Source: Nitrosopumilus sp.
GTDB lineage: Archaea > Thermoproteota > Nitrososphaeria > Nitrososphaerales > Nitrosopumilaceae
DNA length: 64,000 nucleotides
Direction of reading: 5' to 3'
NCBI GenBank assembly: GCA_965207075.1
Contig: CBDBLO010000002.1
Span: 2,048,001-2,112,000, forward strand
Shown here: piece after piece, positions 1 through 64,000 of the stretch
Layout: every line of letters begins with the position of its first letter
Position numbering within the stretch: position 1 is the stretch's first letter
Notes under the pieces: generated by a model
What the model saw: the letters and a program-made list of their open reading frames with translations, nothing else
Told to the model about the DNA's origin: nothing
The model's database searches: none
Position numbers and translations under genes: made by a program

Positions 1-1091
1 AGGTACACGCCGGACTTCATGCGGTGCCCCTGGTGCGACGACGCTATGCCGGCCGCGAAGATGGTCTCGTTGAGGTGCGTCATCTCCACAAGCTTGTCCC
101 GGATGTGGGACACCTTGGGGACTCCGTTGTACTCGGCCATCGAGGCCGCGGCGCCTATCAGCACGTCGCCAAGCCCCGTCTTGCAGACGTAGCTGCGCCT
201 GTGGTAGCACGTAAAGCGCTCTATCAGCATCGAGGCAAACTCGTACTCGCCGTGCATGAAGACGCGCTCCCACGGGATGAACACCCTGTCAAGCACCATC
301 AGGGCCTCCTGGCCCCCGAACTTTGCGTTCCCCGCGTCGATTCCCTCGCCGCCCTCCATGCTGCGCGTGTCGCAGGACTGCCTGCCGTAAACGTAAGTGA
401 TGCCCTCGGCGTCGGCCGGGACGGCGCCCACGATGGCCCAGTCCTTGTCGGACTCCGTGAGCCTGACCGTGGGCATCAGTATTATCCAGTGCGAGTTGAT
501 GCACCCTGTCTGGTGCGCCTTTGCGCCCGACACGTACACGCCGCGCTCGTCGCGGTCGACTATCCTGGTGAACAGGTCGGGGTCAGCCTGCTCCGACGGC
601 CCCTTGCTGCGGTCGCCCTTGGGGTCGGTCATGGCGCCGCCTATCACCAGGTTCTCGCGCTGGACCATCTTTACAAACTCCAAGAAGCGCTTGTGGTAGT
701 CGGTGCCGTGCTTCTCGTCTATCTCAAACGTGGTGGAGTGGAGGGAGTTGAGCGCGTCCATCCCGACGCACCTCTGAAAGCAGGTCCCCGTGTTCTGGCC
801 CAGCTTGCGCTGCATCTTGTTCTGCAGCACGAGATCCTCGGCCGACTCTGCAATGTGCAGGAAGCGGTTGACGCGCAGCCCCGTGATGCCGGACTCGGCC
901 GACGCCAGCTCCTCCTCGCGCACCGCGAGATCGTACGTCTCGGCGACGGCGTTGATCGAGGGCCTTATCATCGGGTGGTCCACGGGCTCCTTTACAAGCT
1001 CGCCGAACAGGTACACCTTGAGATCGCGGTTCCGCAGGCTCTCGATGTACTCGTCGCCCGTCCTGATCGTCTTGAGGACGTTGGCCGCCAT
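1..1091 (-). CDS. 4-hydroxybutyryl-CoA dehydratase (3HP/4HB cycle), 3' end outside window
   Basis: Not in ORF track (open at edge). Manual minus-strand translation from ATG 1091: MAANVLKTIRTGDEYIESLRNRDLKVYLFGELVKEPVDHPMIRPSINAVAETYDLA...; later CFQRCVGMD-type Fe-S motif; adjacent to the CoA ligase as in thaumarchaea. Confidence 0.9.
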   Translation of the reverse strand, partial: MAANVLKTIRTGDEYIESLRNRDLKVYLFGELVKEPVDHPMIRPSINAVAETYDLAVREEELASAESGITGLRVNRFLHIAESAEDLVLQNKMQRKLGQNTGTCFQRCVGMDALNSLHSTTFEIDEKHGTDYHKRFLEFVKMVQRENLVIGGAMTDPKGDRSKGPSEQADPDLFTRIVDRDERGVYVSGAKAHQTGCINSHWIILMPTVRLTESDKDWAIVGAVPADAEGITYVYGRQSCDTRSMEGGEGIDAGNAKFGGQEALMVLDRVFIPWERVFMHGEYEFASMLIERFTCYHRRSYVCKTGLGDVLIGAAASMAEYNGVPKVSHIRDKLVEMTHLNETIFAAGIASSHQGHRMKSGVY

Positions 1092-1158
1092 ACACAGATT
1101 TGGAACGTTGCCGTATAAATATTCTATAACGATGTAGGCGGCCTGCGGGCGTGCTGTA

Positions 1159-3276
1159 TCATCCGGCCGCGGTCAGCCCTATCCTCACGTCAAGGACGCG
1201 GCACCCCTTGCCCTTGGCAAGCACCAGCACGGGGTTCATGTCAAGCTCCGCGATCTCGTCGGCAAAGTCCGTGACCAGCTGGGACAGGCGCTGTATGCAC
1301 TCTGCAAGCTTTGCTACGTCGGACGGCTTTTCACCACGCACGCCGCCGAGCAGCTTTGAGGTGCGGAGGGAGAGCGGCATCGCGGCGGCCTCGGCGGCCC
1401 CCACGGGGGCGAGCCTGAACGTGACGTCGCCGAGCACCTCCACGTATATGCCCCCGAGCCCCAGCATTATCACGGGCCCGAACCCCGGCTCGAGCTTGGA
1501 GCCGATGATCATCTCCTTGCCGCCGGAGACCATCTCGGCCACTATGACGCCCCTCAGCTCCGCATTCTTGTCGTATTTGCGGGCGTTGGACATTATGGCG
1601 TCAAACGCCGAGCGGACCTCTGCGGCGCTCTTCAGGTTCACCATGACGCCGCCGGCGTCGGACTTGTGTATTATCTGCGGCGAGGATATCTTCATTACTA
1701 CCGGGTAGCCGATCTTGGACGCGGCGGACACCGCCCGGCCCGCGCTGGTGGCCAGGACGGACTCCGGGAGCGGCAGCCCGTACGCCTGCAGCACGTCCCT
1801 GCCCTCGTCCTCCAGAAGGGCCGAGCGGCCCTGGCTGCGGGCCCCGTCTATTATGCGCCTCACGGCGGGCTTGGAGACTCGCGCAAACCTTCTGGGCTTG
1901 TCGGCCGGCGCGCCCGCCCATCCCGCAAACCTGACCATCGCCTTTAGCGCCCTTATGGCGCCCTCCGCGTACGTGTAGTAGGGGACGTCTCCCGCGGCCA
2001 TTATGTCGCGGTTGGTGGTGCCCTCGTCGAGGCCCATCAGGCTGGCAAGCATCGTCTTTCTGTGCTTTTTTGACATCTCCACTATGACGCGGGCAAGGCC
2101 GTCGTAGTCCAGGGTCCCGGACGGGGTGCACATCGTAATGACGGAGCCGACGTTGCGGTGCCTCAGCACCCGCTCAAGCACGTTGCGGAACCGCTCAAAG
2201 TCCGCGTCGCCCACTATGTCGACGGGGTTGCGGGAGCTGCCCCACGGCGGGATTACCTCGTCTATCTTTGAGGATATGCTGGAGATGTCGGCCATCCTTA
2301 TGCCGGCCTTTGAGCAGGCGTCGGTGGATATTATGGCGGGACCCCCCGCGTTTGATACAATGACCAGGTCGCCCTTGGCCGGGAGCGGCTGCTTTGAGAA
2401 CGCGGTGGCGTAGTCGAACAGCTCCTCCATCGTGTCCACCCTTATGGCGCCGCTCTGCTGCAGCAGCGCCTCGTATATCTCGTCGGAGCCCATCAGGGCG
2501 CCGGTGTGGGACATGGCCGCCTTTGCGCCCTCGGGGCTGCGGCCCGACTTTAGCACGAGGACGGGCTTTTTGAGGCGTTTTGTAATGTCGCGGCAGACCT
2601 GCAGGAACTCCTGCCCGTCGCCCATGTCCTCAAGGTACATCACGATGACCTTGGTCTGCCGGTGGTTTGCCAAAATCTTGAGCACGTCGACCTCGCTCAT
2701 GGCGGCCTTGTTTCCCAGGCTGACGACCGCCGAGAACCCGATGCCCTGCGCGCTGGCATCCTCCACCAGCGCCGCGCAGATGGCGCCCGACTGCGACACG
2801 AGCGCGATCTTGCCCGACTTTGGGGTGATCTTGAGGAACGTGGAGTTCATCATGGTCTTCGGGTCGAGGTTCATCACGCCCAGGCAGTTGGGCCCTATCA
2901 CGTTGATGCCGTACTTGGTTGCAATCTCCTTTAGCTGCCTTTCCATGGCGGCGCCCTTCTCGTCGACCTCCTTGAACCCGGCCGTGATTATAACGACGGA
3001 CTTGATGCCCCTTTTGCCGCACTCCTCCAGAACCGGAGCCACGAGCGTGTTCTTGATTACAATGACTGCCAGGTCCGCCCGGGCGGGCATGTCAAGGACC
3101 GACTTGTACGCCTTTTTGCCAAACACGGTGTCCCTGGTGGGGCTGATCGGGTACACCCTTCCCTTAAAGCCGTGCATGATGTTGGAGGTGATGGTGGCCC
3201 CCACGCTGCCCTTCTTGTCAGACGCCCCGATGACGGCAATGGCCTTGGGGGACAGGAACGAAGATGTAGCACTCAC
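1159..3276 (-). CDS. ADP-forming acyl-CoA synthetase, probably 4-hydroxybutyrate-CoA ligase
   Basis: CoA-binding domain (AVIGAS, GPNCLG), phospho-His motif SHTGAL, C-terminal ATP-grasp (HKSDAGGV, ELDMNPV); likely GTG start 3276 rather than 3495. Confidence 0.88.
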   Translation of the reverse strand: MSATSSFLSPKAIAVIGASDKKGSVGATITSNIMHGFKGRVYPISPTRDTVFGKKAYKSVLDMPARADLAVIVIKNTLVAPVLEECGKRGIKSVVIITAGFKEVDEKGAAMERQLKEIATKYGINVIGPNCLGVMNLDPKTMMNSTFLKITPKSGKIALVSQSGAICAALVEDASAQGIGFSAVVSLGNKAAMSEVDVLKILANHRQTKVIVMYLEDMGDGQEFLQVCRDITKRLKKPVLVLKSGRSPEGAKAAMSHTGALMGSDEIYEALLQQSGAIRVDTMEELFDYATAFSKQPLPAKGDLVIVSNAGGPAIISTDACSKAGIRMADISSISSKIDEVIPPWGSSRNPVDIVGDADFERFRNVLERVLRHRNVGSVITMCTPSGTLDYDGLARVIVEMSKKHRKTMLASLMGLDEGTTNRDIMAAGDVPYYTYAEGAIRALKAMVRFAGWAGAPADKPRRFARVSKPAVRRIIDGARSQGRSALLEDEGRDVLQAYGLPLPESVLATSAGRAVSAASKIGYPVVMKISSPQIIHKSDAGGVMVNLKSAAEVRSAFDAIMSNARKYDKNAELRGVIVAEMVSGGKEMIIGSKLEPGFGPVIMLGLGGIYVEVLGDVTFRLAPVGAAEAAAMPLSLRTSKLLGGVRGEKPSDVAKLAECIQRLSQLVTDFADEIAELDMNPVLVLAKGKGCRVLDVRIGLTAAG

Positions 3277-3398
3277 TGACCTGCGAGGCTTGGCAATACA
3301 ATAAATCTGTTTTTTGTCCAAGTCCGGCGGACCGGCCCCCGCGCAGTTATGGCAGCATCGGGGCGCGCGGGGCTGCAGAAGCCACCGCCGTATGCGAC

Positions 3399-3776
3399 TC
3401 AGCTGCCAAGCATCCTGCCTGCAAGATTCTCCTTGCGGCTGACCCAGAGCACAGCCGGCCGGCGGCCGCCAAATTCGGCAATCTCCGACCAGCACCGCAT
3501 GGCAAGCTCCCGGAGCGCCTCGTTGTTTATGGCGTACTCGTGGTTGAGCTGCCTTACCGTGTTCAGGGAGTCGCTGTATATCACCACGTCGTCATAGGGG
3601 GGTTCGCCCGATTTTGAGCGCGCGTGTCGCACGGCCGATATTATGGCCATGTACTCGGCCTGGTTGTTTGTCACGTCGTCGCGCCTCTCGTAGTGCGACT
3701 CGCCTGTCTCCTTTACAAACCAGCCAAACCCACCCCTTGGGCTGCCGGAGCCGTCCACGTACATGCTGACTGCCAT
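3399..3776 (-). CDS. rnhA: Ribonuclease HI-like protein
   Basis: YVDGSG, TNNQAEYMA, IYSDS, WVSRKENLA motifs. Confidence 0.85.
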   Translation of the reverse strand: MAVSMYVDGSGSPRGGFGWFVKETGESHYERRDDVTNNQAEYMAIISAVRHARSKSGEPPYDDVVIYSDSLNTVRQLNHEYAINNEALRELAMRCWSEIAEFGGRRPAVLWVSRKENLAGRMLGS

Positions 3777-3800
3777 ATTGGGGCCTAGCGGCAGCACGTA

Positions 3801-4274
3801 TTATTTCTGGCCCTCCTTGCCGCCGCCGCTGCTGCTGCTGTACATCCTCGTGGCCTTCACGCTCAGGTTCATCACAACCAAGTACACCGCAATTGCCGCT
3901 ACCTGGGCGGTCACCGACGACGCGTACGGCTCGTAGCCCCACGCGTCAATCATGTAGTAGTGCAGGATCCACCTGACGACCCCGTACGCCACCTCGCCCG
4001 CCCCCAGCGAGGCGAGTATCTTCTTGAGGTCGGAGCGCGGGTCGGCCTCGGCGGGCCGGCCGCCTGGGCCCGCCCTGTACCTGTGCCTGTTTGTAATGTA
4101 GAACATGAGCCCGAACGTGCCCAGATACGCGGCATAGTCCACTATGGTGGCGTACGTGGCGTTGAGGTGCGGCTCCAGCCCGGACAGGGAATCGGCCACG
4201 ACCGCGGACACCGGGAGCGCCACCGCTATTGCAACAAACATGCTCTGGTTCAGCCTGACATAGTCGCGCAGCAT
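3801..4274 (-). CDS. Hypothetical membrane protein
   Basis: About 4 hydrophobic segments; co-oriented and tightly packed with neighbours. Confidence 0.65.
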   Translation of the reverse strand: MLRDYVRLNQSMFVAIAVALPVSAVVADSLSGLEPHLNATYATIVDYAAYLGTFGLMFYITNRHRYRAGPGGRPAEADPRSDLKKILASLGAGEVAYGVVRWILHYYMIDAWGYEPYASSVTAQVAAIAVYLVVMNLSVKATRMYSSSSGGGKEGQK

Positions 4275-4301
4275 TACAGGACTGTACCAAAAGCCTGACT
4301 T

Positions 4302-4586
4302 TTAGTCCATCGTTATCTTGAGGAATATGCTCAGCCCCACAAGCTCCGTGATCCCGACTGCCAGCATATACGGGAATACGGACTCGGATATCAGCATGTC
4401 GTGCGAGAAGAACGCCGCCGCCCCTATCACGTTGTTCAGCAGCAGCGAGACGGCCACCACGATCATGCCAAGCGGCAGATGCGCCCTTGTCGCGGCAAAC
4501 ATTCTTGCAAACAGCACGATAAGCGCGGACAGTATGCCGATGTTGACAAGCGATATGATCGACAGGACAAGCAGCGGGGGCTCCAT
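4302..4586 (-). CDS. Small hypothetical membrane protein
   Basis: 94 aa, three hydrophobic helices, AT-rich promoter-like sequence upstream. Confidence 0.65.
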   Translation of the reverse strand: MEPPLLVLSIISLVNIGILSALIVLFARMFAATRAHLPLGMIVVAVSLLLNNVIGAAAFFSHDMLISESVFPYMLAVGITELVGLSIFLKITMD

Positions 4587-4706
4587 GTGAGAGCTGGATG
4601 CCCCCCGTATCTTAATTACTTTTATCCAAAGAGGGCCGCACGTCCTTGGCCCCCGGCGCGCGGCCGTACTGATAATAAAGGCATATAACGACGCGGCGGC
4701 CCATAC

Positions 4707-5600
4707 ATGCGTATGCTGTCATACGACATGCCCCTGTACAGGCCGCCGTCCGAGGCGCGGTCCGTGATATTCCAGGTGACGCTTGGCTGCTCCTTTAACG
4801 AGTGCTCGTTCTGCGACATGTACCGCTCAAAGGAGTACGAGGAGAGGCCCTGGGAGGCAGTCAGGGAGGAGATAGACATGATGGCCAGATACCAGCCTGA
4901 CGCGAGGCGCTTTTTCCTCGCCGACGGGGACGCGCTAAACCTGGACACAGACTACATGATAAAGATAATCAGGTACATACGCGAAAGGTTTGCAGGCGCC
5001 GAGCGCATATCGTGCTATGCGATGCCAATGAACATACTCAAGAAGAGCGAGGACGACCTGCGCCGTATGAAGGAAGCGGGCCTCGACATGCTGTACCTGG
5101 GGATAGAGAGCGGCTCTGACGTGATACTCAAAAAGGTCACAAAGGGGGCCATCGCAAAGACCATAATAAAGTCGGTGAACAAGGCAAAGGCCGCGGGGTA
5201 CGTCATGTCGTGCATGATAATACTGGGGCTCGGCGGCACCGCGCACTCGAGGGAGCACGCAAGGGGCACGGCAGAAGTGATCAGCGCATGCGCCCCGCAC
5301 TACGTGGGGACGCTCACGCTGCACCTTGACGAGGGCATCAAGAAGGAGTTTCACGACAAGTTTGCAGAGCCGTTTGCAACGATAAACGACGGGGAGGCGC
5401 TCGACGAGCTGTACGATATAGTCAGTAGGATAGAGATCCCCGGAGACGGCAGCCAGACGGTATTCCGCGCAAACCACGGCTCCAACGCCTACATGATAAA
5501 GGGGACGTTCCCTCAGGACAAGCGGGAGATGCTCTCCCAGATAGACTGGCTCAGGCAACACCCCGAGGTGGCGCGGCCACAGGGACTGCGCGGGTTCTGA
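4707..5600 (+). CDS. Radical SAM protein
   Basis: CxxxCxxC motif (CSFNECSFC), YRPPSE N-terminus, GIESGS. Confidence 0.88.
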   Translation: MRMLSYDMPLYRPPSEARSVIFQVTLGCSFNECSFCDMYRSKEYEERPWEAVREEIDMMARYQPDARRFFLADGDALNLDTDYMIKIIRYIRERFAGAERISCYAMPMNILKKSEDDLRRMKEAGLDMLYLGIESGSDVILKKVTKGAIAKTIIKSVNKAKAAGYVMSCMIILGLGGTAHSREHARGTAEVISACAPHYVGTLTLHLDEGIKKEFHDKFAEPFATINDGEALDELYDIVSRIEIPGDGSQTVFRANHGSNAYMIKGTFPQDKREMLSQIDWLRQHPEVARPQGLRGF

Positions 5601-5744
5601 CGCCGCATCACAGCAGTAGTAGTAGCATCGTCGCCGTCGCGTGGCAGTGGCAGTTGCAACAACCACATCAATTGCCGCTACCGTTGCCGCGGCCGCCACC
5701 GCAGAATGGTAAAATAGTCGTACGCGGTTACTGTCACTGGTACG

Positions 5745-6266
5745 ATGCAGACCAAGATGCAGGTCATTAAAGAGGTGCTCCGCACGCGGAGATACGCCGG
5801 GATAGCCGCGGCAAGCGGGGCCGGGCTCGGCGCCGTATACTACGTACTGACGATGTCCATGCTGCCCCTGCACCTTGAGTCGGGGGTTGCAATGGCGGCC
5901 GCCCCTGCGTACATCGCGGCGTCCGTATCACTTACAGCAGTCATCTCGGGTCTTGCGGGGATCAACTTTGCACTGATGGCGTTCAAGATAAGGCGCATGA
6001 GGATGATGTCAAACCTGCTTGTAAAGAAGCCGAACTCGACTGCCGCACCCATACTGGGCGGGGTCTTTGCGGCCTTTACGCCCGGATGCCCCGCATGCAC
6101 GGCGCCCCTGGCCGTCATACTAGGCGCGGTTGGGGGACTGTCCCTGTTCCCCATGCAGGGACTGGAACTCAAGATGATATCGGCGGGGGTGCTGCTGTTC
6201 TCGATATGGTGGATCACGCGCGGGCTGCAGAGCCGCAGCTGCTGCCGCATCGACGGCGCCGGCTGA
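5745..6266 (+). CDS. Hypothetical membrane protein with CxxC motif
   Basis: Several TM helices, GCPAC motif, C-terminal CC. Confidence 0.65.
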   Translation: MQTKMQVIKEVLRTRRYAGIAAASGAGLGAVYYVLTMSMLPLHLESGVAMAAAPAYIAASVSLTAVISGLAGINFALMAFKIRRMRMMSNLLVKKPNSTAAPILGGVFAAFTPGCPACTAPLAVILGAVGGLSLFPMQGLELKMISAGVLLFSIWWITRGLQSRSCCRIDGAG

Positions 6267-6403
6267 CGGAAGATTGGACGGCGGAAATCATCTGAAATCC
6301 CCTGCGTGCACTGGGTGGCGCATGCCCAAAATTACGTAGTATACAGATCGGTGGTGCCAGAATTTCATGATATTGCATTAGGAAGTAACTTCATATACTT
6401 GTT

Positions 6404-6811
6404 ATGCGTACTATACGTATGAAAGGTACCAAAGCGAAAGATGCGCAAGGCTGCGCGGGAGCACGTGCGGCGGCCAGACACGGCATGCACGCCGACAAGC
6501 AACTGCCCGGCAGGGCCATTGCAGACGCACTCACCGAAAAGAGGGCACGCTGGAAATCCAAGCCGGGTGTCTTCGTGGTGGAGTCGTCCGGGACGCTCCT
6601 GGATCATGGAAGGAAGCCCAGCATACTGGTACAGGGCGAGAAGTCTCCGCGCACCATAATAGAGACGCCACATGGTGCAGGGAAGGACTTCGTGAGACAG
6701 ACCGGCAAAACGACTGTCGGCAGGCATACGGTAAACGTGGCCATGTCATCGCTCATGCCAGAAGAGTTCAGGGCCATGCGGCAGTCGAGACTGGCGAGTG
6801 TGTTTATGTAA
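6404..6811 (+). CDS. Hypothetical protein (accessory region)
   Basis: 135-aa ORF after an AT-rich promoter-like stretch; no recognisable motif. Confidence 0.45.
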   Translation: MRTIRMKGTKAKDAQGCAGARAAARHGMHADKQLPGRAIADALTEKRARWKSKPGVFVVESSGTLLDHGRKPSILVQGEKSPRTIIETPHGAGKDFVRQTGKTTVGRHTVNVAMSSLMPEEFRAMRQSRLASVFM

Positions 6812-7208
6812 ACACCACCTACTCCAAAGCCCTAGCACAGTTGCGGCAGGTCTCCTGCCGCACCCCCATTTCATGACTGGCTGGGCGTGCACAGGGCCTA
6901 CGGCTGAACCGGGCAAGACGGGCCGGTATGCAGGGAGACGTGGACAGCCTCCGGGATTCCCTACGAGTCACGCGACGAGGATCTACAGGCGCAAGCCGTC
7001 CAGAATGCAAAAAAACACTAGGACAAGGACTAGCCGCTGCGCGTGCGCGTGTACGGACCAACCCTGGCGTCAGCGATAAACTACGCGCCGCCCAACCTTG
7101 GCGTGAAGCGTATGCACGATCGGAAAAATCCGGTAGGCGCGCTCCGGTGTTATCATGGGTTGTACCAATTACAAAAACGTCAAATACAAAGGCGCCATTG
7201 CCACGCGT

Positions 7209-8108
7209 ATGAGCACAACCGCCCCAGAATGCACTGCGCACAGCACATCCCACGATCGTCTCGGGGGGCAAAAGGTGGCCGCGGATGCATGCGCGCACGA
7301 TGCCCGCCGTGAGACGGCCACCTCCGAGGGGGAGATCGTCTGCCGCGCGTGCGGGGTGGTAAAGGGGAAGGACGGGCGGCAGATGTACGGGGATCACGCG
7401 GCGCTTCCGCGCACCCGGACCAACCTGTACCTGGAGATGGAGGTGGGCGGCAAGCCGGACCGCAGGCTGCGTGCCGACAGGTTCGTGCGCCGAAAGCGCG
7501 ACATGTCGGCAGTCAGCAACATATCGCAAAAGCTCGGCATTCCAAACGGCGTGGGAAGGGACGTGTGGGCGTGGTACCAAAGACTGCGCCGCGCGCCCGG
7601 CATGCGCATGACAAAGGCAAAGATCATGGTTCTGGCGTTTCACGGAGTCTGCAGGATGCGGGGCTGCCCGCTAAACGAGGCCAGGCTACTGGACGCCATA
7701 CGCATGGAGCTGGGGGTTAGGCACGCGCATTCGTACCTCCATGTCATAATGGAGGCCTCGGCGTACGTCGACGAGGAGACCGGGGAGTATATGCTGCGCA
7801 GGATAGGATTTCCTGACCAGGTCGGGCACGCCGCGCTTGGCGGCATCGGCCGTGATGACGGTGCCGGTGCCGCCGGGCCCGCGCCGCCGTCGCTGCTGCC
7901 ACCCGCGCCCTCACCGCCACCCCCAAACATGTTTTCCATAAGCACCGAGATCCAGTCGCTGGCATACGAGTACGAGCCCGTAGTCGCGGAGGCGCTTGCA
8001 CGCGAGGCCCGCGCCATTCTTCCCGTACTGGAGTACGGGGAGCCCAGCCGGGCGCGGGCGGCGCGGGCGGCCATACGGATAGCAAAGAGGAGGTACGGGG
8101 TGCGGTGA
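7209..8108 (+). CDS. Divergent TFIIB/TFB-like protein (Zn ribbon plus cyclin-like repeat)
   Basis: CAH...EGEIVCRACGVV zinc ribbon, then ISQKLGIP...CRMRGCP resembling a TFIIB repeat. Confidence 0.55.
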   Translation: MSTTAPECTAHSTSHDRLGGQKVAADACAHDARRETATSEGEIVCRACGVVKGKDGRQMYGDHAALPRTRTNLYLEMEVGGKPDRRLRADRFVRRKRDMSAVSNISQKLGIPNGVGRDVWAWYQRLRRAPGMRMTKAKIMVLAFHGVCRMRGCPLNEARLLDAIRMELGVRHAHSYLHVIMEASAYVDEETGEYMLRRIGFPDQVGHAALGGIGRDDGAGAAGPAPPSLLPPAPSPPPPNMFSISTEIQSLAYEYEPVVAEALAREARAILPVLEYGEPSRARAARAAIRIAKRRYGVR

Positions 8109-9229
8109 CGGGCAGTCAGAACCCGCGGGGGCGACTGCAGCAGGTTCGTACCAGGTCCATACGGCGGCACGATCTTGACGTTACGGTCCCGCTGCAAAAG
8201 CAGGTGGACGCATACAAGGACATCTTTACAGAGGCGGCGGCCGGGCAGCAGCCGCCCCGTCATGCAAGCGACATCCCTGCAGTCAGGGTGGGCAGCGTAG
8301 GCGGCACGCTATATTTGATGGCAGACGGCGACGTATACCGCGGCGCCCTGGCGGCGGGCGCGGAATCGATCAGGTGCATGGTCATAAAATGCGCAGACAT
8401 GCCGGACTTTCTTGTAAGGCACGTCCAGTGCAACCACAGGCCCACGGGGATCAACCCGCTCCTCCTGCGCAGAGTGTCGGACTACGTGTCGGCGCACGGG
8501 AGCGAGGAGGCCGCGGCCCTGTCGCGCGCGTGCAGGGGGACGGTGCACCAAAAGTTCATCGCGCTCAACCTAGCGCCCGGGGCCGCGGCGGTACTCGGCG
8601 AGCTCTGCGAGTTCCTAGGCGCAAAGCTGTCGCAGTTCGCGCTGCCGTACTATATCCCGCACCACATATCCGGGAAAAGAACCGACATGCAGCAGGAGCT
8701 GGCCCAGAAGGTGTCGTGGCTGATAAGGGCGCGCCCCGTGACCGACGCCCGCTTTGCATGGCCCAGCTTCGAGGAGGTAAAGACGCTCTCGGACTTCCCC
8801 CGATACCGCAGGGAGGGGAAGTCAGTCGTAGTGACGCCGGACGGTGAGCAGGCGGCCCCCAAGGAGGTGCGGCGCGCAAGACAGCTGATCAAGAACGCGC
8901 GCGGCATCATCGCCATCCCGGGTACGGATGCGCACCCCCCGTACCTGGTGGACCTCAAGACAAAGCGCGCCTCCATTGTGGAGGACCGCAAGCTGGTCAC
9001 GGTCCTCAGGGACGCGGATCCAGAGGGCACGGGCGCCGCCATGACGTACCTGCTCCCACAAGAGGCCGGCAGATGGCTGGGGCTCTTGGGCGGGAAGCAA
9101 GACGGCGCAGACATCAAGATGATACAATTTGATGCGGCCACGGGCCTCGCGGAGTTCGCGGAAAAGCACCGCGGCGCGCGCGGGGTCGTGTTTTACAGGA
9201 GGACAGATGCCGCAGGACCGCCAAGCTGA
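8105..9229 (+). CDS. Hypothetical protein with ParB/Srx-like N-terminal domain
   Basis: IPAVRV...YLMADGDVYRGAL...IRCMV resembles a degenerate ParB box; GTGA overlap with the upstream gene. Confidence 0.45.
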   Translation: MTGSQNPRGRLQQVRTRSIRRHDLDVTVPLQKQVDAYKDIFTEAAAGQQPPRHASDIPAVRVGSVGGTLYLMADGDVYRGALAAGAESIRCMVIKCADMPDFLVRHVQCNHRPTGINPLLLRRVSDYVSAHGSEEAAALSRACRGTVHQKFIALNLAPGAAAVLGELCEFLGAKLSQFALPYYIPHHISGKRTDMQQELAQKVSWLIRARPVTDARFAWPSFEEVKTLSDFPRYRREGKSVVVTPDGEQAAPKEVRRARQLIKNARGIIAIPGTDAHPPYLVDLKTKRASIVEDRKLVTVLRDADPEGTGAAMTYLLPQEAGRWLGLLGGKQDGADIKMIQFDAATGLAEFAEKHRGARGVVFYRRTDAAGPPS

Positions 9230-9282
9230 GGATCGTGCAGGGCGGGAAGACGCCCCTTCTCCACGTGCATAGCCGCGGGTTC

Positions 9283-9342
9283 TGTCAAATCTGAGTGAAC
9301 TACGTGCCTACACGTAGGCAGGCGGGTCACGCAGATTTGACA
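9283..9342. repeat. Imperfect 60-bp inverted repeat
   Basis: tgtcaaatctg...cagatttgaca outer arms; tgcctac-ac-gtaggca inner arms. Confidence 0.75.
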
Positions 9343-9382
9343 AACGGCAAGGTCATACTGCAGAAAAGGACTTGAACCCAGA

Positions 9383-11074
9383 GTGGGAGTGGGCCCACGG
9401 GGGCCGTGCCGGCGGGACGATCATTTCAACAACCGCAACAACGCTGTATCAAAGCGTAACGCGCGCGTCAAGGAACTAGTTTCGGAATCCGGCGCCGAAT
9501 CCATAGCAGCTCCAACCAGAAAACCCGATGCTCAGGCGTCCAAATCCGGGGGAATTACGCCGCCTGCAGGCGAGGTTACGGATCAAAATAATATCCTTAA
9601 ATCAAATTCGGGCCTCCGAAGTTGGAACAGATTGGCAGACAAGCCACCAAGGGCGTTATTGAGTGATCCGGATGTGAGGCGATGGCACGACAACCTGCGC
9701 AGGTCCAGCGCCGTTACATGCAGCGTCAGGCTGGGCCGGCTCAACCTGTTTTGTGACAGGGTGGGCATGACGCCGCAGGAGCTGGCGAGGACGGGAAGAA
9801 ATGATCCGATGAAGACAGAAAACATACTGCTGGACCACGTGTCGTGGATGGAGGAGAAAAAGTACGCTCCCGGATACATCAAGGGGATGATGACCTCCGT
9901 AAAGTCCTGGCTGGAGTACAACCACATAGAGATCAGGCGCAAGATCAAGATAGCAAACATGGACATACCGACAACCATACAGGACGAAAAGGTACCCGAC
10001 AGGGAACAGCTCAAAAAGATACTGGATGCGGCGGACCCGCGGAGCAGGGCCGTCATAAGCCTGATGGCCTTTGCGGGGGTGAGGCCGCAGGTCATCGGAC
10101 TTGCAGACAGGAGCGACGGGCTGGTGCTCTCGGACCTGCCGGACCTGGTGCTTGACGGCGTGGACACTCGGTTCTCCAAGACACCTGCAATGGTGGTGGT
10201 GAGGCCCCGGCTGAGCAAGATCAGAAAAAAGTACTTTACGTTCCTTGCAGAGGAGGGCTGCCAGTACGTGCTCGGGTATCTGAGGGAGAGGATGGCGCAG
10301 GGCGCGCGCCTGAAGCCGGGCTCGCCGCTTGTAACGGTGGACCACGGATACCGCCTCAAGGGATGGAGCAGGCTGGACGAGAATGGCGGCCGGTTCCTGA
10401 ACACGAATGCCATAAGCCACATCCTACGCCCCAGAATCTGGAGCGTGCTAAAGGCTCGGCCCTATGCGCTGAGGGCGTACTTTGACAGCCAGCTGCTGAT
10501 TGCAGAGAGCCACGGGTGCATGACGCACGCGTACAGGCAGTTCTTCATGGGGCACAAGGGGGACATGGAGGCCAGGTATACGACAAACAAGGGCAGGCTG
10601 ACCGAGCAGATGACCGAGGACATGAGGCGCGCGTTTGAGCAGAGTCAGGCGTTCCTGTCGACTGACGCAGTGCACGATACGGAAAATGACAAGCGCAGGA
10701 TGCTGATTGGGATGTGGAGGCAGCAGGCCAAGATGTACGGGCTGGATCCCGATGCCATGATTGCGGGCGGGGTTCTGGACGGGGCGCGGGGCGCGCCGGC
10801 GCGGCAACCGGCGGCGATGACATCCGCGCAGGACAGCGGCGCGGGACGCAATGTGGATATGACGGCGCCCACGGCTGCTCAAGAGGCGGATCAAAGCGCC
10901 CCTGACGCGCGGAGAAAGGCGGCCGGTAACAAGGCCCCCAGACAGTCTCCCTTTGAGAGTAAAATAGTGGATGATGAAGACGAGCTGCTGGCAGGCACCG
11001 CGGAGGGGTGGGACTTGGTAAGGGACCTGCCCGGGGAGAGGTTTTTGATCAGGCGCAAGATTCCCAAGTCGTGA
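9383..11074 (+). CDS. Tyrosine recombinase / site-specific integrase
   Basis: Catalytic pattern AGVRP (R), LSK (K), RPYALRAYF (YxxR), FMGHKG (H), ARYTT (Y); true start may be downstream, around 9600-9660. Confidence 0.88.
   Translation: MGVGPRGPCRRDDHFNNRNNAVSKRNARVKELVSESGAESIAAPTRKPDAQASKSGGITPPAGEVTDQNNILKSNSGLRSWNRLADKPPRALLSDPDVRRWHDNLRRSSAVTCSVRLGRLNLFCDRVGMTPQELARTGRNDPMKTENILLDHVSWMEEKKYAPGYIKGMMTSVKSWLEYNHIEIRRKIKIANMDIPTTIQDEKVPDREQLKKILDAADPRSRAVISLMAFAGVRPQVIGLADRSDGLVLSDLPDLVLDGVDTRFSKTPAMVVVRPRLSKIRKKYFTFLAEEGCQYVLGYLRERMAQGARLKPGSPLVTVDHGYRLKGWSRLDENGGRFLNTNAISHILRPRIWSVLKARPYALRAYFDSQLLIAESHGCMTHAYRQFFMGHKGDMEARYTTNKGRLTEQMTEDMRRAFEQSQAFLSTDAVHDTENDKRRMLIGMWRQQAKMYGLDPDAMIAGGVLDGARGAPARQPAAMTSAQDSGAGRNVDMTAPTAAQEADQSAPDARRKAAGNKAPRQSPFESKIVDDEDELLAGTAEGWDLVRDLPGERFLIRRKIPKS
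9390..9402. repeat. Putative att site (copy of tRNA-Val 3' end)
   Basis: Exact 13-nt match to 33135-33147, next to the integrase. Confidence 0.6.
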
Positions 11075-11381
11075 CGGCTTCTTGTGGATTCGTGAGCTGT
11101 TCCAAAGCGCGGGCAGTGGATGGAAAGTATGAATTCACGTGTCCTTGTATCCGCCAGACGACCTCTTCGTACACACTCTTGCCCTGCCTTCTCCACGTGA
11201 GGACGCACGCGGCAAAATCTGCCAAGCGCCTCATGGTTCGGGGGCCTCCCTTGATCTGCCCGATTATGTTCCGGAAGACCACGATATAGCGCAGTGCTCC
11301 CTCACTCGCGTTGTTTGTGGGATCGACTCTAGTGCCCCAGGAACGCGAACATGCGCGGCGCCTGCCGCTGCAGCTTGTCAA
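11071..11381 (-). pseudogene. IS66-family transposase C-terminal fragment
   Basis: VDPTNNASEGALRYIVVFRNIIGQ...TWRRQG matches the IS66 TNN.SER.LR motif; no N-terminus. Confidence 0.7.
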
Positions 11382-11503
11382 GCACCCTGATCATGCTAGA
11401 ATGTGGGCTAGACACCATGAATTGAGACCGTTTTTGGGGCAAAAATGGAAACGCCACAGATCATGAGTTTTGTGGGAGCCACACTAGAAGGAGGCTGATC
11501 GAC

Positions 11504-11818
11504 ATGCATACTTTAACAACGGGAGCAGGCCGAGGCATGACAGGCAAAAGAACCAGATTCACACCCGACGAAAAAGTCTGCACAGTCACCCAGATGCTTA
11601 GCCCAAAGACCAACGTGGCGGAGCTGTGCAGTGAACGCACGGGCTCGGGGGAGCAAAATCCCCCCACAGAAGCAATCGGGATCGACATCATGCCCGTGCA
11701 GGGCTCGGGGCGCTCACCAGAATACAACAGGAGGATCACGCTCATCGAGAATGCTGCCGCCCACGGCGCCGGCTGGCTTGGAGCACACCGTAGACGATAC
11801 CACACGGTCAGGTGTTGA
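11504..11818 (+). pseudogene. Degenerate transposase remnant (IS3-like OrfA start)
   Basis: MTGKRTRFTPDEK...NVAELC HTH-type start, then a decayed integrase-core-like tail. Confidence 0.45.
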
Positions 11819-11862
11819 AAAAAAGATGCAGGCGTTGTCCGTAGCAGTGATGCCGGGCGTCC

Positions 11863-12375
11863 TCATCTTGAAAATTTGCTGCATCTGTATGTATCCGCAT
11901 GGTCAAGAAAGAAATCCTGACTGGTAACCGTGGTGCCAGACTCAGCACTGTAGTTGTATGTTACGCATATGGGCATGTCGAACCCACAGTCATTACACTT
12001 TGCCAGCCAGTATATCGTTCCAGTACAGCTGAAGAGGGGGTCTTCACCGCATGAGATTAGCGAGACACGTGGATCATTGTCCGGATATTCGATATTGTGA
12101 CTGTGGCACTCGGAGCATCTGTTAGGCTGTAACTGTACATCTAGCATCTTTAACTCAAAGCCAGACAGGCACAGGATCTGTAGCGTCCTGTGCATCTGCT
12201 TGATGCGCATGGTATCCTTATGTGATGGCATGCTTCTTACGTAGTAAAACTGACATAAAAGGACATTGAATGGGATTGAGCAGTCTATTGTACGACAATT
12301 AGTTCGCTTTGAGTTTGAGGCCAGACGGAAATGCGTGGAAGACTTAAGTGATATGCAGAATTTCCACTCAGGCAT
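11863..12375 (-). CDS. Hypothetical Cys-rich protein
   Basis: CSEC and CNDC pairs; start uncertain. Confidence 0.35.
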   Translation of the reverse strand: MPEWKFCISLKSSTHFRLASNSKRTNCRTIDCSIPFNVLLCQFYYVRSMPSHKDTMRIKQMHRTLQILCLSGFELKMLDVQLQPNRCSECHSHNIEYPDNDPRVSLISCGEDPLFSCTGTIYWLAKCNDCGFDMPICVTYNYSAESGTTVTSQDFFLDHADTYRCSKFSR

Positions 12376-12478
12376 GGACGGCTATGACGGCAAGGAGATC
12401 GGAGACATTATAGTCACAAACCGAGCATTCGCGCATGAGATCTGCGGAGAGAGGCAAGTTAGTTGCGAAGACATCTAG
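12266..12478 (+). CDS. Small hypothetical protein
   Basis: 70-aa ORF with plausible composition. Confidence 0.3.
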   Translation: MNGIEQSIVRQLVRFEFEARRKCVEDLSDMQNFHSGMDGYDGKEIGDIIVTNRAFAHEICGERQVSCEDI

Positions 12479-12792
12479 GGGGCCATGCGGATAATGGCAG
12501 ACACAAGATACCCTCTCCGGCTGGTCGAGACTCAAGTCCAGATCCTCAAGTCCGACGAGCGGGAGGATGAACATGGATGGCACTGGACACCTACAGCAAA
12601 AGTTCGCAACACACAGACCAGCCACGGGGCGCCCGAGGCATCCCCCTTGCAACCCCTCCTGTTGAGCGGCGAGTACGATCCGTATGGATGGATCAAGCGA
12701 TGCTGCTGGCCCAGTCGAACGTATACGGTCGGCACATCGGTGGATATCAGGTACGTGGGATGTAGCCAAGAATCTAACATCAGGAGGACAAA

Positions 12793-13536
12793 ATGACGTT
12801 TTTCCTATACATTGACGAGTCAGGGGATCCTGGAAGGTACTTGGATGCAAACCGCAATCCAATATCCGGCAGCTCCGAATGGTTCACGCTTGGGGGCATT
12901 ATCGTAGATGAGGAGACGAGATTGAATATGAGCATGGATGTCACTGACTTGGCCTTGTCGTTCTTTCCGCAATCGACAGTAGACGAGACCAAGCTCCACT
13001 ACCAGCAGCTCATCCAAAAGGCGCCGCCCTATGATTCGCTCTCCGACTCAGACAGGCTGCGTTTAACAGACGGGATGTTTGACATAATCCGTAATTCTCC
13101 ATGCAGATTGCTGTCGTCCGCGATTAACTTGGCGAGACATTTCGACAAATACGACGAGCCGGAGGATCCCAAGGCGTACGCTCTGGTGCTGATGCTCGAA
13201 AGGTTCCAAGACTTTCTGGCATCCAAAGCCTCGGAGGGAATAGTGATCTACGAGAGGATCAACCGAGCTGAACGCAAAAGGCTGAAAGGCACTATGAAGG
13301 GACTGAAGAGGATGCTGGCACTCAACCAGTATGTAGAGCTAAAGAATATCATAGGGGATATACGCAGTGGCGACCCCTTGAAGGAACCCATACTGCAATT
13401 GGCGGACTTCTTTGCATACGCAACGCATAGCAAGTATAGAAGTAACGGGACGAAACAGGACAGATGGGAATCTGTCAAGGAGAAGTATTACAACCCCAAT
13501 GGCTATTACTATCGTAGAGGAATCGTGTCTAGATAA
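12793..13536 (+). CDS. DUF3800 family protein (RNase H-like acidic motifs)
   Basis: N-terminal YIDESGD and C-terminal ILQLADFFAYA; GGAGG RBS upstream. Confidence 0.8.
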   Translation: MTFFLYIDESGDPGRYLDANRNPISGSSEWFTLGGIIVDEETRLNMSMDVTDLALSFFPQSTVDETKLHYQQLIQKAPPYDSLSDSDRLRLTDGMFDIIRNSPCRLLSSAINLARHFDKYDEPEDPKAYALVLMLERFQDFLASKASEGIVIYERINRAERKRLKGTMKGLKRMLALNQYVELKNIIGDIRSGDPLKEPILQLADFFAYATHSKYRSNGTKQDRWESVKEKYYNPNGYYYRRGIVSR

Positions 13537-13539
13537 GGG

Positions 13540-13593
13540 CGGTCCCTAGGCTCTCAAAGGAACCCTACAGCCAACATCCGCTGGCGGGAACCG
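13540..13593 (-). ncRNA. Candidate structured RNA convergent with the DUF3800 gene
   Basis: Three-way-junction fold with G-U pairs on the minus strand; TTTAAATA box about 25 nt upstream (13616-13623). Confidence 0.4.
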
Positions 13594-13681
13594 TGTATAT
13601 TCTTAGAGACTCTGATATTTAAACACTGGATCTCAAATTGGGCAGGAGACATACTCCATTTCGGTGATCCGCACTTAACGC

Positions 13682-14377
13682 CTAGGAGAATATGTCGGGC
13701 ACGGGAAGCCCGGACGGCAAAAAGTCAAACACGTCGCCAGGATCCGACAGCACCATGGCGCCGTGCCGGATCATCTCCTGCGGCCAGGCCAGCCTTTGGT
13801 CTGACGCCGCGGCTTTGGTCATGAACAGGGGGCGGCCGAGCCTCAGGGTCTCCCGACCCTGGTGCAGCGACCCGCTGGCGTCTCCTGCCTCCACTATTAT
13901 CGTGGCGTCTGATATCAGGGCCATAGTCTTGTTCCTGATTACAAAGTTCTTCCTAGTGACGGGATGCCCTGCCGGAAACTGCGATACGGCCAGGTGGTTT
14001 GCCGCGATCTCTTCCTGAAGGCCGGCGTTCTGTCTTGGGTACGATCGGTTTAGGGGTGTTCCAAGCACGGCCGCCGTCCTGCCCTTGCAGTCGATCGCGG
14101 TCCTGTGCGCCACCGCGTCTATCCCAGCTGCAAGGCCGCTCACGACCAGAACGTCCCTCCCGACTAGGATCTGCGTGATCTCCCTGGTGTCCATGATCCC
14201 TTTCTCAGTGGGCTCCCTAGTTCCGATCACCGAGACGCGCGGACGCCTTAGCGGGAGTTTCATCGGCCCCCTTACAAAGAGCCTGTCGGAGGAGTGTCTC
14301 GATTCCACCTCGTTCACCTGCCGGCCCAGCAGCTCCGCAAGTCCCACACTGCGCTCGATACAGCCGTGCATCGTCAT
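13682..14377 (-). CDS. dprA: DprA/Smf (SLOG family) protein
   Basis: VSVIGTR, VVSGLAAGIDAVAH, FVIRNKTMA, IVEAGDASGS motifs. Confidence 0.85.
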   Translation of the reverse strand: MTMHGCIERSVGLAELLGRQVNEVESRHSSDRLFVRGPMKLPLRRPRVSVIGTREPTEKGIMDTREITQILVGRDVLVVSGLAAGIDAVAHRTAIDCKGRTAAVLGTPLNRSYPRQNAGLQEEIAANHLAVSQFPAGHPVTRKNFVIRNKTMALISDATIIVEAGDASGSLHQGRETLRLGRPLFMTKAAASDQRLAWPQEMIRHGAMVLSDPGDVFDFLPSGLPVPDIFS

Positions 14378-14596
14378 TGTCGTATATGCTTGAGACTGCC
14401 ATAAGTGCTTTGTAGATGCGGGGGCATGACGCCGTGCGCATCTGGATCCAACCAGCTCTGGCACGAAGGCAGCGCGGTCTGTCGAGGGCGAAGAGGCAGA
14501 CAGAGATGGTATGACCGGCGCAAGCCTGCCGCATGCCCGCCTGCCCTATCACGGACAGTCCGGATGCCGGTGCGGCCGCATGACCGGCGCACGTGA

Positions 14597-14644
14597 AGTT
14601 ACCCGCAAACTTTCATAGATCTCTATGAAAGTTTGCGGGTAACT
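14597..14644. repeat. 48-bp palindrome, copy 1
   Basis: agttacccgcaaactttcataga-tc-tctatgaaagtttgcgggtaact (23-bp perfect arms). Confidence 0.95.
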
Positions 14645-14890
14645 ACCGCGGCCCACGGCATCGTACACACATGGGTAGGAAATCCGGCAGCAGGCGCCAA
14701 GTGCCTCGGGCCTGGCTGGCACACGGATGGCGGGCCTGCCGCATGCCCGCGGGAGGCAGGGCGAGTCGGCGGGATTGGGGGCGCAGCGCGTGCCAAGAGG
14801 CGGCTACTGCGGCCAGTAATGCTCAAGTCGGAAACAGTGTTCCGGTGCAGGTACGCTCCTCCCTCCCCTCCCCTCCCCCGCCGCCGACAC

Positions 14891-14938
14891 AGTTACCCGC
14901 AAACTGTCATAGAATTCTATGACAGTTTGCGGGTAACT
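14891..14938. repeat. 48-bp perfect palindrome, copy 2
   Basis: agttacccgcaaactgtcatagaa|ttctatgacagtttgcgggtaact. Confidence 0.95.
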
Positions 14939-15163
14939 ACCGCATACCCGTAGCACCGCACGCACACGGGCAGAAAGTCAGGCAGCGGGTGCTAGGTGCC
15001 TCCGGCCTTGGCCGGGGCTCCCATGCGGCAACCGGAAGGCGGCGCCCCCACCCCTCCCACGCCAGGGCAGGGTCACATGCGGCTTTCGGGCTCAAGGGTG
15101 CAACAGACCTACGCCCGGCTTTCAGGCGAGGAAAAGCGCGGGATCCAGCTCACCGGGTTGCGG

Positions 15164-15469
15164 TCATTTGAGCCGGAGGCGCTCCAGCTTGCTCTTACCG
15201 GCAGCCGTACCCCGGCCGCCGGGCTTTTCGGACCTGTCCTTGGCCATCATCTCCGCTACGGCCCTCGCGTACTTGTCGGGGCCTGCAGAGTCGGGCGTAC
15301 TGTCACCCAAGACGCTCAGGGGGCTTATCACAATCTCCCCGTCTCTGACCCGGAACCTGACGCTCTGTCCTTTGCGGATCCCTGCCCTTTCTGCTATGGC
15401 CCGCGGTATTGTCAGGATGAACGATCCCCGGTTTAGCTGTATTCTGCGCTCGATTATTTTCTCTTCCAT
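15164..15469 (-). CDS. AbrB/MazE/SpoVT family DNA-binding protein
   Basis: RRIQLNRGSFILTIPRAIAERAGIRKGQSVRFRVRDGEIVISP. Confidence 0.82.
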   Translation of the reverse strand: MEEKIIERRIQLNRGSFILTIPRAIAERAGIRKGQSVRFRVRDGEIVISPLSVLGDSTPDSAGPDKYARAVAEMMAKDRSEKPGGRGTAAGKSKLERLRLK

Positions 15470-15530
15470 GACCATTGATGCGCCATATCTACTTAAGGGA
15501 CAAAAACCGGTAAAGCAGGCAAAGCATGTG

Positions 15531-15746
15531 TCCGGCCCACCGGTAAAACATGGAAAGCGTGGAAAGCGCGCGTCCGGCCCACCGGTAAAACATGGAAAGC
15601 GTGGAAAGCGCGCGTCCGGCCCACCGGTAAAACATGGAAAGCGCGCGTCCGGCCCACCGGTAAAACATGGAAAGCGCGCGTCCGGCCCACCGGTAAAACA
15701 TGGAAAGCGCGCGTCCGGCCCACCGGTAAAACATGGAAAGCGCGCG
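15531..15746. repeat. Tandem array, 6 x 33-bp unit (first two units 42 bp)
   Basis: Unit tccggcccaccggtaaaacatggaaagcgcgcg; units 1-2 carry an extra 9 bp (gtggaaagc). Confidence 0.95.
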
Positions 15747-16120
15747 CATGATTGAGTGACACGCATGGAATGCTCCTCTCGCATATTGGTACTATACCAT
15801 AACGACGACCAGCGCTCTCCCACACATGTCACACTCAGAGGGTTGTTAGGTCGGCGCGTTCCCAATAGGACGGGAATCCATCTCGACCAACGTTTCAAGG
15901 CAACAGAGTCCAAGCGTCACGCGCAAGCCGCACAGGCCCACTTCTGAGCATCCTGTCGTGGCCATCTCTGACGAGTTCGGCCATCAGCAGCTCTTGTTCC
16001 CGATGTCTTCCTCGCCCAGGACGACTGGGGGGCCGATTGCTCGCCGGGCATTGGAAGACTGTTCTCGAGGGCTCTTCGCGCCCGCCTTTTCATTGCCCGA
16101 AACATGGACGGGTAGCCGAT

Positions 16121-16172
16121 GGTGTGGGTGGCGGGTGTGGGTGGCGGGTGTGGGTGGCGGGTGTGGGTGGCG
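16121..16172. repeat. 4 x 13-bp G-rich tandem repeat
   Basis: ggtgtgggtggcg repeated four times, just past the helicase stop. Confidence 0.9.
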
Positions 16173-16177
16173 ACGCG

Positions 16178-19100
16178 TTACATGTGGCTGTCGAGGCCGT
16201 CACCCGACTTGTCCTTTTGCGGTGACGTGGTGATGAACATGGCGCCCACGAGCTTCATCCCGTCGTAGTCTATCTCCGCGTCAGCGTCCGTATCCTCTGT
16301 ACCTGCCCCCACCTGTTCGCCTATGAGATCAATCTCCTTGATCAGCATGTCCGCGTCCCCGTCACGCTCGTATCCGTCCACAATATCCTGTAGCTCGACA
16401 CCCCACGGCCGCAGCTGTGCGCTGTTTATGACGGCGTCTGCGCGCCCGGCGCTCTCAGAGTCAATCTTGCCGGACCTGTACGCCTCGGTTATCACGCTTA
16501 TGAGTCTAGTCCGCGTCTTTTCAAACCCAGTGTTCTGGGGGGTTCTGGCGTACTGTCTCACCACGTCGTCACTGTGTATGATTGCATCCCTTGCCTTTTT
16601 GTCTATCCGGATCAGATCTTCAAACGATTTTCGGTGGTCGTCACCATCCATTGGAAGGTACATCTCCTCGTCTGGAAAGCACCGGGCCTTGTTGACAGCG
16701 TCGTACTCGTTTTCAGGTACATACGCCTCGTTCCTTTCACAGTCGTATACCACAAAGTAGACGCGCCTCTCGGGCTTTGTCCTGACATACGCAAGTACGC
16801 ACTCGTTCTTGTCGCCCCCTGATTTGCCACTGCGCCTTCCAATCGGCATGGCGCGCAGCTCGTCCAAACCTATCTTTTTGGCGTGCTTGGCAATCTCGTT
16901 GAGCGGCGTGTTCTGTGGCATGAGATCCGAATCCCTCTCCATCTGCTCCACCACATCTGACGCCGCCGAGCCCTTTTCGCCCAGAACTTTCAGCCGCTCC
17001 CTGAGGTTCCCGTTGTACTGGCGCGGGTGTGGGGTCTCGCCCAGAAGCTCCGCATCAAGGCCAATGACCTCGTTTACGGTGTTTATCTTGTTTAGCAGCT
17101 TTCCCATCAGCTGGAGTATGCCGTCAAGCTCCTTGTCCGGGTAGCACGCCCTTGAGTGTATGATATCATGGCGACTGCCCAGCCTGTCGACCCTCCCTAT
17201 CCGCTGGACAATCCTCATTGGATTCCACGGCAGGTCGTAGTTTATCACGTAGTTGCAGTCCTGCAGGTTCTGCCCCTCTGCCAGCACCTCGGTTGATATG
17301 AGAATGTCAATCGGATCCCCTTCCGGCGGCTGGCCGTCAGACAGGTTGGCCACGGGCGCAAACCTCTCAATGTACTTGGATCGAGTGTCGGATTTGGTGT
17401 CGCCCGTTATGCACTCGACCGTACTGTCAGGAAACATTGTCCGCAGCTCACGGAGTAGGTATCTGGCAGTCGAGATGTATTCTGTAAATATCAGGATCTT
17501 GTGGCTTTCCGACCCCAGCGCGTTCTCCCTTAATATGGCGTCCCGGACCGCCTCGAGCTTTTTGTCGGCGGTCACCCTTCCCACCTCGTCCCACAACCCT
17601 CTCAGTATGACAAGGTCCGACCTCAGATCCTCCCTGAACCTTTCCATGTCGTAGCTTGACCCCATCTCTTCCGTCTCCATGTTCTGCAGCTGTCCAAGGA
17701 CAAACTCGTCCATGTCAAAGTCGCCGTACGTGTCGTCGCCGTACGTGTCGGCCTTGTTCATGATGTGGTTGCCCTTTGCGATGATCTGGTTGAGTTTCCT
17801 TACCCTTACCATCCTACCCTTGTCTGCTATGCTGATGATGTGCTCGTACAGGCGTATCTTGTTTTTGAGGCTTGACTTTACCGCCTCCACGCTGCTCTCA
17901 AACATCTTGAGCAGCAGTATCACCTGCAGGTGTGACAGAACCATGTGTCTTGCCCTTTCGTCCTCCGTGGCCTCCGTATTGTACTGCTCCAATCCGTACG
18001 GGGCCATGGTGAGCCTGTCGACATCCTCCAGTATCTTTTGGAATATGTTGCCGTACAGGTCCGCGAGGCAGTAGTGGATCGGCGAGTACTCGTGCTCCGG
18101 GAACTTGATTTGGTTGCCGTTTATCGTATCTTTGGGATACACCTCCCTGATGTACGAGCGCGTGCGGCGGATCATTATTCCGTCAAGCAGCCTCTGGATC
18201 TTCTCAAGGCCCGCTGCCAGTCCCCCTTCCTTGTTTGCCGCGTCCCTCATGTGCCTGTACAGGTCTGGTATGCCGATGGTGCGCCAAAAGTATGAGTCGT
18301 CGCCGCGGGTAATTATGGACATCTGATAGTACAGATCCATTATCGAATTGTTGATGGGGGTAGCAGACAGCAGGAGCGCCTGTTTTGACTTTCCGATGGT
18401 CATTATCTTTGCCAAGTTCCTGCTACGGTTGGCGTTTTTTGACCTAAAGTTCTGCGACTCGTCTATCAGCACAAAGTCGATGTTTCTGTACTCGTTCCAT
18501 CTCTCAAGGGCGTTCTCGCGCCCGAGCGACTCCATGGTAACTTGCTTGTACACGCTTATTCCGGACTCTTTGAGCTTTTTGTCCCACATGGATCGCAGCA
18601 CTTGGGACGGGGCCACTAGGAGCGCCCTCCTGCCCTCTTTTAGGATCTTCTGGCGCAGGATCTCCATGCCCATGTTGGTCTTGCCTAGGCCTGTGGCATC
18701 CGCGATCATGGCTCCCTGGAATTCTGATAACACGAGCATTGCGGTGTGGACCGCCCCCTTCTGGAACTCTGCAAGCTCTATGCTGTACTGATGTCCGATG
18801 TCGTCGTCTGGCGTCAGAAGCTCACGGTACCTCTCAAATATCATCTTGATGTATACGTCGTACGGGGACGCGGGAATCCCGAACTTTGATGACTCGAGCT
18901 GGTTTATCAGATCCTGCTTGGCGTCCTTGGACTCGGCCCACATGCGGTCAAACCATACGCGGGTCCTCCCAGAGACGGCCGGCTGGTACAGCCCGGCGTT
19001 CAGCTCGTTGTTTGCAGTCAGTCCGCCGTTTGTAAAATTGCTGGAGCCGATGAATACAGTGTCGTCGTCAAATATGTAGCATTTGGAGTGGTTGAACCTG

Positions 19101-19483
19101 GATCTGCCAAGCCTCACCTCGACGTTATCCATGCTCAGAAGGCGCAGGAGCGATGCGGTGTCTGACATCGCGTCCAGCGTCAGCTCCGACTCGTCAAGGC
19201 CGCTCTTGAGCGATACCGCATCCTCGCCGCCCTCTTCGGCCATCTCCTCAAACGTCGCATCCGGAACCAGCGCCGGCTTTCCAAGCAGCAACCGCACCCT
19301 GCCGCCTCTCTCGTGGACTAGTCCGTCAAGCGCGTCCTTTAGCAGTGCGTAACCGGGCACGTTAAAGTAGCCCGTTGATATGTCAAGGTTGTGGGTGAAC
19401 GGTATCTCGGAATTGAGTACGTCGCGCATAGTGATGCCGTCTGTGGTGTTGTCGATTATGTCCTGCTTGATTTTTTTGTTCAT
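16178..19483 (-). CDS. PLD-nuclease / SNF2-family helicase fusion
   Basis: HSKCYIFD...IGSSNFT (HKD), ADATGLGKT, LIDESQN, LSATPINN, QRIGRVDRLG. Confidence 0.88.
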   Translation of the reverse strand: MNKKIKQDIIDNTTDGITMRDVLNSEIPFTHNLDISTGYFNVPGYALLKDALDGLVHERGGRVRLLLGKPALVPDATFEEMAEEGGEDAVSLKSGLDESELTLDAMSDTASLLRLLSMDNVEVRLGRSRFNHSKCYIFDDDTVFIGSSNFTNGGLTANNELNAGLYQPAVSGRTRVWFDRMWAESKDAKQDLINQLESSKFGIPASPYDVYIKMIFERYRELLTPDDDIGHQYSIELAEFQKGAVHTAMLVLSEFQGAMIADATGLGKTNMGMEILRQKILKEGRRALLVAPSQVLRSMWDKKLKESGISVYKQVTMESLGRENALERWNEYRNIDFVLIDESQNFRSKNANRSRNLAKIMTIGKSKQALLLSATPINNSIMDLYYQMSIITRGDDSYFWRTIGIPDLYRHMRDAANKEGGLAAGLEKIQRLLDGIMIRRTRSYIREVYPKDTINGNQIKFPEHEYSPIHYCLADLYGNIFQKILEDVDRLTMAPYGLEQYNTEATEDERARHMVLSHLQVILLLKMFESSVEAVKSSLKNKIRLYEHIISIADKGRMVRVRKLNQIIAKGNHIMNKADTYGDDTYGDFDMDEFVLGQLQNMETEEMGSSYDMERFREDLRSDLVILRGLWDEVGRVTADKKLEAVRDAILRENALGSESHKILIFTEYISTARYLLRELRTMFPDSTVECITGDTKSDTRSKYIERFAPVANLSDGQPPEGDPIDILISTEVLAEGQNLQDCNYVINYDLPWNPMRIVQRIGRVDRLGSRHDIIHSRACYPDKELDGILQLMGKLLNKINTVNEVIGLDAELLGETPHPRQYNGNLRERLKVLGEKGSAASDVVEQMERDSDLMPQNTPLNEIAKHAKKIGLDELRAMPIGRRSGKSGGDKNECVLAYVRTKPERRVYFVVYDCERNEAYVPENEYDAVNKARCFPDEEMYLPMDGDDHRKSFEDLIRIDKKARDAIIHSDDVVRQYARTPQNTGFEKTRTRLISVITEAYRSGKIDSESAGRADAVINSAQLRPWGVELQDIVDGYERDGDADMLIKEIDLIGEQVGAGTEDTDADAEIDYDGMKLVGAMFITTSPQKDKSGDGLDSHM

Positions 19484-22400
19484 TTTACATCATCAAATAT
19501 CTCGAGCGCTTTTTTTCTCATTTCACCGTAAAACTCCTTGAGATTGCTGTTGTCCCAGATTATTTCCTTTTCGTTCCACAAGTCGGGGTTTTCTCTGAAC
19601 AGCTTAAAGGATTCTAGTATTGTCTTGTATTCTTGTTTGTCAATGCCATATGCCTTTGCAACTATAACGTCGAGTCGGGCTGCAATGTCTATGCGATCTG
19701 CGACGGTCAGATATCTATTGGGAATATGCATAGTTTCTGCCAATCCTGCGAAGTCGGTATGACCAACTAGTAATTTAGCGGCCAGATTGGAGATCTCATT
19801 TTTGTATTTGTTTGGAATTGAAATGTCTGAAATAAGTGTGGAGAGGTGCACTTGTATAATCTGCCTTGAAATGAAATCAAAGGTAGTAGAGTTGAATACG
19901 CCACACAGATATACCATTGTGCGAATATACGCGTCATCTAACAATAGTGTTCCATCCCGTTTTATTAGAACGGAGCGGAGGGCATACGTGTGAAATGTTT
20001 TTGGTGGGATAATAGTTGCAATTGTGGTTCGCATATTTGTTGGACCTGATACGTCTCGAAATACAAGTCTGTAAGAATTGTAAAATTCTCGGTGCTTTTT
20101 AGCGTACTTTGGCTTGTCTTCCCGTTTGAGTCCGGCTCTCGACTGTGCGGTGAACATGGGTCTGGACCATGTGTGATTATATTGGTGAATCGTTTTGCCC
20201 TCATGTATGGACCATCCCCTGCCGTCTTCGCGGAACAGTTTAGAGTCGTCTGTTTTGCGAAATCCGTCAGCAAATGATATAGACATACCGTCTTCAGATA
20301 ATGCGTCTGCCAATTTTGGATGTTTGTATAGCTTGACGAGTATGTCACTAGTATTATACATGTTTTCTGGTATGGTTAAAGTTTCGGGGAACATTTCTCG
20401 AATTTTTATCTTGGAGTGTTTGCCAAATTTTTCCTTTTCTATGGTGTGGTCAATTAATGATGATAAGTGGTGTAGGTAAAATCCTACAGGGAATTCGTCC
20501 TTTTTGGTTTTTGAATTCCTGAGTGTCAGTAGCATGAATCTATAGCTAGAGTGAATGTCAAATATTTTTCCTTTGTTTTCAAATACGTATAACTGAATTA
20601 TCTCCTTGTTTAGTATCTCTTGTCTGATATCTGTGGAACCAGAGGATGCTAGAACCTGTGATGGGATAACCATTGATATAACTCCATTCTCTGATAATAG
20701 TTGGAACGTTCTCTCAAGTATCAGTTTTGAAAGATCTCGGGCGTCACTTCCTTGCATCTGATATGTCGATGCAGTTGAATAAAAATTAGTTTTTTCCAGA
20801 AATGATTTTTTGTATAATTCATACTCTGTTTTTATTTCGTCGTTTTGAAGTAATATATCCATAATTTCTTCCTTTTTGGCCTTTGTTGGAAGTGATTTAA
20901 ACGCAGGATAGTACGGAGTAAAGAATTCATCATCGAATGGTTTTATTTTATCCCATGGCGGGTTTCCTATGATGACGTCAAAACCATGCCGTGCATCGGT
21001 AAACGCGTCTCGCATCTCCAGCTCCCAGTGAAAGAATCTTCGTCGCTCTGCAATCTCCGAGACCTTGCGGCGTGCGTCCCGTATTGTCTTATCCTCGTTT
21101 TTACCGTACCGCCCGAACCGGTGGACAAACTCCATGCCGGACTTTTTTGGCAACATCGTGTCGTCGATTATCGATGCGGCAAACGCGTCAAGCACCCTCT
21201 TGGTATTGGATACGGATTCAGCGTATTTTTCGTACAGGGCCTCGCTACGCCGTACCTGCGAAACTGTGATATCCGGACTCGTCGAGACATCTTCCAACAT
21301 CGCGTTTGACTCCTCTCCAGGCATCCAGTCATCAAGGCTCTGATTCTTAACTCCATTCAGGTCATCAAGAGATACGCCTATCGTCGAGTCGCCCGTTCTG
21401 ATGTGGTGATCCATGTAGGTAAACGGCACCCCTATTGCAAAAGAATCAAGCCACAATGCAAGTTTTGCAATCTCAGTCGCGGTCGGGTTGCTGTCCACGC
21501 CGAATATGCACCTCTTCATTATCTTGCGCTTTAGCAGGACGTCATGCGTCAGGAGGTTGAGATCTATTGACACTCCCATTTTCTCCTGCTCGTCAACGAC
21601 GGTCTTGCGATCAACTTCCAGCTCTTCGAGCAGTGGATGCTTCGGATGTTTCTTCATGGTCTCAGTGGCCCACGAGGTCAGCTGGTTGAGTGCCTCGACC
21701 AGAAAATGGCCGCTGCCCATCGCCGGATCCAGTACTTGGATGTCAAGAAGATGCTCCATGCACGCGTCGCGGTTTTCAGGTGTCGGGTTTTTGGCGTATG
21801 ATGCGACGTCGCGCCCGATCTTAGAGGATCTGTCTGCCAGTATCGGCTCCAGTCCACGGCGTACGAGAAACTTTACGATCTCATCGGGCGTATAGTAGCT
21901 TCCGGTGCCCTTGCGCATCGCCAGGCCTCCCTTTGAGGCCAAGTACAGATCATTTTTTTTGTACGAATAGTTTGATTCGCGGGACGCCCGCACCTGCACG
22001 ATCTTGTGTCCCTTTACAAGCAGCATGACGTCCTTTTTGGCCTGCTGGATCGAGAATTCCATGACGCTCTCAAGTATGTTGCCAAGGTGTCGGACTCCGA
22101 GGCTTGCATAGTCGATGGTGTCCCCGTTGTGCTCAAGCAGGTCGCGCAAGGCGGGCACGAGCCAGCGGTTCTGAATGCTCATCCTGTCTATATCCGGATC
22201 ATGTCGGAAGAGGTTGCCGTTGTACTGCGGCAGGTTGTTTTCTGGACTCCCGTCCCGGATTCCCGCGAACATCTTTAGTAGGTGCTTCCAGCACGAGTCA
22301 CCGTCCTGCTCTTCGTGCATGTCAAGCTTCCCTCTGAGTCCGCGAAGCGACATGTTGGCTGCATACTTTTTGTCAGATATGGGCAGTAGGTTTCTTGACT

Positions 22401-23466
22401 CGGCATACGCCACAAACCAGACACGGTATATTATGCGCAGTGCGGCCTCCTTGGCAGAGGCAAGCTCCTCAGCATCAAAGACTGTTTTCATGTTATGGTT
22501 TAAGATTCCCTTTGCAAGATTTAGCAGGACACCATCCTGACTCATGATGCGCTCAGACAGGTTTTCCTCCAGCTGTGTTGCAAACTCCTTGCCCTGATCA
22601 AAAAAAAGGTCTATCCGAGGGCTCTTGCCAGCATAGGATGCGTATCCAAATATAATATACAGATACTGCAGCACCGTATCAGACGGCTCGGCAAGGTTCA
22701 GCTCAAAATAGTTGGTGGTGGATGCAGACACCCTGCTGGTGTAGAGTCGCCACTTTGCGCCGTTTGTGAGTATCACCCACCGGTGCTTGGAGAGCGCAGA
22801 TACTGCCCGGTAGCTTGGCACTACGTCGTCGCGGCTCTCACGTATGCTAAAGTTCTCTTGGTCCGTGACTATGACATGTACTGTCCCACTGCGAGGCTCG
22901 CTTGTCTTCCTCCATCCCAAGGCCTTCAAGAGACTCTGCGCGTCGGTGCCAGCGTCGCGCAGGGCCTTTATGGCGCCCTCGCTGCCGGACGCGTCATCAA
23001 ACACGCGATTTCTCAGGTAGTGGGTGGAGAACAGTCCCCTGTTCTCAAAGTCGTACGTGGTGGAAGGTATCGCATCTATGGAATCCTCAAGACGAGCAAT
23101 GAGTTCGATGTTGTTTTTTGCATCTCCGACATTGTTTGCCTCTAGTATCTTTGCTATCCTGCTGTATTCTGCATCGCTGTCAAGCGACACCATGTGAGTC
23201 TTGTCCGGGGTGCGTATGAGGAGTTTTTTGAGGCCGGATGCCAGTATCACGCAGGAGGGGAATCTCCTGACCACCCGCTTGAGATCTGTAACAGTCTTGG
23301 GGGCTTTTCCACTCTGCCCCCCGTCCACGATCAGTATGGGTGTGTTTCTTGACTTTGATGCGTGGTTGAGGCTGTAACAGTCCCAGCCTTCCAATTCCAG
23401 AGAGCGCCTTGTGTCATATGACACTCCTAGAGACGCAAGCAGTTGCTTGGTATGGGCCCTTGTCAC
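19480..23466 (-). CDS. Type IIG/Eco57I-like N6-adenine DNA methyltransferase with target-recognition domain
   Basis: GSYYTP, VLDPAMGSGHFL (motif I), IIGNPPW (motif IV), ILTNGAKWRLY; ATGA overlap with the helicase. Confidence 0.88.
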   Translation of the reverse strand: MTRAHTKQLLASLGVSYDTRRSLELEGWDCYSLNHASKSRNTPILIVDGGQSGKAPKTVTDLKRVVRRFPSCVILASGLKKLLIRTPDKTHMVSLDSDAEYSRIAKILEANNVGDAKNNIELIARLEDSIDAIPSTTYDFENRGLFSTHYLRNRVFDDASGSEGAIKALRDAGTDAQSLLKALGWRKTSEPRSGTVHVIVTDQENFSIRESRDDVVPSYRAVSALSKHRWVILTNGAKWRLYTSRVSASTTNYFELNLAEPSDTVLQYLYIIFGYASYAGKSPRIDLFFDQGKEFATQLEENLSERIMSQDGVLLNLAKGILNHNMKTVFDAEELASAKEAALRIIYRVWFVAYAESRNLLPISDKKYAANMSLRGLRGKLDMHEEQDGDSCWKHLLKMFAGIRDGSPENNLPQYNGNLFRHDPDIDRMSIQNRWLVPALRDLLEHNGDTIDYASLGVRHLGNILESVMEFSIQQAKKDVMLLVKGHKIVQVRASRESNYSYKKNDLYLASKGGLAMRKGTGSYYTPDEIVKFLVRRGLEPILADRSSKIGRDVASYAKNPTPENRDACMEHLLDIQVLDPAMGSGHFLVEALNQLTSWATETMKKHPKHPLLEELEVDRKTVVDEQEKMGVSIDLNLLTHDVLLKRKIMKRCIFGVDSNPTATEIAKLALWLDSFAIGVPFTYMDHHIRTGDSTIGVSLDDLNGVKNQSLDDWMPGEESNAMLEDVSTSPDITVSQVRRSEALYEKYAESVSNTKRVLDAFAASIIDDTMLPKKSGMEFVHRFGRYGKNEDKTIRDARRKVSEIAERRRFFHWELEMRDAFTDARHGFDVIIGNPPWDKIKPFDDEFFTPYYPAFKSLPTKAKKEEIMDILLQNDEIKTEYELYKKSFLEKTNFYSTASTYQMQGSDARDLSKLILERTFQLLSENGVISMVIPSQVLASSGSTDIRQEILNKEIIQLYVFENKGKIFDIHSSYRFMLLTLRNSKTKKDEFPVGFYLHHLSSLIDHTIEKEKFGKHSKIKIREMFPETLTIPENMYNTSDILVKLYKHPKLADALSEDGMSISFADGFRKTDDSKLFREDGRGWSIHEGKTIHQYNHTWSRPMFTAQSRAGLKREDKPKYAKKHREFYNSYRLVFRDVSGPTNMRTTIATIIPPKTFHTYALRSVLIKRDGTLLLDDAYIRTMVYLCGVFNSTTFDFISRQIIQVHLSTLISDISIPNKYKNEISNLAAKLLVGHTDFAGLAETMHIPNRYLTVADRIDIAARLDVIVAKAYGIDKQEYKTILESFKLFRENPDLWNEKEIIWDNSNLKEFYGEMRKKALEIFDDVK

Positions 23467-23604
23467 ATTTGAGAATCTGTATGCTGTATTCTTATGTCTT
23501 ATCCTACGAAAGCACTGTTGCAGAGACGGATCAAATTCGCTATCTGTAGTTATCCGCTATATTTGAGACCGAACTGCTCGATCATGGGATAGAGATCATC
23601 GCCG

Positions 23605-24618
23605 TCAATCCCTACCATCTGACTTGTTATCGATAACCGTCCAGATCCTCTGCAGCGGAATCTCCGATTTTAATTCCTCATCGAGTGAGTCATAGTTCTC
23701 CGTCAGCTCGCCTACAATTTTATCTTGATCCCACAACCGTGTACGAAAAAACGCCCTGTTTATCTCGCTATCGGCCGCCTTGGTAAGGCCGCCCCAAGCC
23801 ACCAGTATGCCATAACTTGCGCCAAAGCTTTGGATGACACCCTCCAGCTGCCGCAGCACCGTGACATTCACCGGCGCGCGTGACGACTTTACCTGTATGC
23901 ATATCTTCGGATCATCAAAGCCTAGCTTGCCCGATGCCGCAAGTATGTCCACGCCGCCGTCGGGTCCTGGCGGTGAGCGTTTCGTGACATATCCCTTTGC
24001 GATTAGAATTCCATCAATCAGCCGTGCAAGATTGTGTCCCATAAATTTACTCTCAAGAAACCTGACTATACGGTCCTTTGACAGCACCTCCAAGTCAAAT
24101 GGCTGGTTTGCATCATCCCCGCCGTCTACATCTCCTCTCCGTATGTGTCTGTCACTCAGCATATCCCTTGCGCGAGATTCGGCGTCCCTCGCATTGATCC
24201 GTCCTACTGTCAGGAGGGAGCCCAATGAATACAATATGTCTTGGTCAAATTCCGACCGCATTATGGTTTTTTTCCAGATTACAGGCCTCTGATGTAGCGT
24301 GTTCGGTGAGCTGTGGTTGTATTGGTAGTCGCCAGTGACCTCCCCTACTGCCACAGAAGGCTGCAACTTTAGCGGCGTCGCCACTAGGTCGCCTTTTTTG
24401 ATACTGTGCAAAAAATTCCATATTTGGCCTACATGGTTTGCTACAGAGGCTTTTTTTCGATCTGTATATGTTTGGGCATACAGATCCGAAAGCTGCTCCT
24501 TTTGATGTATGCCAGACAGGTCTGGCAGATCGTTCCATCCTATTGCAATGATGCCCTTCTCTTGTATCTCCTGTTCACGTTCGCCGTATTTGCCTGCTCG
24601 CACAAACCAGAAAGTCAT
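23605..24618 (-). CDS. Mrr-like (type IV) restriction endonuclease
   Basis: WFVRAG N-terminus; GPDGGVDILA...IQVKS catalytic motif. Confidence 0.85.
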   Translation of the reverse strand: MTFWFVRAGKYGEREQEIQEKGIIAIGWNDLPDLSGIHQKEQLSDLYAQTYTDRKKASVANHVGQIWNFLHSIKKGDLVATPLKLQPSVAVGEVTGDYQYNHSSPNTLHQRPVIWKKTIMRSEFDQDILYSLGSLLTVGRINARDAESRARDMLSDRHIRRGDVDGGDDANQPFDLEVLSKDRIVRFLESKFMGHNLARLIDGILIAKGYVTKRSPPGPDGGVDILAASGKLGFDDPKICIQVKSSRAPVNVTVLRQLEGVIQSFGASYGILVAWGGLTKAADSEINRAFFRTRLWDQDKIVGELTENYDSLDEELKSEIPLQRIWTVIDNKSDGRD

Positions 24619-25224
24619 GTGTTGTGTGCCGTACGTGATGATTAAAGCATGCCGGTTACGATTTCAGGTACTGGTACAAATTCGTGATATGGGCACGGAA
24701 TCGATTACTGGGAAACTTATTGTAGCGGCCCCACCCGGCCTGCAAACTTACAGGAATCAAAGAAAAGAGTGCCCTTGCGGGCGTTGGTCTAAGTGAACAG
24801 TTTTATGACTGCTATGACCAGACCCGTGTTACGCGTATGATCTCGATGTTTACCCGCATTTGGATCATCTTCCGCGAGTTTTCTGTTCACGGCGCCTATA
24901 GTGGCGTCCACGTTATCAAGACCAGATGTGTGGTCTATCTCCCTAACTACTCGTTTCACAACGAGTCAAAACCTAGGAGGACGAGATAAGCCCACCCTCA
25001 AATTCTTTTCTAATGTCATGATCCAAGAGACTTACATCTGTATATTTAATACTTGTTGCTTCCAGATTCGGCGTTGCCGTAGACTCCCCCAAACACTTCT
25101 AACGGCCTACCTAGACTGTGTTCTTGGTGTCGGTATTTAACGACACGGGCCAGACTGACGCCCATATCACGAATTTGCACCAGTACCTAATCCATGTGAT
25201 CCCTCTTAGTCCGCTTGTTCCAAG

Positions 25225-26235
25225 CTATTCAGAGCAAATGCAGACCTTACATTTTGTGATAAATTTTGAATTTATTTTAATCTTTTTAGATTTCAAATTT
25301 ATAGGAAGCTGTCGGTTCTTCATTCTACGCTTTGCTAGTTTTATAATAGTTTTTTGCGGCAAGTAATACATCATTCCCCTAGCACCTATATAATTACAAT
25401 TATGAGATGCCAACGCTTGACCAAAGTTAAGCGCGTTTTCCAAACGCTTCCTACTCACTAACCTGATATTTTTGCAATCTTGTAGACAATGAATCATTCC
25501 AGCGCTTGACCAGTCACCAGATCCAGCAGCATCAACCAGATTATTCACTGGAAATGAAGATAGCGTTTTCCATCCCGTGTCTCTTAAAAAATTTGTCTTG
25601 TACTGTAGTCCACTTTCTCCCATTGTTTGAATTTCCAGTGGGACAGATATGCCAAGTTTTTCAAGACTTGTTGATCTATTGTAACAATGTTTTACAATGT
25701 CCGCAATCTTTAGACATTGCAAAAATAAACTGTTGGAGAGAAATTTTGGGGGTTCAAACACAATAATTGCATTGTGTTGTTTCAGGTAGCAAGCTAATTT
25801 ATATGCGCTAGGTGTGGCACGATCAAAATAAAATACATTTGCAGGAGGAAGTTGATTTTGGATGGTTTTCAGTAGCTTGAGTGTAAAGATCTTTCTTTGG
25901 GGTAGCCATATCCCATGTTCACACTTGAGATAAAACCTATGATAGGGCCGCTTCCCTGCAAAAACTCTTTCTATTATTCGGGGCGTTCTTGTGTCGCTTT
26001 CTTGCAGGATGAAGTCCGTGTTAGTTCCCCATTTTTCCATATCTTCGATCATTCGATTGCCCTCCACATCTCTACCTAGTCGTGCCATGGGAAATGTTCT
26101 CCACCCAAAACTGGCAAGTATAGTAAGTACGTTGCCACAAGAACCGCCTGCAAAAAAACTTGGTGGCTGTGTGTTACTATCGTATATGACATCTAGAGCA
26201 ACTAGGCCGGTACCCACACATATTGAATCAACCAC
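25225..26235 (-). CDS. PfkB/ribokinase-family kinase
   Basis: AGGSCGNV and VDAAGSGD signatures. Confidence 0.82.
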   Translation of the reverse strand: MVDSICVGTGLVALDVIYDSNTQPPSFFAGGSCGNVLTILASFGWRTFPMARLGRDVEGNRMIEDMEKWGTNTDFILQESDTRTPRIIERVFAGKRPYHRFYLKCEHGIWLPQRKIFTLKLLKTIQNQLPPANVFYFDRATPSAYKLACYLKQHNAIIVFEPPKFLSNSLFLQCLKIADIVKHCYNRSTSLEKLGISVPLEIQTMGESGLQYKTNFLRDTGWKTLSSFPVNNLVDAAGSGDWSSAGMIHCLQDCKNIRLVSRKRLENALNFGQALASHNCNYIGARGMMYYLPQKTIIKLAKRRMKNRQLPINLKSKKIKINSKFITKCKVCICSE

Positions 26236-26339
26236 GATTCAGCACCCGTGTTACCAAATGAATTCCGAACTTTTGAAGCTGCGAAGACAGTGTTAAAGAT
26301 GTTAATATCGAGTAGAATGCTACAAGCAGCTCGCTGATA

Positions 26340-27452
26340 CTATACATAACATTCACCTGTAATCCATAACGAAAATAATTGAGCAAAAGACGGATTCCAC
26401 CTACTAATCATCTCTCTATCCATGATATAACCATCTGAGGGGACGTATGCAATACCAACTTTTTCATTGTTTTGAATACCCTCTTCATATGCCACTAGGA
26501 AGACCCCCAATGAAATCAGCTTGCTTGACAAAGCAGAAATTGCAACTTTACATTTACCCAAAGGGTAGAGCGAGCGTCTGTAGCCGTGGATTACTCGATG
26601 AATTGCACGATAAGCCTCAAAAGGGTTTTGTTCAGCGGCGTATATCATATTCCGGATCTCTATATCAGACTCTTCCACAAGAAATTTTCTATTTTCTAGC
26701 ATGAGATCGTCTCCACGTCTAGGATTCTGAGATGGAAACGGCAATACTGGGCATATCTCTTTAGCCGATACTTGATTTTTAATTCGTATCATCTGATCGT
26801 ATCTACCTTCTCCCAGCACTGGAATCCAGATCATTACCTCATCTTCACCAGAGGTAATGTCCAAGTCACCAGTGAAACCATGCAAGTATGATGCTTTATC
26901 TACCAAGCCAGATTTTCTAATGGCTTTATCTACAGAAGCATCCTCTGCAACTACAACATGGAGGTTTATGCGTGAAGTATCCTTCAAAATATGTAATGTC
27001 TTACCTATTAGTGGCATGTATACATCAAGGGGCATAGACGATATATCAATTATTATGTCTGAGTATTTTTCAAACTCTCCGAGATCTTTGAATATTTCAG
27101 CGGCTTTTCGGGAACCAATGCGGTATCCATCATCAGCTTTCATTGAAATATTTTTGATTTGAATAGTGCCTACAGCATTCACTAATTTTTCCAATCTAGA
27201 TTTATTTTGTTGAATCTCAACGTCATATTTGGTAGATGGAGAATTTTTGCCCTCATCAAATTGGATCAAAATAAAGTCACGAAGTCCATAGCTAGGATTT
27301 TTCATAATTGCTTCTGCGCACAAGCACATTCGTGGATCAAATCCTTGGCCTAAAACTATCAGAAGATTTCGCTTTTTTGCCAAATGTGTTTTCCAGAAGT
27401 CATCGAATGAATCATTCTTAAAAAGCAAGTAGTCCTCCCAGCGCAATGTCAT
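26340..27452 (-). CDS. Hypothetical protein, possible tandem CARF-like Rossmann domains
   Basis: IIIDISSMP and VAISALSSKLISLG motifs; ATGA overlap with the upstream ATPase stop. Confidence 0.55.
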   Translation of the reverse strand: MTLRWEDYLLFKNDSFDDFWKTHLAKKRNLLIVLGQGFDPRMCLCAEAIMKNPSYGLRDFILIQFDEGKNSPSTKYDVEIQQNKSRLEKLVNAVGTIQIKNISMKADDGYRIGSRKAAEIFKDLGEFEKYSDIIIDISSMPLDVYMPLIGKTLHILKDTSRINLHVVVAEDASVDKAIRKSGLVDKASYLHGFTGDLDITSGEDEVMIWIPVLGEGRYDQMIRIKNQVSAKEICPVLPFPSQNPRRGDDLMLENRKFLVEESDIEIRNMIYAAEQNPFEAYRAIHRVIHGYRRSLYPLGKCKVAISALSSKLISLGVFLVAYEEGIQNNEKVGIAYVPSDGYIMDREMISRWNPSFAQLFSLWITGECYV

Positions 27453-29338
27453 CCAACCTCTTTCATCTGAATTTTTGGAGACATGAGATCGAGCCAATTG
27501 CATAGCTCACTAGGGGTCTTTTTCCTCCAACCCCCTCTACCTAAAGGAAGACCAAAATGCACGCATAGCGATCGATTCAAGTAGAAAAGAATAAACTCGT
27601 TACCTATCTTTCCCTGCTTTGCATAATATTTAGCTTTAAGCAAGTTGTGGCTGAGACAGGTTTGTAAAACTTCAGATAATTGTTTGTATTTTCCTGTTGG
27701 TTGTAGTTGTTCTATGAATTTTCTGTAGTCTGAATTTGAGATTCCTATGCCAGTAACGCCGGGGACATATGGTGCGTTAGGCTTTATCGTCTGCTCTATT
27801 GCAAAGTCTCTAAATTTCGTAAGAAAGCTCATCGCTTGCATACCGTTATGTATTCCTGCTATTCGTTTCCAACGTGTACTTGCAATGTCCTTGATTATCC
27901 TTTCTTGTGTCCTTGGTGAAAGACTAGAATTTTTATCGTTTTTAATCATTTGTGATTCTAGTTCGTCAAGTAATGCAGAAGCCACCTCTAGAAATTGATC
28001 GATGTTGTACGTAGCTAATTTCGCGATATTTTGAAACCCAAAATAGTATGGAATATCATACTCATGATATAGGAAGAATTCTGCTACGGCATCAAGATTA
28101 CCGTCAGAATCAAGCTCGTCATCCAGGGGGATGTCAAAGAGCTTAGTCTGTGAATTAGCTTCTTCTCGTGCAATTTTTATCTCCAGCACACGCCAGCTAA
28201 TCAGATTATCAAGAGTTGGACTAGATCTGGAGCGCAGGTCTGCTATCCACTTGTTATAGATGTCTGTTCGCCCAGATACTGTCTCAAGCTTGGCTTTGAT
28301 ACTATCCAAACATTGTGTAAACGTGGGGGTCCACTCTGGTGCATCTATCACATCTACAAGATGCTGATCTAGTGAGTTCGTTTCAACGTCTAAGCTAGCC
28401 ATGCTGGTTCTTTGTCTAGATACTGATCTTACAAATTTTTCAAATGATCGCGGCCGAGATTCCCAAAACTCTTCAAGAAACACTCCGTCGTATTCTCTTC
28501 CAAGTATTTCTGGAATTAAATCTGGCGTCTCAAGTGCTTCTAACCTCTCCGCAAGCCATATGGAGATTGGAAATCGTCTTGGCACTATTGCACGAAGCAA
28601 TGCATTTCTCTGGGGTTTGCGCAGCTCGTGCATATCATCTAGCATAACTAATGTTTTGGACACTACACTCTTTCCATCAAGAAGAATATTTTTTGGAGCA
28701 ATAATTTGTAAATGTTCAAAATCAAGCATTAGTTGTACGTTATCATTCCAAGGAACATCGAAGCGATTTATTAATCTGTTTATTTCCAGTTCTCGTGTCA
28801 ATGCTTGTTCATAGAGCTCCTTCCCATTGCATGGGAGATTCAAAGAATTTACTACTGTGCCAATTGGTTTGGATATGCGTATTCGTTCTAGATCCTGAGT
28901 CTCCAGACCATTCAACTTTAATATTCCAAGCAAAGCTGTTATAATTAGCCTGTAACCAATAGATGAGAAAAGGTATTGCATCTTTCTTTCGTCAGGTATA
29001 TCCAAATCCAATATTGAGCCGTATTCAGACAATCTAAGATATACTCCTAGAAGCGCAGGCCCGTTATCATTCATAGCACCGTACTTCGTTAATATCTGGA
29101 AGAGATCTCTATACTGAGATTGGCGCTGAAATATTTCATGCAACGAGTCTGGACTAAATAACCTAAGTAGCGACGTCTTACCACCGCCAGGACTGCTTCT
29201 AAAGATTACTGTTTTATTTAAAAAATAATCGTCACGCAACACTTCTAAAATTCCCGAGCCAAATAATCTTAGAAATATCATTTGGTTTTCAATTGTCTCT
29301 GATGAGCGCATTGTAAATGGATTGCGAGGTGTTTTCAA
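27449..29338 (-). CDS. P-loop ATPase (ORC/CDC6- or STAND-like)
   Basis: Walker A variant SSPGGGKTS, Walker B LVMLDD; NPF N-terminus; helical/wHTH-like C-terminus. Confidence 0.7.
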   Translation of the reverse strand: MKTPRNPFTMRSSETIENQMIFLRLFGSGILEVLRDDYFLNKTVIFRSSPGGGKTSLLRLFSPDSLHEIFQRQSQYRDLFQILTKYGAMNDNGPALLGVYLRLSEYGSILDLDIPDERKMQYLFSSIGYRLIITALLGILKLNGLETQDLERIRISKPIGTVVNSLNLPCNGKELYEQALTRELEINRLINRFDVPWNDNVQLMLDFEHLQIIAPKNILLDGKSVVSKTLVMLDDMHELRKPQRNALLRAIVPRRFPISIWLAERLEALETPDLIPEILGREYDGVFLEEFWESRPRSFEKFVRSVSRQRTSMASLDVETNSLDQHLVDVIDAPEWTPTFTQCLDSIKAKLETVSGRTDIYNKWIADLRSRSSPTLDNLISWRVLEIKIAREEANSQTKLFDIPLDDELDSDGNLDAVAEFFLYHEYDIPYYFGFQNIAKLATYNIDQFLEVASALLDELESQMIKNDKNSSLSPRTQERIIKDIASTRWKRIAGIHNGMQAMSFLTKFRDFAIEQTIKPNAPYVPGVTGIGISNSDYRKFIEQLQPTGKYKQLSEVLQTCLSHNLLKAKYYAKQGKIGNEFILFYLNRSLCVHFGLPLGRGGWRKKTPSELCNWLDLMSPKIQMKEVG

Positions 29339-29339
29339 A

Positions 29340-30476
29340 TCAATCGCCTTTATATCGCTGTACTCTAGGAAACAATCCCGGTATACTCTTGCCTACATTT
29401 TCATACCACAATATAGTCATTGAGTTGTTTGGGCAGTTATGGCTCATAATTAATGGTAGGCCACATTCGTCAAACCCCAAATATGGTTTAGTATGTTTGC
29501 CATTTTTATACTGTGATGTTACAATATCTTTATACTGAAAATTGTTTTTTAATATATCTTCCATCTTGTCAAGTTCATCGGAGCTCAAATTCACAGAATC
29601 ATCTATTTCTTGTATGGCCCACACATTCACTTGTATAGATGTGTGTGCAACATGTTTGCGCACTTCATCTCTAATCCATTGTATGGCACGAGTAGTAGCA
29701 ACATACAGCACCACACATACTTTTAATTTTTTTATATCAATCGCTTTTGCAATAAAATTAAACTTGTCGTTATCATTAATAATCTGCTTAAGAAATTTTA
29801 TTATTTTGCCTGTTTTTATTATTTTACCTGTCGCATTTTCCTTTTCTTCGCGTATGCAGCTTTTACCACTCGCAGAAAAGTCGTCAATGAGAAAAACTAT
29901 TTCATATTTTTCATCCGCTGGTTTTTTAGTAAGATTTTTTATATCACAATCTAACTCTTCTTTAAGTTCATCTGCCTTTTCTTCGGTAATCAAATATGCA
30001 GGATATATTTGCTCATGCTTAAGAGACGCAGATAGTCTTCTGAACAGATCTAGTTTGGCACCGTCGCTCAACCCTAAAAACAAACATTTTCTTTGCATTA
30101 TTTCGAAATTTACATTATTTACAATTTTTTTAATAGCAAACCTTTCAATGTTATATTTCTCAGCTACAAGGTTAATGAGATATGGCCGTATTGTATCCAT
30201 GTACGTCATCTGGATCAGGTGTTCAAGTTCTTTTGTAGATATGAATACCAGATTTCGTTTGATATATTCATAAGCTGTGTTTTTCTCTTCGGCGCTTGGA
30301 AATCGCTCTAACCAGAGTACCAAATTCCCAATGAACCTCATTCCAGGGGCAAATTGTTGATATTCGTCATATTTATAATCCGCAAGCATTTGCAGATCGT
30401 ATCTTTCTGTCGTTAACTTACTAGGGGGCCAGTCAATTACCTTTGTAAGTAGCTTTCTTGTTAATGAATCTTTCAT
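29340..30476 (-). CDS. Phosphoribosyltransferase-like protein
   Basis: PRPP-loop IVFLIDDFSASGKS; C-terminal YLGF...HNCPNNS...LFPR. Confidence 0.7.
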   Translation of the reverse strand: MKDSLTRKLLTKVIDWPPSKLTTERYDLQMLADYKYDEYQQFAPGMRFIGNLVLWLERFPSAEEKNTAYEYIKRNLVFISTKELEHLIQMTYMDTIRPYLINLVAEKYNIERFAIKKIVNNVNFEIMQRKCLFLGLSDGAKLDLFRRLSASLKHEQIYPAYLITEEKADELKEELDCDIKNLTKKPADEKYEIVFLIDDFSASGKSCIREEKENATGKIIKTGKIIKFLKQIINDNDKFNFIAKAIDIKKLKVCVVLYVATTRAIQWIRDEVRKHVAHTSIQVNVWAIQEIDDSVNLSSDELDKMEDILKNNFQYKDIVTSQYKNGKHTKPYLGFDECGLPLIMSHNCPNNSMTILWYENVGKSIPGLFPRVQRYKGD

Positions 30477-32401
30477 TTTGTGCCTCCAGCAACATTCAGT
30501 GTGAGATACCCATCATAAAGCACAGCGTTTTTAAAATATTCCAGAACCCCACTTTCTCCATACAGTCCATACGGCAATGTATTCCAACAGCTGTCAGGGT
30601 TATTACTCGTTTCGCCTACGCTTAGGGAGAACTTCGTGCTTAGCAGCTCGAAATCATTGCCCGGATACTCTCCTTTGTCACCAACACACAGAACCTGTAA
30701 TTGTTGCGGTAACTTTCTCTGAATATGGTCGACTAGACTTAGTTTAGATACTTGGCACGGTATGATGTCAACGGAATGGATTGACTCTACTATCTTTACG
30801 TTTTTGTGTTCTTTGGCTATCATATACAGGGTATGAGCCAAGTCACTTGGAAGATGGTCATTCGTTTGAATTGAGATCTGTTTTGGTCGTCGTTCGATAG
30901 TACAATCATCAAGCACGGTTCTGTAATCCAGATGCGACATAAATCCCATTAATGCTTCGTCTATTGTCTCATCATCATCTAGCGTGAAGTCATCACTTAA
31001 ACCTCTTATAATGCCGCCATTGTAATACCCGATATGTACTCCCGATTGCCATTTTCTTGGGATTATTTTTTGCAATACTTTTCTCACAGATCTACCTCGT
31101 CCTGTCGCTATTCCTATGACAATGTTGTTGCTTAGGAGTGTTGTGATAAGAGATCCGATCTCTTTTGATGGATAATCAGATCTATGTTTGGAATCACATA
31201 CAGTACCGTCGTAGTCAAATACCACGGCACCAAACTTCTGTCCGGAAATATTTTTTGCAAATTTTCTGAACAATTTTAGCCGTGTCTTGGTTTCAGATAC
31301 GTCGGGATTCGCATGGCCAAACTTTCTGCAGATTGCCATCTTTTCGACGCTGCACCATGCGTCAGGAACAGCACGTGGCATTGTGAGATGATATATCTTT
31401 CTTCCAAATCTAGCAACGTGTGGTTTGCCAGGATCAATTCCCTTTGCAGTGCCGAAAAGATTTACCGCATGCAATACTTGAATAATAAGCGCTATTGATG
31501 CAGCAGGTCCCTCATAACCTGTATCAAATCTTGCTTGTGGCATGTATTCCGGAATAAGTGCAAGAGTCTTGCTTGCAAGCTTTCTGCAATTCGGGTTTAC
31601 AAAAGCAACTACGGATGTCTCATTTCTATTTTTGTCTAGCCAGTTATGCCTACCATGCGCAAAGTTGCGATAATCTGCAAGCTGCACACTACACAGGCCT
31701 GCTTCAACCAATTTTGACTCCAAGTCTACTGCAGCAGTTTTGCCCCAATTATCATAAAGGCACACTATCGTATTTCGACTGATAATATCTGTCAATCTTC
31801 TCTCAAGATCCTCTGGTTTCCACTCTCCACATAGTTCGTCCAGTTGTGGCATCTTGAAGGGCCACATGTGTGTCTTCATGTATGCTCTACATAACCAAAC
31901 CATGCTGGCTATCAATGAGTTTGTTGCAAGGAAGCCGTCCTTGCCTGTAGGAATGTCTATTGAATGCACCAAATCTAGACTACTGGCCTTTTTTACTAAT
32001 TTGTTATTTGTACTTGCACACATAATACCGATGTTTTTAATTCCAAGACTGGTAGCTCGATCAAAAACTGATAAGATGTCTGTGTTGTTTCCTCCAGCAG
32101 TAATGATCATTATGGAACAGTCACTACTAATATTATCATATCCTAAAAATTCGAGTGGAGTTAGGTATTTTGAGATGGTTCCGGTCCTTTGGTGTAGTAA
32201 CGACGCGAAAGTTGCAGACGAGAGAGATCCGCCAGATCCTATCACGTACAATGGCATCTTTTTAGAACGTCTTACGAACTCTGTGATCTTGTCTATGGGA
32301 GTTGTCAATGCCCAGTTATAAACATCGGGAATCATTTTAAGATCTCTTGTATATGATCGTCCCAAGCTAGCTCTACCATCTTTAGATCCACTGGCTAGCA
32401 T
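30473..32401 (-). CDS. SIS sugar-isomerase domains fused to a HAD (Cof-type) phosphatase
   Basis: VIGSGGSLS, ESKLVEAG...NFAHG; HAD motifs FDYDGT, ATGRG, VSK, VGD...GND. Confidence 0.75.
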   Translation of the reverse strand: MLASGSKDGRASLGRSYTRDLKMIPDVYNWALTTPIDKITEFVRRSKKMPLYVIGSGGSLSSATFASLLHQRTGTISKYLTPLEFLGYDNISSDCSIMIITAGGNNTDILSVFDRATSLGIKNIGIMCASTNNKLVKKASSLDLVHSIDIPTGKDGFLATNSLIASMVWLCRAYMKTHMWPFKMPQLDELCGEWKPEDLERRLTDIISRNTIVCLYDNWGKTAAVDLESKLVEAGLCSVQLADYRNFAHGRHNWLDKNRNETSVVAFVNPNCRKLASKTLALIPEYMPQARFDTGYEGPAASIALIIQVLHAVNLFGTAKGIDPGKPHVARFGRKIYHLTMPRAVPDAWCSVEKMAICRKFGHANPDVSETKTRLKLFRKFAKNISGQKFGAVVFDYDGTVCDSKHRSDYPSKEIGSLITTLLSNNIVIGIATGRGRSVRKVLQKIIPRKWQSGVHIGYYNGGIIRGLSDDFTLDDDETIDEALMGFMSHLDYRTVLDDCTIERRPKQISIQTNDHLPSDLAHTLYMIAKEHKNVKIVESIHSVDIIPCQVSKLSLVDHIQRKLPQQLQVLCVGDKGEYPGNDFELLSTKFSLSVGETSNNPDSCWNTLPYGLYGESGVLEYFKNAVLYDGYLTLNVAGGTK

Positions 32402-33134
32402 AAAGGTTTGTTTATGGATATAGTCAAACTAAAAGCTAAGTCGGTCTAACAAACCCTATCGATTAGGTTAGAGGATGTCAAGGAGGACAGATGGGCAGAT
32501 TCGCCTCCAAGAATAGATCCGGTACTGGAAAGATGATGCAGTTGGGCAAAGAGACACCAAGTTCGTTTCTCGCGGGTACTCCTCCAGCGTACAACCTTAG
32601 ATCCGCCCACATGGCGCGACGAACTGTCGATGCTGTTCCGCCTGCGTCAGGCGGAAATGTGCAACAACAAGGAACAAGGCGCTGCATACGCCTGATCCTA
32701 CCGTACAGTCTTGCGCATTCGCGATGTGATGGGATCGAACTCCGGAAACACCGTGTAACAGGTATTGTCTGTGAGACACATCTTCTGCATACGAATAACC
32801 TGTCTGCTTCAAGGCGCATACAAGGATGTACAAGCTGCCAATCTCAAATCAGAAGGATAGTCGACAGCAGGCGCCATGTCGCTAGCAAGACGGCGATCGG
32901 CCGGTGCCTTCTGACACAGACTCTCCGTGGTCGCCTCACTGCAGCTCAGATAGCCGCCTTCTATTGTAGGCTAGCATGCCTGACGTCTCAATCCATCTCT
33001 TGTAGAGTTCGAATCGAAAGTAATTCAAACTCTACCAGCAGGGTTAAATGCCAAATCATCCCCAACCCATACGTTGACAGGCACGGGTTCAGGCGGCAAA
33101 GTTCGAATTAAAACCGATTCGCATAAGACGGAAA

Positions 33135-33209
33135 TGGGCCCACGGGGATTTGAACCCCGGATCTTCGCCGTGTAAGGGCGACGTCATAACCGAGCTGGAC
33201 TATGAGCCC
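33135..33209 (-). tRNA. tRNA-Val(TAC)
   Basis: GGGCTCATAGTCCAGCTCGGTTATGACGTCGCCCT-TAC-ACGGCGAAGATCCGGGGTTCAAATCCCCGTGGGCCCA folds as a cloverleaf; TTTAAA box upstream. Confidence 0.95.
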
Positions 33210-33368
33210 AAGGGCAGACGTTGCCAAAATCCATTTAAATCTTGAGTGGAGGCCAGCCCTTGCGCGTAGCAGCTGCCTCCCTAGGTTCCTGACGGCCGGT
33301 TGGCAGTGGTTACAGATGGGGCGGCCAAAGAAGCTAGAAATTCATGTATGCAAAAAGAGGATGCGGTC

Positions 33369-34439
33369 ATGTCAGACAAGAGAATCAGCTTCTTCACAAG
33401 CCCCATAGGCCTCGGGCACGCCACGCGCGACGCGGCGATCTCGGCGCATCTAGGGTCGGGCGTCAGCTTTACGACCGGCGGCGGCGCGGCGCGTCTGCTT
33501 GCGGGCGCCGTGGAGTCAGTCCGCGACGAGTACAGGCCCCCGAGGTTCGAGGTCGACGGGAACGGCAAGCTCAGAAACCCCGCAAGATGGCTGTGGAGAT
33601 ACTACCGGTACTACAAAGACTGCAAGAGAATCGCATCCCAGATCATCGCACGCGAGAACCCGGACATGGTGGTGAGCGACGAGGACTTTGCATCGGTTGC
33701 CGTGGCACTGGAGATGGGAATCAAGACGATCCTAATTACCGACATACTGCAGACCAGCTTTACTGAGGGCTGGCCCGGCACCGCCATCGAGGGGAGGATG
33801 AACAGGGCCATGCGCGAGATGATGGAAAAATGCGACGCCGTGATAATGCCGGAGACCGGCCACAGTACTGGAAACGTGTTCAGAGTAGGCCCCATAACGA
33901 GAAGTCCGAGCAGAACAAGGGAGGAGATCCGCCGAGCCTGCGGGTTTGAGAAGAAGATCGTGCTGGTGTCAGTCGGCGGCACGGACGCGGGAGCCTTTCT
34001 GATCGACCGCGTGCTGGATGCCATGGCCGAAGTTGATCGCGGTGGGGGCGGGGGCGGCACGGAGACGGTAATAGTTTCCGGGCCCTCGATTGCAGTCGCG
34101 GCCGCAGGAAGAAAAGAGGTTCGCGGCCGCAATGCCAGGGTCATGGGGTACGTGGACAACCTCCACGAGCTGATCCTAGCAGCAGACGTGCTGGTCTCGC
34201 TTGCCGGGCGCTCGACCATTGACGAGGCGGAGGCGGCAGGCACGCCGTCCGTGTTCATCCCGATCGCAGGCCACTTTGAGCAGGAGGCAAACGCGGCAAG
34301 GCTCGGGTTTGCGGCATCCGACATTGACAGGCTTGCAGAAATCATAGGCGCAAAGCTTGACGAGCCGCGCAGGCCGGCCGTGGACGCGGCCGGGGCCGTG
34401 GACGCGGCCAAGCTGATTGCATCTGTTGCCGCCGGATAG
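33369..34439 (+). CDS. Glycosyltransferase (GT-B, MurG/GT28-like)
   Basis: GLGHATRD, VSVGG, AGRSTIDE, HFEQEANA. Confidence 0.82.
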   Translation: MSDKRISFFTSPIGLGHATRDAAISAHLGSGVSFTTGGGAARLLAGAVESVRDEYRPPRFEVDGNGKLRNPARWLWRYYRYYKDCKRIASQIIARENPDMVVSDEDFASVAVALEMGIKTILITDILQTSFTEGWPGTAIEGRMNRAMREMMEKCDAVIMPETGHSTGNVFRVGPITRSPSRTREEIRRACGFEKKIVLVSVGGTDAGAFLIDRVLDAMAEVDRGGGGGGTETVIVSGPSIAVAAAGRKEVRGRNARVMGYVDNLHELILAADVLVSLAGRSTIDEAEAAGTPSVFIPIAGHFEQEANAARLGFAASDIDRLAEIIGAKLDEPRRPAVDAAGAVDAAKLIASVAAG

Positions 34440-34532
34440 GCAGCGGCCCGCCGCCGTATCCGCGCCACCGCGCCCCCGGGCTTGCAGCCCACCGGTGATC
34501 AACATATAGATGGACTGTCCGCATACCCTGTC

Positions 34533-35972
34533 ATGGCAGGGAAGAGGCTGGTCATAGCAAAGTTTGGCGGCAGCGCGCTCGGCCCCGACGGCGTGCACAT
34601 ACCAAGGATAGTCGAGCGCATAAGGGAGCTGAAGCGTGACGCGGACACCAAGGTGGTCGCGGTGTTCTCGGCCCCCCTCACCGCCAACCAAGACGGCACC
34701 ATACGCTCGCTGACTGACATCGTACTAGAGCAGGGCAGAAACGCCGAATCAGGGGCAGAGTACTCGCTTGATACGGTCACGGACGCGTACGCCGCGCTGA
34801 TGCGCGACAACCTGCGCGGGGCCGCGGCCGAGACTGCAGACGCGTGCGGCGGCATCGCCGAAGAGGGCCTTGCAAGGACCCGGGAGGCGCTAGAGGAGGC
34901 GCGCACGGAGAGGAGGTTCGAGGGCGAGGTCAGGTCAAGGGCGCTCGCGTTCTCCGGCGAGGTACTAATGTCGCACATAATGAAGCACATACTGGCGCAC
35001 AACGGCATCAGGTCGGACTCCGTCGAGCTGGACGACTGGCCCATCATCACCGACAGCAACATCGAGTCGTCGAACTTTCTTGCCGAGGAGTCAAGGAAGC
35101 GCCTGGGGCCCATGGAGGCGATGCTCGAGGCAAACGACGCGGTCTCGATCGGCGGCTTTATCGGCCGCACCACGGACGGCACGATCACCACGTACGAGCG
35201 CGGCGGCACCGACCGCACTGCGGCCGACGTCGCCATACTGTTCCACAAGGAATACGACACCAGCATCGACTTTGAAAAGGACAGCTCCGTGGTCTCCGCG
35301 GACCCCAAGATAGTAAAGGACGACCTCAGCGAGGTGCCCCAGCTGTCGTACAACGAGGCCAGGCTCGCGGGTATGTTCGGGATGAAGATACTAGACCCGA
35401 TCGCGATCAAGGAGATAGTGGAGAACGGGGCGGATGTTCCCATCATCATAACGAACCTGAACCGCCCGGAGAAGACCACCACCATCACGAGGGCGCTGGA
35501 TCCCGACGGGTCCTCGAGCCCGATCAAGATGGTCACGGGCAAGTCAAACTGCGCCATATTCAGGATAGAAAAGGCCGCGATGGAGAGGCTGCTCACGTCG
35601 CTTGAAAACGACAAGAGGTACAGCGAGTTTGTCATACTGTCCCCGTATACGAAGGACGGAACCGAGTTCGGGCGCATGCTGTTCCTGGACGCCGACTACA
35701 TCAGGCGCAACGAGAAATACTTTATGGCATTCGACTCGCTTGCCACCATAACGTACAACCGCGGGGTAGTCACGCTGATCGGCGACGAGATGTGGCGCGC
35801 GCAGCAGGTCGCGTCAAGGGCCAGCGCGTGCGTCGGTTCGGCGGGGCTCAACATACTGAACATGGACGCGCAGGAGGAGACGTCGAGGATAATCATCGTA
35901 ATAGAGGACGCGGCCGACAACGTCGCAAGGGCCATCGCGTCGATACACGGCGAGATAGTGGCCGCGGGCTAG
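34533..35972 (+). CDS. lysC: Aspartate kinase
   Basis: IAKFGGS, RGGTDRTAA, SADPK, C-terminal ACT-like domain. Confidence 0.85.
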   Translation: MAGKRLVIAKFGGSALGPDGVHIPRIVERIRELKRDADTKVVAVFSAPLTANQDGTIRSLTDIVLEQGRNAESGAEYSLDTVTDAYAALMRDNLRGAAAETADACGGIAEEGLARTREALEEARTERRFEGEVRSRALAFSGEVLMSHIMKHILAHNGIRSDSVELDDWPIITDSNIESSNFLAEESRKRLGPMEAMLEANDAVSIGGFIGRTTDGTITTYERGGTDRTAADVAILFHKEYDTSIDFEKDSSVVSADPKIVKDDLSEVPQLSYNEARLAGMFGMKILDPIAIKEIVENGADVPIIITNLNRPEKTTTITRALDPDGSSSPIKMVTGKSNCAIFRIEKAAMERLLTSLENDKRYSEFVILSPYTKDGTEFGRMLFLDADYIRRNEKYFMAFDSLATITYNRGVVTLIGDEMWRAQQVASRASACVGSAGLNILNMDAQEETSRIIIVIEDAADNVARAIASIHGEIVAAG

Positions 35973-36146
35973 CGCGCAGCCGCCCGCAACCGGATTAGTA
36001 TTGGCGTTAACGGTTTCCCGTTACCGCCATCAAGGGTTTGTTCTTGGGCCTGTATCATGATTCAGCCCGGGCGTTACCCTTAACACGCTTGACATATGTT
36101 GTACGTCTGAGTATTTATGGCTGATCTATATAGATCGGGTCTGGAT

Positions 36147-36365
36147 CTAGCTCCTCTCAGCCACGTACCAGATTATGATGCCGGCGCCTATTATGGCATA
36201 CCACTTGAAGTTGGAGCGGTGCGCGAACACGCTGGGCGAGCCCATCTCGCTGCCGCTCTGCGCCACTCTGATGCGGCGCATCTCAAAGGCCTGGCCCACG
36301 AGCCCCGCCACAAGCAGCGCGATTGCGACAAACCCCAGCGTCCAGTCCACGCATTCCGTACGCAT
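36147..36365 (-). CDS. Small two-TM hypothetical protein
   Basis: DWTLGFVAIALL...GQAFEMRRI...NFKWYAIIGAG. Confidence 0.55.
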   Translation of the reverse strand: MRTECVDWTLGFVAIALLVAGLVGQAFEMRRIRVAQSGSEMGSPSVFAHRSNFKWYAIIGAGIIIWYVAERS

Positions 36366-36534
36366 ACGTAAGATTTCTAGCTTGGGGTTGTTCGGCGGAG
36401 CCCAAGACCCGAGGCCGTAACACTGCAGATCGGCACGGTGTCGTCCCAGGTCCCGCCCGCGCGCGGCGCCACCGTCCGGCGGCCCCCGCAACGCGGCGTG
36501 CATTCTTTAAATTAGCATGCATTTTGGCCCCGCT

Positions 36535-37449
36535 ATGAAAGAGTCCGGCAAGATATGGATGAACGGCAAGCTGGTGCCGTTTGCCGATGCAAAGGTGCAC
36601 GTCCTGACGCACGCGCTGCACTACTCGACGTCGGTGTTCGAGGGGATCAGGTGCTATAACACGCCGGAGGGCCCCGCCATATTCAGGCTGGATGACCACG
36701 TGGACAGGATGTTCCGCTCCGCAAAGATGTACTCGATGAAGATTAGATATACCAAGGGCCAGATTGCAGACGCCATAATCGACACGGTGCGCGCATGCAG
36801 GCTCAAGGAGTGCTATATCAGGCCCCTGGCATACTACGGGTACGGCGAGATGGGGCTCACCCCCACAAAGAACAAGGTGGACGTCTCCATATCCTGCTGG
36901 CCCTGGAAGATGGGCGAGTCGAAGGCAGGCAAGTTCTCAGGGGCAAGGTGCATGGTGTCGAGCTGGACTAGGATCGACCCGAGGGCGCAGCCCGTGCAGG
37001 CAAAGGCGGCCGCCAACTATTCCAACGCCGCGCTCGCAAGGGTCGAGGCACTGGAGAACGGCTACGACGAGGCCATCATGCTCAACGGAGACGGGAGGGT
37101 CGCAGAAGGCAGCGCGGAGAACATCTTCATATGCACGGACGGGCGCATACTGACGCCCCCGCTCTCGACCGGGTGCCTCAGCGGGATCACCAGGGACAGC
37201 GTCATAAAGATAGCCGCGGCCGACGGCATCGACATATCAGAGTATGATCTGTACAGGGCCGACCTGTACACGGCCGACGAGATATTCATGACGGGCACGG
37301 CCGCCGAGGTAAAGTCCGTCACGCAGGTCGACCGCACTAGAATAGGGAGCGGCAGGATGGGCCGCGTCACAAAGGCGCTGCAAAAGTCGTTCGTGGGCGC
37401 CGCCATGGGCAAGGACAAGAGGTTCAGGCAGTGGCTCACGTTCATCTGA
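36535..37449 (+). CDS. ilvE: Branched-chain amino acid aminotransferase
   Basis: LHYSTSVFEG, EGSAENIF, LSGITR, GTAAEV. Confidence 0.93.
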   Translation: MKESGKIWMNGKLVPFADAKVHVLTHALHYSTSVFEGIRCYNTPEGPAIFRLDDHVDRMFRSAKMYSMKIRYTKGQIADAIIDTVRACRLKECYIRPLAYYGYGEMGLTPTKNKVDVSISCWPWKMGESKAGKFSGARCMVSSWTRIDPRAQPVQAKAAANYSNAALARVEALENGYDEAIMLNGDGRVAEGSAENIFICTDGRILTPPLSTGCLSGITRDSVIKIAAADGIDISEYDLYRADLYTADEIFMTGTAAEVKSVTQVDRTRIGSGRMGRVTKALQKSFVGAAMGKDKRFRQWLTFI

Positions 37450-37558
37450 CTGCGCCGGCCTGAACTAATTGAGACTCACGTCCAAGGCGCCGCCCGTCCG
37501 GACCTCCCCCCAGCGCCAGAGATTAATGGTTTTTTAATCAGGCGGCACCACACCATGC

Positions 37559-37723
37559 GTGGACTGCGCCGAGAATGACAGCGACGGGGTGTGCTGGTTC
37601 TGCAAGAAGGGAAGGCACGCAGAGTGCATGGTGGAGATCCCGATGGCGGGCAGGTCAGGCGACGGCGGGCCCCACGACTGCACGTTTGACACGGTAATGG
37701 CAAAGTGCTGCTGCAAGCACTGA
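37559..37723 (+). CDS. Small Cys/His-rich protein (54 aa, not in ORF track)
   Basis: Manual translation MDCAENDSDGVCWFCKKGRHAECMVEIPMAGRSGDGGPHDCTFDTVMAKCCCKH; TTTTTAA box about 25 nt upstream. Confidence 0.6.
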   Translation: MDCAENDSDGVCWFCKKGRHAECMVEIPMAGRSGDGGPHDCTFDTVMAKCCCKH

Positions 37724-37765
37724 GCGCGCGAGGCGGCACTGGAAAGGGGGGGGGCTGCGAGAGGC

Positions 37766-38380
37766 ATGGACGGATCACCGCGGTACCGCGGCAGGTATGA
37801 CGAGAATTTCTGGGACGAGTACGCCAGATCAAACGAGTCAAGGTACGATGCGGGGTTTGCAGGCAGGGTGGCGTACACGGCCGGCGAGCTGCGCTGCGCA
37901 AGCGTGCTCGAGGTGGGGTGCGGGACCGGCGTCGACCTCAGGCTGGTGCCAGACGGAGTGCACGTATTCGGGCTCGACCCCAACCACGTGGCAGTCGGGG
38001 CCGCAAGGGAGGGCGTGCGGTCCGGGTGCTTTGCAAGGGGGATGATTACCGACATGCCGTATGCGGACTCGTCGATAGACCTGGTGTTCACGCACAGGCT
38101 GCTGAACTATCTTGACGAGGATACGCTGGCAGGCGGGATGCGCGAGATGCACAGGGTGGCAAGAAAGCACGTGATGAGCTGCGAGTGGTCCGGCGCCACG
38201 GAGGGCGCGATGGACGGGCGCCGCACCCTGCGGAACATGGCAGAAAGGTGGGCGGGCATGGGCGCAGAGGTCATGGCAGACGCCCTCGTGTATGATGCGG
38301 CGGCGGCGGCGGCAGAACACGGGGCTGACCCGCCCGCAGAGACGGCCGAGACCAGAATGACGCTCGTGCGGGTCTCATAG
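37766..38380 (+). CDS. Class I SAM-dependent methyltransferase
   Basis: VLEVGCGTG, MPYADSSIDLV. Confidence 0.82.
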   Translation: MDGSPRYRGRYDENFWDEYARSNESRYDAGFAGRVAYTAGELRCASVLEVGCGTGVDLRLVPDGVHVFGLDPNHVAVGAAREGVRSGCFARGMITDMPYADSSIDLVFTHRLLNYLDEDTLAGGMREMHRVARKHVMSCEWSGATEGAMDGRRTLRNMAERWAGMGAEVMADALVYDAAAAAAEHGADPPAETAETRMTLVRVS

Positions 38381-39274
38381 GCGGCGGCTGTGTTGCCTGC
38401 CCACGACCTTGGATGCCACCGACGCGGCGTCCGCGGCGGCCCCCACGTTGTGCGTCCTGATGATGTCGGCCCCCCGCATCACCGCGACCGCCTCCGCGGC
38501 GGCCGTCCCGTACGCGCGGTCCGCCACGTCCGCGCGCCCCGTGACTGCGCCCAGAAACGACTTGTTTGACACGGATACCACTACGGGCATCGCCTTTTTG
38601 GCCCTGATGGAGGCAAGGCCGTCCAGCACGGCCGCGTCCCGCGACACCCAGTCAGTCGATCCCATCCTGGTGTAAAGCGGGCCGCCGGCCCTCTTGCGAA
38701 AGAATCCTATCGACGGATCTACCGCTATCCGCGACGCGGGAATGCCCGCCTTCGAGGCGATCTTGAGGCTCTCGGCAAGCAGGCGCCGCGCGTCGCGCAC
38801 ATAGTCCCGCGCCGGGGCCGCCACCCGCCTGCCGGGGCCGCCGTACGAGCATACCACTACAGACGCGCGGTGGCGCCGCGCCGTTCCGGCCATCCCCGCG
38901 TCATGCTTGAGCCCGGACACGTCGTTGACTATGACGGCCCCCGCCTCCAGCGCCCTTTTTGCCACCGCGGCCCTGCACGTGTCGACGGATATGGGCAGGT
39001 TGCACCCGTCCTGTACGGCGCCCACCGCCCTGAGGACGCGGTCCGACTCCTCGCGCTCGGATACCCCGGTCTCCAGATATGGCGCGGTGGACATGCCGCC
39101 CACGTCCACGTAGTGGCCGCCCTCGTCCTCTATCGACTTTGCCCTGTCCCTGATGGCGCGCCTCGTGATATACACGGAACCCCCGTAGAACGACTCCGGG
39201 CTGGCGTTCACCACACCCATTACGCGCACCGGGCTGCCGGGACCCGCGCGAATGCCCCCGATCACACTGGTCAC
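38375..39274 (-). CDS. folP: Dihydropteroate synthase
   Basis: MGVVNASPESF, ISVDT, VNDVSG, SNKSF, IRTHNV. Confidence 0.9.
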   Translation of the reverse strand: MTSVIGGIRAGPGSPVRVMGVVNASPESFYGGSVYITRRAIRDRAKSIEDEGGHYVDVGGMSTAPYLETGVSEREESDRVLRAVGAVQDGCNLPISVDTCRAAVAKRALEAGAVIVNDVSGLKHDAGMAGTARRHRASVVVCSYGGPGRRVAAPARDYVRDARRLLAESLKIASKAGIPASRIAVDPSIGFFRKRAGGPLYTRMGSTDWVSRDAAVLDGLASIRAKKAMPVVVSVSNKSFLGAVTGRADVADRAYGTAAAEAVAVMRGADIIRTHNVGAAADAASVASKVVGRQHSRRL

Positions 39275-39319
39275 AACGGTTTATCAACGCACGGCATAAT
39301 TGAACCATGTGATGCTGTG

Positions 39320-40171
39320 ATGGACGGCGCGGCGGTAGAGAAGGAGGAGGAGGAGGAGGAAACGGAAGCGACAACGGCATGGCAGGACATGTACAACGCG
39401 ATACTGGCCGACTTTGCGTATGACACCGCAAGGGACGACAAAAGCGCCCGCATGCTTGACCACATATTGGATGAGGCGGGCATGCCCGACGCATACCCCG
39501 CGCTGCGCAGGATGATCGAAGGAAATACCGTGCTGGTGGCCGGCTCGGGGCCCTCCCTTGACGAGTCGCTTGATACCCTTGCAAGGCACGCGGACACGGC
39601 CGTCCTGATCGCCGCGGACACGGCCGCGAAACCCCTCGTGGACCGCGGCATCATGCCGCACGTCATCGTAACCGACCTGGACGGAGACGTCGAGTGCCAT
39701 GCGGAGGCCTCCGAGAAGGGGGCCGCCATAATAGCGCACGCCCACGGGGACAACATGCACATGCTGCACCATGTCAGAAGGTTTCGCGCATGCATGGGGA
39801 CGACCCAGGCGGGCCCCGTCGGACGCATAAGGAACCTGGGCGGGTTTACCGACGGGGACAGGGCCGTGTTTGCGGCCGACCACTTTGGCGCGGGCCGGAT
39901 CATTCTGTTTGGCATGGACCTCGACGGGGAGGAGGTGGGCAGGCACTCCAGGACCGCCGCGTCCGACCGCGCCACGAAGGCAAAAAAGCTGCTAAAGGCA
40001 AGGGAGCTGCTGGAGGTGTGGCTTGCCGGCCGGCCCAGGCGGGGCCGCCGCCTGTACACCGCATCCGACTGCCGCATAGCGGGGTTTGAGAGCATCACAT
40101 ACAGTGATGTGGACAGGCTTCTGGCGCCCGGCGCGGGTGGCCGCAGGGGGCCCGCGCGCCCGGAGGAGTGA
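39320..40171 (+). CDS. mptE: 6-hydroxymethyl-7,8-dihydropterin pyrophosphokinase (MptE-like)
   Basis: GSGPSL, VTDLDG, HAHGDN, GGFTDGDRA; divergent from folP. Confidence 0.85.
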   Translation: MDGAAVEKEEEEEETEATTAWQDMYNAILADFAYDTARDDKSARMLDHILDEAGMPDAYPALRRMIEGNTVLVAGSGPSLDESLDTLARHADTAVLIAADTAAKPLVDRGIMPHVIVTDLDGDVECHAEASEKGAAIIAHAHGDNMHMLHHVRRFRACMGTTQAGPVGRIRNLGGFTDGDRAVFAADHFGAGRIILFGMDLDGEEVGRHSRTAASDRATKAKKLLKARELLEVWLAGRPRRGRRLYTASDCRIAGFESITYSDVDRLLAPGAGGRRGPARPEE

Positions 40172-40280
40172 CGCCGGGCGCGAGCGCTGCGGCGGAAGAG
40201 GAGGAAGGGAAGAGGAACCGCGCTGCGCGCCGCGGCGGCACTAGAATGAGTTTAATATCCGTCGGCCCCCCTTTCATTCC

Positions 40281-40988
40281 ATGAAGCTCTCCGAGGACGA
40301 GGTAAGGGACGTCATATCCATACAGAAGAGAATTGCAGGAAAGATAGAGGCGCACCAAAAGGAGATCAGGCTGCTTGAGCGCAATTACGAGATACTTGAA
40401 AAGATCGTCACGGAATCCAGCTTTACGAGCGCGGCGGATCTGCTGGGCGATGGCAGCAGCAGTAGCAGTAGCGGTGACGGCGCGAACTCGGAGACTGGTA
40501 ACGCAGACGGTGCGGAGGCCGCAGACTCGGCAGCGGCAGCGCAACCGCACGAGGCGCCAGATGCGGCACCAGAGAACGCCGCGCCGGAGCAGCCGTCCGG
40601 CAGCGGCACTGTCATCACCGACAGCGGCACGGGCAAGCCCCTGGCCGACGTGCAGCGGACGCAGGACCGCATCAGCATCATTATAGCAGAGGGACTGCAG
40701 GGCCTGGCCGAGGACGTGCCCCCGTTCCGCTCGTTCTTCATAGACAGGATACTGGGCGGCATGCAGAAGGGCGACGCCGAAAGGGTGCGCAGCGGCTCGC
40801 TGCAGGAGCACGAGTCCATAAGCTACGAGATAGACGCCGACCCCGGGACGGGGCGCCTCAGGCGCATACTGATCAAGAACTACGGGGACGAGCGGCGCGC
40901 AAGCGAGATCCTGAGCACGGCGGGATGGTCGTTTTCCAGGATGCTCGAGAGGGAGGAGGCCGCGGCCGCGGCGCAGCCGGGCAGATGA
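40281..40988 (+). CDS. Conserved hypothetical protein
   Basis: Coiled-coil N-terminus, PPFRSFFIDRILGGM...GWSFSRM; upstream of guaA. Confidence 0.7.
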   Translation: MKLSEDEVRDVISIQKRIAGKIEAHQKEIRLLERNYEILEKIVTESSFTSAADLLGDGSSSSSSGDGANSETGNADGAEAADSAAAAQPHEAPDAAPENAAPEQPSGSGTVITDSGTGKPLADVQRTQDRISIIIAEGLQGLAEDVPPFRSFFIDRILGGMQKGDAERVRSGSLQEHESISYEIDADPGTGRLRRILIKNYGDERRASEILSTAGWSFSRMLEREEAAAAAQPGR

Positions 40989-40994
40989 TGCGCC

Positions 40995-42527
40995 GTGACT
41001 GACAGGATCACCGTGCTTGACTTTGGCTCCCAGTACAGCCACCTCATATGCAGGAGGATCAGGGACCTCTCGGTGTACGCGGAGCTCGTCCCGTACGACA
41101 TTACGGCAGAGGAGCTGGCCCGGCACGACCCAAAGGGGATAATACTGTCGGGGGGGCCCGCAAGCGTCAGCGACACTGACGCGCCTATCCCGGAGGACGC
41201 CGTCTTCGAGTCCGGGCTGCCGATACTCGGCATATGCTACGGGCACCAGCTTATAGTGCACAGGTACGGCGGCCGCGTAAAGCGCGCGAACCGCGAGTAC
41301 GGCTCCTCCACCCTCACAGTCGACGGCGGCGGCTCGGACCTGCTGGGCGGCATTGGCGGCTCGGTCAGGGCCTGGATGAGCCACGGGGACGAGGCGGAGC
41401 AGGTCCCGCGGAACTTTGAGGTCATAGGCCACACGGAAAACTCCAAGGCCGCCGCGATCGCCTCAAGGGACGGGCCGCCCGTATACGGGATACAGTTCCA
41501 CCCGGAGGTGGCGCACACGGAGCAGGGCTCGCGGATACTGGAGAACTTTGTCCTCAACGTATGCAAGGCAGGCCGGGACTGGACGATGTCAAGGTTCGTG
41601 GAGGAGGCAGTCGGCAGGATATCAGACATCGAGGGGAACGTGCTGTGCGGCGTCAGCGGGGGCGTGGACTCGACCGTAGCTGCCGTCCTCATACACAGGG
41701 CCATAGGAAACAGGCTAAAGTGCGTCTTTGTGGACAACGGGCTCCTGCGGGAGGGCGAGTCGCGGGAGATTACGGGCATATTCCGGGACAACTTTGGCAT
41801 GAACTTTGAGGCCGTGGACGCGGCGCAAAAATTCCTCGGCAAGCTCAGGGGGGTGGCAGACCCGGAGGCAAAGCGCAAGATAGTGGGCGAGGAGTTTGTA
41901 AGGGTGTTCAGCGACTTTGCAAGGAGCCGCGGCCCGTTCAGGTGGCTTGCCCAGGGGACGCTGTACCCGGACGTGATTGAGAGCGGCGTCTCAAAGGGCC
42001 CCGCCTCGGTCATAAAGTCCCACCACAACGTCGGGGGCCTGCCCGAGTGGCTGGACCTGGAGGTCCTGGAGCCGCTCCGCGACCTGTACAAGGACGAGGT
42101 CAGGGAGGTGGCTCGCATACTCGGGGTGCCCCGGAGCATCTACATGCGGCACCCGTTTCCGGGGCCCGGGCTGGCGGTCCGCATAATGGGCGAGGTGACG
42201 CCAGAAAAGCTTGAGATTGCGCGCGTGGCAGGCAAGATAGTGGAGGACGAGCTGGAGCAGGCGGGGCTCTACTCGGAGGTCTGGCAGGCGTACGCGGCAG
42301 TCGGGGACGACAGGGCAGTCGGCGTGGTGGGCGACGGGCGGGTGTACGGCAACATCGTGATGATAAGGGTGGTGAGCTCCACTGACGCGATGACGGCGGA
42401 CTGGACCAGGCTGCCGCACGACCTGCTGGAGAGGATGAGCAACCGCATAACAAACGAGATAGACAACGTGACCTGGGTCTCGTACGCGGTATCAAGCAAG
42501 CCGCCGGCGACCATAGAGCCGCAGTGA
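40995..42527 (+). CDS. guaA: GMP synthase (glutamine-hydrolysing)
   Basis: DFGSQY, GICYG, QFHPEV, SGGVDS, IKSHHNVGG, KPPATIE. Confidence 0.96.
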   Translation: MTDRITVLDFGSQYSHLICRRIRDLSVYAELVPYDITAEELARHDPKGIILSGGPASVSDTDAPIPEDAVFESGLPILGICYGHQLIVHRYGGRVKRANREYGSSTLTVDGGGSDLLGGIGGSVRAWMSHGDEAEQVPRNFEVIGHTENSKAAAIASRDGPPVYGIQFHPEVAHTEQGSRILENFVLNVCKAGRDWTMSRFVEEAVGRISDIEGNVLCGVSGGVDSTVAAVLIHRAIGNRLKCVFVDNGLLREGESREITGIFRDNFGMNFEAVDAAQKFLGKLRGVADPEAKRKIVGEEFVRVFSDFARSRGPFRWLAQGTLYPDVIESGVSKGPASVIKSHHNVGGLPEWLDLEVLEPLRDLYKDEVREVARILGVPRSIYMRHPFPGPGLAVRIMGEVTPEKLEIARVAGKIVEDELEQAGLYSEVWQAYAAVGDDRAVGVVGDGRVYGNIVMIRVVSSTDAMTADWTRLPHDLLERMSNRITNEIDNVTWVSYAVSSKPPATIEPQ

Positions 42528-42552
42528 CGGCCGGGCGTCCAAAGGGCGGCGG

Positions 42553-43242
42553 CTACCACACCACGTGCACCAGATCCGACAGGTTGCGCCTGGGCTTGGG
42601 GTACTTTGCCTGCCTCGGATACCCGACGCACAGCACCGAGGACGGGACCAGGTCGGTGCCCAGGGCGTCCATCACCTTCTGCTCGTCAAGCATGCCTATC
42701 CATATGGAGCTGAGTCCCAGGGCCTGGGCCGCGAGCTGCGAGTAACCCGCGGCCAGCGTGGCGTCCTGTATTGCAAACTTTCTGAGTATGTAGTCCGGAA
42801 AGTCGAACTTTACCCGCGCGGGGTTCTTGCAGAACACCAAAACGAGCGGGGCGTCCACGTACGGCTGGTTGTTGCACGCGGCCACCAATTTCCGCTTTGT
42901 GTCCGGCCCGCGCACCAGGAATATCTCGAACCCCTGGTAGTTTCCCGCAGTCGGGGCCGTGTCGGCGGCAGCTATTATCCTGTCGACCTTCTCGGGCTCG
43001 ACTGGACGGTCTGCAAACTTTCGCGTGGAGCGGCGCGCGGCCATCACCGCAAACAGGTCCGTGTCGACCGGGACGGCGCCCCCCGGCGACGGCCTTTGCT
43101 GCAGTATGGAGTTGAGCAGCTGGTTTCTGACCGCGGGATCGGGCCTCGCCGCGTCGCCCGCATCCGCCGGTACCCGCGGCTTGTACCCGGCCGGGTATAT
43201 CATGCCCCTCTTCTCGTTCTCCTCCTCAAACGTGTCTGCCAT
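42553..43242 (-). CDS. Nitroreductase family protein
   Basis: RRSTRKF, APTAGNYQ, GLSSIWIG. Confidence 0.88.
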   Translation of the reverse strand: MADTFEEENEKRGMIYPAGYKPRVPADAGDAARPDPAVRNQLLNSILQQRPSPGGAVPVDTDLFAVMAARRSTRKFADRPVEPEKVDRIIAAADTAPTAGNYQGFEIFLVRGPDTKRKLVAACNNQPYVDAPLVLVFCKNPARVKFDFPDYILRKFAIQDATLAAGYSQLAAQALGLSSIWIGMLDEQKVMDALGTDLVPSSVLCVGYPRQAKYPKPRRNLSDLVHVVW

Positions 43243-43295
43243 ACGTGGGAGCGGGGCCCTTGACTATTAAGCGTGAGCGGCCGCCGCGCGGGCAA

Positions 43296-43868
43296 CTATA
43301 CGCCGGCCCAGCGCGTGCAGTCAAAGCCCTCCTCCATACGGGGCATCTCAAGCATCCCGCACTGCCTACGCAGTATGTGGTCGGGGACCCTGTCACTGCC
43401 CGTGCGCGCGCGGTTGCGCTCCAGCGCCAAGGCAACGTCCGTAAAGTATACGGCCGTGACCGTGGCCCCGTACTGCCGCGCCATCAGTATGTAGGGCCAG
43501 CGTATCGTACTTGTGAGGTTCGTGTCGTCTATCACGACGTCCCTGCCTGCCCCGAGCGCGTCGGCCATCTGCATATATTCCCGCTTCCGGTTGCGGCTGC
43601 CCTGCTCCCTGCTGAGGGAGCCGCGGTATTCTCTACCGGCCGGATTGGGGGGCATTCCGTACGGTTGCTGTCCGAGGTTCAGCGGTTCCTCCTGCTGGTA
43701 CCTCTCCAGCAATGTGGTCCTGTCGCCGCGCTTGAGCGTTTTGTTGTTGATGTCAAGCGATATGTGCGCGTGGCCGGACAGCTCCTTCCTGACATAGGTG
43801 GTCTTGCCGCTGCCCGGCACGCCGACCATTATCACCACCTCTTGCCGCTTCATGGGGGGCGCTGCCAC
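43296..43868 (-). CDS. P-loop kinase (AAA_33 / polynucleotide-kinase-like)
   Basis: GVPGSGKTT, VVIDDTN, ERNRAR, EEGF. Confidence 0.8.
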   Translation of the reverse strand: MAAPPMKRQEVVIMVGVPGSGKTTYVRKELSGHAHISLDINNKTLKRGDRTTLLERYQQEEPLNLGQQPYGMPPNPAGREYRGSLSREQGSRNRKREYMQMADALGAGRDVVIDDTNLTSTIRWPYILMARQYGATVTAVYFTDVALALERNRARTGSDRVPDHILRRQCGMLEMPRMEEGFDCTRWAGV

Positions 43869-43912
43869 CGGCAGGAGATATTGCTTGTGGCCGCACCGTT
43901 GTTTGGTTGTGC

Positions 43913-43948
43913 GGTGGTGCCGGTGGTGCCGGTGGTGCCGGTGGTGCC
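43913..43948. repeat. 4 x 9-bp tandem repeat
   Basis: ggtggtgcc repeated four times. Confidence 0.85.
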
Positions 43949-43959
43949 AGCGTCACACG

Positions 43960-44880
43960 TCATATCAGACAGGCGCCTATCACGCCTGCCGAGTCGCCCA
44001 GCCTGTTCCTCAGTATCGGCACGTCCGACGCCAGGCTGGAAAACACGTTTCTCCGGACGGACTCTGCGCCCGCGCCATACCAGACGTCCATGTTTGAGAG
44101 GCCCCCTCCCATGACTATGGCGTCCGGGTCCAGTATGTCGACCACGTTTGCAAGGGCCAGGCCAAAGTTTTCGATTGCCTCTTCAAGCCACGCGCGCGCA
44201 CCCTCCAGGCCGCGCGCGTCACCTGCCAGGCCGCCGTCCTGCGTGACGTACCGGGCTATCTGCGGCATGCCCGCCGCGCGCCCCGTCATCTGGGCCCACC
44301 CGGACTCTAGCGCGGGCCCGCTCAGGTACGTCTCGACGCACCCGCTCCTGCCGCAGTAGCACCGGTTGCCCCCCGCATGAAGCGTGTGGTGCCCCCACTC
44401 CCCGGCAATGCCGCTTGCGCCGCGGTGTATCCTCCTGCCGATCACTATCCCGCCGCCGACGCCGGTCCCCATTATCACGCCAAACACCACGTCGTGCCCG
44501 GAGCCGGCGCCCATCACCGACTCGGCCAGCGCAAAGCAGTTGGCGTCGTTCTCTACGGCAATATCGTCGCGGCGCAGCGCCTCCCGTATGTCACGGCGCA
44601 GCGGCCTGTCCCTGAGGGACGGCGTGTTGCTGTTCGCGATGAGTTTGTCGGGGCCGTACTCGGTGCCGGGCGTGCAGACGCCTATGTGATCCACGGAGCC
44701 GAGGCCGCCGGGCAGCCCGTCGGCCGCGCGCTCGACCAGAGACGTAATGGCGCCCACGATCCCGGCATAGTCGCCCGGGGTCGGCACCCTCTCCCTCCTC
44801 GCTATGCGGGATTGCCCGTCAAGCAGCACCGCCTCGGTCTTCGTGCCGCCCAGATCCACGCCTATCCTGTACCGGTCCAT
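43960..44880 (-). CDS. ROK family sugar kinase
   Basis: GVDLGGT, ENDANC, GTGVGGG, GEWGH, CYCGRSGCVE. Confidence 0.9.
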   Translation of the reverse strand: MDRYRIGVDLGGTKTEAVLLDGQSRIARRERVPTPGDYAGIVGAITSLVERAADGLPGGLGSVDHIGVCTPGTEYGPDKLIANSNTPSLRDRPLRRDIREALRRDDIAVENDANCFALAESVMGAGSGHDVVFGVIMGTGVGGGIVIGRRIHRGASGIAGEWGHHTLHAGGNRCYCGRSGCVETYLSGPALESGWAQMTGRAAGMPQIARYVTQDGGLAGDARGLEGARAWLEEAIENFGLALANVVDILDPDAIVMGGGLSNMDVWYGAGAESVRRNVFSSLASDVPILRNRLGDSAGVIGACLI

Positions 44881-45036
44881 CTGATGCCGTATGCAGGACG
44901 CGTGTTATGATTTTTCCCATATGCAGTATGCGCGCACATGCAGGGGCCGGCGATACGGACATCCCGTTTGGAAGAATGACTCTGTCCTGGTGCAGGTTGC
45001 GTTCAGGCGACAAGACTAGGAAGCCGCGCACTGAAT

Positions 45037-46668
45037 CTACATCGGGGGCGGTCCGCCGCCGGCGCCGCCGCCCGGAGGCCCGGACACGGCGATAACGTCG
45101 TCGATTCTCAGGATCATACACGCCGCCTCAGTCGCGGACTTTATTATCTGCTCCTTTACTGCCACGGGCTCCACGATGCTCTTCTTTAGCATGTCGGCGA
45201 TCTCCGTGTTGCGCGCGTCGATCCCGGTCCACTTGTTGCCCTGGCCCTGGCGCGCCCTGAGGGTGGCCATGGTGTCTATCGGGTCCATCCCCGCGTTCTC
45301 GGCGATCGTAAGCGGTATCGACTCCAAAGCCTCTGCGAACTTTTTGACTGCAAGCTGCTCCCTCCCGTCAAAGCTGTCGGCCCACGTCTTCAGCTGGGCC
45401 GCCGCGTACGCCTCGGGCGCCCCGCCGCCTGCCACTATGGCGGGCTTTTCAATCACGTCCTTTGTCACCATCAAGGCGTCATGTATGGAGCGGTCCACCT
45501 CGTCTACGACCCTCTGCGAGCCGCCGCGTATCAGCAGGGACACGGAGCGCGCGTCCTTGCATCCCTCTATGAAGACCCACTTGTCCGACTCGACCTTTTT
45601 CTGCTGCACCACGTCGGCCGCGCCCAGGTCATCTGGGGACAGGTCGTCGATGTTGCTTATGACCCGCCCGCCTGATGCCTTTGCAAGCTTTGTCATGTCG
45701 CTCTCCTTTACGCGCCGGACCGCCATCATGCCGTGCTTTGCCAGATAGTGCTGGGCGATATCGTCAATGCCCTTTTGGCAGATCACCACGCTGGCGCCCG
45801 CCTGCCTTATCTTCTCAATCATCTCCTTTAGCATGCGGTTCTCCTCCTCCAAGAACATCTGCATCTGGGCAGGATCGGTTATCCTGATCTCCGAGCTCAT
45901 CTCGGTCTTTTCAATCTCGAGCGCCGTGTCCACCAGGGCTATCTTTGCGCCCTCGACCTTTGAGGGCATTCCGCTGTGGACGATCTCCTTGTCAAGTATG
46001 ATCCCCTTTACAATCTGGGTGTCGTGTATGGAGCCGCCGGCCTTTTTCTCCACCTTTATGTTGTCCAGGTCGACTGTAGTGCTGCCGTCCTTTGTCTTTG
46101 TGGCCACGCTCAGCACGGCGTCGACCACCACGCCGGCAAGCTCCTCGCTGTCCTCGGATATCAGCTTGGACTCCATGCTTGTCTTTGCAACCTTTAGCAG
46201 CTCTGCCCTGTCGCCGGGGCTGATCTTCTCGGACACCTGGCCGTATACCTCCAACGTCTTCTCGGCGGCCTCCTGGAAGCCCTCCACGATGGTCGAGGAG
46301 TGGACGTCCTTTTTGAGCAGATCCTCGGCGGCGGCCAAAAGCGCGCCCGCGAACACCACGGAGGACGTGGTGCCGTCTCCCACCTCGTTGTCCACGGTCT
46401 TTGATATCTCCACTATCATCTTGGCGGCCGGATGCTGCACGTCTATCTCCTTTAGTATCGTGGCGCCGTCGTTTGTGATCGTGACGTCCCCGAGCGAGTC
46501 GACCAGCATCTTGTCCAGGCCCCTGGGGCCCAGGCTGCTCTTTACCAGGTCCGCGACCAGCTTTGCCGCCGTAATGTTGTTCTGCTGGGCGTCGCGGCCC
46601 TTTTGCTGCAGGGCGCTCTCCTTTAGTACGAGTACCGGTCCGTTCGGGCCCTGCTGTATAGATGCCAT
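45037..46668 (-). CDS. Thermosome (group II chaperonin) subunit
   Basis: LGPRGLDKM, TNDGATIL, GDGTTS. Confidence 0.95.
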   Translation of the reverse strand: MASIQQGPNGPVLVLKESALQQKGRDAQQNNITAAKLVADLVKSSLGPRGLDKMLVDSLGDVTITNDGATILKEIDVQHPAAKMIVEISKTVDNEVGDGTTSSVVFAGALLAAAEDLLKKDVHSSTIVEGFQEAAEKTLEVYGQVSEKISPGDRAELLKVAKTSMESKLISEDSEELAGVVVDAVLSVATKTKDGSTTVDLDNIKVEKKAGGSIHDTQIVKGIILDKEIVHSGMPSKVEGAKIALVDTALEIEKTEMSSEIRITDPAQMQMFLEEENRMLKEMIEKIRQAGASVVICQKGIDDIAQHYLAKHGMMAVRRVKESDMTKLAKASGGRVISNIDDLSPDDLGAADVVQQKKVESDKWVFIEGCKDARSVSLLIRGGSQRVVDEVDRSIHDALMVTKDVIEKPAIVAGGGAPEAYAAAQLKTWADSFDGREQLAVKKFAEALESIPLTIAENAGMDPIDTMATLRARQGQGNKWTGIDARNTEIADMLKKSIVEPVAVKEQIIKSATEAACMILRIDDVIAVSGPPGGGAGGGPPPM

Positions 46669-46743
46669 GCTTCGGATCCGGATGCAAGAAGTCCCCTTTT
46701 TTAATATTACTTGGTGGAGTCCCCCCTTGGAATGCACGCCACG

Positions 46744-48603
46744 CTACGCGTCGCCATAGCGAAGGGGATCGACGCGCCTGCCTTCGGTGACGTGCACCAT
46801 GCCGCCTGCTGTCATCCTGACCAAGGGCAGCGCCAGAAACGGCAGGAAGAGGGGCACCAGCACGGGCCTCTCAAACCGGCACCCAGCGTCGGACATCGCG
46901 CCGTTTACCTGCTCAAACTGCTCTAGCACGGTATCAAAGGGGGCGGTGGATACTATCCCCGCAAACTGCAGGGGCATGGACGCGACAATCCTGCCGTTGC
47001 GCGATACTGCCACCCCGCCGTTGTTTCTAGTCAGGTGGTTCGCGGCTGCCGCCATCTCCGCGTCGTTTGATCCTATGACGATCATGTCGTTCTCATGAAA
47101 GCTCCAGGTGCTTGCAAACGCCCCGACGTCCCCGCCGAGCCCCTCTAGGAACCCCACGGAGCGCCTGCCCCTGGTGCCTCCTCCTCCTCTTCCGCCGCCG
47201 CCGCGTACGCGGTCAAAGGCGGCCACCTTCCACACATCGGCCGCGTCCGGGTGCGGCACGACCCGCCCGTCGCCGTCACATGCAACCGGGGCCGTGCCCA
47301 ACCCCGTTATGATCTCAGTCTTCAGCACGATGGTGTTGGCCGACGTGGCGCGGCCCCTCCCCGCGCGCACCGCAAAGTCCGACGCCGAGAGCCTGGGGGT
47401 CCTCACGGTGCGCCGTATCCATGCCGGCGTCCTCCTTGCGGGGACGTCCACAACGAGGCGGCCCTTTGAGACCACCGTCCTGCCGCCGACCATCACGGTC
47501 TCCGGCCGGAACGACGAGTGGTCGCCCTTTCTCATCACGAGTATGTCCGCAAGCCTGCCCGGGGCGATGCCGCCAAGGTCGCGGCCCATCATATAGTAGT
47601 CAAACACGTTTCTTGTCGCCATTGTAACGGCGTCGACCGGGCGTATGCCGAGCCGGACTGCCTCCCTGACGCAGTGGTCTATGTGCCCGAACTCCCTGAT
47701 TGCGGCCGGATCAAGCCCGTCGGAGCAGAACATCAGCCTCTCAAGGTAGGGCCCGTGAGATATGACCTCCCTGACGATCCCCTCAAGGTCGCGGCGTATG
47801 GAGCCCTCGCGTATCATGACCCACATCCCGAGCCGCAGCCGCTCTATTGCCTGCTCAAAGTTTATCGGCTCGTGGCACGATATTATGCCCGACGCGACGT
47901 ACGCGGCCAGCTTTTTTCCGGAGGCGCCCGCCGTGTGCCCGTTTATGATGCAGTGCTGCCGCGTCATGTCCGATATGGAGCGCATGGTCCGGGGGTCCCG
48001 CTCGGTCACCTTTGTCCACGAGAACACCTCGCCCATTCCAAGCACGTCCGGGTTGCGGCGCACGGCCGCCCCCTGCCTTGCATGCATGGCGCCACTGCCG
48101 CGCCTGCTGAACCTGGGATCGACTGGCAGGCCGCCCGGCACGGTCTGGAATATGCGGATTGGCAGGCCGCGCCCCGCGCGCAGGAACTCCTCAAAGCCCC
48201 CGTGCCCGGCCACGCTTACCACGTCTATGGGATCCGAGAACAGCGAGGTGACGCCGCACAGCAGCGCCTCCTTGGCGAACTCCGCGGGCATTACGAACTG
48301 GTCGATGTGGATGTGCGGGTCCGCGTACCCGGGCGCGACGCGCCTGCCGCCCAGATCGACGGTGGCGGTGCGGGGGCCCCGGGTGTGGGACGCGTCGTGT
48401 CCCACGTACGAGATGCGGTCGCCGTATACGGAGATCTGCATGTCGTGCAGGATCTCGCCGGTGTACACAGAGTATATGGAGCAGTTTTCAAGTATGGTGT
48501 CGGCCGGCTCGTCCCCCATGGCGGCCGCTATGACAAGGCCGGTGGCGTCTGCCGGGTCGCGCGGCGCGCGGGGGGACGGCGATGCAGTGGCGGCGGTGGC
48601 CAT
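46744..48603 (-). CDS. ade: Adenine deaminase
   Basis: DPHIHID, INGH, SCHE, IREGS, FCSDG. Confidence 0.88.
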   Translation of the reverse strand: MATAATASPSPRAPRDPADATGLVIAAAMGDEPADTILENCSIYSVYTGEILHDMQISVYGDRISYVGHDASHTRGPRTATVDLGGRRVAPGYADPHIHIDQFVMPAEFAKEALLCGVTSLFSDPIDVVSVAGHGGFEEFLRAGRGLPIRIFQTVPGGLPVDPRFSRRGSGAMHARQGAAVRRNPDVLGMGEVFSWTKVTERDPRTMRSISDMTRQHCIINGHTAGASGKKLAAYVASGIISCHEPINFEQAIERLRLGMWVMIREGSIRRDLEGIVREVISHGPYLERLMFCSDGLDPAAIREFGHIDHCVREAVRLGIRPVDAVTMATRNVFDYYMMGRDLGGIAPGRLADILVMRKGDHSSFRPETVMVGGRTVVSKGRLVVDVPARRTPAWIRRTVRTPRLSASDFAVRAGRGRATSANTIVLKTEIITGLGTAPVACDGDGRVVPHPDAADVWKVAAFDRVRGGGGRGGGGTRGRRSVGFLEGLGGDVGAFASTWSFHENDMIVIGSNDAEMAAAANHLTRNNGGVAVSRNGRIVASMPLQFAGIVSTAPFDTVLEQFEQVNGAMSDAGCRFERPVLVPLFLPFLALPLVRMTAGGMVHVTEGRRVDPLRYGDA

Positions 48604-48724
48604 GCGTCACATGCGCGCCGCATCTATTTATTTTCAATACGCGTGGCGCCGTCGCGTCGCAGCAGCAGCCCCCGCCGCGCACGACGATCCAATGCTTAAA
48701 TTACGGGCGAGGAGGCGCACCTGC

Positions 48725-49006
48725 ATGAACATCCCCAAGGTGATTCGCAAGTACTGCGCCAAGTGCAAGACGCACACGGAGCAAAAGGTCTCCATATACA
48801 AGGCGGGCAAGAGGCGCGGTTCGGCAAGGGGCGAGCGCAGGCACGCCGAGCGGAAGCGGGGGTACGGGGGCCAGAAGTTCCCCAAGCTGGCAAAGCCTGC
48901 CAAGGTGACAAAAAAGGTAACTCCCATACTGATGTGCACCACGTGCAAGAAGAAGTTCAACAAGCCGGGTATACGCATCAAGAAATTCGAGTTGGTGGCG
49001 GCATAA
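48725..49006 (+). CDS. rpl44e: 50S ribosomal protein L44e
   Basis: YCAKCKTHT, GYGGQKFP, KVTKK. Confidence 0.95.
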   Translation: MNIPKVIRKYCAKCKTHTEQKVSIYKAGKRRGSARGERRHAERKRGYGGQKFPKLAKPAKVTKKVTPILMCTTCKKKFNKPGIRIKKFELVAA

Positions 49007-49254
49007 TGAAGAAGGATCACGTGGACATACCGGCGCCCTCCAGCAGGTTTTACAAGGTTGAATGCACCGACTGCAACGAGCAGCAGGTGGTATACTCGCA
49101 CGCAACCACCCGCGTGTTCTGCAACCAGTGCGGCAACCCGCTTGCGTCGTCGTCAGGCTCAAAGGCGCGCATCGTGGGGGGGCACGTAAAGGGGGCAGTA
49201 GACCACATAGCCGAGATCCCGGCCGCGGCCGGGGCGGAGCCGGCATCCGAGTGA
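49006..49254 (+). CDS. rps27e: 30S ribosomal protein S27e
   Basis: PSSRFYKVECTDC...VFCNQCG; TAATG overlap with rpl44e. Confidence 0.93.
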   Translation: MKKDHVDIPAPSSRFYKVECTDCNEQQVVYSHATTRVFCNQCGNPLASSSGSKARIVGGHVKGAVDHIAEIPAAAGAEPASE

Positions 49255-49255
49255 G

Positions 49256-50104
49256 TCACGGCATCTCGATGCCCGACCGCCGCATGTGCTGCGCCAGACG
49301 ATCATAGTCCTGTATGGTGTTCAGCGTGAACGCGATGCGGTGGTCGTCCACTATGGCGTGCCGCTGCGGGACCGCACCATGCGCGCCCGGCTCCATGACG
49401 GCAGGGTCGACCAGCGAGACCCCGGTATAGCAGCACACGGTGCCGTCCACCACAACCTCGTACTCGAGGCTCATTCCCCACAGTCCGGCGTACTCCCTTG
49501 ACGTTACTATGCTGGTCCAGGCGCCGCGCGCATAGCGGGCGGATACGGATGCGACGACGCCGCGATCCAAGAGCGGCATGTCTCCGGATACCACGAGTAC
49601 GCCGTCGTGGATTCCGCGATGCCGGCGCTGCAGCATATGGCGCATGGCGTAGCCAAGATCCTCAGAGTATCCGGCCCCGGCAGAGTCCACTATGTGTATG
49701 GAGCCGTCGTCGGCGTCGTCGTCGTCATCATCATCATCATCATCAGCGTCGTCGTCATCGGTGTTATCATCATCAGCGTCGTCGTCGTCGTCGCCGCTGT
49801 TATGGTATTTATCCCACAACATCTTTCTTGTGAGGGGGGCGTTGTCCTGAGACACCACCGCGACTACGGTGTCTATCTGGTCGGAGCCCAGCAGCACGTC
49901 TATCACGTGCGAGACCACGGGCTTTGACGCCCCTGTATCGGACGCGGCGGGCGAGCTGACAGGCAGCAGCAGCTTTTCGTCCCATGTAGCGCGGTCGGCC
50001 GCATGCGGTGATGATTCCGGCGGAGGCTCATCGTTTTTGGCGGCGGCTGCAGCTGAGGCGGCCATCCGGCTGCCCCTGCCTCCGGCCATCACCACCCCAA
50101 TCAT
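49256..50104 (-). CDS. cobY: NTP transferase, probable adenosylcobinamide-phosphate guanylyltransferase
   Basis: MAGGRGSRM...EKLL, SGDMPL, LNTIQD; in the cob cluster; contains a poly-Asp insert. Confidence 0.78.
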   Translation of the reverse strand: MIGVVMAGGRGSRMAASAAAAAKNDEPPPESSPHAADRATWDEKLLLPVSSPAASDTGASKPVVSHVIDVLLGSDQIDTVVAVVSQDNAPLTRKMLWDKYHNSGDDDDDADDDNTDDDDADDDDDDDDDDADDGSIHIVDSAGAGYSEDLGYAMRHMLQRRHRGIHDGVLVVSGDMPLLDRGVVASVSARYARGAWTSIVTSREYAGLWGMSLEYEVVVDGTVCCYTGVSLVDPAVMEPGAHGAVPQRHAIVDDHRIAFTLNTIQDYDRLAQHMRRSGIEMP

Positions 50105-50913
50105 AGCGACACGAACACCGCCAGCGAGGCTATCCTGACTATGTCGTTTGCGGCCCCAAACACGTCCCCCGTCACGCCGCCAAAGCTGCGCCCGGCAAGC
50201 CCCGCCATGGCCGCGGGCGCCAGCACGCACACGGCGAGCATGGCAAGCCCGGGCACCAGTCCGCCCAGTATGACAAGTATCGGGACTGTCATGGCCGCCG
50301 ACGCGGCCACCTTGCGCCCGTCCTTCATGGCCTCGGCAAAGATGGCGCCCGAGCCGCCGCCCGGGGCGGGGCGCCCCGCATACGCCATTACGACCATCGA
50401 GAACTTTGCGGCGACCTCTGCAAGCACGAGGCCAATCACTATACGCATGACGCCATCGTCGCCGCCGCCGCCGCCAAGCATCGATATCGTGATTATCAGG
50501 CCTGCCACGCACAGCACTATTGCGGCCGTCCCGGCCGTCCCGGTGGACTTGTCCTTCATTGCGTCCCGCCTGCGGCTGCGCGTCCCCCTTGCCATCAGCC
50601 CGTCTGCAAAGTCGGCCAGCCCGTCCGTGTGGTGCAGGCCCGTTATGACGAGTAGCGCGGCCGCGGTCACGAGCCCGGCGAGCAGCGGCTCCAGTCCGGC
50701 AACCGCAAGCAGTACCCATGCAAGCAGTCCCGCAAGCAGCCCGATTACGCAGCCCGCAATCGGGAACAGGTGCATGCTTCTCGCCGCGCCGTACAGGCCG
50801 GCGTGCGCGGAGTCCGCCCCGGCTGCGCGTACACTAGGGCGCACCGGGATTATGCTCAGAAACGCAAAGACGGATGCAAGCCCGCCCGCCGTGCTCGTAG
50901 CCGAGGCAGTCAT
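50101..50913 (-). CDS. cobS: Adenosylcobinamide-GDP ribazoletransferase (cobalamin synthase)
   Basis: GLHHTDGLADFADG, MKD...G, FGGVTGDVFGA. Confidence 0.9.
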   Translation of the reverse strand: MTASATSTAGGLASVFAFLSIIPVRPSVRAAGADSAHAGLYGAARSMHLFPIAGCVIGLLAGLLAWVLLAVAGLEPLLAGLVTAAALLVITGLHHTDGLADFADGLMARGTRSRRRDAMKDKSTGTAGTAAIVLCVAGLIITISMLGGGGGDDGVMRIVIGLVLAEVAAKFSMVVMAYAGRPAPGGGSGAIFAEAMKDGRKVAASAAMTVPILVILGGLVPGLAMLAVCVLAPAAMAGLAGRSFGGVTGDVFGAANDIVRIASLAVFVSL

Positions 50914-51135
50914 TGCAGACCGTCACCGCGCCCCCGCATCATCCCGATGCCGCGACCGTCGAGGATGCCACGGCCGTCATTATCGTCGGTATCACCATAA
51001 TCTACGTAACCACCGTATATGTAACCATCATGTATGTAGCCATAGTCCATGTAACCGCCGCCGCCGCCGCCGCCGCCGTGGTCACCGCGGCCCTCCGCCA
51101 CATGCCCCAACAGACCCTTCACAGCCATGCCCGCA

Positions 51136-52188
51136 TCACGCCCCGCCCGCGCCAAGCATCATGCCCGCCACTGCACCCGACGCCACCCCGGCCGGGACGA
51201 CCACCCCGGCCGCAAACACCAGGACGGTTGCCTTCATCAGCGACACGGCGCGCCTCACGTCGCGGGTGCTCGGGGCCCGCCCGCCGCTGCACAGGACGTA
51301 ATGCCCCTCCTTTTCAAGCCGGACGTTGAGCGCCCCGGCAAGGGCTGCCATGGGGTATCCGGAGTTCCTGCTTGCAGTCGAGCCACCGTCCCGGACCATC
51401 GACCGGAGGGCCCCCCTCCAGTCATACCCGAGCGCTGCGGACGCGACCACCATCGCGATGCCGGTGAGCCGGGCGGGGGCGTAGTTCAGCACGGTGTCGG
51501 CGTGGGCCGCAAACCACCCGAGCCTGCCGAGCATCTCGCCCCGGTATCCGGCCATCGAGTCCGCGGTGTTTACTATGCGGTGCGCAAACGCGCCGGGCAG
51601 CCCGAACAGCCCGTAATAGAACAGCGAGCCCGTCGCGCCGTCGACGGTGTTCTCGCCGATGCTCTCAAGCACCCCCGATATGACATGCTCCTCGTCAAGC
51701 GATCCCGTCTTCCTCTTCACTATCATCGACAGGCTGGACCTCGCGCCCGCCACCCCGCCCTCGCCCTCAAGCGACTCGACTACGGCATAGGCGTGCTCCT
51801 GCATGCCGCGCACCGCGATGGTGCATTTCAAGAGCACGCAGCACGCCGCCACGAGCACGGCCGCATATACGTACTGCGCGGGATCCGCGGTGGTTCCAGC
51901 CGCCACCCCGGCGCCGCCCCAGCCAAGGGCTGCAAGGGCGTGCCCCGCCGCATGGTGCAGCGGCAAGAGCAATGCCACGGCGGCGCACGCGGGCGCCGCC
52001 ACTGCCGCCACGCCCCCGAGCCTCTGGGCCCAAAACCCGCGCCCGGCAGAAAACGAGATCATCCTTGCCATCAGGCCGCCCGCCCAGGCGGTGGGGTGGT
52101 ACCGGTTCCTTGGATCCCCCAGCGCCATGTCGATTGCAACTGCCCCGAACACGACAAGCCCGAGGTGCAGCACTGCATACTCCATCAT
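51136..52188 (-). CDS. cbiB: Adenosylcobinamide-phosphate synthase
   Basis: GDP..HP, ESIGENTVDG, NTADSMAGY, SRNSGYPMA. Confidence 0.9.
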   Translation of the reverse strand: MMEYAVLHLGLVVFGAVAIDMALGDPRNRYHPTAWAGGLMARMISFSAGRGFWAQRLGGVAAVAAPACAAVALLLPLHHAAGHALAALGWGGAGVAAGTTADPAQYVYAAVLVAACCVLLKCTIAVRGMQEHAYAVVESLEGEGGVAGARSSLSMIVKRKTGSLDEEHVISGVLESIGENTVDGATGSLFYYGLFGLPGAFAHRIVNTADSMAGYRGEMLGRLGWFAAHADTVLNYAPARLTGIAMVVASAALGYDWRGALRSMVRDGGSTASRNSGYPMAALAGALNVRLEKEGHYVLCSGGRAPSTRDVRRAVSLMKATVLVFAAGVVVPAGVASGAVAGMMLGAGGA

Positions 52189-52207
52189 AGCCCCGCCATC
52201 CCGCCTG

Positions 52208-53071
52208 TCACTCCCCCTCAGATATCATCTTAACTACCGCGTCCACATCCACGCTGTCCCTCACGCGGCCCGCAAGCCTGTCCAGCTCCGCCTGAAACCC
52301 GGGCGGCGGCTCCCCCGAGTCCCACCGGGGGGATCCGGGGCGCCTGTCAAGCGAGTCCTCGTCGGGTATGCCCATGCCGTCTATCATCGGGACGGTGCCC
52401 ACGACGGGCACGCCGGTCACGTCGCGGAGGACGGCGTACCCGGGCTCCAGTATGGACGCGTCGCCGCGGAACTTGTTGAGTATGAACCCGCGGACCAGCC
52501 GGGCGTCGTCTTCGGGGAGCAGGCTCATGGTCCCGGCAAGCGATGCGAACGCGCCCCCCCTGTCCACGTCGCACGTGATCAGCACGGGCGCGTCGCCTGC
52601 CATGTGGGCCATCCTCATGTTTGCAATGTCATATTTGGCAAGGTTGACCTCGGCGGGGGAACCCGCGCCCTCGAGCACCACCACCTCGAACCTCTCCATC
52701 AGGGACCGCAGCGCCCTTGACGCGGCTGCCAGCCCGTCACCGAGGGCAAACCCGTCATAGTACGAGGATGCGTCCATCACGCCGCGCATCGTGCCGTTGA
52801 CGTACACGGCGCTCGTGCCGTCCCCCCTGGGCTTTAGCAGTATCGGGTTCATCTCGTGCGTTATGTCGCAGCGGGCCGCGGCCGCCTGCACTGCCTGCGC
52901 CGACGCGACCTCCAGGCGCCCGCCGGGCGCCACATACGAGTACCGTGACATGTTCTGCGACTTGAACGGGGCCACCGCGTACCCCATGTCGGAAAGTATC
53001 CTGCACAGCGCGGCCGCGATCACGCTCTTGCCCGCGCCCGACGAGGTTCCCTGCACCATTATGTTCCTCAT
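52208..53071 (-). CDS. cobQ: Cobyric acid synthase, ATPase domain only
   Basis: QGTSSGAGKS, PFKSQNMS, NPILLKP, EGAGSPAE, NKFRGD, PDEDSL; ends before the GATase domain. Confidence 0.85.
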   Translation of the reverse strand: MRNIMVQGTSSGAGKSVIAAALCRILSDMGYAVAPFKSQNMSRYSYVAPGGRLEVASAQAVQAAAARCDITHEMNPILLKPRGDGTSAVYVNGTMRGVMDASSYYDGFALGDGLAAASRALRSLMERFEVVVLEGAGSPAEVNLAKYDIANMRMAHMAGDAPVLITCDVDRGGAFASLAGTMSLLPEDDARLVRGFILNKFRGDASILEPGYAVLRDVTGVPVVGTVPMIDGMGIPDEDSLDRRPGSPRWDSGEPPPGFQAELDRLAGRVRDSVDVDAVVKMISEGE

Positions 53072-54198
53072 CGCATGATATCCTCCAGCGCGTCGGCAAG
53101 CATTCTGTTCTCCCTGCGCCTCTTTATGGCGATCCTGACGTGGTGGCCGTCAAGGCCCGCAAAGTCAGAGCAGTCCCTCACGAGCATCCCCCTCCCGGCA
53201 AGCAGCCCCTGCAGGCGCGGCGCCCCGAGCCTCGTCCTCACCAGGACAAAGTTCGCGTCCGTGTCACGGCACTCGACGCCCGGTATCTTCGACAGCCTCC
53301 CCTGCACGTACCGCAGCTCGGCCCGCACTACATCGCGCGTCCTCCCGAGGATGCCGCGCGCGTCACTGAGGGCCGCCACGCCGGCCGCCTCGGCCAGACA
53401 GCTGACGCTCCACGGCACCGTCGTCTTCCGTATGACGTCCGCCACGTCGCGGGGGGCGGCCGCGTATCCGACGCGCATGCCGGGCAGCCCGAACGACTTT
53501 GTCAGGGAGCGCAGCACCACGAGGTTGCCATACTTCTCCTTCCGCACGTACGGCATGACCGACTCGCGCGGGTTGCGGGACATCTCGATGAAGCACTCGT
53601 CGACCAGCACGTGGCACGAGCCCGCGGAGGCCGCCGCGTCAAGTACCTCCCGCACCTGCCTCCTCGTCAGCAGCTCCCCGGTGGGGTTGTTGGGGTTGCA
53701 CAAAAACACCATGCCGTTGTCCGGCACCCTTCTTACGAGCCCGTCAATGTCGGTGGGGGACAGCCACGCATCCTTCTTCTTCTTCTTCTTCTTCTTCTTC
53801 TTCTGCCCCGCGTGGCGCACGATCCCCGAGCCGCCGTGGTACATGCGCACCGCCGCCTCGTACTCGCCAAAGGTCGGGGCGCACACTAGTGTTCTTCCCC
53901 CGCCAAAGGCGTGCGCGGCGGCGTATATGATCTCCACCGCGCCGTTTCCGGCCACCAGATTCGAGCGCGGCAGCCCCGTATACCGCGACAGGGCCCCCAG
54001 CAGGGCGCCGGATCCGGGATCTGGGTACTCGGAGACCGTGCGGGCGGCCCCCCTGATCGCGCGCACCACCGCGGGCGGGGTCCCAAGCGGCGTGATGCTC
54101 GAGCTGAAGTCGACCACATCGGATCCCGCCCTGTACGCCAGCCGGCCGCCGTGCCTTACGGCAACGTGTCCGGCTATGCGGGGTGATACGCGGCCCAT
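53068..54198 (-). CDS. cobD: Threonine-phosphate decarboxylase (class I/II PLP aminotransferase fold)
   Basis: HGG, DFSSS, NPNNPTG, VDECF, SLTKSFGLPGMRVGY; in the cob cluster. Confidence 0.82.
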   Translation of the reverse strand: MGRVSPRIAGHVAVRHGGRLAYRAGSDVVDFSSSITPLGTPPAVVRAIRGAARTVSEYPDPGSGALLGALSRYTGLPRSNLVAGNGAVEIIYAAAHAFGGGRTLVCAPTFGEYEAAVRMYHGGSGIVRHAGQKKKKKKKKKKDAWLSPTDIDGLVRRVPDNGMVFLCNPNNPTGELLTRRQVREVLDAAASAGSCHVLVDECFIEMSRNPRESVMPYVRKEKYGNLVVLRSLTKSFGLPGMRVGYAAAPRDVADVIRKTTVPWSVSCLAEAAGVAALSDARGILGRTRDVVRAELRYVQGRLSKIPGVECRDTDANFVLVRTRLGAPRLQGLLAGRGMLVRDCSDFAGLDGHHVRIAIKRRRENRMLADALEDIMR

Positions 54199-54293
54199 GC
54201 CATGGTGGTGGCGTGGATGGTATAGTGTCTTTTGGAGTGCGGGCATGCGGGCGGCTAAAGGATTATTAAAAGAAAACATCCCCCGCGTACACA

Positions 54294-55400
54294 ATGGAAG
54301 AGCAGCGGCAGCAGCCCCCGGATGGCAGAAAGAAGCGGGTGGCCATAATAGGCGTCACGGGCTCCGTCGGACAGGAGTTCGTCCAGTCCCTGGAGAACCA
54401 CCCGTGGTTTGAGGTCACGCAGATTGCCGCGTCAGAGCGCTCTGCCGGCAAGAACTATCTGGACGCCATAAGGAACGCGGGCGGCATCATAGCGTGGGAC
54501 GTCGAGGGCCCGATACCGGAGTACATCAAGTCGATGACGGTGCGCTCCATAGACGAGATCGACACGTCAAGCCTGGACCTAGTATTCTCCGCAGTAGAGT
54601 CGCAGGCGGCCCGCGACATCGAGACCAAGATGGCGGCCCTGCTGCCGGTCGTATCGACCAGCTCGGCGTACAGGTACGAGGAGGACGTTCCCATACTCAT
54701 ACCTGGCATCAACGACGCCCAGTCCGACCTGCTCGACGTGCAGAGCAAGAACCGCGGCTGGAACGGATGGGTGGCCCCGCTTCCCAACTGCACCACCACG
54801 GGCCTGGCAATCACGCTAAAGCCGTTATATGACAAGTACGGCGTCGACCGCGTCATGATGACCTCGATGCAGGCCATATCCGGCGGCGGCAAGACCGGCG
54901 TCTCTGCGATGGGCATCACCGACAACATCCTGCCGTGGATTCCCAAGGAGGAGGAAAAGGTAAAGCGCGAGACCCGCAAGATACTGGGCACCCTCAACGG
55001 GGAGAAGATAGAGGACGCGGACGTTTTGATAAGCTGCACGTGCACCAGGGTGCCCGTAATCGACGGGCACACGGAGTCCGTGTTCGTGGAGACCAAGAGC
55101 GAGATCGACCCCCAGCGCGCAAAGCAGGCATACGACGACTACAACAGGGAGGTGTCAATCGACGGGCTGCCGTCGGCGCCCGACGAGTACTATGCGTTCC
55201 ACGAGGATCCGACCAGGCCGCAGCCCCGCATGGAGCGCTCGGTGGGCGGCGGCATGACCACCACCATCGGCAGGGTCGAAAAGGAGGAGCTGTTCGAGAA
55301 CGGCCTAAAGTACGTGCTGTTCTCGCACAACAAAAAGATGGGGTCGGCCAAGGGGGCCGTCCTGCTGGCAGAGATGCTGTACAAGAAGGGCAAGATCTGA
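54294..55400 (+). CDS. asd: Aspartate-semialdehyde dehydrogenase
   Basis: GVTGSVG, PNCTT, QAISGGG, RVPVIDGH. Confidence 0.93.
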   Translation: MEEQRQQPPDGRKKRVAIIGVTGSVGQEFVQSLENHPWFEVTQIAASERSAGKNYLDAIRNAGGIIAWDVEGPIPEYIKSMTVRSIDEIDTSSLDLVFSAVESQAARDIETKMAALLPVVSTSSAYRYEEDVPILIPGINDAQSDLLDVQSKNRGWNGWVAPLPNCTTTGLAITLKPLYDKYGVDRVMMTSMQAISGGGKTGVSAMGITDNILPWIPKEEEKVKRETRKILGTLNGEKIEDADVLISCTCTRVPVIDGHTESVFVETKSEIDPQRAKQAYDDYNREVSIDGLPSAPDEYYAFHEDPTRPQPRMERSVGGGMTTTIGRVEKEELFENGLKYVLFSHNKKMGSAKGAVLLAEMLYKKGKI

Positions 55401-55505
55401 CCCGCCGCGCGTCGCGTGCCTTTGATCCCGCCATTGCCGGCGTTTCCAGGCGCAGGCAACTCACAAAACTTATAATCGCATCCAAGGCATCCAAGCAGGG
55501 TTTCA

Positions 55506-56942
55506 TTGGCGGAGTTCAGGGAGGGACTGACATTTGACGACGTCCTGCTGGTTCCCAAGTACTCTGACATAACAAGCAGGTCGCAGACCGACCTTACCAC
55601 GAAACTTTCGCGCAACATAACGCTGAACATGCCGTTTGTGAGCGCCAACATGGACACCGTAACGGAGTCTGCAATGGCAGTCGCCATGTCCAGGGCGGGC
55701 GGGATAGGGATAATACACCGCTTCCTGTCCATAGCGGACCAGACAGAGGAGGTGCTCAGGGCAAAGCGCTCGGGCAGCGTCATGATAGAGCACCCCTATA
55801 CCATATCGGCCGACAGGACGGTGCAAGAAGCCCGCGAGTACTCGGAGGACAAGCAGGTGTCCGGGCTGCTCGTCCTTGACAAGGACACGGGGAGGCTGGA
55901 GGGCATCATCACGGGGCGCGACATACTCTTTGCGGATCCTGCCGACAGGGTCCGCGACGTGATGACCAAGGACGTGGTGACGGCGGGCCCCGGGGTGGGG
56001 CTGGAGGAGGCAAAGAGGATACTACACGACAACCGCATAGAAAAGCTCCCCATACTGGACGAGAAGGATGTAGTGTGCGGGCTTGTCACGTCCCGCGACA
56101 TAATCAACACGTCGGACTATCCAAACATGTCAGTAGACGGCAAGGGCAGGCCCCTCGTCGGGGCGGCAGTCGGCGTAAAGGGAGACTTTATGGAGAGGGG
56201 CGAGGCCCTGCTGGGGGCGGGCGCCGACGTCCTGGTGGTGGACATAGCGCACGGCCACAGCGAGAACGCGATGGGCACGGTGCGCAACATCAAGAGGGCG
56301 TTCCCCGACTGCGAGCTGATCGCCGGAAACGTGGCCACCGCGCAGGGCGCCCAGGACCTGATAAAGGCCGGCGTCGACGCCGTAAAGGTCGGGGTGGGCT
56401 CCGGCTCGATATGCATCACCAGGGTGATTACGGGATCCGGCGTGCCGCAGCTGACCGCGGTGATCGACTGCGCCAAGGTGGGGCGGGAGAACGACGTCCC
56501 GATAATATCAGACGGGGGCACCCGCACGTCCGGCGACGCCACAAAGGCGCTCGCTGCAGGGGCCTCCTCGGTGATGGTGGGCAGCATGCTGGGGGGAACC
56601 GACGAGTCCCCGGGGACGGTCCTGACAAAGAACGGCAAGAGGTTCAAGGTGTACAGGGGCATGGCGTCGCTGGCCGCGTCCATAGGGCGCAAGTCAAAGG
56701 AGACAGGATACGTGTCGCTTGACGACGACCTCAACGACTACGTGGCAGAAGGGGTGGAGGCGATGGTGCCCTACAAGGGGGGCGTCACGGACATACTAAA
56801 GCAGCTTGCGGGTGGGCTGCGCTCCGGGCTGAGCTACTGCGGGGCGCACACCATACCGCAGATGCAGCAGAACGCCGAGTTTGTCAAGATGTCAAGGGCC
56901 GGGTTTGCGGAGAGCAACCCGCACGACGTCTCGCTTATGTGA
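55506..56942 (+). CDS. guaB: IMP dehydrogenase
   Basis: LTFDDVLLVP, CBS pair, GSGSICIT, YRGMAS. Confidence 0.96.
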   Translation: MAEFREGLTFDDVLLVPKYSDITSRSQTDLTTKLSRNITLNMPFVSANMDTVTESAMAVAMSRAGGIGIIHRFLSIADQTEEVLRAKRSGSVMIEHPYTISADRTVQEAREYSEDKQVSGLLVLDKDTGRLEGIITGRDILFADPADRVRDVMTKDVVTAGPGVGLEEAKRILHDNRIEKLPILDEKDVVCGLVTSRDIINTSDYPNMSVDGKGRPLVGAAVGVKGDFMERGEALLGAGADVLVVDIAHGHSENAMGTVRNIKRAFPDCELIAGNVATAQGAQDLIKAGVDAVKVGVGSGSICITRVITGSGVPQLTAVIDCAKVGRENDVPIISDGGTRTSGDATKALAAGASSVMVGSMLGGTDESPGTVLTKNGKRFKVYRGMASLAASIGRKSKETGYVSLDDDLNDYVAEGVEAMVPYKGGVTDILKQLAGGLRSGLSYCGAHTIPQMQQNAEFVKMSRAGFAESNPHDVSLM

Positions 56943-57011
56943 TGCTTGGATGCCGGAACTTGGCGCCGGCGCCTGCCAATCTTTTTATCTTGAAGCGGCC
57001 GGATCACACGC

Positions 57012-57479
57012 ATGTGGTCAAAGATTACGATCATCGGCGTGGTCGTCGGCAGCGTAATCATAGGGATAGGCGCCACGGCCCTCGTCATGCACCTGGGCCC
57101 CATCACGGTTACGGAGGAGTACACCGTCCTGCCAGGTGAGTCGGTGTCGTACCTCATCCCGGCGCCCGAGAACACGGCCCAGACTATGGGCATAACCGGC
57201 GACCGCTTCAACGTCACGCTGTCGAGCCCCGGCGGCGGGCTGCAGATCCCGAACGCGGAATACCGCGGCCCTACCACCCTGTCGTGGACGCACGCAGAGT
57301 CCGGCGACACCACCATACGCATCAAGAACACCGGCGGCGGCGACCTGCAGATAAACCCGGTCATCGTGAGAAGCTCGGACCCCATATGGATCGCGTTCGA
57401 CTTTATGGTGATCATATCCGGGATCATAATCATAGGGTTCAGCATGGGCTTTGCGACCAGAAGGCCCAAGGGGTTCTGA
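57012..57479 (+). CDS. Hypothetical membrane-anchored protein
   Basis: N- and C-terminal TM helices around a beta-rich domain. Confidence 0.65.
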   Translation: MWSKITIIGVVVGSVIIGIGATALVMHLGPITVTEEYTVLPGESVSYLIPAPENTAQTMGITGDRFNVTLSSPGGGLQIPNAEYRGPTTLSWTHAESGDTTIRIKNTGGGDLQINPVIVRSSDPIWIAFDFMVIISGIIIIGFSMGFATRRPKGF

Positions 57480-58415
57480 TCACTCGACGGGGGGCGGCGC
57501 GGCGGACGGGTACGACCCGAGCACGCGCACGGACGAGTCGCTGCATATCCTCTCCAGCATGCCGGCTATCCGGGGGTTTTCCGCATGCCCCTCAAAGTCG
57601 ACGTAAAAGTTGTACTCCCACGCGTTTCCGCGTGTGGGCCTCGACTCTATCTTTGTCATGTTGACGTCGTTCTCGTAAAAATTCTTGATGACGCGGTAGA
57701 GCGAGCCCGGCTCGTGCTTTAGGGAGAGTATTATCGAGGTCTTGTACGTGGTGGTGGTGCCGCCCGCGCCGGGCGCGGGCGCCAGGCCCGACGTGTCACG
57801 GCCGCGCGCGGCCAGTATCAGGAACCTCGTGTAGTTGCTCGAGTTGTCCGCGATGTCCTCCGCGATTACGGGCACCCCGTACAGCTCGGCCGCCTCCCTG
57901 CTTGCGATCCCGGCAACCTCCCGGTCCTTTGCGTCCTTGACGTTCTTGATGCTGCCCGCCGTGTCGTACGCGGGGACCGCCCTCATCTTGCGCCCCTCAA
58001 GGAACCTCCTGCACTGCCCCAGGGCCTGCGGGTGCGACCACACCTGCCTTACGTCGGAGATCCGGCCGTACCCTATGAGGCAGTGCCTTATACGGTGGTG
58101 CATCTCGCCGGCGGCCACGAGCGGGGTGGAGGTGAGCAGGTCGTAGCTCTCGCCGACGCTTCCCTCTATCGAGTTCTCCACCGGCAGTATGGTATAGTCA
58201 GTGTCGCCGTCGACCGTGCTGCCTATCGCCGCCGCAAAGGTGAGGTGCGGCACGGTTTCCACCACCTTCTTTCCCGCAAAGAATGATGCCGCCGCCGCCT
58301 CGCTGTACGCGCCGTGCTCGCCCGGGAACGAGACCCGGATCGTGCCGCTGTTGCTGTTGTCGGTGGCATTGTCGGCGGCGTCAACAGAGGACGTGGCGCG
58401 CTCACCCCGAGGCAT
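57480..58415 (-). CDS. pheA: Prephenate dehydratase
   Basis: PVENSIEGSV, SHPQALGQC, NYTRF, TKIESRP (ACT). Confidence 0.93.
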   Translation of the reverse strand: MPRGERATSSVDAADNATDNSNSGTIRVSFPGEHGAYSEAAAASFFAGKKVVETVPHLTFAAAIGSTVDGDTDYTILPVENSIEGSVGESYDLLTSTPLVAAGEMHHRIRHCLIGYGRISDVRQVWSHPQALGQCRRFLEGRKMRAVPAYDTAGSIKNVKDAKDREVAGIASREAAELYGVPVIAEDIADNSSNYTRFLILAARGRDTSGLAPAPGAGGTTTTYKTSIILSLKHEPGSLYRVIKNFYENDVNMTKIESRPTRGNAWEYNFYVDFEGHAENPRIAGMLERICSDSSVRVLGSYPSAAPPPVE

Positions 58416-59028
58416 CGCTGCCGCCCTTTGCGCCGCGCGGGGCGGGGTCGGCTGCCGGCCCCAGGCTTACAAAGTCGCCGTTGTTGAGCCTGTTTGAGAG
58501 CTTGCGCTCGTCTATCCACGAGCATTCCGTGCATTTGATTACGTCCCGAAGCGGTACGACGGAGCCGCCGCACTTGCGGCATTTTGTAAACACGACGCCG
58601 AGCTCGGGCGCGCTCATCGTACTGTGTATGGCGCCGTTGAGGCTTCCGAGTATCTTCAGGGCGACCACGTCCCCCACGAGCGCCACGTTCTTTCTGCGTA
58701 TGTTGCGCGTGGAGCATATGCACTCGACCTTTGAGGTCGTCGGCCTGCCGTTGATGTAGTCGATGCGGATTGCCATCATGGAGGACATCACGGCCGCTAC
58801 CGTGCCTATCACGGCGTCGCCCTTCCTGGGAACGGAGAACACCCGGGGGTGCCTGATGCTTGCCGTCCACGTCTCGCGGTCTATGATCTTTTCGCCGACC
58901 GTGGCGGCCCTTACCATGTCGCCGTCATCAAACGTGTTCGCGCCGGCCTCGTACTCCTCTATGGAGGCTATGCCGTCGCCGGGAAGTATCACAGATGCAC
59001 TCTCCGTTGTAGTTGCCGCTGCAGCCAT
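58402..59028 (-). CDS. csl4: Exosome complex RNA-binding protein Csl4
   Basis: LPGD..ASIEEY, S1 domain, LGVVFTKCRKC...C..C..DERKLS. Confidence 0.88.
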   Translation of the reverse strand: MAAAATTTESASVILPGDGIASIEEYEAGANTFDDGDMVRAATVGEKIIDRETWTASIRHPRVFSVPRKGDAVIGTVAAVMSSMMAIRIDYINGRPTTSKVECICSTRNIRRKNVALVGDVVALKILGSLNGAIHSTMSAPELGVVFTKCRKCGGSVVPLRDVIKCTECSWIDERKLSNRLNNGDFVSLGPAADPAPRGAKGGSDASG

Positions 59029-59169
59029 GCGGCCGCTTGGGACAGTATGATTATAATTGTTTGTCGTCATCATCGGCGGCGGGAGAGGAGTGGACCGATC
59101 TCGGGCCGGTTCAGGCGGCCTCCGGCCGGCCTCAGAATCAATATAATCGGCATATATGCGAGACGAGTC

Positions 59170-60300
59170 ATGAAAGCCCTGGTATACGACAGGTACGCCG
59201 AGAATGACGACTTTGCGTCGATCCTCAACGTCAGGGACGTCCCCGACCCGGAGCCGGGCCCCCGCGACGTGGTGTTCAGGGTGGAGGCGGCCGCCCTCAA
59301 CTACGACGACATCTGGGGCATGAGGGGCAAGCCCCTGGCAGTGCCGCTGCCCCACATATCAGGCAGCGACGCGGCGGGCATAGTGACGGCGGTGGGCCCC
59401 GACGTCAAGACCGTAAAGCCGGGGGACAGGATAGTCTCGCACGGGAACCTGTCGTGCCGCACCTGCAAAAGGTGCACGGGCGGAAGGGAGTACGACTGCA
59501 GGAACAGGCGCATCTGGGGCTTTGAGACCGGCCCGCTGTGGGGCGGGTACTGCGAGTACTCGAGGCTGCCAGAGTCAAACGCGGTCCCGATACCGGACGG
59601 CGTCACGTACGACGACGCGGCCGCGGCCTCGATGACGCTCCTGACCTCGTGGCACATGCTGGTGGGCAGGGCGGCAGTGCGCCCGGGCCAGATAGTGCTG
59701 GTGATGGGCGGGGCCTCGGGGGTCGGAAGCTACGGCATACAGATCGCAAAGCTGTTCGGGTGCCGCGTCATTGCGACTGCAAGCGCCGAGAAGCTCGGCA
59801 GGCTCCTGGAGCTCGGGGCCGACCACGCGGTGGACCACCGCAGGGAGGACTGGCACAGGGAGGTGCGCCGCATCGCGGGCGGCATGCCAAAGCAGAACGG
59901 GGAGCCGCCGGGAGTCGACGTGATATTCGAGCACGTCGGGGGCTCGCACTGGAAAAAGGAGCTCGGGCTGCTCAACTACGGGGGGACCATAGTCACCACA
60001 GGGGCCACCACCGGGTACGACGCGCCGACCGACCTGAGGCACATATTCTTCAAGGGGATAAGCATACTGGGCTCGACGCAGGGGACCAGGGCCGAGCTTG
60101 AGCGGGGGCTGTACTGGATGTCCAGAAAAAAGATACGCTCGATGATAGACTCTGTGTTTCCGCTCGACGACGCGGCCAGCGCGCACCGGAGGATGCTGGA
60201 AGGCAGGGGGCTGTTTGGGAAGATCCTGATAAAGCCGCACATGCGCCAGACGTCGGCGCCCCGCCCCGGACTCCGCCCCGAGCCAGAGCCTGGCGGCTAG
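59170..60300 (+). CDS. Zinc-binding MDR dehydrogenase/reductase
   Basis: LNYDD, GSDAAG, CRTCKRC...C, GGASGVG. Confidence 0.88.
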   Translation: MKALVYDRYAENDDFASILNVRDVPDPEPGPRDVVFRVEAAALNYDDIWGMRGKPLAVPLPHISGSDAAGIVTAVGPDVKTVKPGDRIVSHGNLSCRTCKRCTGGREYDCRNRRIWGFETGPLWGGYCEYSRLPESNAVPIPDGVTYDDAAAASMTLLTSWHMLVGRAAVRPGQIVLVMGGASGVGSYGIQIAKLFGCRVIATASAEKLGRLLELGADHAVDHRREDWHREVRRIAGGMPKQNGEPPGVDVIFEHVGGSHWKKELGLLNYGGTIVTTGATTGYDAPTDLRHIFFKGISILGSTQGTRAELERGLYWMSRKKIRSMIDSVFPLDDAASAHRRMLEGRGLFGKILIKPHMRQTSAPRPGLRPEPEPGG

Positions 60301-60349
60301 CCGGACTTGTCAGCAGGCTCGCGCCGGGACGGCGGCGGCGGCGGCGGTG

Positions 60350-61360
60350 TCACAGCCAGTGCGGAACCTGCATGTAGTCCTCGTCGGCCTGCCCGCCGCG
60401 GATTATCCGGAGCAGCATCCTGGCCTGCGGGGTGGACAGGACGGGCCTGTCAAACTTGTTGTCAGTCGATATGCGGGGGCATGCCACCTGCACGAACGCG
60501 TCCACCCCCCGTATGTTGGCCAGCCGCTCGTTTGTGATGTCGGTCATGGCAAACAGGTGCACCTTTCTGCCCTCGCCCTCCAGCTCCCTCTTGATCTTTA
60601 GCGCGAACGTCTTTGAGAGCTGCCCCTCCTTGAGGCCCACTATGACCCCGAACGTCCTGGCCTCGGCTGCCTTGTACACGGCAAGGGTCGCCCTGCGTTT
60701 CAGCTTCTGGGCAAACTCGGATACCTCACGCACCTCGCCAAAGTACGGGTCAAGCACGTAGGTGGGCAGCCCGGTGGCAAGCGCGATTCCCGCCGCGTGA
60801 AAGTTGCTCTGCCCCAGAAACACGTGCGCGTCAGCGGCGCCGCCAGCTGCCGCCTCTCGGGCGGGATAGAACTCGCACCCGAACACCTGGCCGTCGTTGA
60901 GCTGCCCGGAGCCCCCGCCGATCACCACGTTAACGCCGCCCTCCTCGAGCATCTTCTTGACGCGGCCCAGCTGGTGCAGGTGCTGGCTGTCCGTCACGAG
61001 GGACGCGGTCATGCCCCGCAGCTTCTCGGCGCACTTGGAGGCGACTGAGTCAAACGATACGTCGTCAAACGCGTCTATCAGTATGGTGTTCTCGCTGCCC
61101 GGAATGGTCTCGGAGTTTATCGTGTGCCCGATGTTAAAGTGGATCTCGGCGCCGAGCGTCCTTGCCCCGTTGGAGTTCAGGTCGCAGGTGCCCCACGTGG
61201 TGTCGGCCATGACGTACGCGGGTATGCCAAACTCCGCCGTTATGCGCTCCGCGGCGTCCTGCACCTGCGGCAGCATCCCGTCGGGGCCGTTCAGCGAGAC
61301 TGACGCGGGGCGCCTGTCCCGTATTACGCGGAAGATCCTGTCGAGGTCTACGGATATCAT
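60350..61360 (-). CDS. dph2: Diphthamide biosynthesis enzyme Dph2
   Basis: WGTCD, GQVFGC, ACPRI Fe-S cysteines. Confidence 0.9.
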   Translation of the reverse strand: MISVDLDRIFRVIRDRRPASVSLNGPDGMLPQVQDAAERITAEFGIPAYVMADTTWGTCDLNSNGARTLGAEIHFNIGHTINSETIPGSENTILIDAFDDVSFDSVASKCAEKLRGMTASLVTDSQHLHQLGRVKKMLEEGGVNVVIGGGSGQLNDGQVFGCEFYPAREAAAGGAADAHVFLGQSNFHAAGIALATGLPTYVLDPYFGEVREVSEFAQKLKRRATLAVYKAAEARTFGVIVGLKEGQLSKTFALKIKRELEGEGRKVHLFAMTDITNERLANIRGVDAFVQVACPRISTDNKFDRPVLSTPQARMLLRIIRGGQADEDYMQVPHWL

Positions 61361-61459
61361 GCGGTACGCACCGCCCGTATTAATTTAAAGGAATGCCGCG
61401 GGCGGCGCCTCGGCTGCTGCCACAACAACCTAAATGATGCGCCTCCCCCAGCTCTGGCG

Positions 61460-62836
61460 ATGGGCTCGGATGTCACTCTCAACGTGGGGTTTGACGACAC
61501 GGACTCGCGCGCGGGGATGTGCACCACGTACCTCGCGTACGTGATTGCGGGGTCGCTCCGGAAGGGGGGCGCGGCAGAGTTTCTTGACTATCCGAGGCTG
61601 GTCAGGTTCAACCCCAACGTCCCGTGGAAGACGCGGGGAAACGGCGCGGTGTCCATGCGCATCAGGACAGGCGATCCCGGGCGCGTCAAGGACGAGATAC
61701 GCAGGACCGTGTTCGAGCACGCGGACGTCGCGCGCGGCGCAAACCCCGGACTGGTGTTCTGGGAGGGGGACGACGTGCCGGAGCCGCTTGCCGGGTTCGG
61801 CCGGCTGGCGCTCTGGCAGCTCATAGGCAGGGCGGACGCCAGGGGCTTTGCAAGGGACAACGGCCTGGAGATCCACTACATGGGGAACGGCCAGGGGCTG
61901 GTCGGGGCCATCGGCTCCACCGGATACCAGTGGGACGACCACACGATGGAGCTGCTCTCGTACCGCCGCGCCGAGATGTGCGGGACCAGGCGCGTCGTGT
62001 CGCCTGCAAGCGTAAAAAGCATGCAGGATCGCACGTTTCCCAACACGTTCAACAGCTATGACAAGAGGAGCGGCCGGGTGCTGATCACGCCGCGGGGGCC
62101 GGACCCCGTGTTTTACGGGATACGCGGCGAGGACGCCGCCTCGCTTGTGGCCGCCTCGCGTATGATCAGGAGCGACGAGTCCCCGCTGGGGTACATGATC
62201 TTCCGAACGAACCAGGGGACGGGCGCGCACCTGCGCAACGAGCTGACGGAGGAGTACATGAGGCCCTTTGCGTCCGGGTGGATACGCGGTGCTGTGACCG
62301 ACAGTCCCATAGTGGAGCGCGGCGGGCACGTGTTCTTCGAGGTGGAATCGGGCGGGCGGCGGCGGCGGCGGCAGCAGCAACGGCGGCAACTGAGAGTCAG
62401 GTGCGCCGTGTACAAACCCACCGGGATGACGGGCGTGGCCCGCCGCCTCGTGGCCGGCGACGAGGTGCGCGTGGGAGGCGGCGTCCGGAAGGCCTCAAGG
62501 GGCCGCCAGAGGGTGCTCAACGCAGAGTACATCGAGGTCGTATCGCTTGCCGACGACTCGTACCTCGCAAACCCCGCGTGCCCCGCATGCGGCAAGAGGA
62601 TGAAGTCAAAGGGGGTGGGCCAGGGATTCGAGTGCGCCAGGTGCGAGGACAGCCGCGCGGCGTCAAAGGTGGAGGTAAGAAAGAAGCGCGCGGTGAGGAC
62701 AGGGCTGCACATTCCGGACGCGGGGGCCCAGCGCCACCTGACCAGGCCCGTACAGAGGCTGGAGAGGCGGAACCGCGCGGGGGCGCCCGACCGCGGCCTC
62801 GAGTGGCTCCACGTTTATGATAATAGCGGGGAGTAG
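61460..62836 (+). CDS. tiaS: tRNA(Ile2) 2-agmatinylcytidine synthetase
   Basis: GFDDTDS..GMCTTY, NPNVPWKTRGNGA, TNQGT, C-terminal Zn ribbon, RHLTRP. Confidence 0.93.
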   Translation: MGSDVTLNVGFDDTDSRAGMCTTYLAYVIAGSLRKGGAAEFLDYPRLVRFNPNVPWKTRGNGAVSMRIRTGDPGRVKDEIRRTVFEHADVARGANPGLVFWEGDDVPEPLAGFGRLALWQLIGRADARGFARDNGLEIHYMGNGQGLVGAIGSTGYQWDDHTMELLSYRRAEMCGTRRVVSPASVKSMQDRTFPNTFNSYDKRSGRVLITPRGPDPVFYGIRGEDAASLVAASRMIRSDESPLGYMIFRTNQGTGAHLRNELTEEYMRPFASGWIRGAVTDSPIVERGGHVFFEVESGGRRRRRQQQRRQLRVRCAVYKPTGMTGVARRLVAGDEVRVGGGVRKASRGRQRVLNAEYIEVVSLADDSYLANPACPACGKRMKSKGVGQGFECARCEDSRAASKVEVRKKRAVRTGLHIPDAGAQRHLTRPVQRLERRNRAGAPDRGLEWLHVYDNSGE

Positions 62837-62913
62837 ACTTGAACTACTGATCTGCGGGTTATGAGCCCGCCGGGATGACCTAGCCCTCAAGTGTCTGACT
62901 TCCCCACCCCGCT
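62824..62913 (-). tRNA. Initiator tRNA-Met(CAT) with 15-nt D-loop intron (62880-62894)
   Basis: A1:U72 pair, GGG/CCC anticodon stem with CTCATAA loop, T-arm AGTAG-TTCAAGT-CTACT; the 25-nt D-loop region folds as a BHB. Confidence 0.88.
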
Positions 62914-63018
62914 AGAGAATGGCGGCACCCGCGCCGTATATACGCCTTTCAATACGAGCGTCCGCGGCCCGGAGTTTGTGCACACACTGGGGGCCCGCCC
63001 GCAGACGTGCCCGACTGC

Positions 63019-63071
63019 TGCAGCAGTAGCAGTAGCAGTAGCAGTAGCAGTAGTAGCAGTAGTAGTAGTAG
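63019..63071. repeat. Microsatellite (gcagta/gta)n
   Basis: gcagcagtagcagtagcagtagcagtagcagtagtagcagtagtagtagtag. Confidence 0.85.
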
Positions 63072-63313
63072 GACGGCGACGGCGCGCAGAACCGTCCGAG
63101 CCCCCAAGCAGCCATCCCGCACCGCCCGCCTCTGAAACTATGGGAGAGACGGGTCGGCCTGCCAGGCCCCTGACGGTTCGATGCCCGCAGCAGGAATAAG
63201 GAACGCGTCACCGGGGGCGGCAGGCATTTGTGCCATTCTGTCACAAGGCCGGGGGCAGTGACGGGGGCGGCTGCAACCGACAAGTTAAAAGAGAATGACG
63301 CGTAACATACCAC

Positions 63314-63634
63314 GTGGCAAAGCAGGAGGTCAGGACGGTAAACGGCAAAAAGTATCTGTACTATACGCACTACCAGAAGAGCGACAGGATAGTGGTGTAC
63401 TGCGGCCCCGCCCACCGGACCGACGCAAAGCTAAAGGCCGCAAAGTTGGAGATGAAGCAGACGGCAAAGTCAGTCAAGGAGTTACAGGCCAGGCGCAGGG
63501 AGCTAAAGGCGGACATAGCAAGGCTTACTTCTGCTGCAAAGTCAGAGGGGGCCAAGAAGGGCGCAGGCAGCAGCAGCGGCAGCGGCAACGGCCGCCGCCG
63601 GACAAAGAAGAGGCCCAAGGCGGCCAGACGGTAG
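63314..63634 (+). CDS. Small basic coiled-coil hypothetical protein
   Basis: VRTVNGKKYLYYTHY...YCGP followed by a heptad coiled coil. Confidence 0.55.
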   Translation: MAKQEVRTVNGKKYLYYTHYQKSDRIVVYCGPAHRTDAKLKAAKLEMKQTAKSVKELQARRRELKADIARLTSAAKSEGAKKGAGSSSGSGNGRRRTKKRPKAARR

Positions 63635-63685
63635 TGCGGGCATTCCCAACCAAGAGATAATTAGCAGGCACGATCTGCAGCTGTA

Positions 63686-64000
63686 ATGGACAAAAGGATC
63701 CAGATCGCGGCGGTTGCCGGGGCAATCGCGTTCTCCGTAATGGTGCTCTCGTCCCCGGCCGACCCGCTGCCGCTGCCGGATCCGGCCGCAATGTCGGGGC
63801 GGGAAGACGGCGACACGCTGTCAGTGTCGGCCGCGTCGTCCGTATCCACGCTTGCAACCGGCCTCGAAAAGCCACGCGCCATTGCCATACACGGGGATCG
63901 CGTATTTGTGACCGAAAAGGCGGGCGCAGTCCGCGTCGTGCAGAACGGCACCCTCCTGGAGCAGCCGCTTGCCGCGTTCCGCGCGGCCGACACCTTTGGC
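63686..64000 (+). CDS. PQQ-dependent sugar dehydrogenase (GSDH family), runs off window
   Basis: Manual translation MDKRIQIAAVAGAIAFSVMVL...LATGLEKPRAIAIHGDRVFVTEKAGAVRVV. Confidence 0.75.
   Translation, partial: MDKRIQIAAVAGAIAFSVMVLSSPADPLPLPDPAAMSGREDGDTLSVSAASSVSTLATGLEKPRAIAIHGDRVFVTEKAGAVRVVQNGTLLEQPLAAFRAADTFG

Follow-up and report, generated by a model that had tools for sequence, protein, structure and literature searches.

Five adjoining genes of an ammonia-oxidising archaeon form a conserved, horizontally mobile cassette that stands as a candidate defence system. The host is so called because its genome encodes archaeal AmoA (E 1.1e-116). We consider it fairly probable that the cassette is a self-contained, horizontally mobile system of the abortive-infection type, directed against viruses or mobile elements, with a CARF protein as sensor and a PRTase-CE protein as effector. 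The designation as a candidate stands because the gene set and its order are conserved, because defence or mobile-element genes are frequent next to it and sugar or glycan genes are rare, and because PADLOC covers no more than two of the five proteins, both filed under other names. The intact motifs and the CARF and PRTase folds also support this reading, as does the predicted binding of the CARF protein to the PRTase.

The cassette and its distribution

The five co-oriented ORFs lie on the minus strand at positions 25225–32401 of the window, i.e. the whole stretch of 64,000 nucleotides that was analysed (Table 1; ORF list and sequence). On direct reading of the sequence, genes 1 and 2 overlap by ATGA (30476–30473), as do genes 3 and 4 (27452–27449). 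The TGA stop of gene 2 extends to 29340 and is separated by the single base 29339 from the TTG start of gene 3 at 29338. The GTG start of gene 5 at 26235 follows a gap of 104 nt. The gene arrangement, overlaps and 1-nt gap are thus exactly as given in the earlier note. The TTG start is supported since Asn6, Pro7 and Phe8 of gene 3 are invariant in 33/33 aligned homologues.

Table 1. Positions of the cassette genes and neighbouring features in the window.
Feature	Position	Strand	Description
Gene 1	30473-32401	-	SIS+HAD fusion, 642 aa
Gene 2	29340-30476	-	PRTase-CE, 378 aa
Gene 3	27449-29338	-	ORC/CDC6-like AAA+ ATPase, 629 aa, TTG start
Gene 4	26340-27452 (ORF 26340-27503)	-	Tandem-CARF protein, 370 aa from conserved ATG at 27452
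Gene 5	25225-26235	-	PfkB kinase, 336 aa, GTG start
tRNA-Val	33134-33210	-	Adjoins the island
Mrr-like gene	23605-24618	-	Downstream of the cassette
Type IIG RM gene	19480-23466	-	Downstream of the cassette

The GC content (1-kb bins of the window) is 0.35–0.42 over 25–32 kb versus 0.57–0.69 over 33–64 kb, which agrees with the claim that the cassette is far more AT-rich than its host. The tRNA, Mrr and type IIG neighbours named earlier are all present. A gene for an HKD+SNF2 helicase and a ShosA-like gene are also found beside the cassette.

The cassette is rare: with the CARF protein as anchor, 131 relatives were found in genome contigs of 185,579 species, spread across many bacterial and archaeal phyla. 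All five genes are present in 73 of the best 80 of these 131 loci (tblastn); the remaining seven end at a contig edge. Gene order and strand are identical in 72 of the 73 complete loci. Because the same genes recur together in this way in other genomes, the grouping is beyond chance, and the five genes form a conserved unit. The distance matrices of the five proteins are correlated (pairwise r 0.69–0.88; Mantel p 0.001 for the three pairs tested). There is no shared sixth gene, the largest cluster of flanking genes comprising five loci, and no conserved transporter, transcription factor or extra catabolic gene adjoins the cassette.

The cassette moves horizontally. In a concatenated tree the phyla are intermixed, with archaea at at least two positions, and in many loci the GC content of the cassette is below that of its flanks. 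Furthermore, relatives within the host genus comprise both full and decayed copies. Decayed or incomplete copies are found at L041, L072, L079 and L086 (within the 80), L088, L089 and L004–L007; L089 lacks PfkB. Several loci lie on integrated or conjugative elements, with integrases, recombinases, Tn7-like genes or a relaxase and a T4SS coupling protein adjoining.

The five proteins and a predicted CARF-PRTase complex

The domain calls of the earlier note (SIS plus HAD, PRTase, ORC/CDC6-like Walker ATPase, CARF-like, PfkB) agree with profile and structure matches, and the HAD, PRPP-loop, Walker A/B and PfkB motifs that it listed are present and invariant in alignments of 33 sequences.

Gene 1 combines an N-terminal double-SIS phosphosugar domain (GlmS-isomerase/NagB-II/FrlB-like) with a C-terminal HAD-IIB phosphatase or mutase (Cof/phosphomannomutase-like). 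Pfam assigns Hydrolase_3 (29.2 bits, cut-off 20.9); the matches to Pfam SIS (17.3 bits, cut-off 25) and NCBIfam HAD-SF-IIB (41.3, cut-off 41.8) fall below threshold. A profile search of the PDB aligns residues 24–242 with the double-SIS proteins 8eol and 3hba (E 4.3e-7) and residues 362–601 with Cof-type HAD and PMM chains; the SIS part also resembles the FrlB-like 3eua. Invariant residues include Gly55, Gly57, Gly58, Asp243, His249 and Arg251, and in the HAD part the DxDGT motif (Asp396, Asp398, Thr400), Lys553, Asp575 and Asp583. Ser56 and Ser59 of the GSGGS loop are nearly invariant.

Gene 5 encodes a PfkB-family (ribokinase-fold) sugar or nucleoside kinase (PF00294, E 6.5e-15, 55.7 bits, cut-off 25.8). 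In the profile search its PDB relatives are the fructokinase 5ey7 (E 1.2e-12) and ketohexokinases (E about 1e-11). Asp15, Gly30, Gly31 and Asn35 are invariant, as are Asp235, Gly238, Gly240 and Asp241 of the intact PfkB motif. The closest PDB relatives of SIS-HAD and PfkB use hexose or amino-sugar phosphates rather than nucleotides, so the substrates are not readable from the sequence. Kinase, isomerase and phosphatase are everyday metabolic enzymes, which counts against a defence reading.

Gene 3 matches the ORC-CDC6-like family PF24389 (E 1.1e-19, 71.1 bits, cut-off 27) over profile positions 39–567 of 571. Its nearest Atlas clusters all belong to PF24389, with about 630–650 residues. Gly51, Gly53 and Lys54 of Walker A and Asp234 of Walker B are invariant.

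Gene 2 has the PRTase fold with a helical N-terminal extension. It belongs to the PRTase-CE family PF24390 (E 2.9e-23, 83.5 bits, cut-off 27), a family of conflict-effector rather than salvage PRTases; a preprint gives 'CE' as conflict effector (bioRxiv 10.64898/2026.01.15.699771). Four PADLOC models named PRTase_III-A (retron type III-A) also match (best E 4.4e-13). The AF2 model (pLDDT 87.8) is closest to type I PRTases, e.g. UPRTase 1bd3_D (Z 9.2, r.m.s. deviation 3.3, 141 residues). The DD..SG motif (Asp198, Asp199, Ser203, Gly204) is invariant.

Gene 4 consists of two CARF domains (approximately residues 46–200 and 222–385) and stands alone, with no effector domain. It has no match in Pfam or NCBIfam and is recognized by the PADLOC model PDLC01910 (CARF6--CARF_CARF_CARF, E 1.8e-109). 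In the VIA-align wide search with the AF2 model (pLDDT 84.9), ranks 1–18 are CARF proteins without exception. The top structure is Can1 (6sce_A; Z 14.9, r.m.s. deviation 3.1, 232 aligned residues, model residues 46–358).

A complex prediction puts the CARF protein in direct contact with the PRTase. The predicted complex scores 0.91, the best of three controls 0.00; 58 of 80 solved complexes reach this mark, as do 2 of 110 mismatched pairs, a rough scale only, as own alignments were used. Contacts are at least 94% alike between runs, and the pLDDT of the partner is at least 89. The putative interface on gene 4 comprises residues 23–26, 256–300 and 380–387 and takes in the invariant residues Pro257, Arg262, Asp265, Asn293, Phe295, Trp380 and Tyr386. 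This predicted complex is the sole new mechanistic evidence of the analysis and would make the CARF protein, not the ATPase alone, central to control. On the other hand, the cassette encodes no cyclase or other recognised maker of CARF ligands, and searches of the host genome (95% complete) for Csm1, Cmr2 and SMODS gave no match to any of them. The CARF protein might therefore be no sensor at all.

Genomic surroundings and related systems

Among the up to four nearest ORFs, a defence gene is present at 23 of the 76 loci with flanking ORFs, mobile-element genes only at 12 further loci (35 with either) and a sugar or glycan gene at four, a tally that is based on crude ORF calling and two Pfam runs with different E-value thresholds and that takes in partly related loci (L012/L015/L016, L021/L022, L033/L035). 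PADLOC matches with E<=1e-20 are found for 12 of 102 flank ORFs versus none of 18 host ORFs of the window, the control being a single genome. At about half of the loci the neighbours are recognisably neither defence nor mobile-element genes, and several have housekeeping surroundings (e.g. L011, L013, L023, L063, L068). The flanks thus vary, and the defence setting proposed earlier outweighs a sugar or glycan setting.

Genes 2 and 3 exceed the curated cut-offs of PF24390 and PF24389 and in this respect correspond to the PRTase-CE/ORC-CDC6-like conflict systems; the two families carry consecutive accession numbers. These families most likely go back to Nicastro, Burroughs, Iyer and Aravind (Nucleic Acids Res 2023), and the CARF6 model is most likely from Makarova et al. 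2020. The literature searched, to which Nicastro et al. 2023 did not belong, contained no experiment on the five-gene cassette. The cassette thus belongs to a kind of system that is predicted but experimentally uncharacterised. The novelty that the earlier note claimed is weaker than stated, since Pfam holds both families and CARF6 matches gene 4. Of the five proteins only two have PADLOC models, and these are filed under other names, so the cassette as a whole is no named system in PADLOC.

PADLOC places gene 4 in the CARF6 clade, and, like the type III CRISPR effector Can1, it has two CARF domains per chain. CARF-HAD phosphatase effectors, for which Stella et al. 2025 is cited, share with the cassette system a HAD enzyme. 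In contrast to the type III CARF effectors, gene 4 has no fused effector; the prediction instead has the effector binding it in trans. No cas gene is present among the 269 scanned flanking ORFs, and the host searches for Csm1, Cmr2 and SMODS point the same way.

ShosT is a PRTase-fold toxin whose toxicity requires the DD motif and PRPP binding. The same protein carries, coupled to the PRTase, a hydrolase domain of pyrophosphatase-like type, likened by the authors to a type III soluble PPase, and this single fused protein is neutralised by the DprA-like ShosA without being bound by it. The cassette shares the PRTase fold with DD motif and a hydrolase partner, but its PRTase has a helical N-terminus, its HAD is fused to SIS on a separate protein and it is accompanied by a CARF protein, an AAA+ ATPase and a kinase. 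Gene 2 has no match among the PADLOC ShosT models. Retron type III-A comprises a reverse transcriptase, an ncRNA and a PRTase effector. Gene 2 matches the models of this effector, but there is no reverse transcriptase in or beside the cassette, and Rfam gives no RNA other than tRNA. The preprint on PUA-Calcineurin-CE-HAD (bioRxiv 10.64898/2026.01.15.699771) describes a ligand sensor, a nucleotide-targeting CE effector and a HAD phosphatase that deplete nucleotides sequentially. The general scheme is that of the cassette; the sensor there is PUA, the effector calcineurin-like, and the two genes of that system include neither an ATPase nor a kinase or isomerase.

Proposed mechanism and alternatives

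In the favoured defence reading, the tandem-CARF protein would bind a small nucleotide-like ligand and, seated on the PRTase-CE, gate it. The PRTase-CE, as effector, would use up PRPP or attack the glycosidic bond of nucleotides and thereby starve replication, in the manner of abortive infection or growth arrest. The ORC/CDC6-like AAA+ ATPase may be an ATP-driven switch or infection sensor. The SIS-HAD isomerase and phosphatase/mutase, opposed by the PfkB kinase on the sugar-phosphate part, may serve to synthesise or dispose of the CARF ligand, or may draw the PRTase reaction forward by clearing its ribose-phosphate product. Defence function, ligand identity, PRTase substrate and the parts played by the ATPase, SIS-HAD and PfkB are all inferred here. 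The mechanism in the earlier note was also inferred: there the ATPase would sense infection, and the enzymes would act on a ribose-phosphate signal or toxin by making, depleting or detoxifying it. That interpretation is partly supported, by the domains, conservation and context.

The four enzymes are strictly co-inherited with all catalytic residues kept, and this would also suit a regulated biosynthesis, in which a sugar phosphate and a base or amine are turned into an unusual nucleoside or nucleotide by PfkB, SIS-HAD and the PRTase. The pathway could, for instance, lead from a PRPP-dependent N-glycoside via an Amadori-type aldose-ketose isomerisation (GlmS-like SIS) to phosphate trimming. 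The product would serve either as the second messenger that the CARF protein reads or as an antiviral nucleotide analogue poisonous to viral polymerases, so the function would still be defence, though the chemistry would follow another logic. In its SIS part gene 1 is similar to isomerases of amino- and ketosamine-sugar phosphates, and the kinase resembles ketohexokinases and fructokinases; a home-made ligand would take the place of the missing classical cyclase, and the predicted CARF-PRTase contact is compatible with product feedback. However, the cassette contains no PRPP-synthetase-like activating enzyme or glycosyltransferase, the pathway steps are hypothetical, and the ATPase would be the sole obvious effector if the enzymes made only the signal. 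PRTase-CE relatives in retrons and ShosTA are toxic effectors rather than signal synthases, and the copy at L089 has no PfkB. We regard this biosynthetic route as unlikely. A purely metabolic role is quite improbable; here a mobile operon, with the CARF-like and AAA+ pair as regulators, would salvage or break down a rare sugar, amino sugar or nucleoside independently of uptake. PfkB, SIS and HAD-IIB are classic carbohydrate families whose closest solved relatives are sugar-phosphate enzymes, and some loci have housekeeping neighbours. Such an operon is at odds with the lack of a conserved transporter, transcription factor or further catabolic gene, the excess of defence or mobile over sugar or glycan neighbours (35 versus 4 of 76), the conflict-effector family of the PRTase, and the patchy cross-domain distribution with GC lower than the flanks.

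The mobile elements that carry the cassette at several loci and the decayed copies within the genus would fit an addiction module that stabilises a mobile island, phage defence being a by-product. The PRTase would be the toxin, and the CARF protein and sugar-phosphate enzymes would neutralise it or mend its damage. ShosT/ShosA and PsyrTA are known examples of a PRTase toxin that a separate partner neutralises, and the CARF protein is predicted to contact the PRTase directly. This explanation is very unlikely: five genes of about 7 kb are large for such a module, an AAA+ ATPase and a ligand-binding CARF fold suggest regulated sensing, and the analogy to ShosTA is loose, since that antitoxin does not bind its toxin.

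Layout and conservation of the cassette

The cassette consists of genes for a SIS-HAD protein (gene 1), a PRTase-CE protein (gene 2), an ORC/CDC6-like ATPase (gene 3), a tandem-CARF protein (gene 4) and a PfkB kinase (gene 5). The earlier note described five co-oriented, AT-rich genes with short overlaps and a 1-nt gap, and this description is borne out in every checkable detail (open reading frames, junctions, GC content and tRNA-Val). As read from the sequence, ATGA overlaps join genes 1 and 2 (30476–30473) and genes 3 and 4 (27452–27449). A single spacer base, 29339, followed by a TTG start, separates genes 2 and 3, and 104 nt lie between genes 4 and 5. The GC content of the cassette is 0.35–0.42 versus 0.57–0.69 at window positions 33–64 kb. 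The tRNA is the sole RNA found by an Rfam scan of the window. Two overlapping putative ORFs on opposite strands occupy the space between gene 1 and tRNA-Val. That the host is archaeal is evident from the thermosome subunit, TiaS and diphthamide-synthesis genes of the window, and its genome has a gene for AmoA (E 1.1e-116).

Table. Features of the cassette and of the surrounding island (window coordinates)
Feature	Position	Strand	Remarks
Gene 1, SIS-HAD	30473-32401	-	642 aa; Pfam Hydrolase_3 above cut-off, SIS below cut-off
Gene 2, PRTase-CE	29340-30476	-	378 aa; PF24390, 83.5 bits vs cut-off 27
Gene 3, ORC-CDC6-like	27449-29338	-	629 aa; PF24389, 71.1 bits vs cut-off 27
Gene 4, tandem-CARF	26340-27452 or 27503	-	PADLOC 'CARF6--CARF_CARF_CARF'; no Pfam match
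Gene 5, PfkB	25225-26235	-	336 aa; Pfam PfkB
tRNA-Val	33134-33210
Putative ORF	32478-32819	-	No Pfam or PADLOC match
Putative ORF	32491-33111	+	No Pfam or PADLOC match
18-nt direct repeat, two copies	9385-9402, 33130-33147		16/18 identical, 13 nt exact; 23.7 kb apart
ORF	9383-11074		No Pfam or PADLOC match
DprA-like (ShosA-like) gene	13682-14464	-	PADLOC ShosA, E 4.8e-68; Pfam DNA_processg_A
53-nt near-perfect palindrome, two copies	14597-14649, 14891-14943		294 nt apart
ORF with MazE-type antitoxin domain	15164-15913		
33-nt tandem repeat, eight copies	15512-15760		Within the MazE-type ORF
13-nt unit, several head-to-tail copies	16121-16172		Reported as three overlapping 26-nt copies
PLD(HKD)+SNF2 helicase gene	16178-19483	-	PADLOC 'HKD+Snf2'; DrmD models also matched
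Type IIG RM / DrmMI-like methyltransferase-nuclease gene	19480-23466	-	1328 aa; 4-nt overlap with helicase gene

With the gene 4 protein as query, a search of ~5.8 billion proteins gave 2733 candidates, among them 969 clusters at E ≤ 0.001; almost every one is unnamed or 'hypothetical'. An alignment of 25 of these cluster sequences (A1) was scanned against one genome per GTDB species. Gene 4 relatives are present in 131 stretches, and the best 80 of these 131 loci were retained. According to tblastn, the 80 CARF-anchored loci contain gene 4 in all cases (by construction), genes 3 and 5 in 79 cases each, gene 2 in 77 and gene 1 in 73. Wherever a gene is missing (loci L030, L034, L036, L047, L050, L052 and L058), the cassette lies at a contig end. 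The earlier note had treated the five genes as one unit, in agreement with the gene order: 73 of the 80 loci are complete, and in 72 of these 73 the order SIS-HAD, PRTase, ATPase, CARF, PfkB is kept on one strand. The exception, L041, is rearranged and has a partial PRTase gene. Other copies that look damaged are L072 (partial genes 1 and 5), L079 (partial gene 5) and L086 (gene 1 in pieces). Tight packing with short overlaps or gaps is found in nearly all loci. Clustering of 751 flanking ORFs revealed no sixth conserved gene, the largest cluster covering 5 loci. For 33 cassettes, the distance matrices of the five proteins correlate pairwise with r of 0.69–0.88 (Mantel p = 0.001 in the three protein pairs tested). 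Thus, the five genes travel together.

Predicted properties of the five proteins

The window proteins of genes 1, 2, 3 and 5 were each aligned with 32 homologues (A2–A5, 33 sequences each), and all expected catalytic or nucleotide-binding motifs are invariant. Gene 2 belongs to the PRTase-CE family by its Pfam score, its type I PRTase fold and its PRPP loop, in which Asp198, Asp199, Ser203 and Gly204 are identical in 33/33 sequences. The AlphaFold2 model (pLDDT 87.8) is most similar to UPRTase and HGPRTase structures (Z 8–9.2), with UPRTase 1bd3_D as the best match (Z 9.2, r.m.s. deviation 3.3, 141 aligned residues). The modelled protein is a type I PRTase fold with an additional helical N-terminal part. 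A Foldseek search with the same model gave no match at E ≤ 0.001. Gene 3 is assigned to the ORC-CDC6-like AAA+ ATPases by a Pfam match that covers nearly the full model; Gly51, Gly53 and Lys54 of Walker A and Asp234 of Walker B are invariant. No solved relatives of genes 2, 3 and 4 were detectable by a sequence-profile search of the PDB, and NCBIfam has no models for these three genes.

Gene 1 qualifies as a HAD protein of subfamily IIB with 29.2 bits for Hydrolase_3 (cut-off 20.9), and its TIGR01484 score of 41.3 is barely below the cut-off of 41.8. Asp396, Asp398, Thr400, Lys553, Asp575 and Asp583 of HAD motifs I, III and IV are invariant and Thr433 is nearly so. The PDB profile search groups the C-terminal region with HAD-IIB phosphatases of the Cof type and with phosphomannomutases. 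The Pfam SIS score (17.3 bits) is under the cut-off of 25. With the profile of the 33 sequences, residues 24–242 match two double-SIS structures, 8eol and 3hba (E 4.3e-7). Gly55, Gly57 and Gly58 of the SIS loop are invariant, Ser56 and Ser59 are nearly invariant, and Asp243, His249 and Arg251 are invariant as well. Judged from sequence, the putative SIS region (the N-terminal 340 residues) is grouped with GlmS-isomerase, NagB-II and FrlB-type double-SIS enzymes.

Gene 5 is a PfkB family member (55.7 bits, cut-off 25.8) with an invariant GG switch (Gly30, Gly31) and G-x-G-D motif (Gly238, Gly240, Asp241). Its relatives in the PDB profile search are fructokinases and ketohexokinases. NCBIfam equivalogs all score far under their cut-offs and assign no substrate. 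Most of the aligned PfkB homologues contain an insert of the pattern H-R-F...C-P-x-C-G and a C-terminal C-x-x-C. In gene 5 of the window, C-E-H-G replaces C-P-x-C-G at residues ~99–112. The cysteine pattern of the homologues suggests a zinc site atypical of PfkB kinases.

Gene 4 matches the PADLOC model PDLC01910 with an E-value of 1.8e-109, and its AlphaFold2 model has a pLDDT of 84.9. VIA-align comparison of the model with 48,161 chains gave Can1 (6sce_A) as the top match (Z 14.9, r.m.s. deviation 3.1, 232 aligned residues over 46–358). All ranks from 1 to 18 are CARF proteins, with Csm6, Cam1, Can2, Csx1-Crn2, Card1, Csa3, the Sso2081 ring nuclease, Cad1 and others following Can1. SAVED domains come after the CARF proteins (Z ~7–8). 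The Foldseek top ranks, tandem USP and CCC-transporter C-terminal domains, were set aside at TM ~0.22–0.25 and r.m.s. deviations of ~18, and VIA-align was preferred. Two CARF domains fill the 370 residues of the protein, with no fused effector domain; homologues have 347–400 residues among near-length matches. Numerous residues are invariant in both domains (A1). Can1, a nuclease activated by cA4, likewise has two CARF domains per chain. Because Can1 and 17 other CARF proteins lead the ranking, gene 4 is regarded as a stand-alone tandem-CARF protein lacking an effector domain.

The predicted complex of the PRTase and CARF proteins scores 0.91 (0.91, 0.92 and 0.91 in the individual runs), versus 0.00 for the best of three controls. 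Of 80 solved complexes, 58 attain this mark, as do 2 of 110 mismatched pairs; both counts are approximate here, the alignments being our own. Agreement between the runs is at least 94% of contacts, and the pLDDT of the partner is 89 or more. The PRTase contributes its N-terminal helices (26–35, 73–101 and 113–119) and residues 288–295 to the predicted interface. The gene 4 side is formed by the second CARF domain (256–300), the C-terminal tail (380–387), residues 23–26 and residue 40. Pro257, Arg262, Asp265, Asn293, Phe295, Trp380 and Tyr386 of this side are invariant. We know of no solved complex of the two families, and it therefore seems unlikely that the score reflects a memorised structure. 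As a prediction, the model supports direct binding of the PRTase by the CARF protein.

CARF sensors are understood so far as receivers of Cas10-made cyclic oligoadenylates. There is no nucleotide cyclase in the cassette. Profile searches of the host genome (95% complete) with Csm1, Cmr2 and SMODS gave 0 matches each; control genomes were matched. Accordingly, the ligand would come either from the enzymes of the cassette or arise during infection.

Spread and genomic neighbourhood

The loci come from Nitrososphaerota, Bathyarchaeia, Methanoregula, Myxococcota, Bacteroidota, Planctomycetota, Verrucomicrobiota, Cyanobacteriota, Chloroflexota, Bacillota, Acidobacteriota and others. Carriers that bear no MAG label include Corallococcus sicarius CA040B, Niabella hibiscisoli, Hymenobacter rigui KCTC 12533, Sediminibacterium soli and Ginsengibacter hankyongi. 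In a FastTree phylogeny of the five concatenated proteins (33 rows, SH-like support only), phyla are intermixed inside well-supported groups and the label 'archaea' changes at least twice. The sister of the window cassette in this tree comes from an uncultured Cenarchaeum genome and is only 46% identical to it. The GC content of the cassette is well under that of the flanks in many loci, for example 0.33 versus 0.56 in L084.

Within the host genus, gene 4 relatives are present in 2 of the 24 other genomes searched, at three places in one of them. The corresponding loci L003–L007 (genomes G009 and G014) carry pieces of the cassette at three places in one relative and at one or two in the other. 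At some of these places, all that is left of the CARF gene is its C-terminal half, beside an intact-looking PfkB gene (48–65% identity). The partial copies look like the outcome of repeated gain and decay, and the PfkB kinase may outlive the rest of a decayed cassette.

IMG/VR viral contigs make no case for a phage-borne system: they contain only two loci with the ATPase gene, L088, in which it is truncated, and L089, which has no PfkB gene. In L089, a PD-T4-1 defence protein with a NOV_C domain (13210–14355, E 2.3e-168) follows the CARF gene in the place of PfkB. Next come a Fic/DOC gene and one whose similarity to DUF6088 is weak and under the cut-off.

For the neighbourhood, the two nearest ORFs of at least 100 residues on each side were taken from crude calls of the longest non-overlapping ORFs. 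The 76 loci contributed 272 such ORFs; Pfam was run on 269, and three very long ones were set aside. The thresholds were unequal (E ≤ 1e-5 for 129 ORFs and E ≤ 1e-10 for 140). PADLOC was applied at E ≤ 1e-20 to 102 flank ORFs with no clear Pfam defence label and to 22 window ORFs.

A recognised defence gene is among the nearest ORFs in 23 of 76 loci, a tally in which some loci are close relatives sharing flanks. Examples belong to type I RM, BREX (PglZ, BrxL, BrxE), Wadjet (JetC, JetD), Lamassu (LmuB), AbiEi/AbiEii and GmrSD, or encode CAP12/Pycsar-type TIR, Schlafen/AlbA_2 and HEPN proteins, a Zeta toxin, a dGTPase, SoFic or PD-T4-6. In 12 further loci only integrases, recombinases, transposases, Tn7-like or conjugation genes are found. 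Sugar or glycan genes flank four loci (L013, L059, L069 and L080), and the remaining loci have housekeeping neighbours or no match. PADLOC matched 12 of the 102 flank ORFs versus none of 18 window ORFs from the host part, a control drawn from one genome. No defence or mobile-element families were found among the 27 ORFs at window positions 33300–64000.

Interpretation and the rest of the island

At E ≤ 0.01, genes 1, 3 and 5 have no match in PADLOC-DB v2.0.0. Its protein models match only genes 2 and 4, under other headings (retron type III-A PRTase and CARF6 clade, respectively). By these protein models the cassette is not an already named system, a case that the earlier note had listed as refuting. 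The 'PRTase_III-A' models describe effectors of type III-A retrons, which need a reverse transcriptase and an msr/msd RNA beside the PRTase, whereas no reverse transcriptase family is found in the five proteins or the island. Ancillary CARF effectors of type III CRISPR systems go with Cas10 or type III cas genes and have a fused effector domain; in contrast, there are no cas genes among the 269 flanking ORFs of 76 loci, and gene 4 has no such domain.

PRTase domains also serve as toxins in ShosTA and PsyrTA. The ShosT protein carries its PRTase as a fusion with a pyrophosphatase-like hydrolase domain, and its toxicity depends on PRPP binding and on the DD motif. ShosTA pairs this fusion with an adjacent DprA-like ShosA, whereas gene 2 has no ShosT match at E ≤ 0.01 and no DprA-like gene is present in the cassette or conserved in its flanks. 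A preprint (bioRxiv 10.64898/2026.01.15.699771) uses CE for conflict effector and describes PUA-Cal-HAD, in which a HAD phosphatase and a CE phosphoesterase sequentially drain dNTPs once the sensor binds a nucleotide. Owing to the precedents of retron III-A, ShosTA/PsyrTA and PUA-Cal-HAD, the best-supported reading of the cassette and, on balance, the one we favour is that a sensor gates an attack on the pool of nucleotides or PRPP. The CARF sensor would gate the attack of the PRTase-CE protein on this pool, and the SIS-HAD and PfkB proteins would handle the sugar-phosphate part.

The same enzymes could serve synthesis. That the cassette makes its own signal or an antiviral nucleotide analogue, including an arabinose-type or other modified-sugar nucleotide, is unlikely. 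Somewhat less probable still is signalling that dispenses with a cyclase, in which the PRPP-dependent transferase, GlmS-like isomerase, HAD phosphatase or mutase and PfkB kinase of the cassette would both make and turn over a non-canonical small molecule of phosphoribosyl or ketosamine type, read by the PRTase-bound CARF protein. If true, CARF proteins would have a ligand of a new chemical class, and sugar-phosphate metabolism would be wired to immunity in a new manner that bacteria and archaea share. An addiction module is very improbable. Just as improbable is a plain metabolic operon; recognised defence genes neighbour more of the loci (23 of 76) than sugar or glycan genes do (4 of 76), in line with the defence role proposed by the earlier note.

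The accession numbers PF24390 and PF24389 are consecutive, and the PF24389 model matches gene 3 end to end. Nicastro et al. 2023 and Makarova et al. 2020 are presumably the sources of these families and of the PADLOC CARF6 model. The cassette is filed as belonging to a computationally predicted, experimentally uncharacterised kind, because anyone viewing the PF24390, PF24389 or CARF6 neighbourhoods would have seen all five genes. The papers retrieved by literature searches contain neither a description nor a test of the five-gene cassette; an earlier description in print may exist. New here are a measure of how strictly the five genes form a unit, the mobility of this unit across domains, the Can1-like tandem-CARF fold, the predicted CARF-PRTase complex, the absence of a cyclase from the cassette and from the search results for the host genome, and an ammonia-oxidising archaeon as carrier. 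The cassette could reveal what else CARF domains sense and how PRTase conflict effectors switch on, and it bears on why three sugar-phosphate enzymes are indispensable partners. Since cultured bacteria carry it as well as uncultured archaea, the question lends itself to direct testing.

The defence repertoire of ammonia-oxidising archaea has received little study, and for this group the cassette marks a defence island beside tRNA-Val. In addition to the cassette this island contains an Mrr-like gene, the type IIG RM gene, the HKD+SNF2 helicase gene and the ShosA-like gene. One copy of the 18-nt repeat lies at the 3' end of tRNA-Val, and the other about where the GC content begins to drop; the pair may be the boundaries of an integrated island of ~24 kb. 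An integrase was not recognised, ORF 9383–11074 having no Pfam or PADLOC match. The ShosA-like gene lies 11 kb from the cassette, and the neighbouring ORFs include no ShosT-like PRTase toxin. It appears to be an orphan antitoxin-like gene that shares the island with a different PRTase system. The HKD+SNF2 helicase and the type IIG RM protein may form a two-gene restriction module of DISARM-like or type ISP-like character. Tandem repeats and paired palindromes (see table) lie between the ShosA-like gene and the helicase gene.
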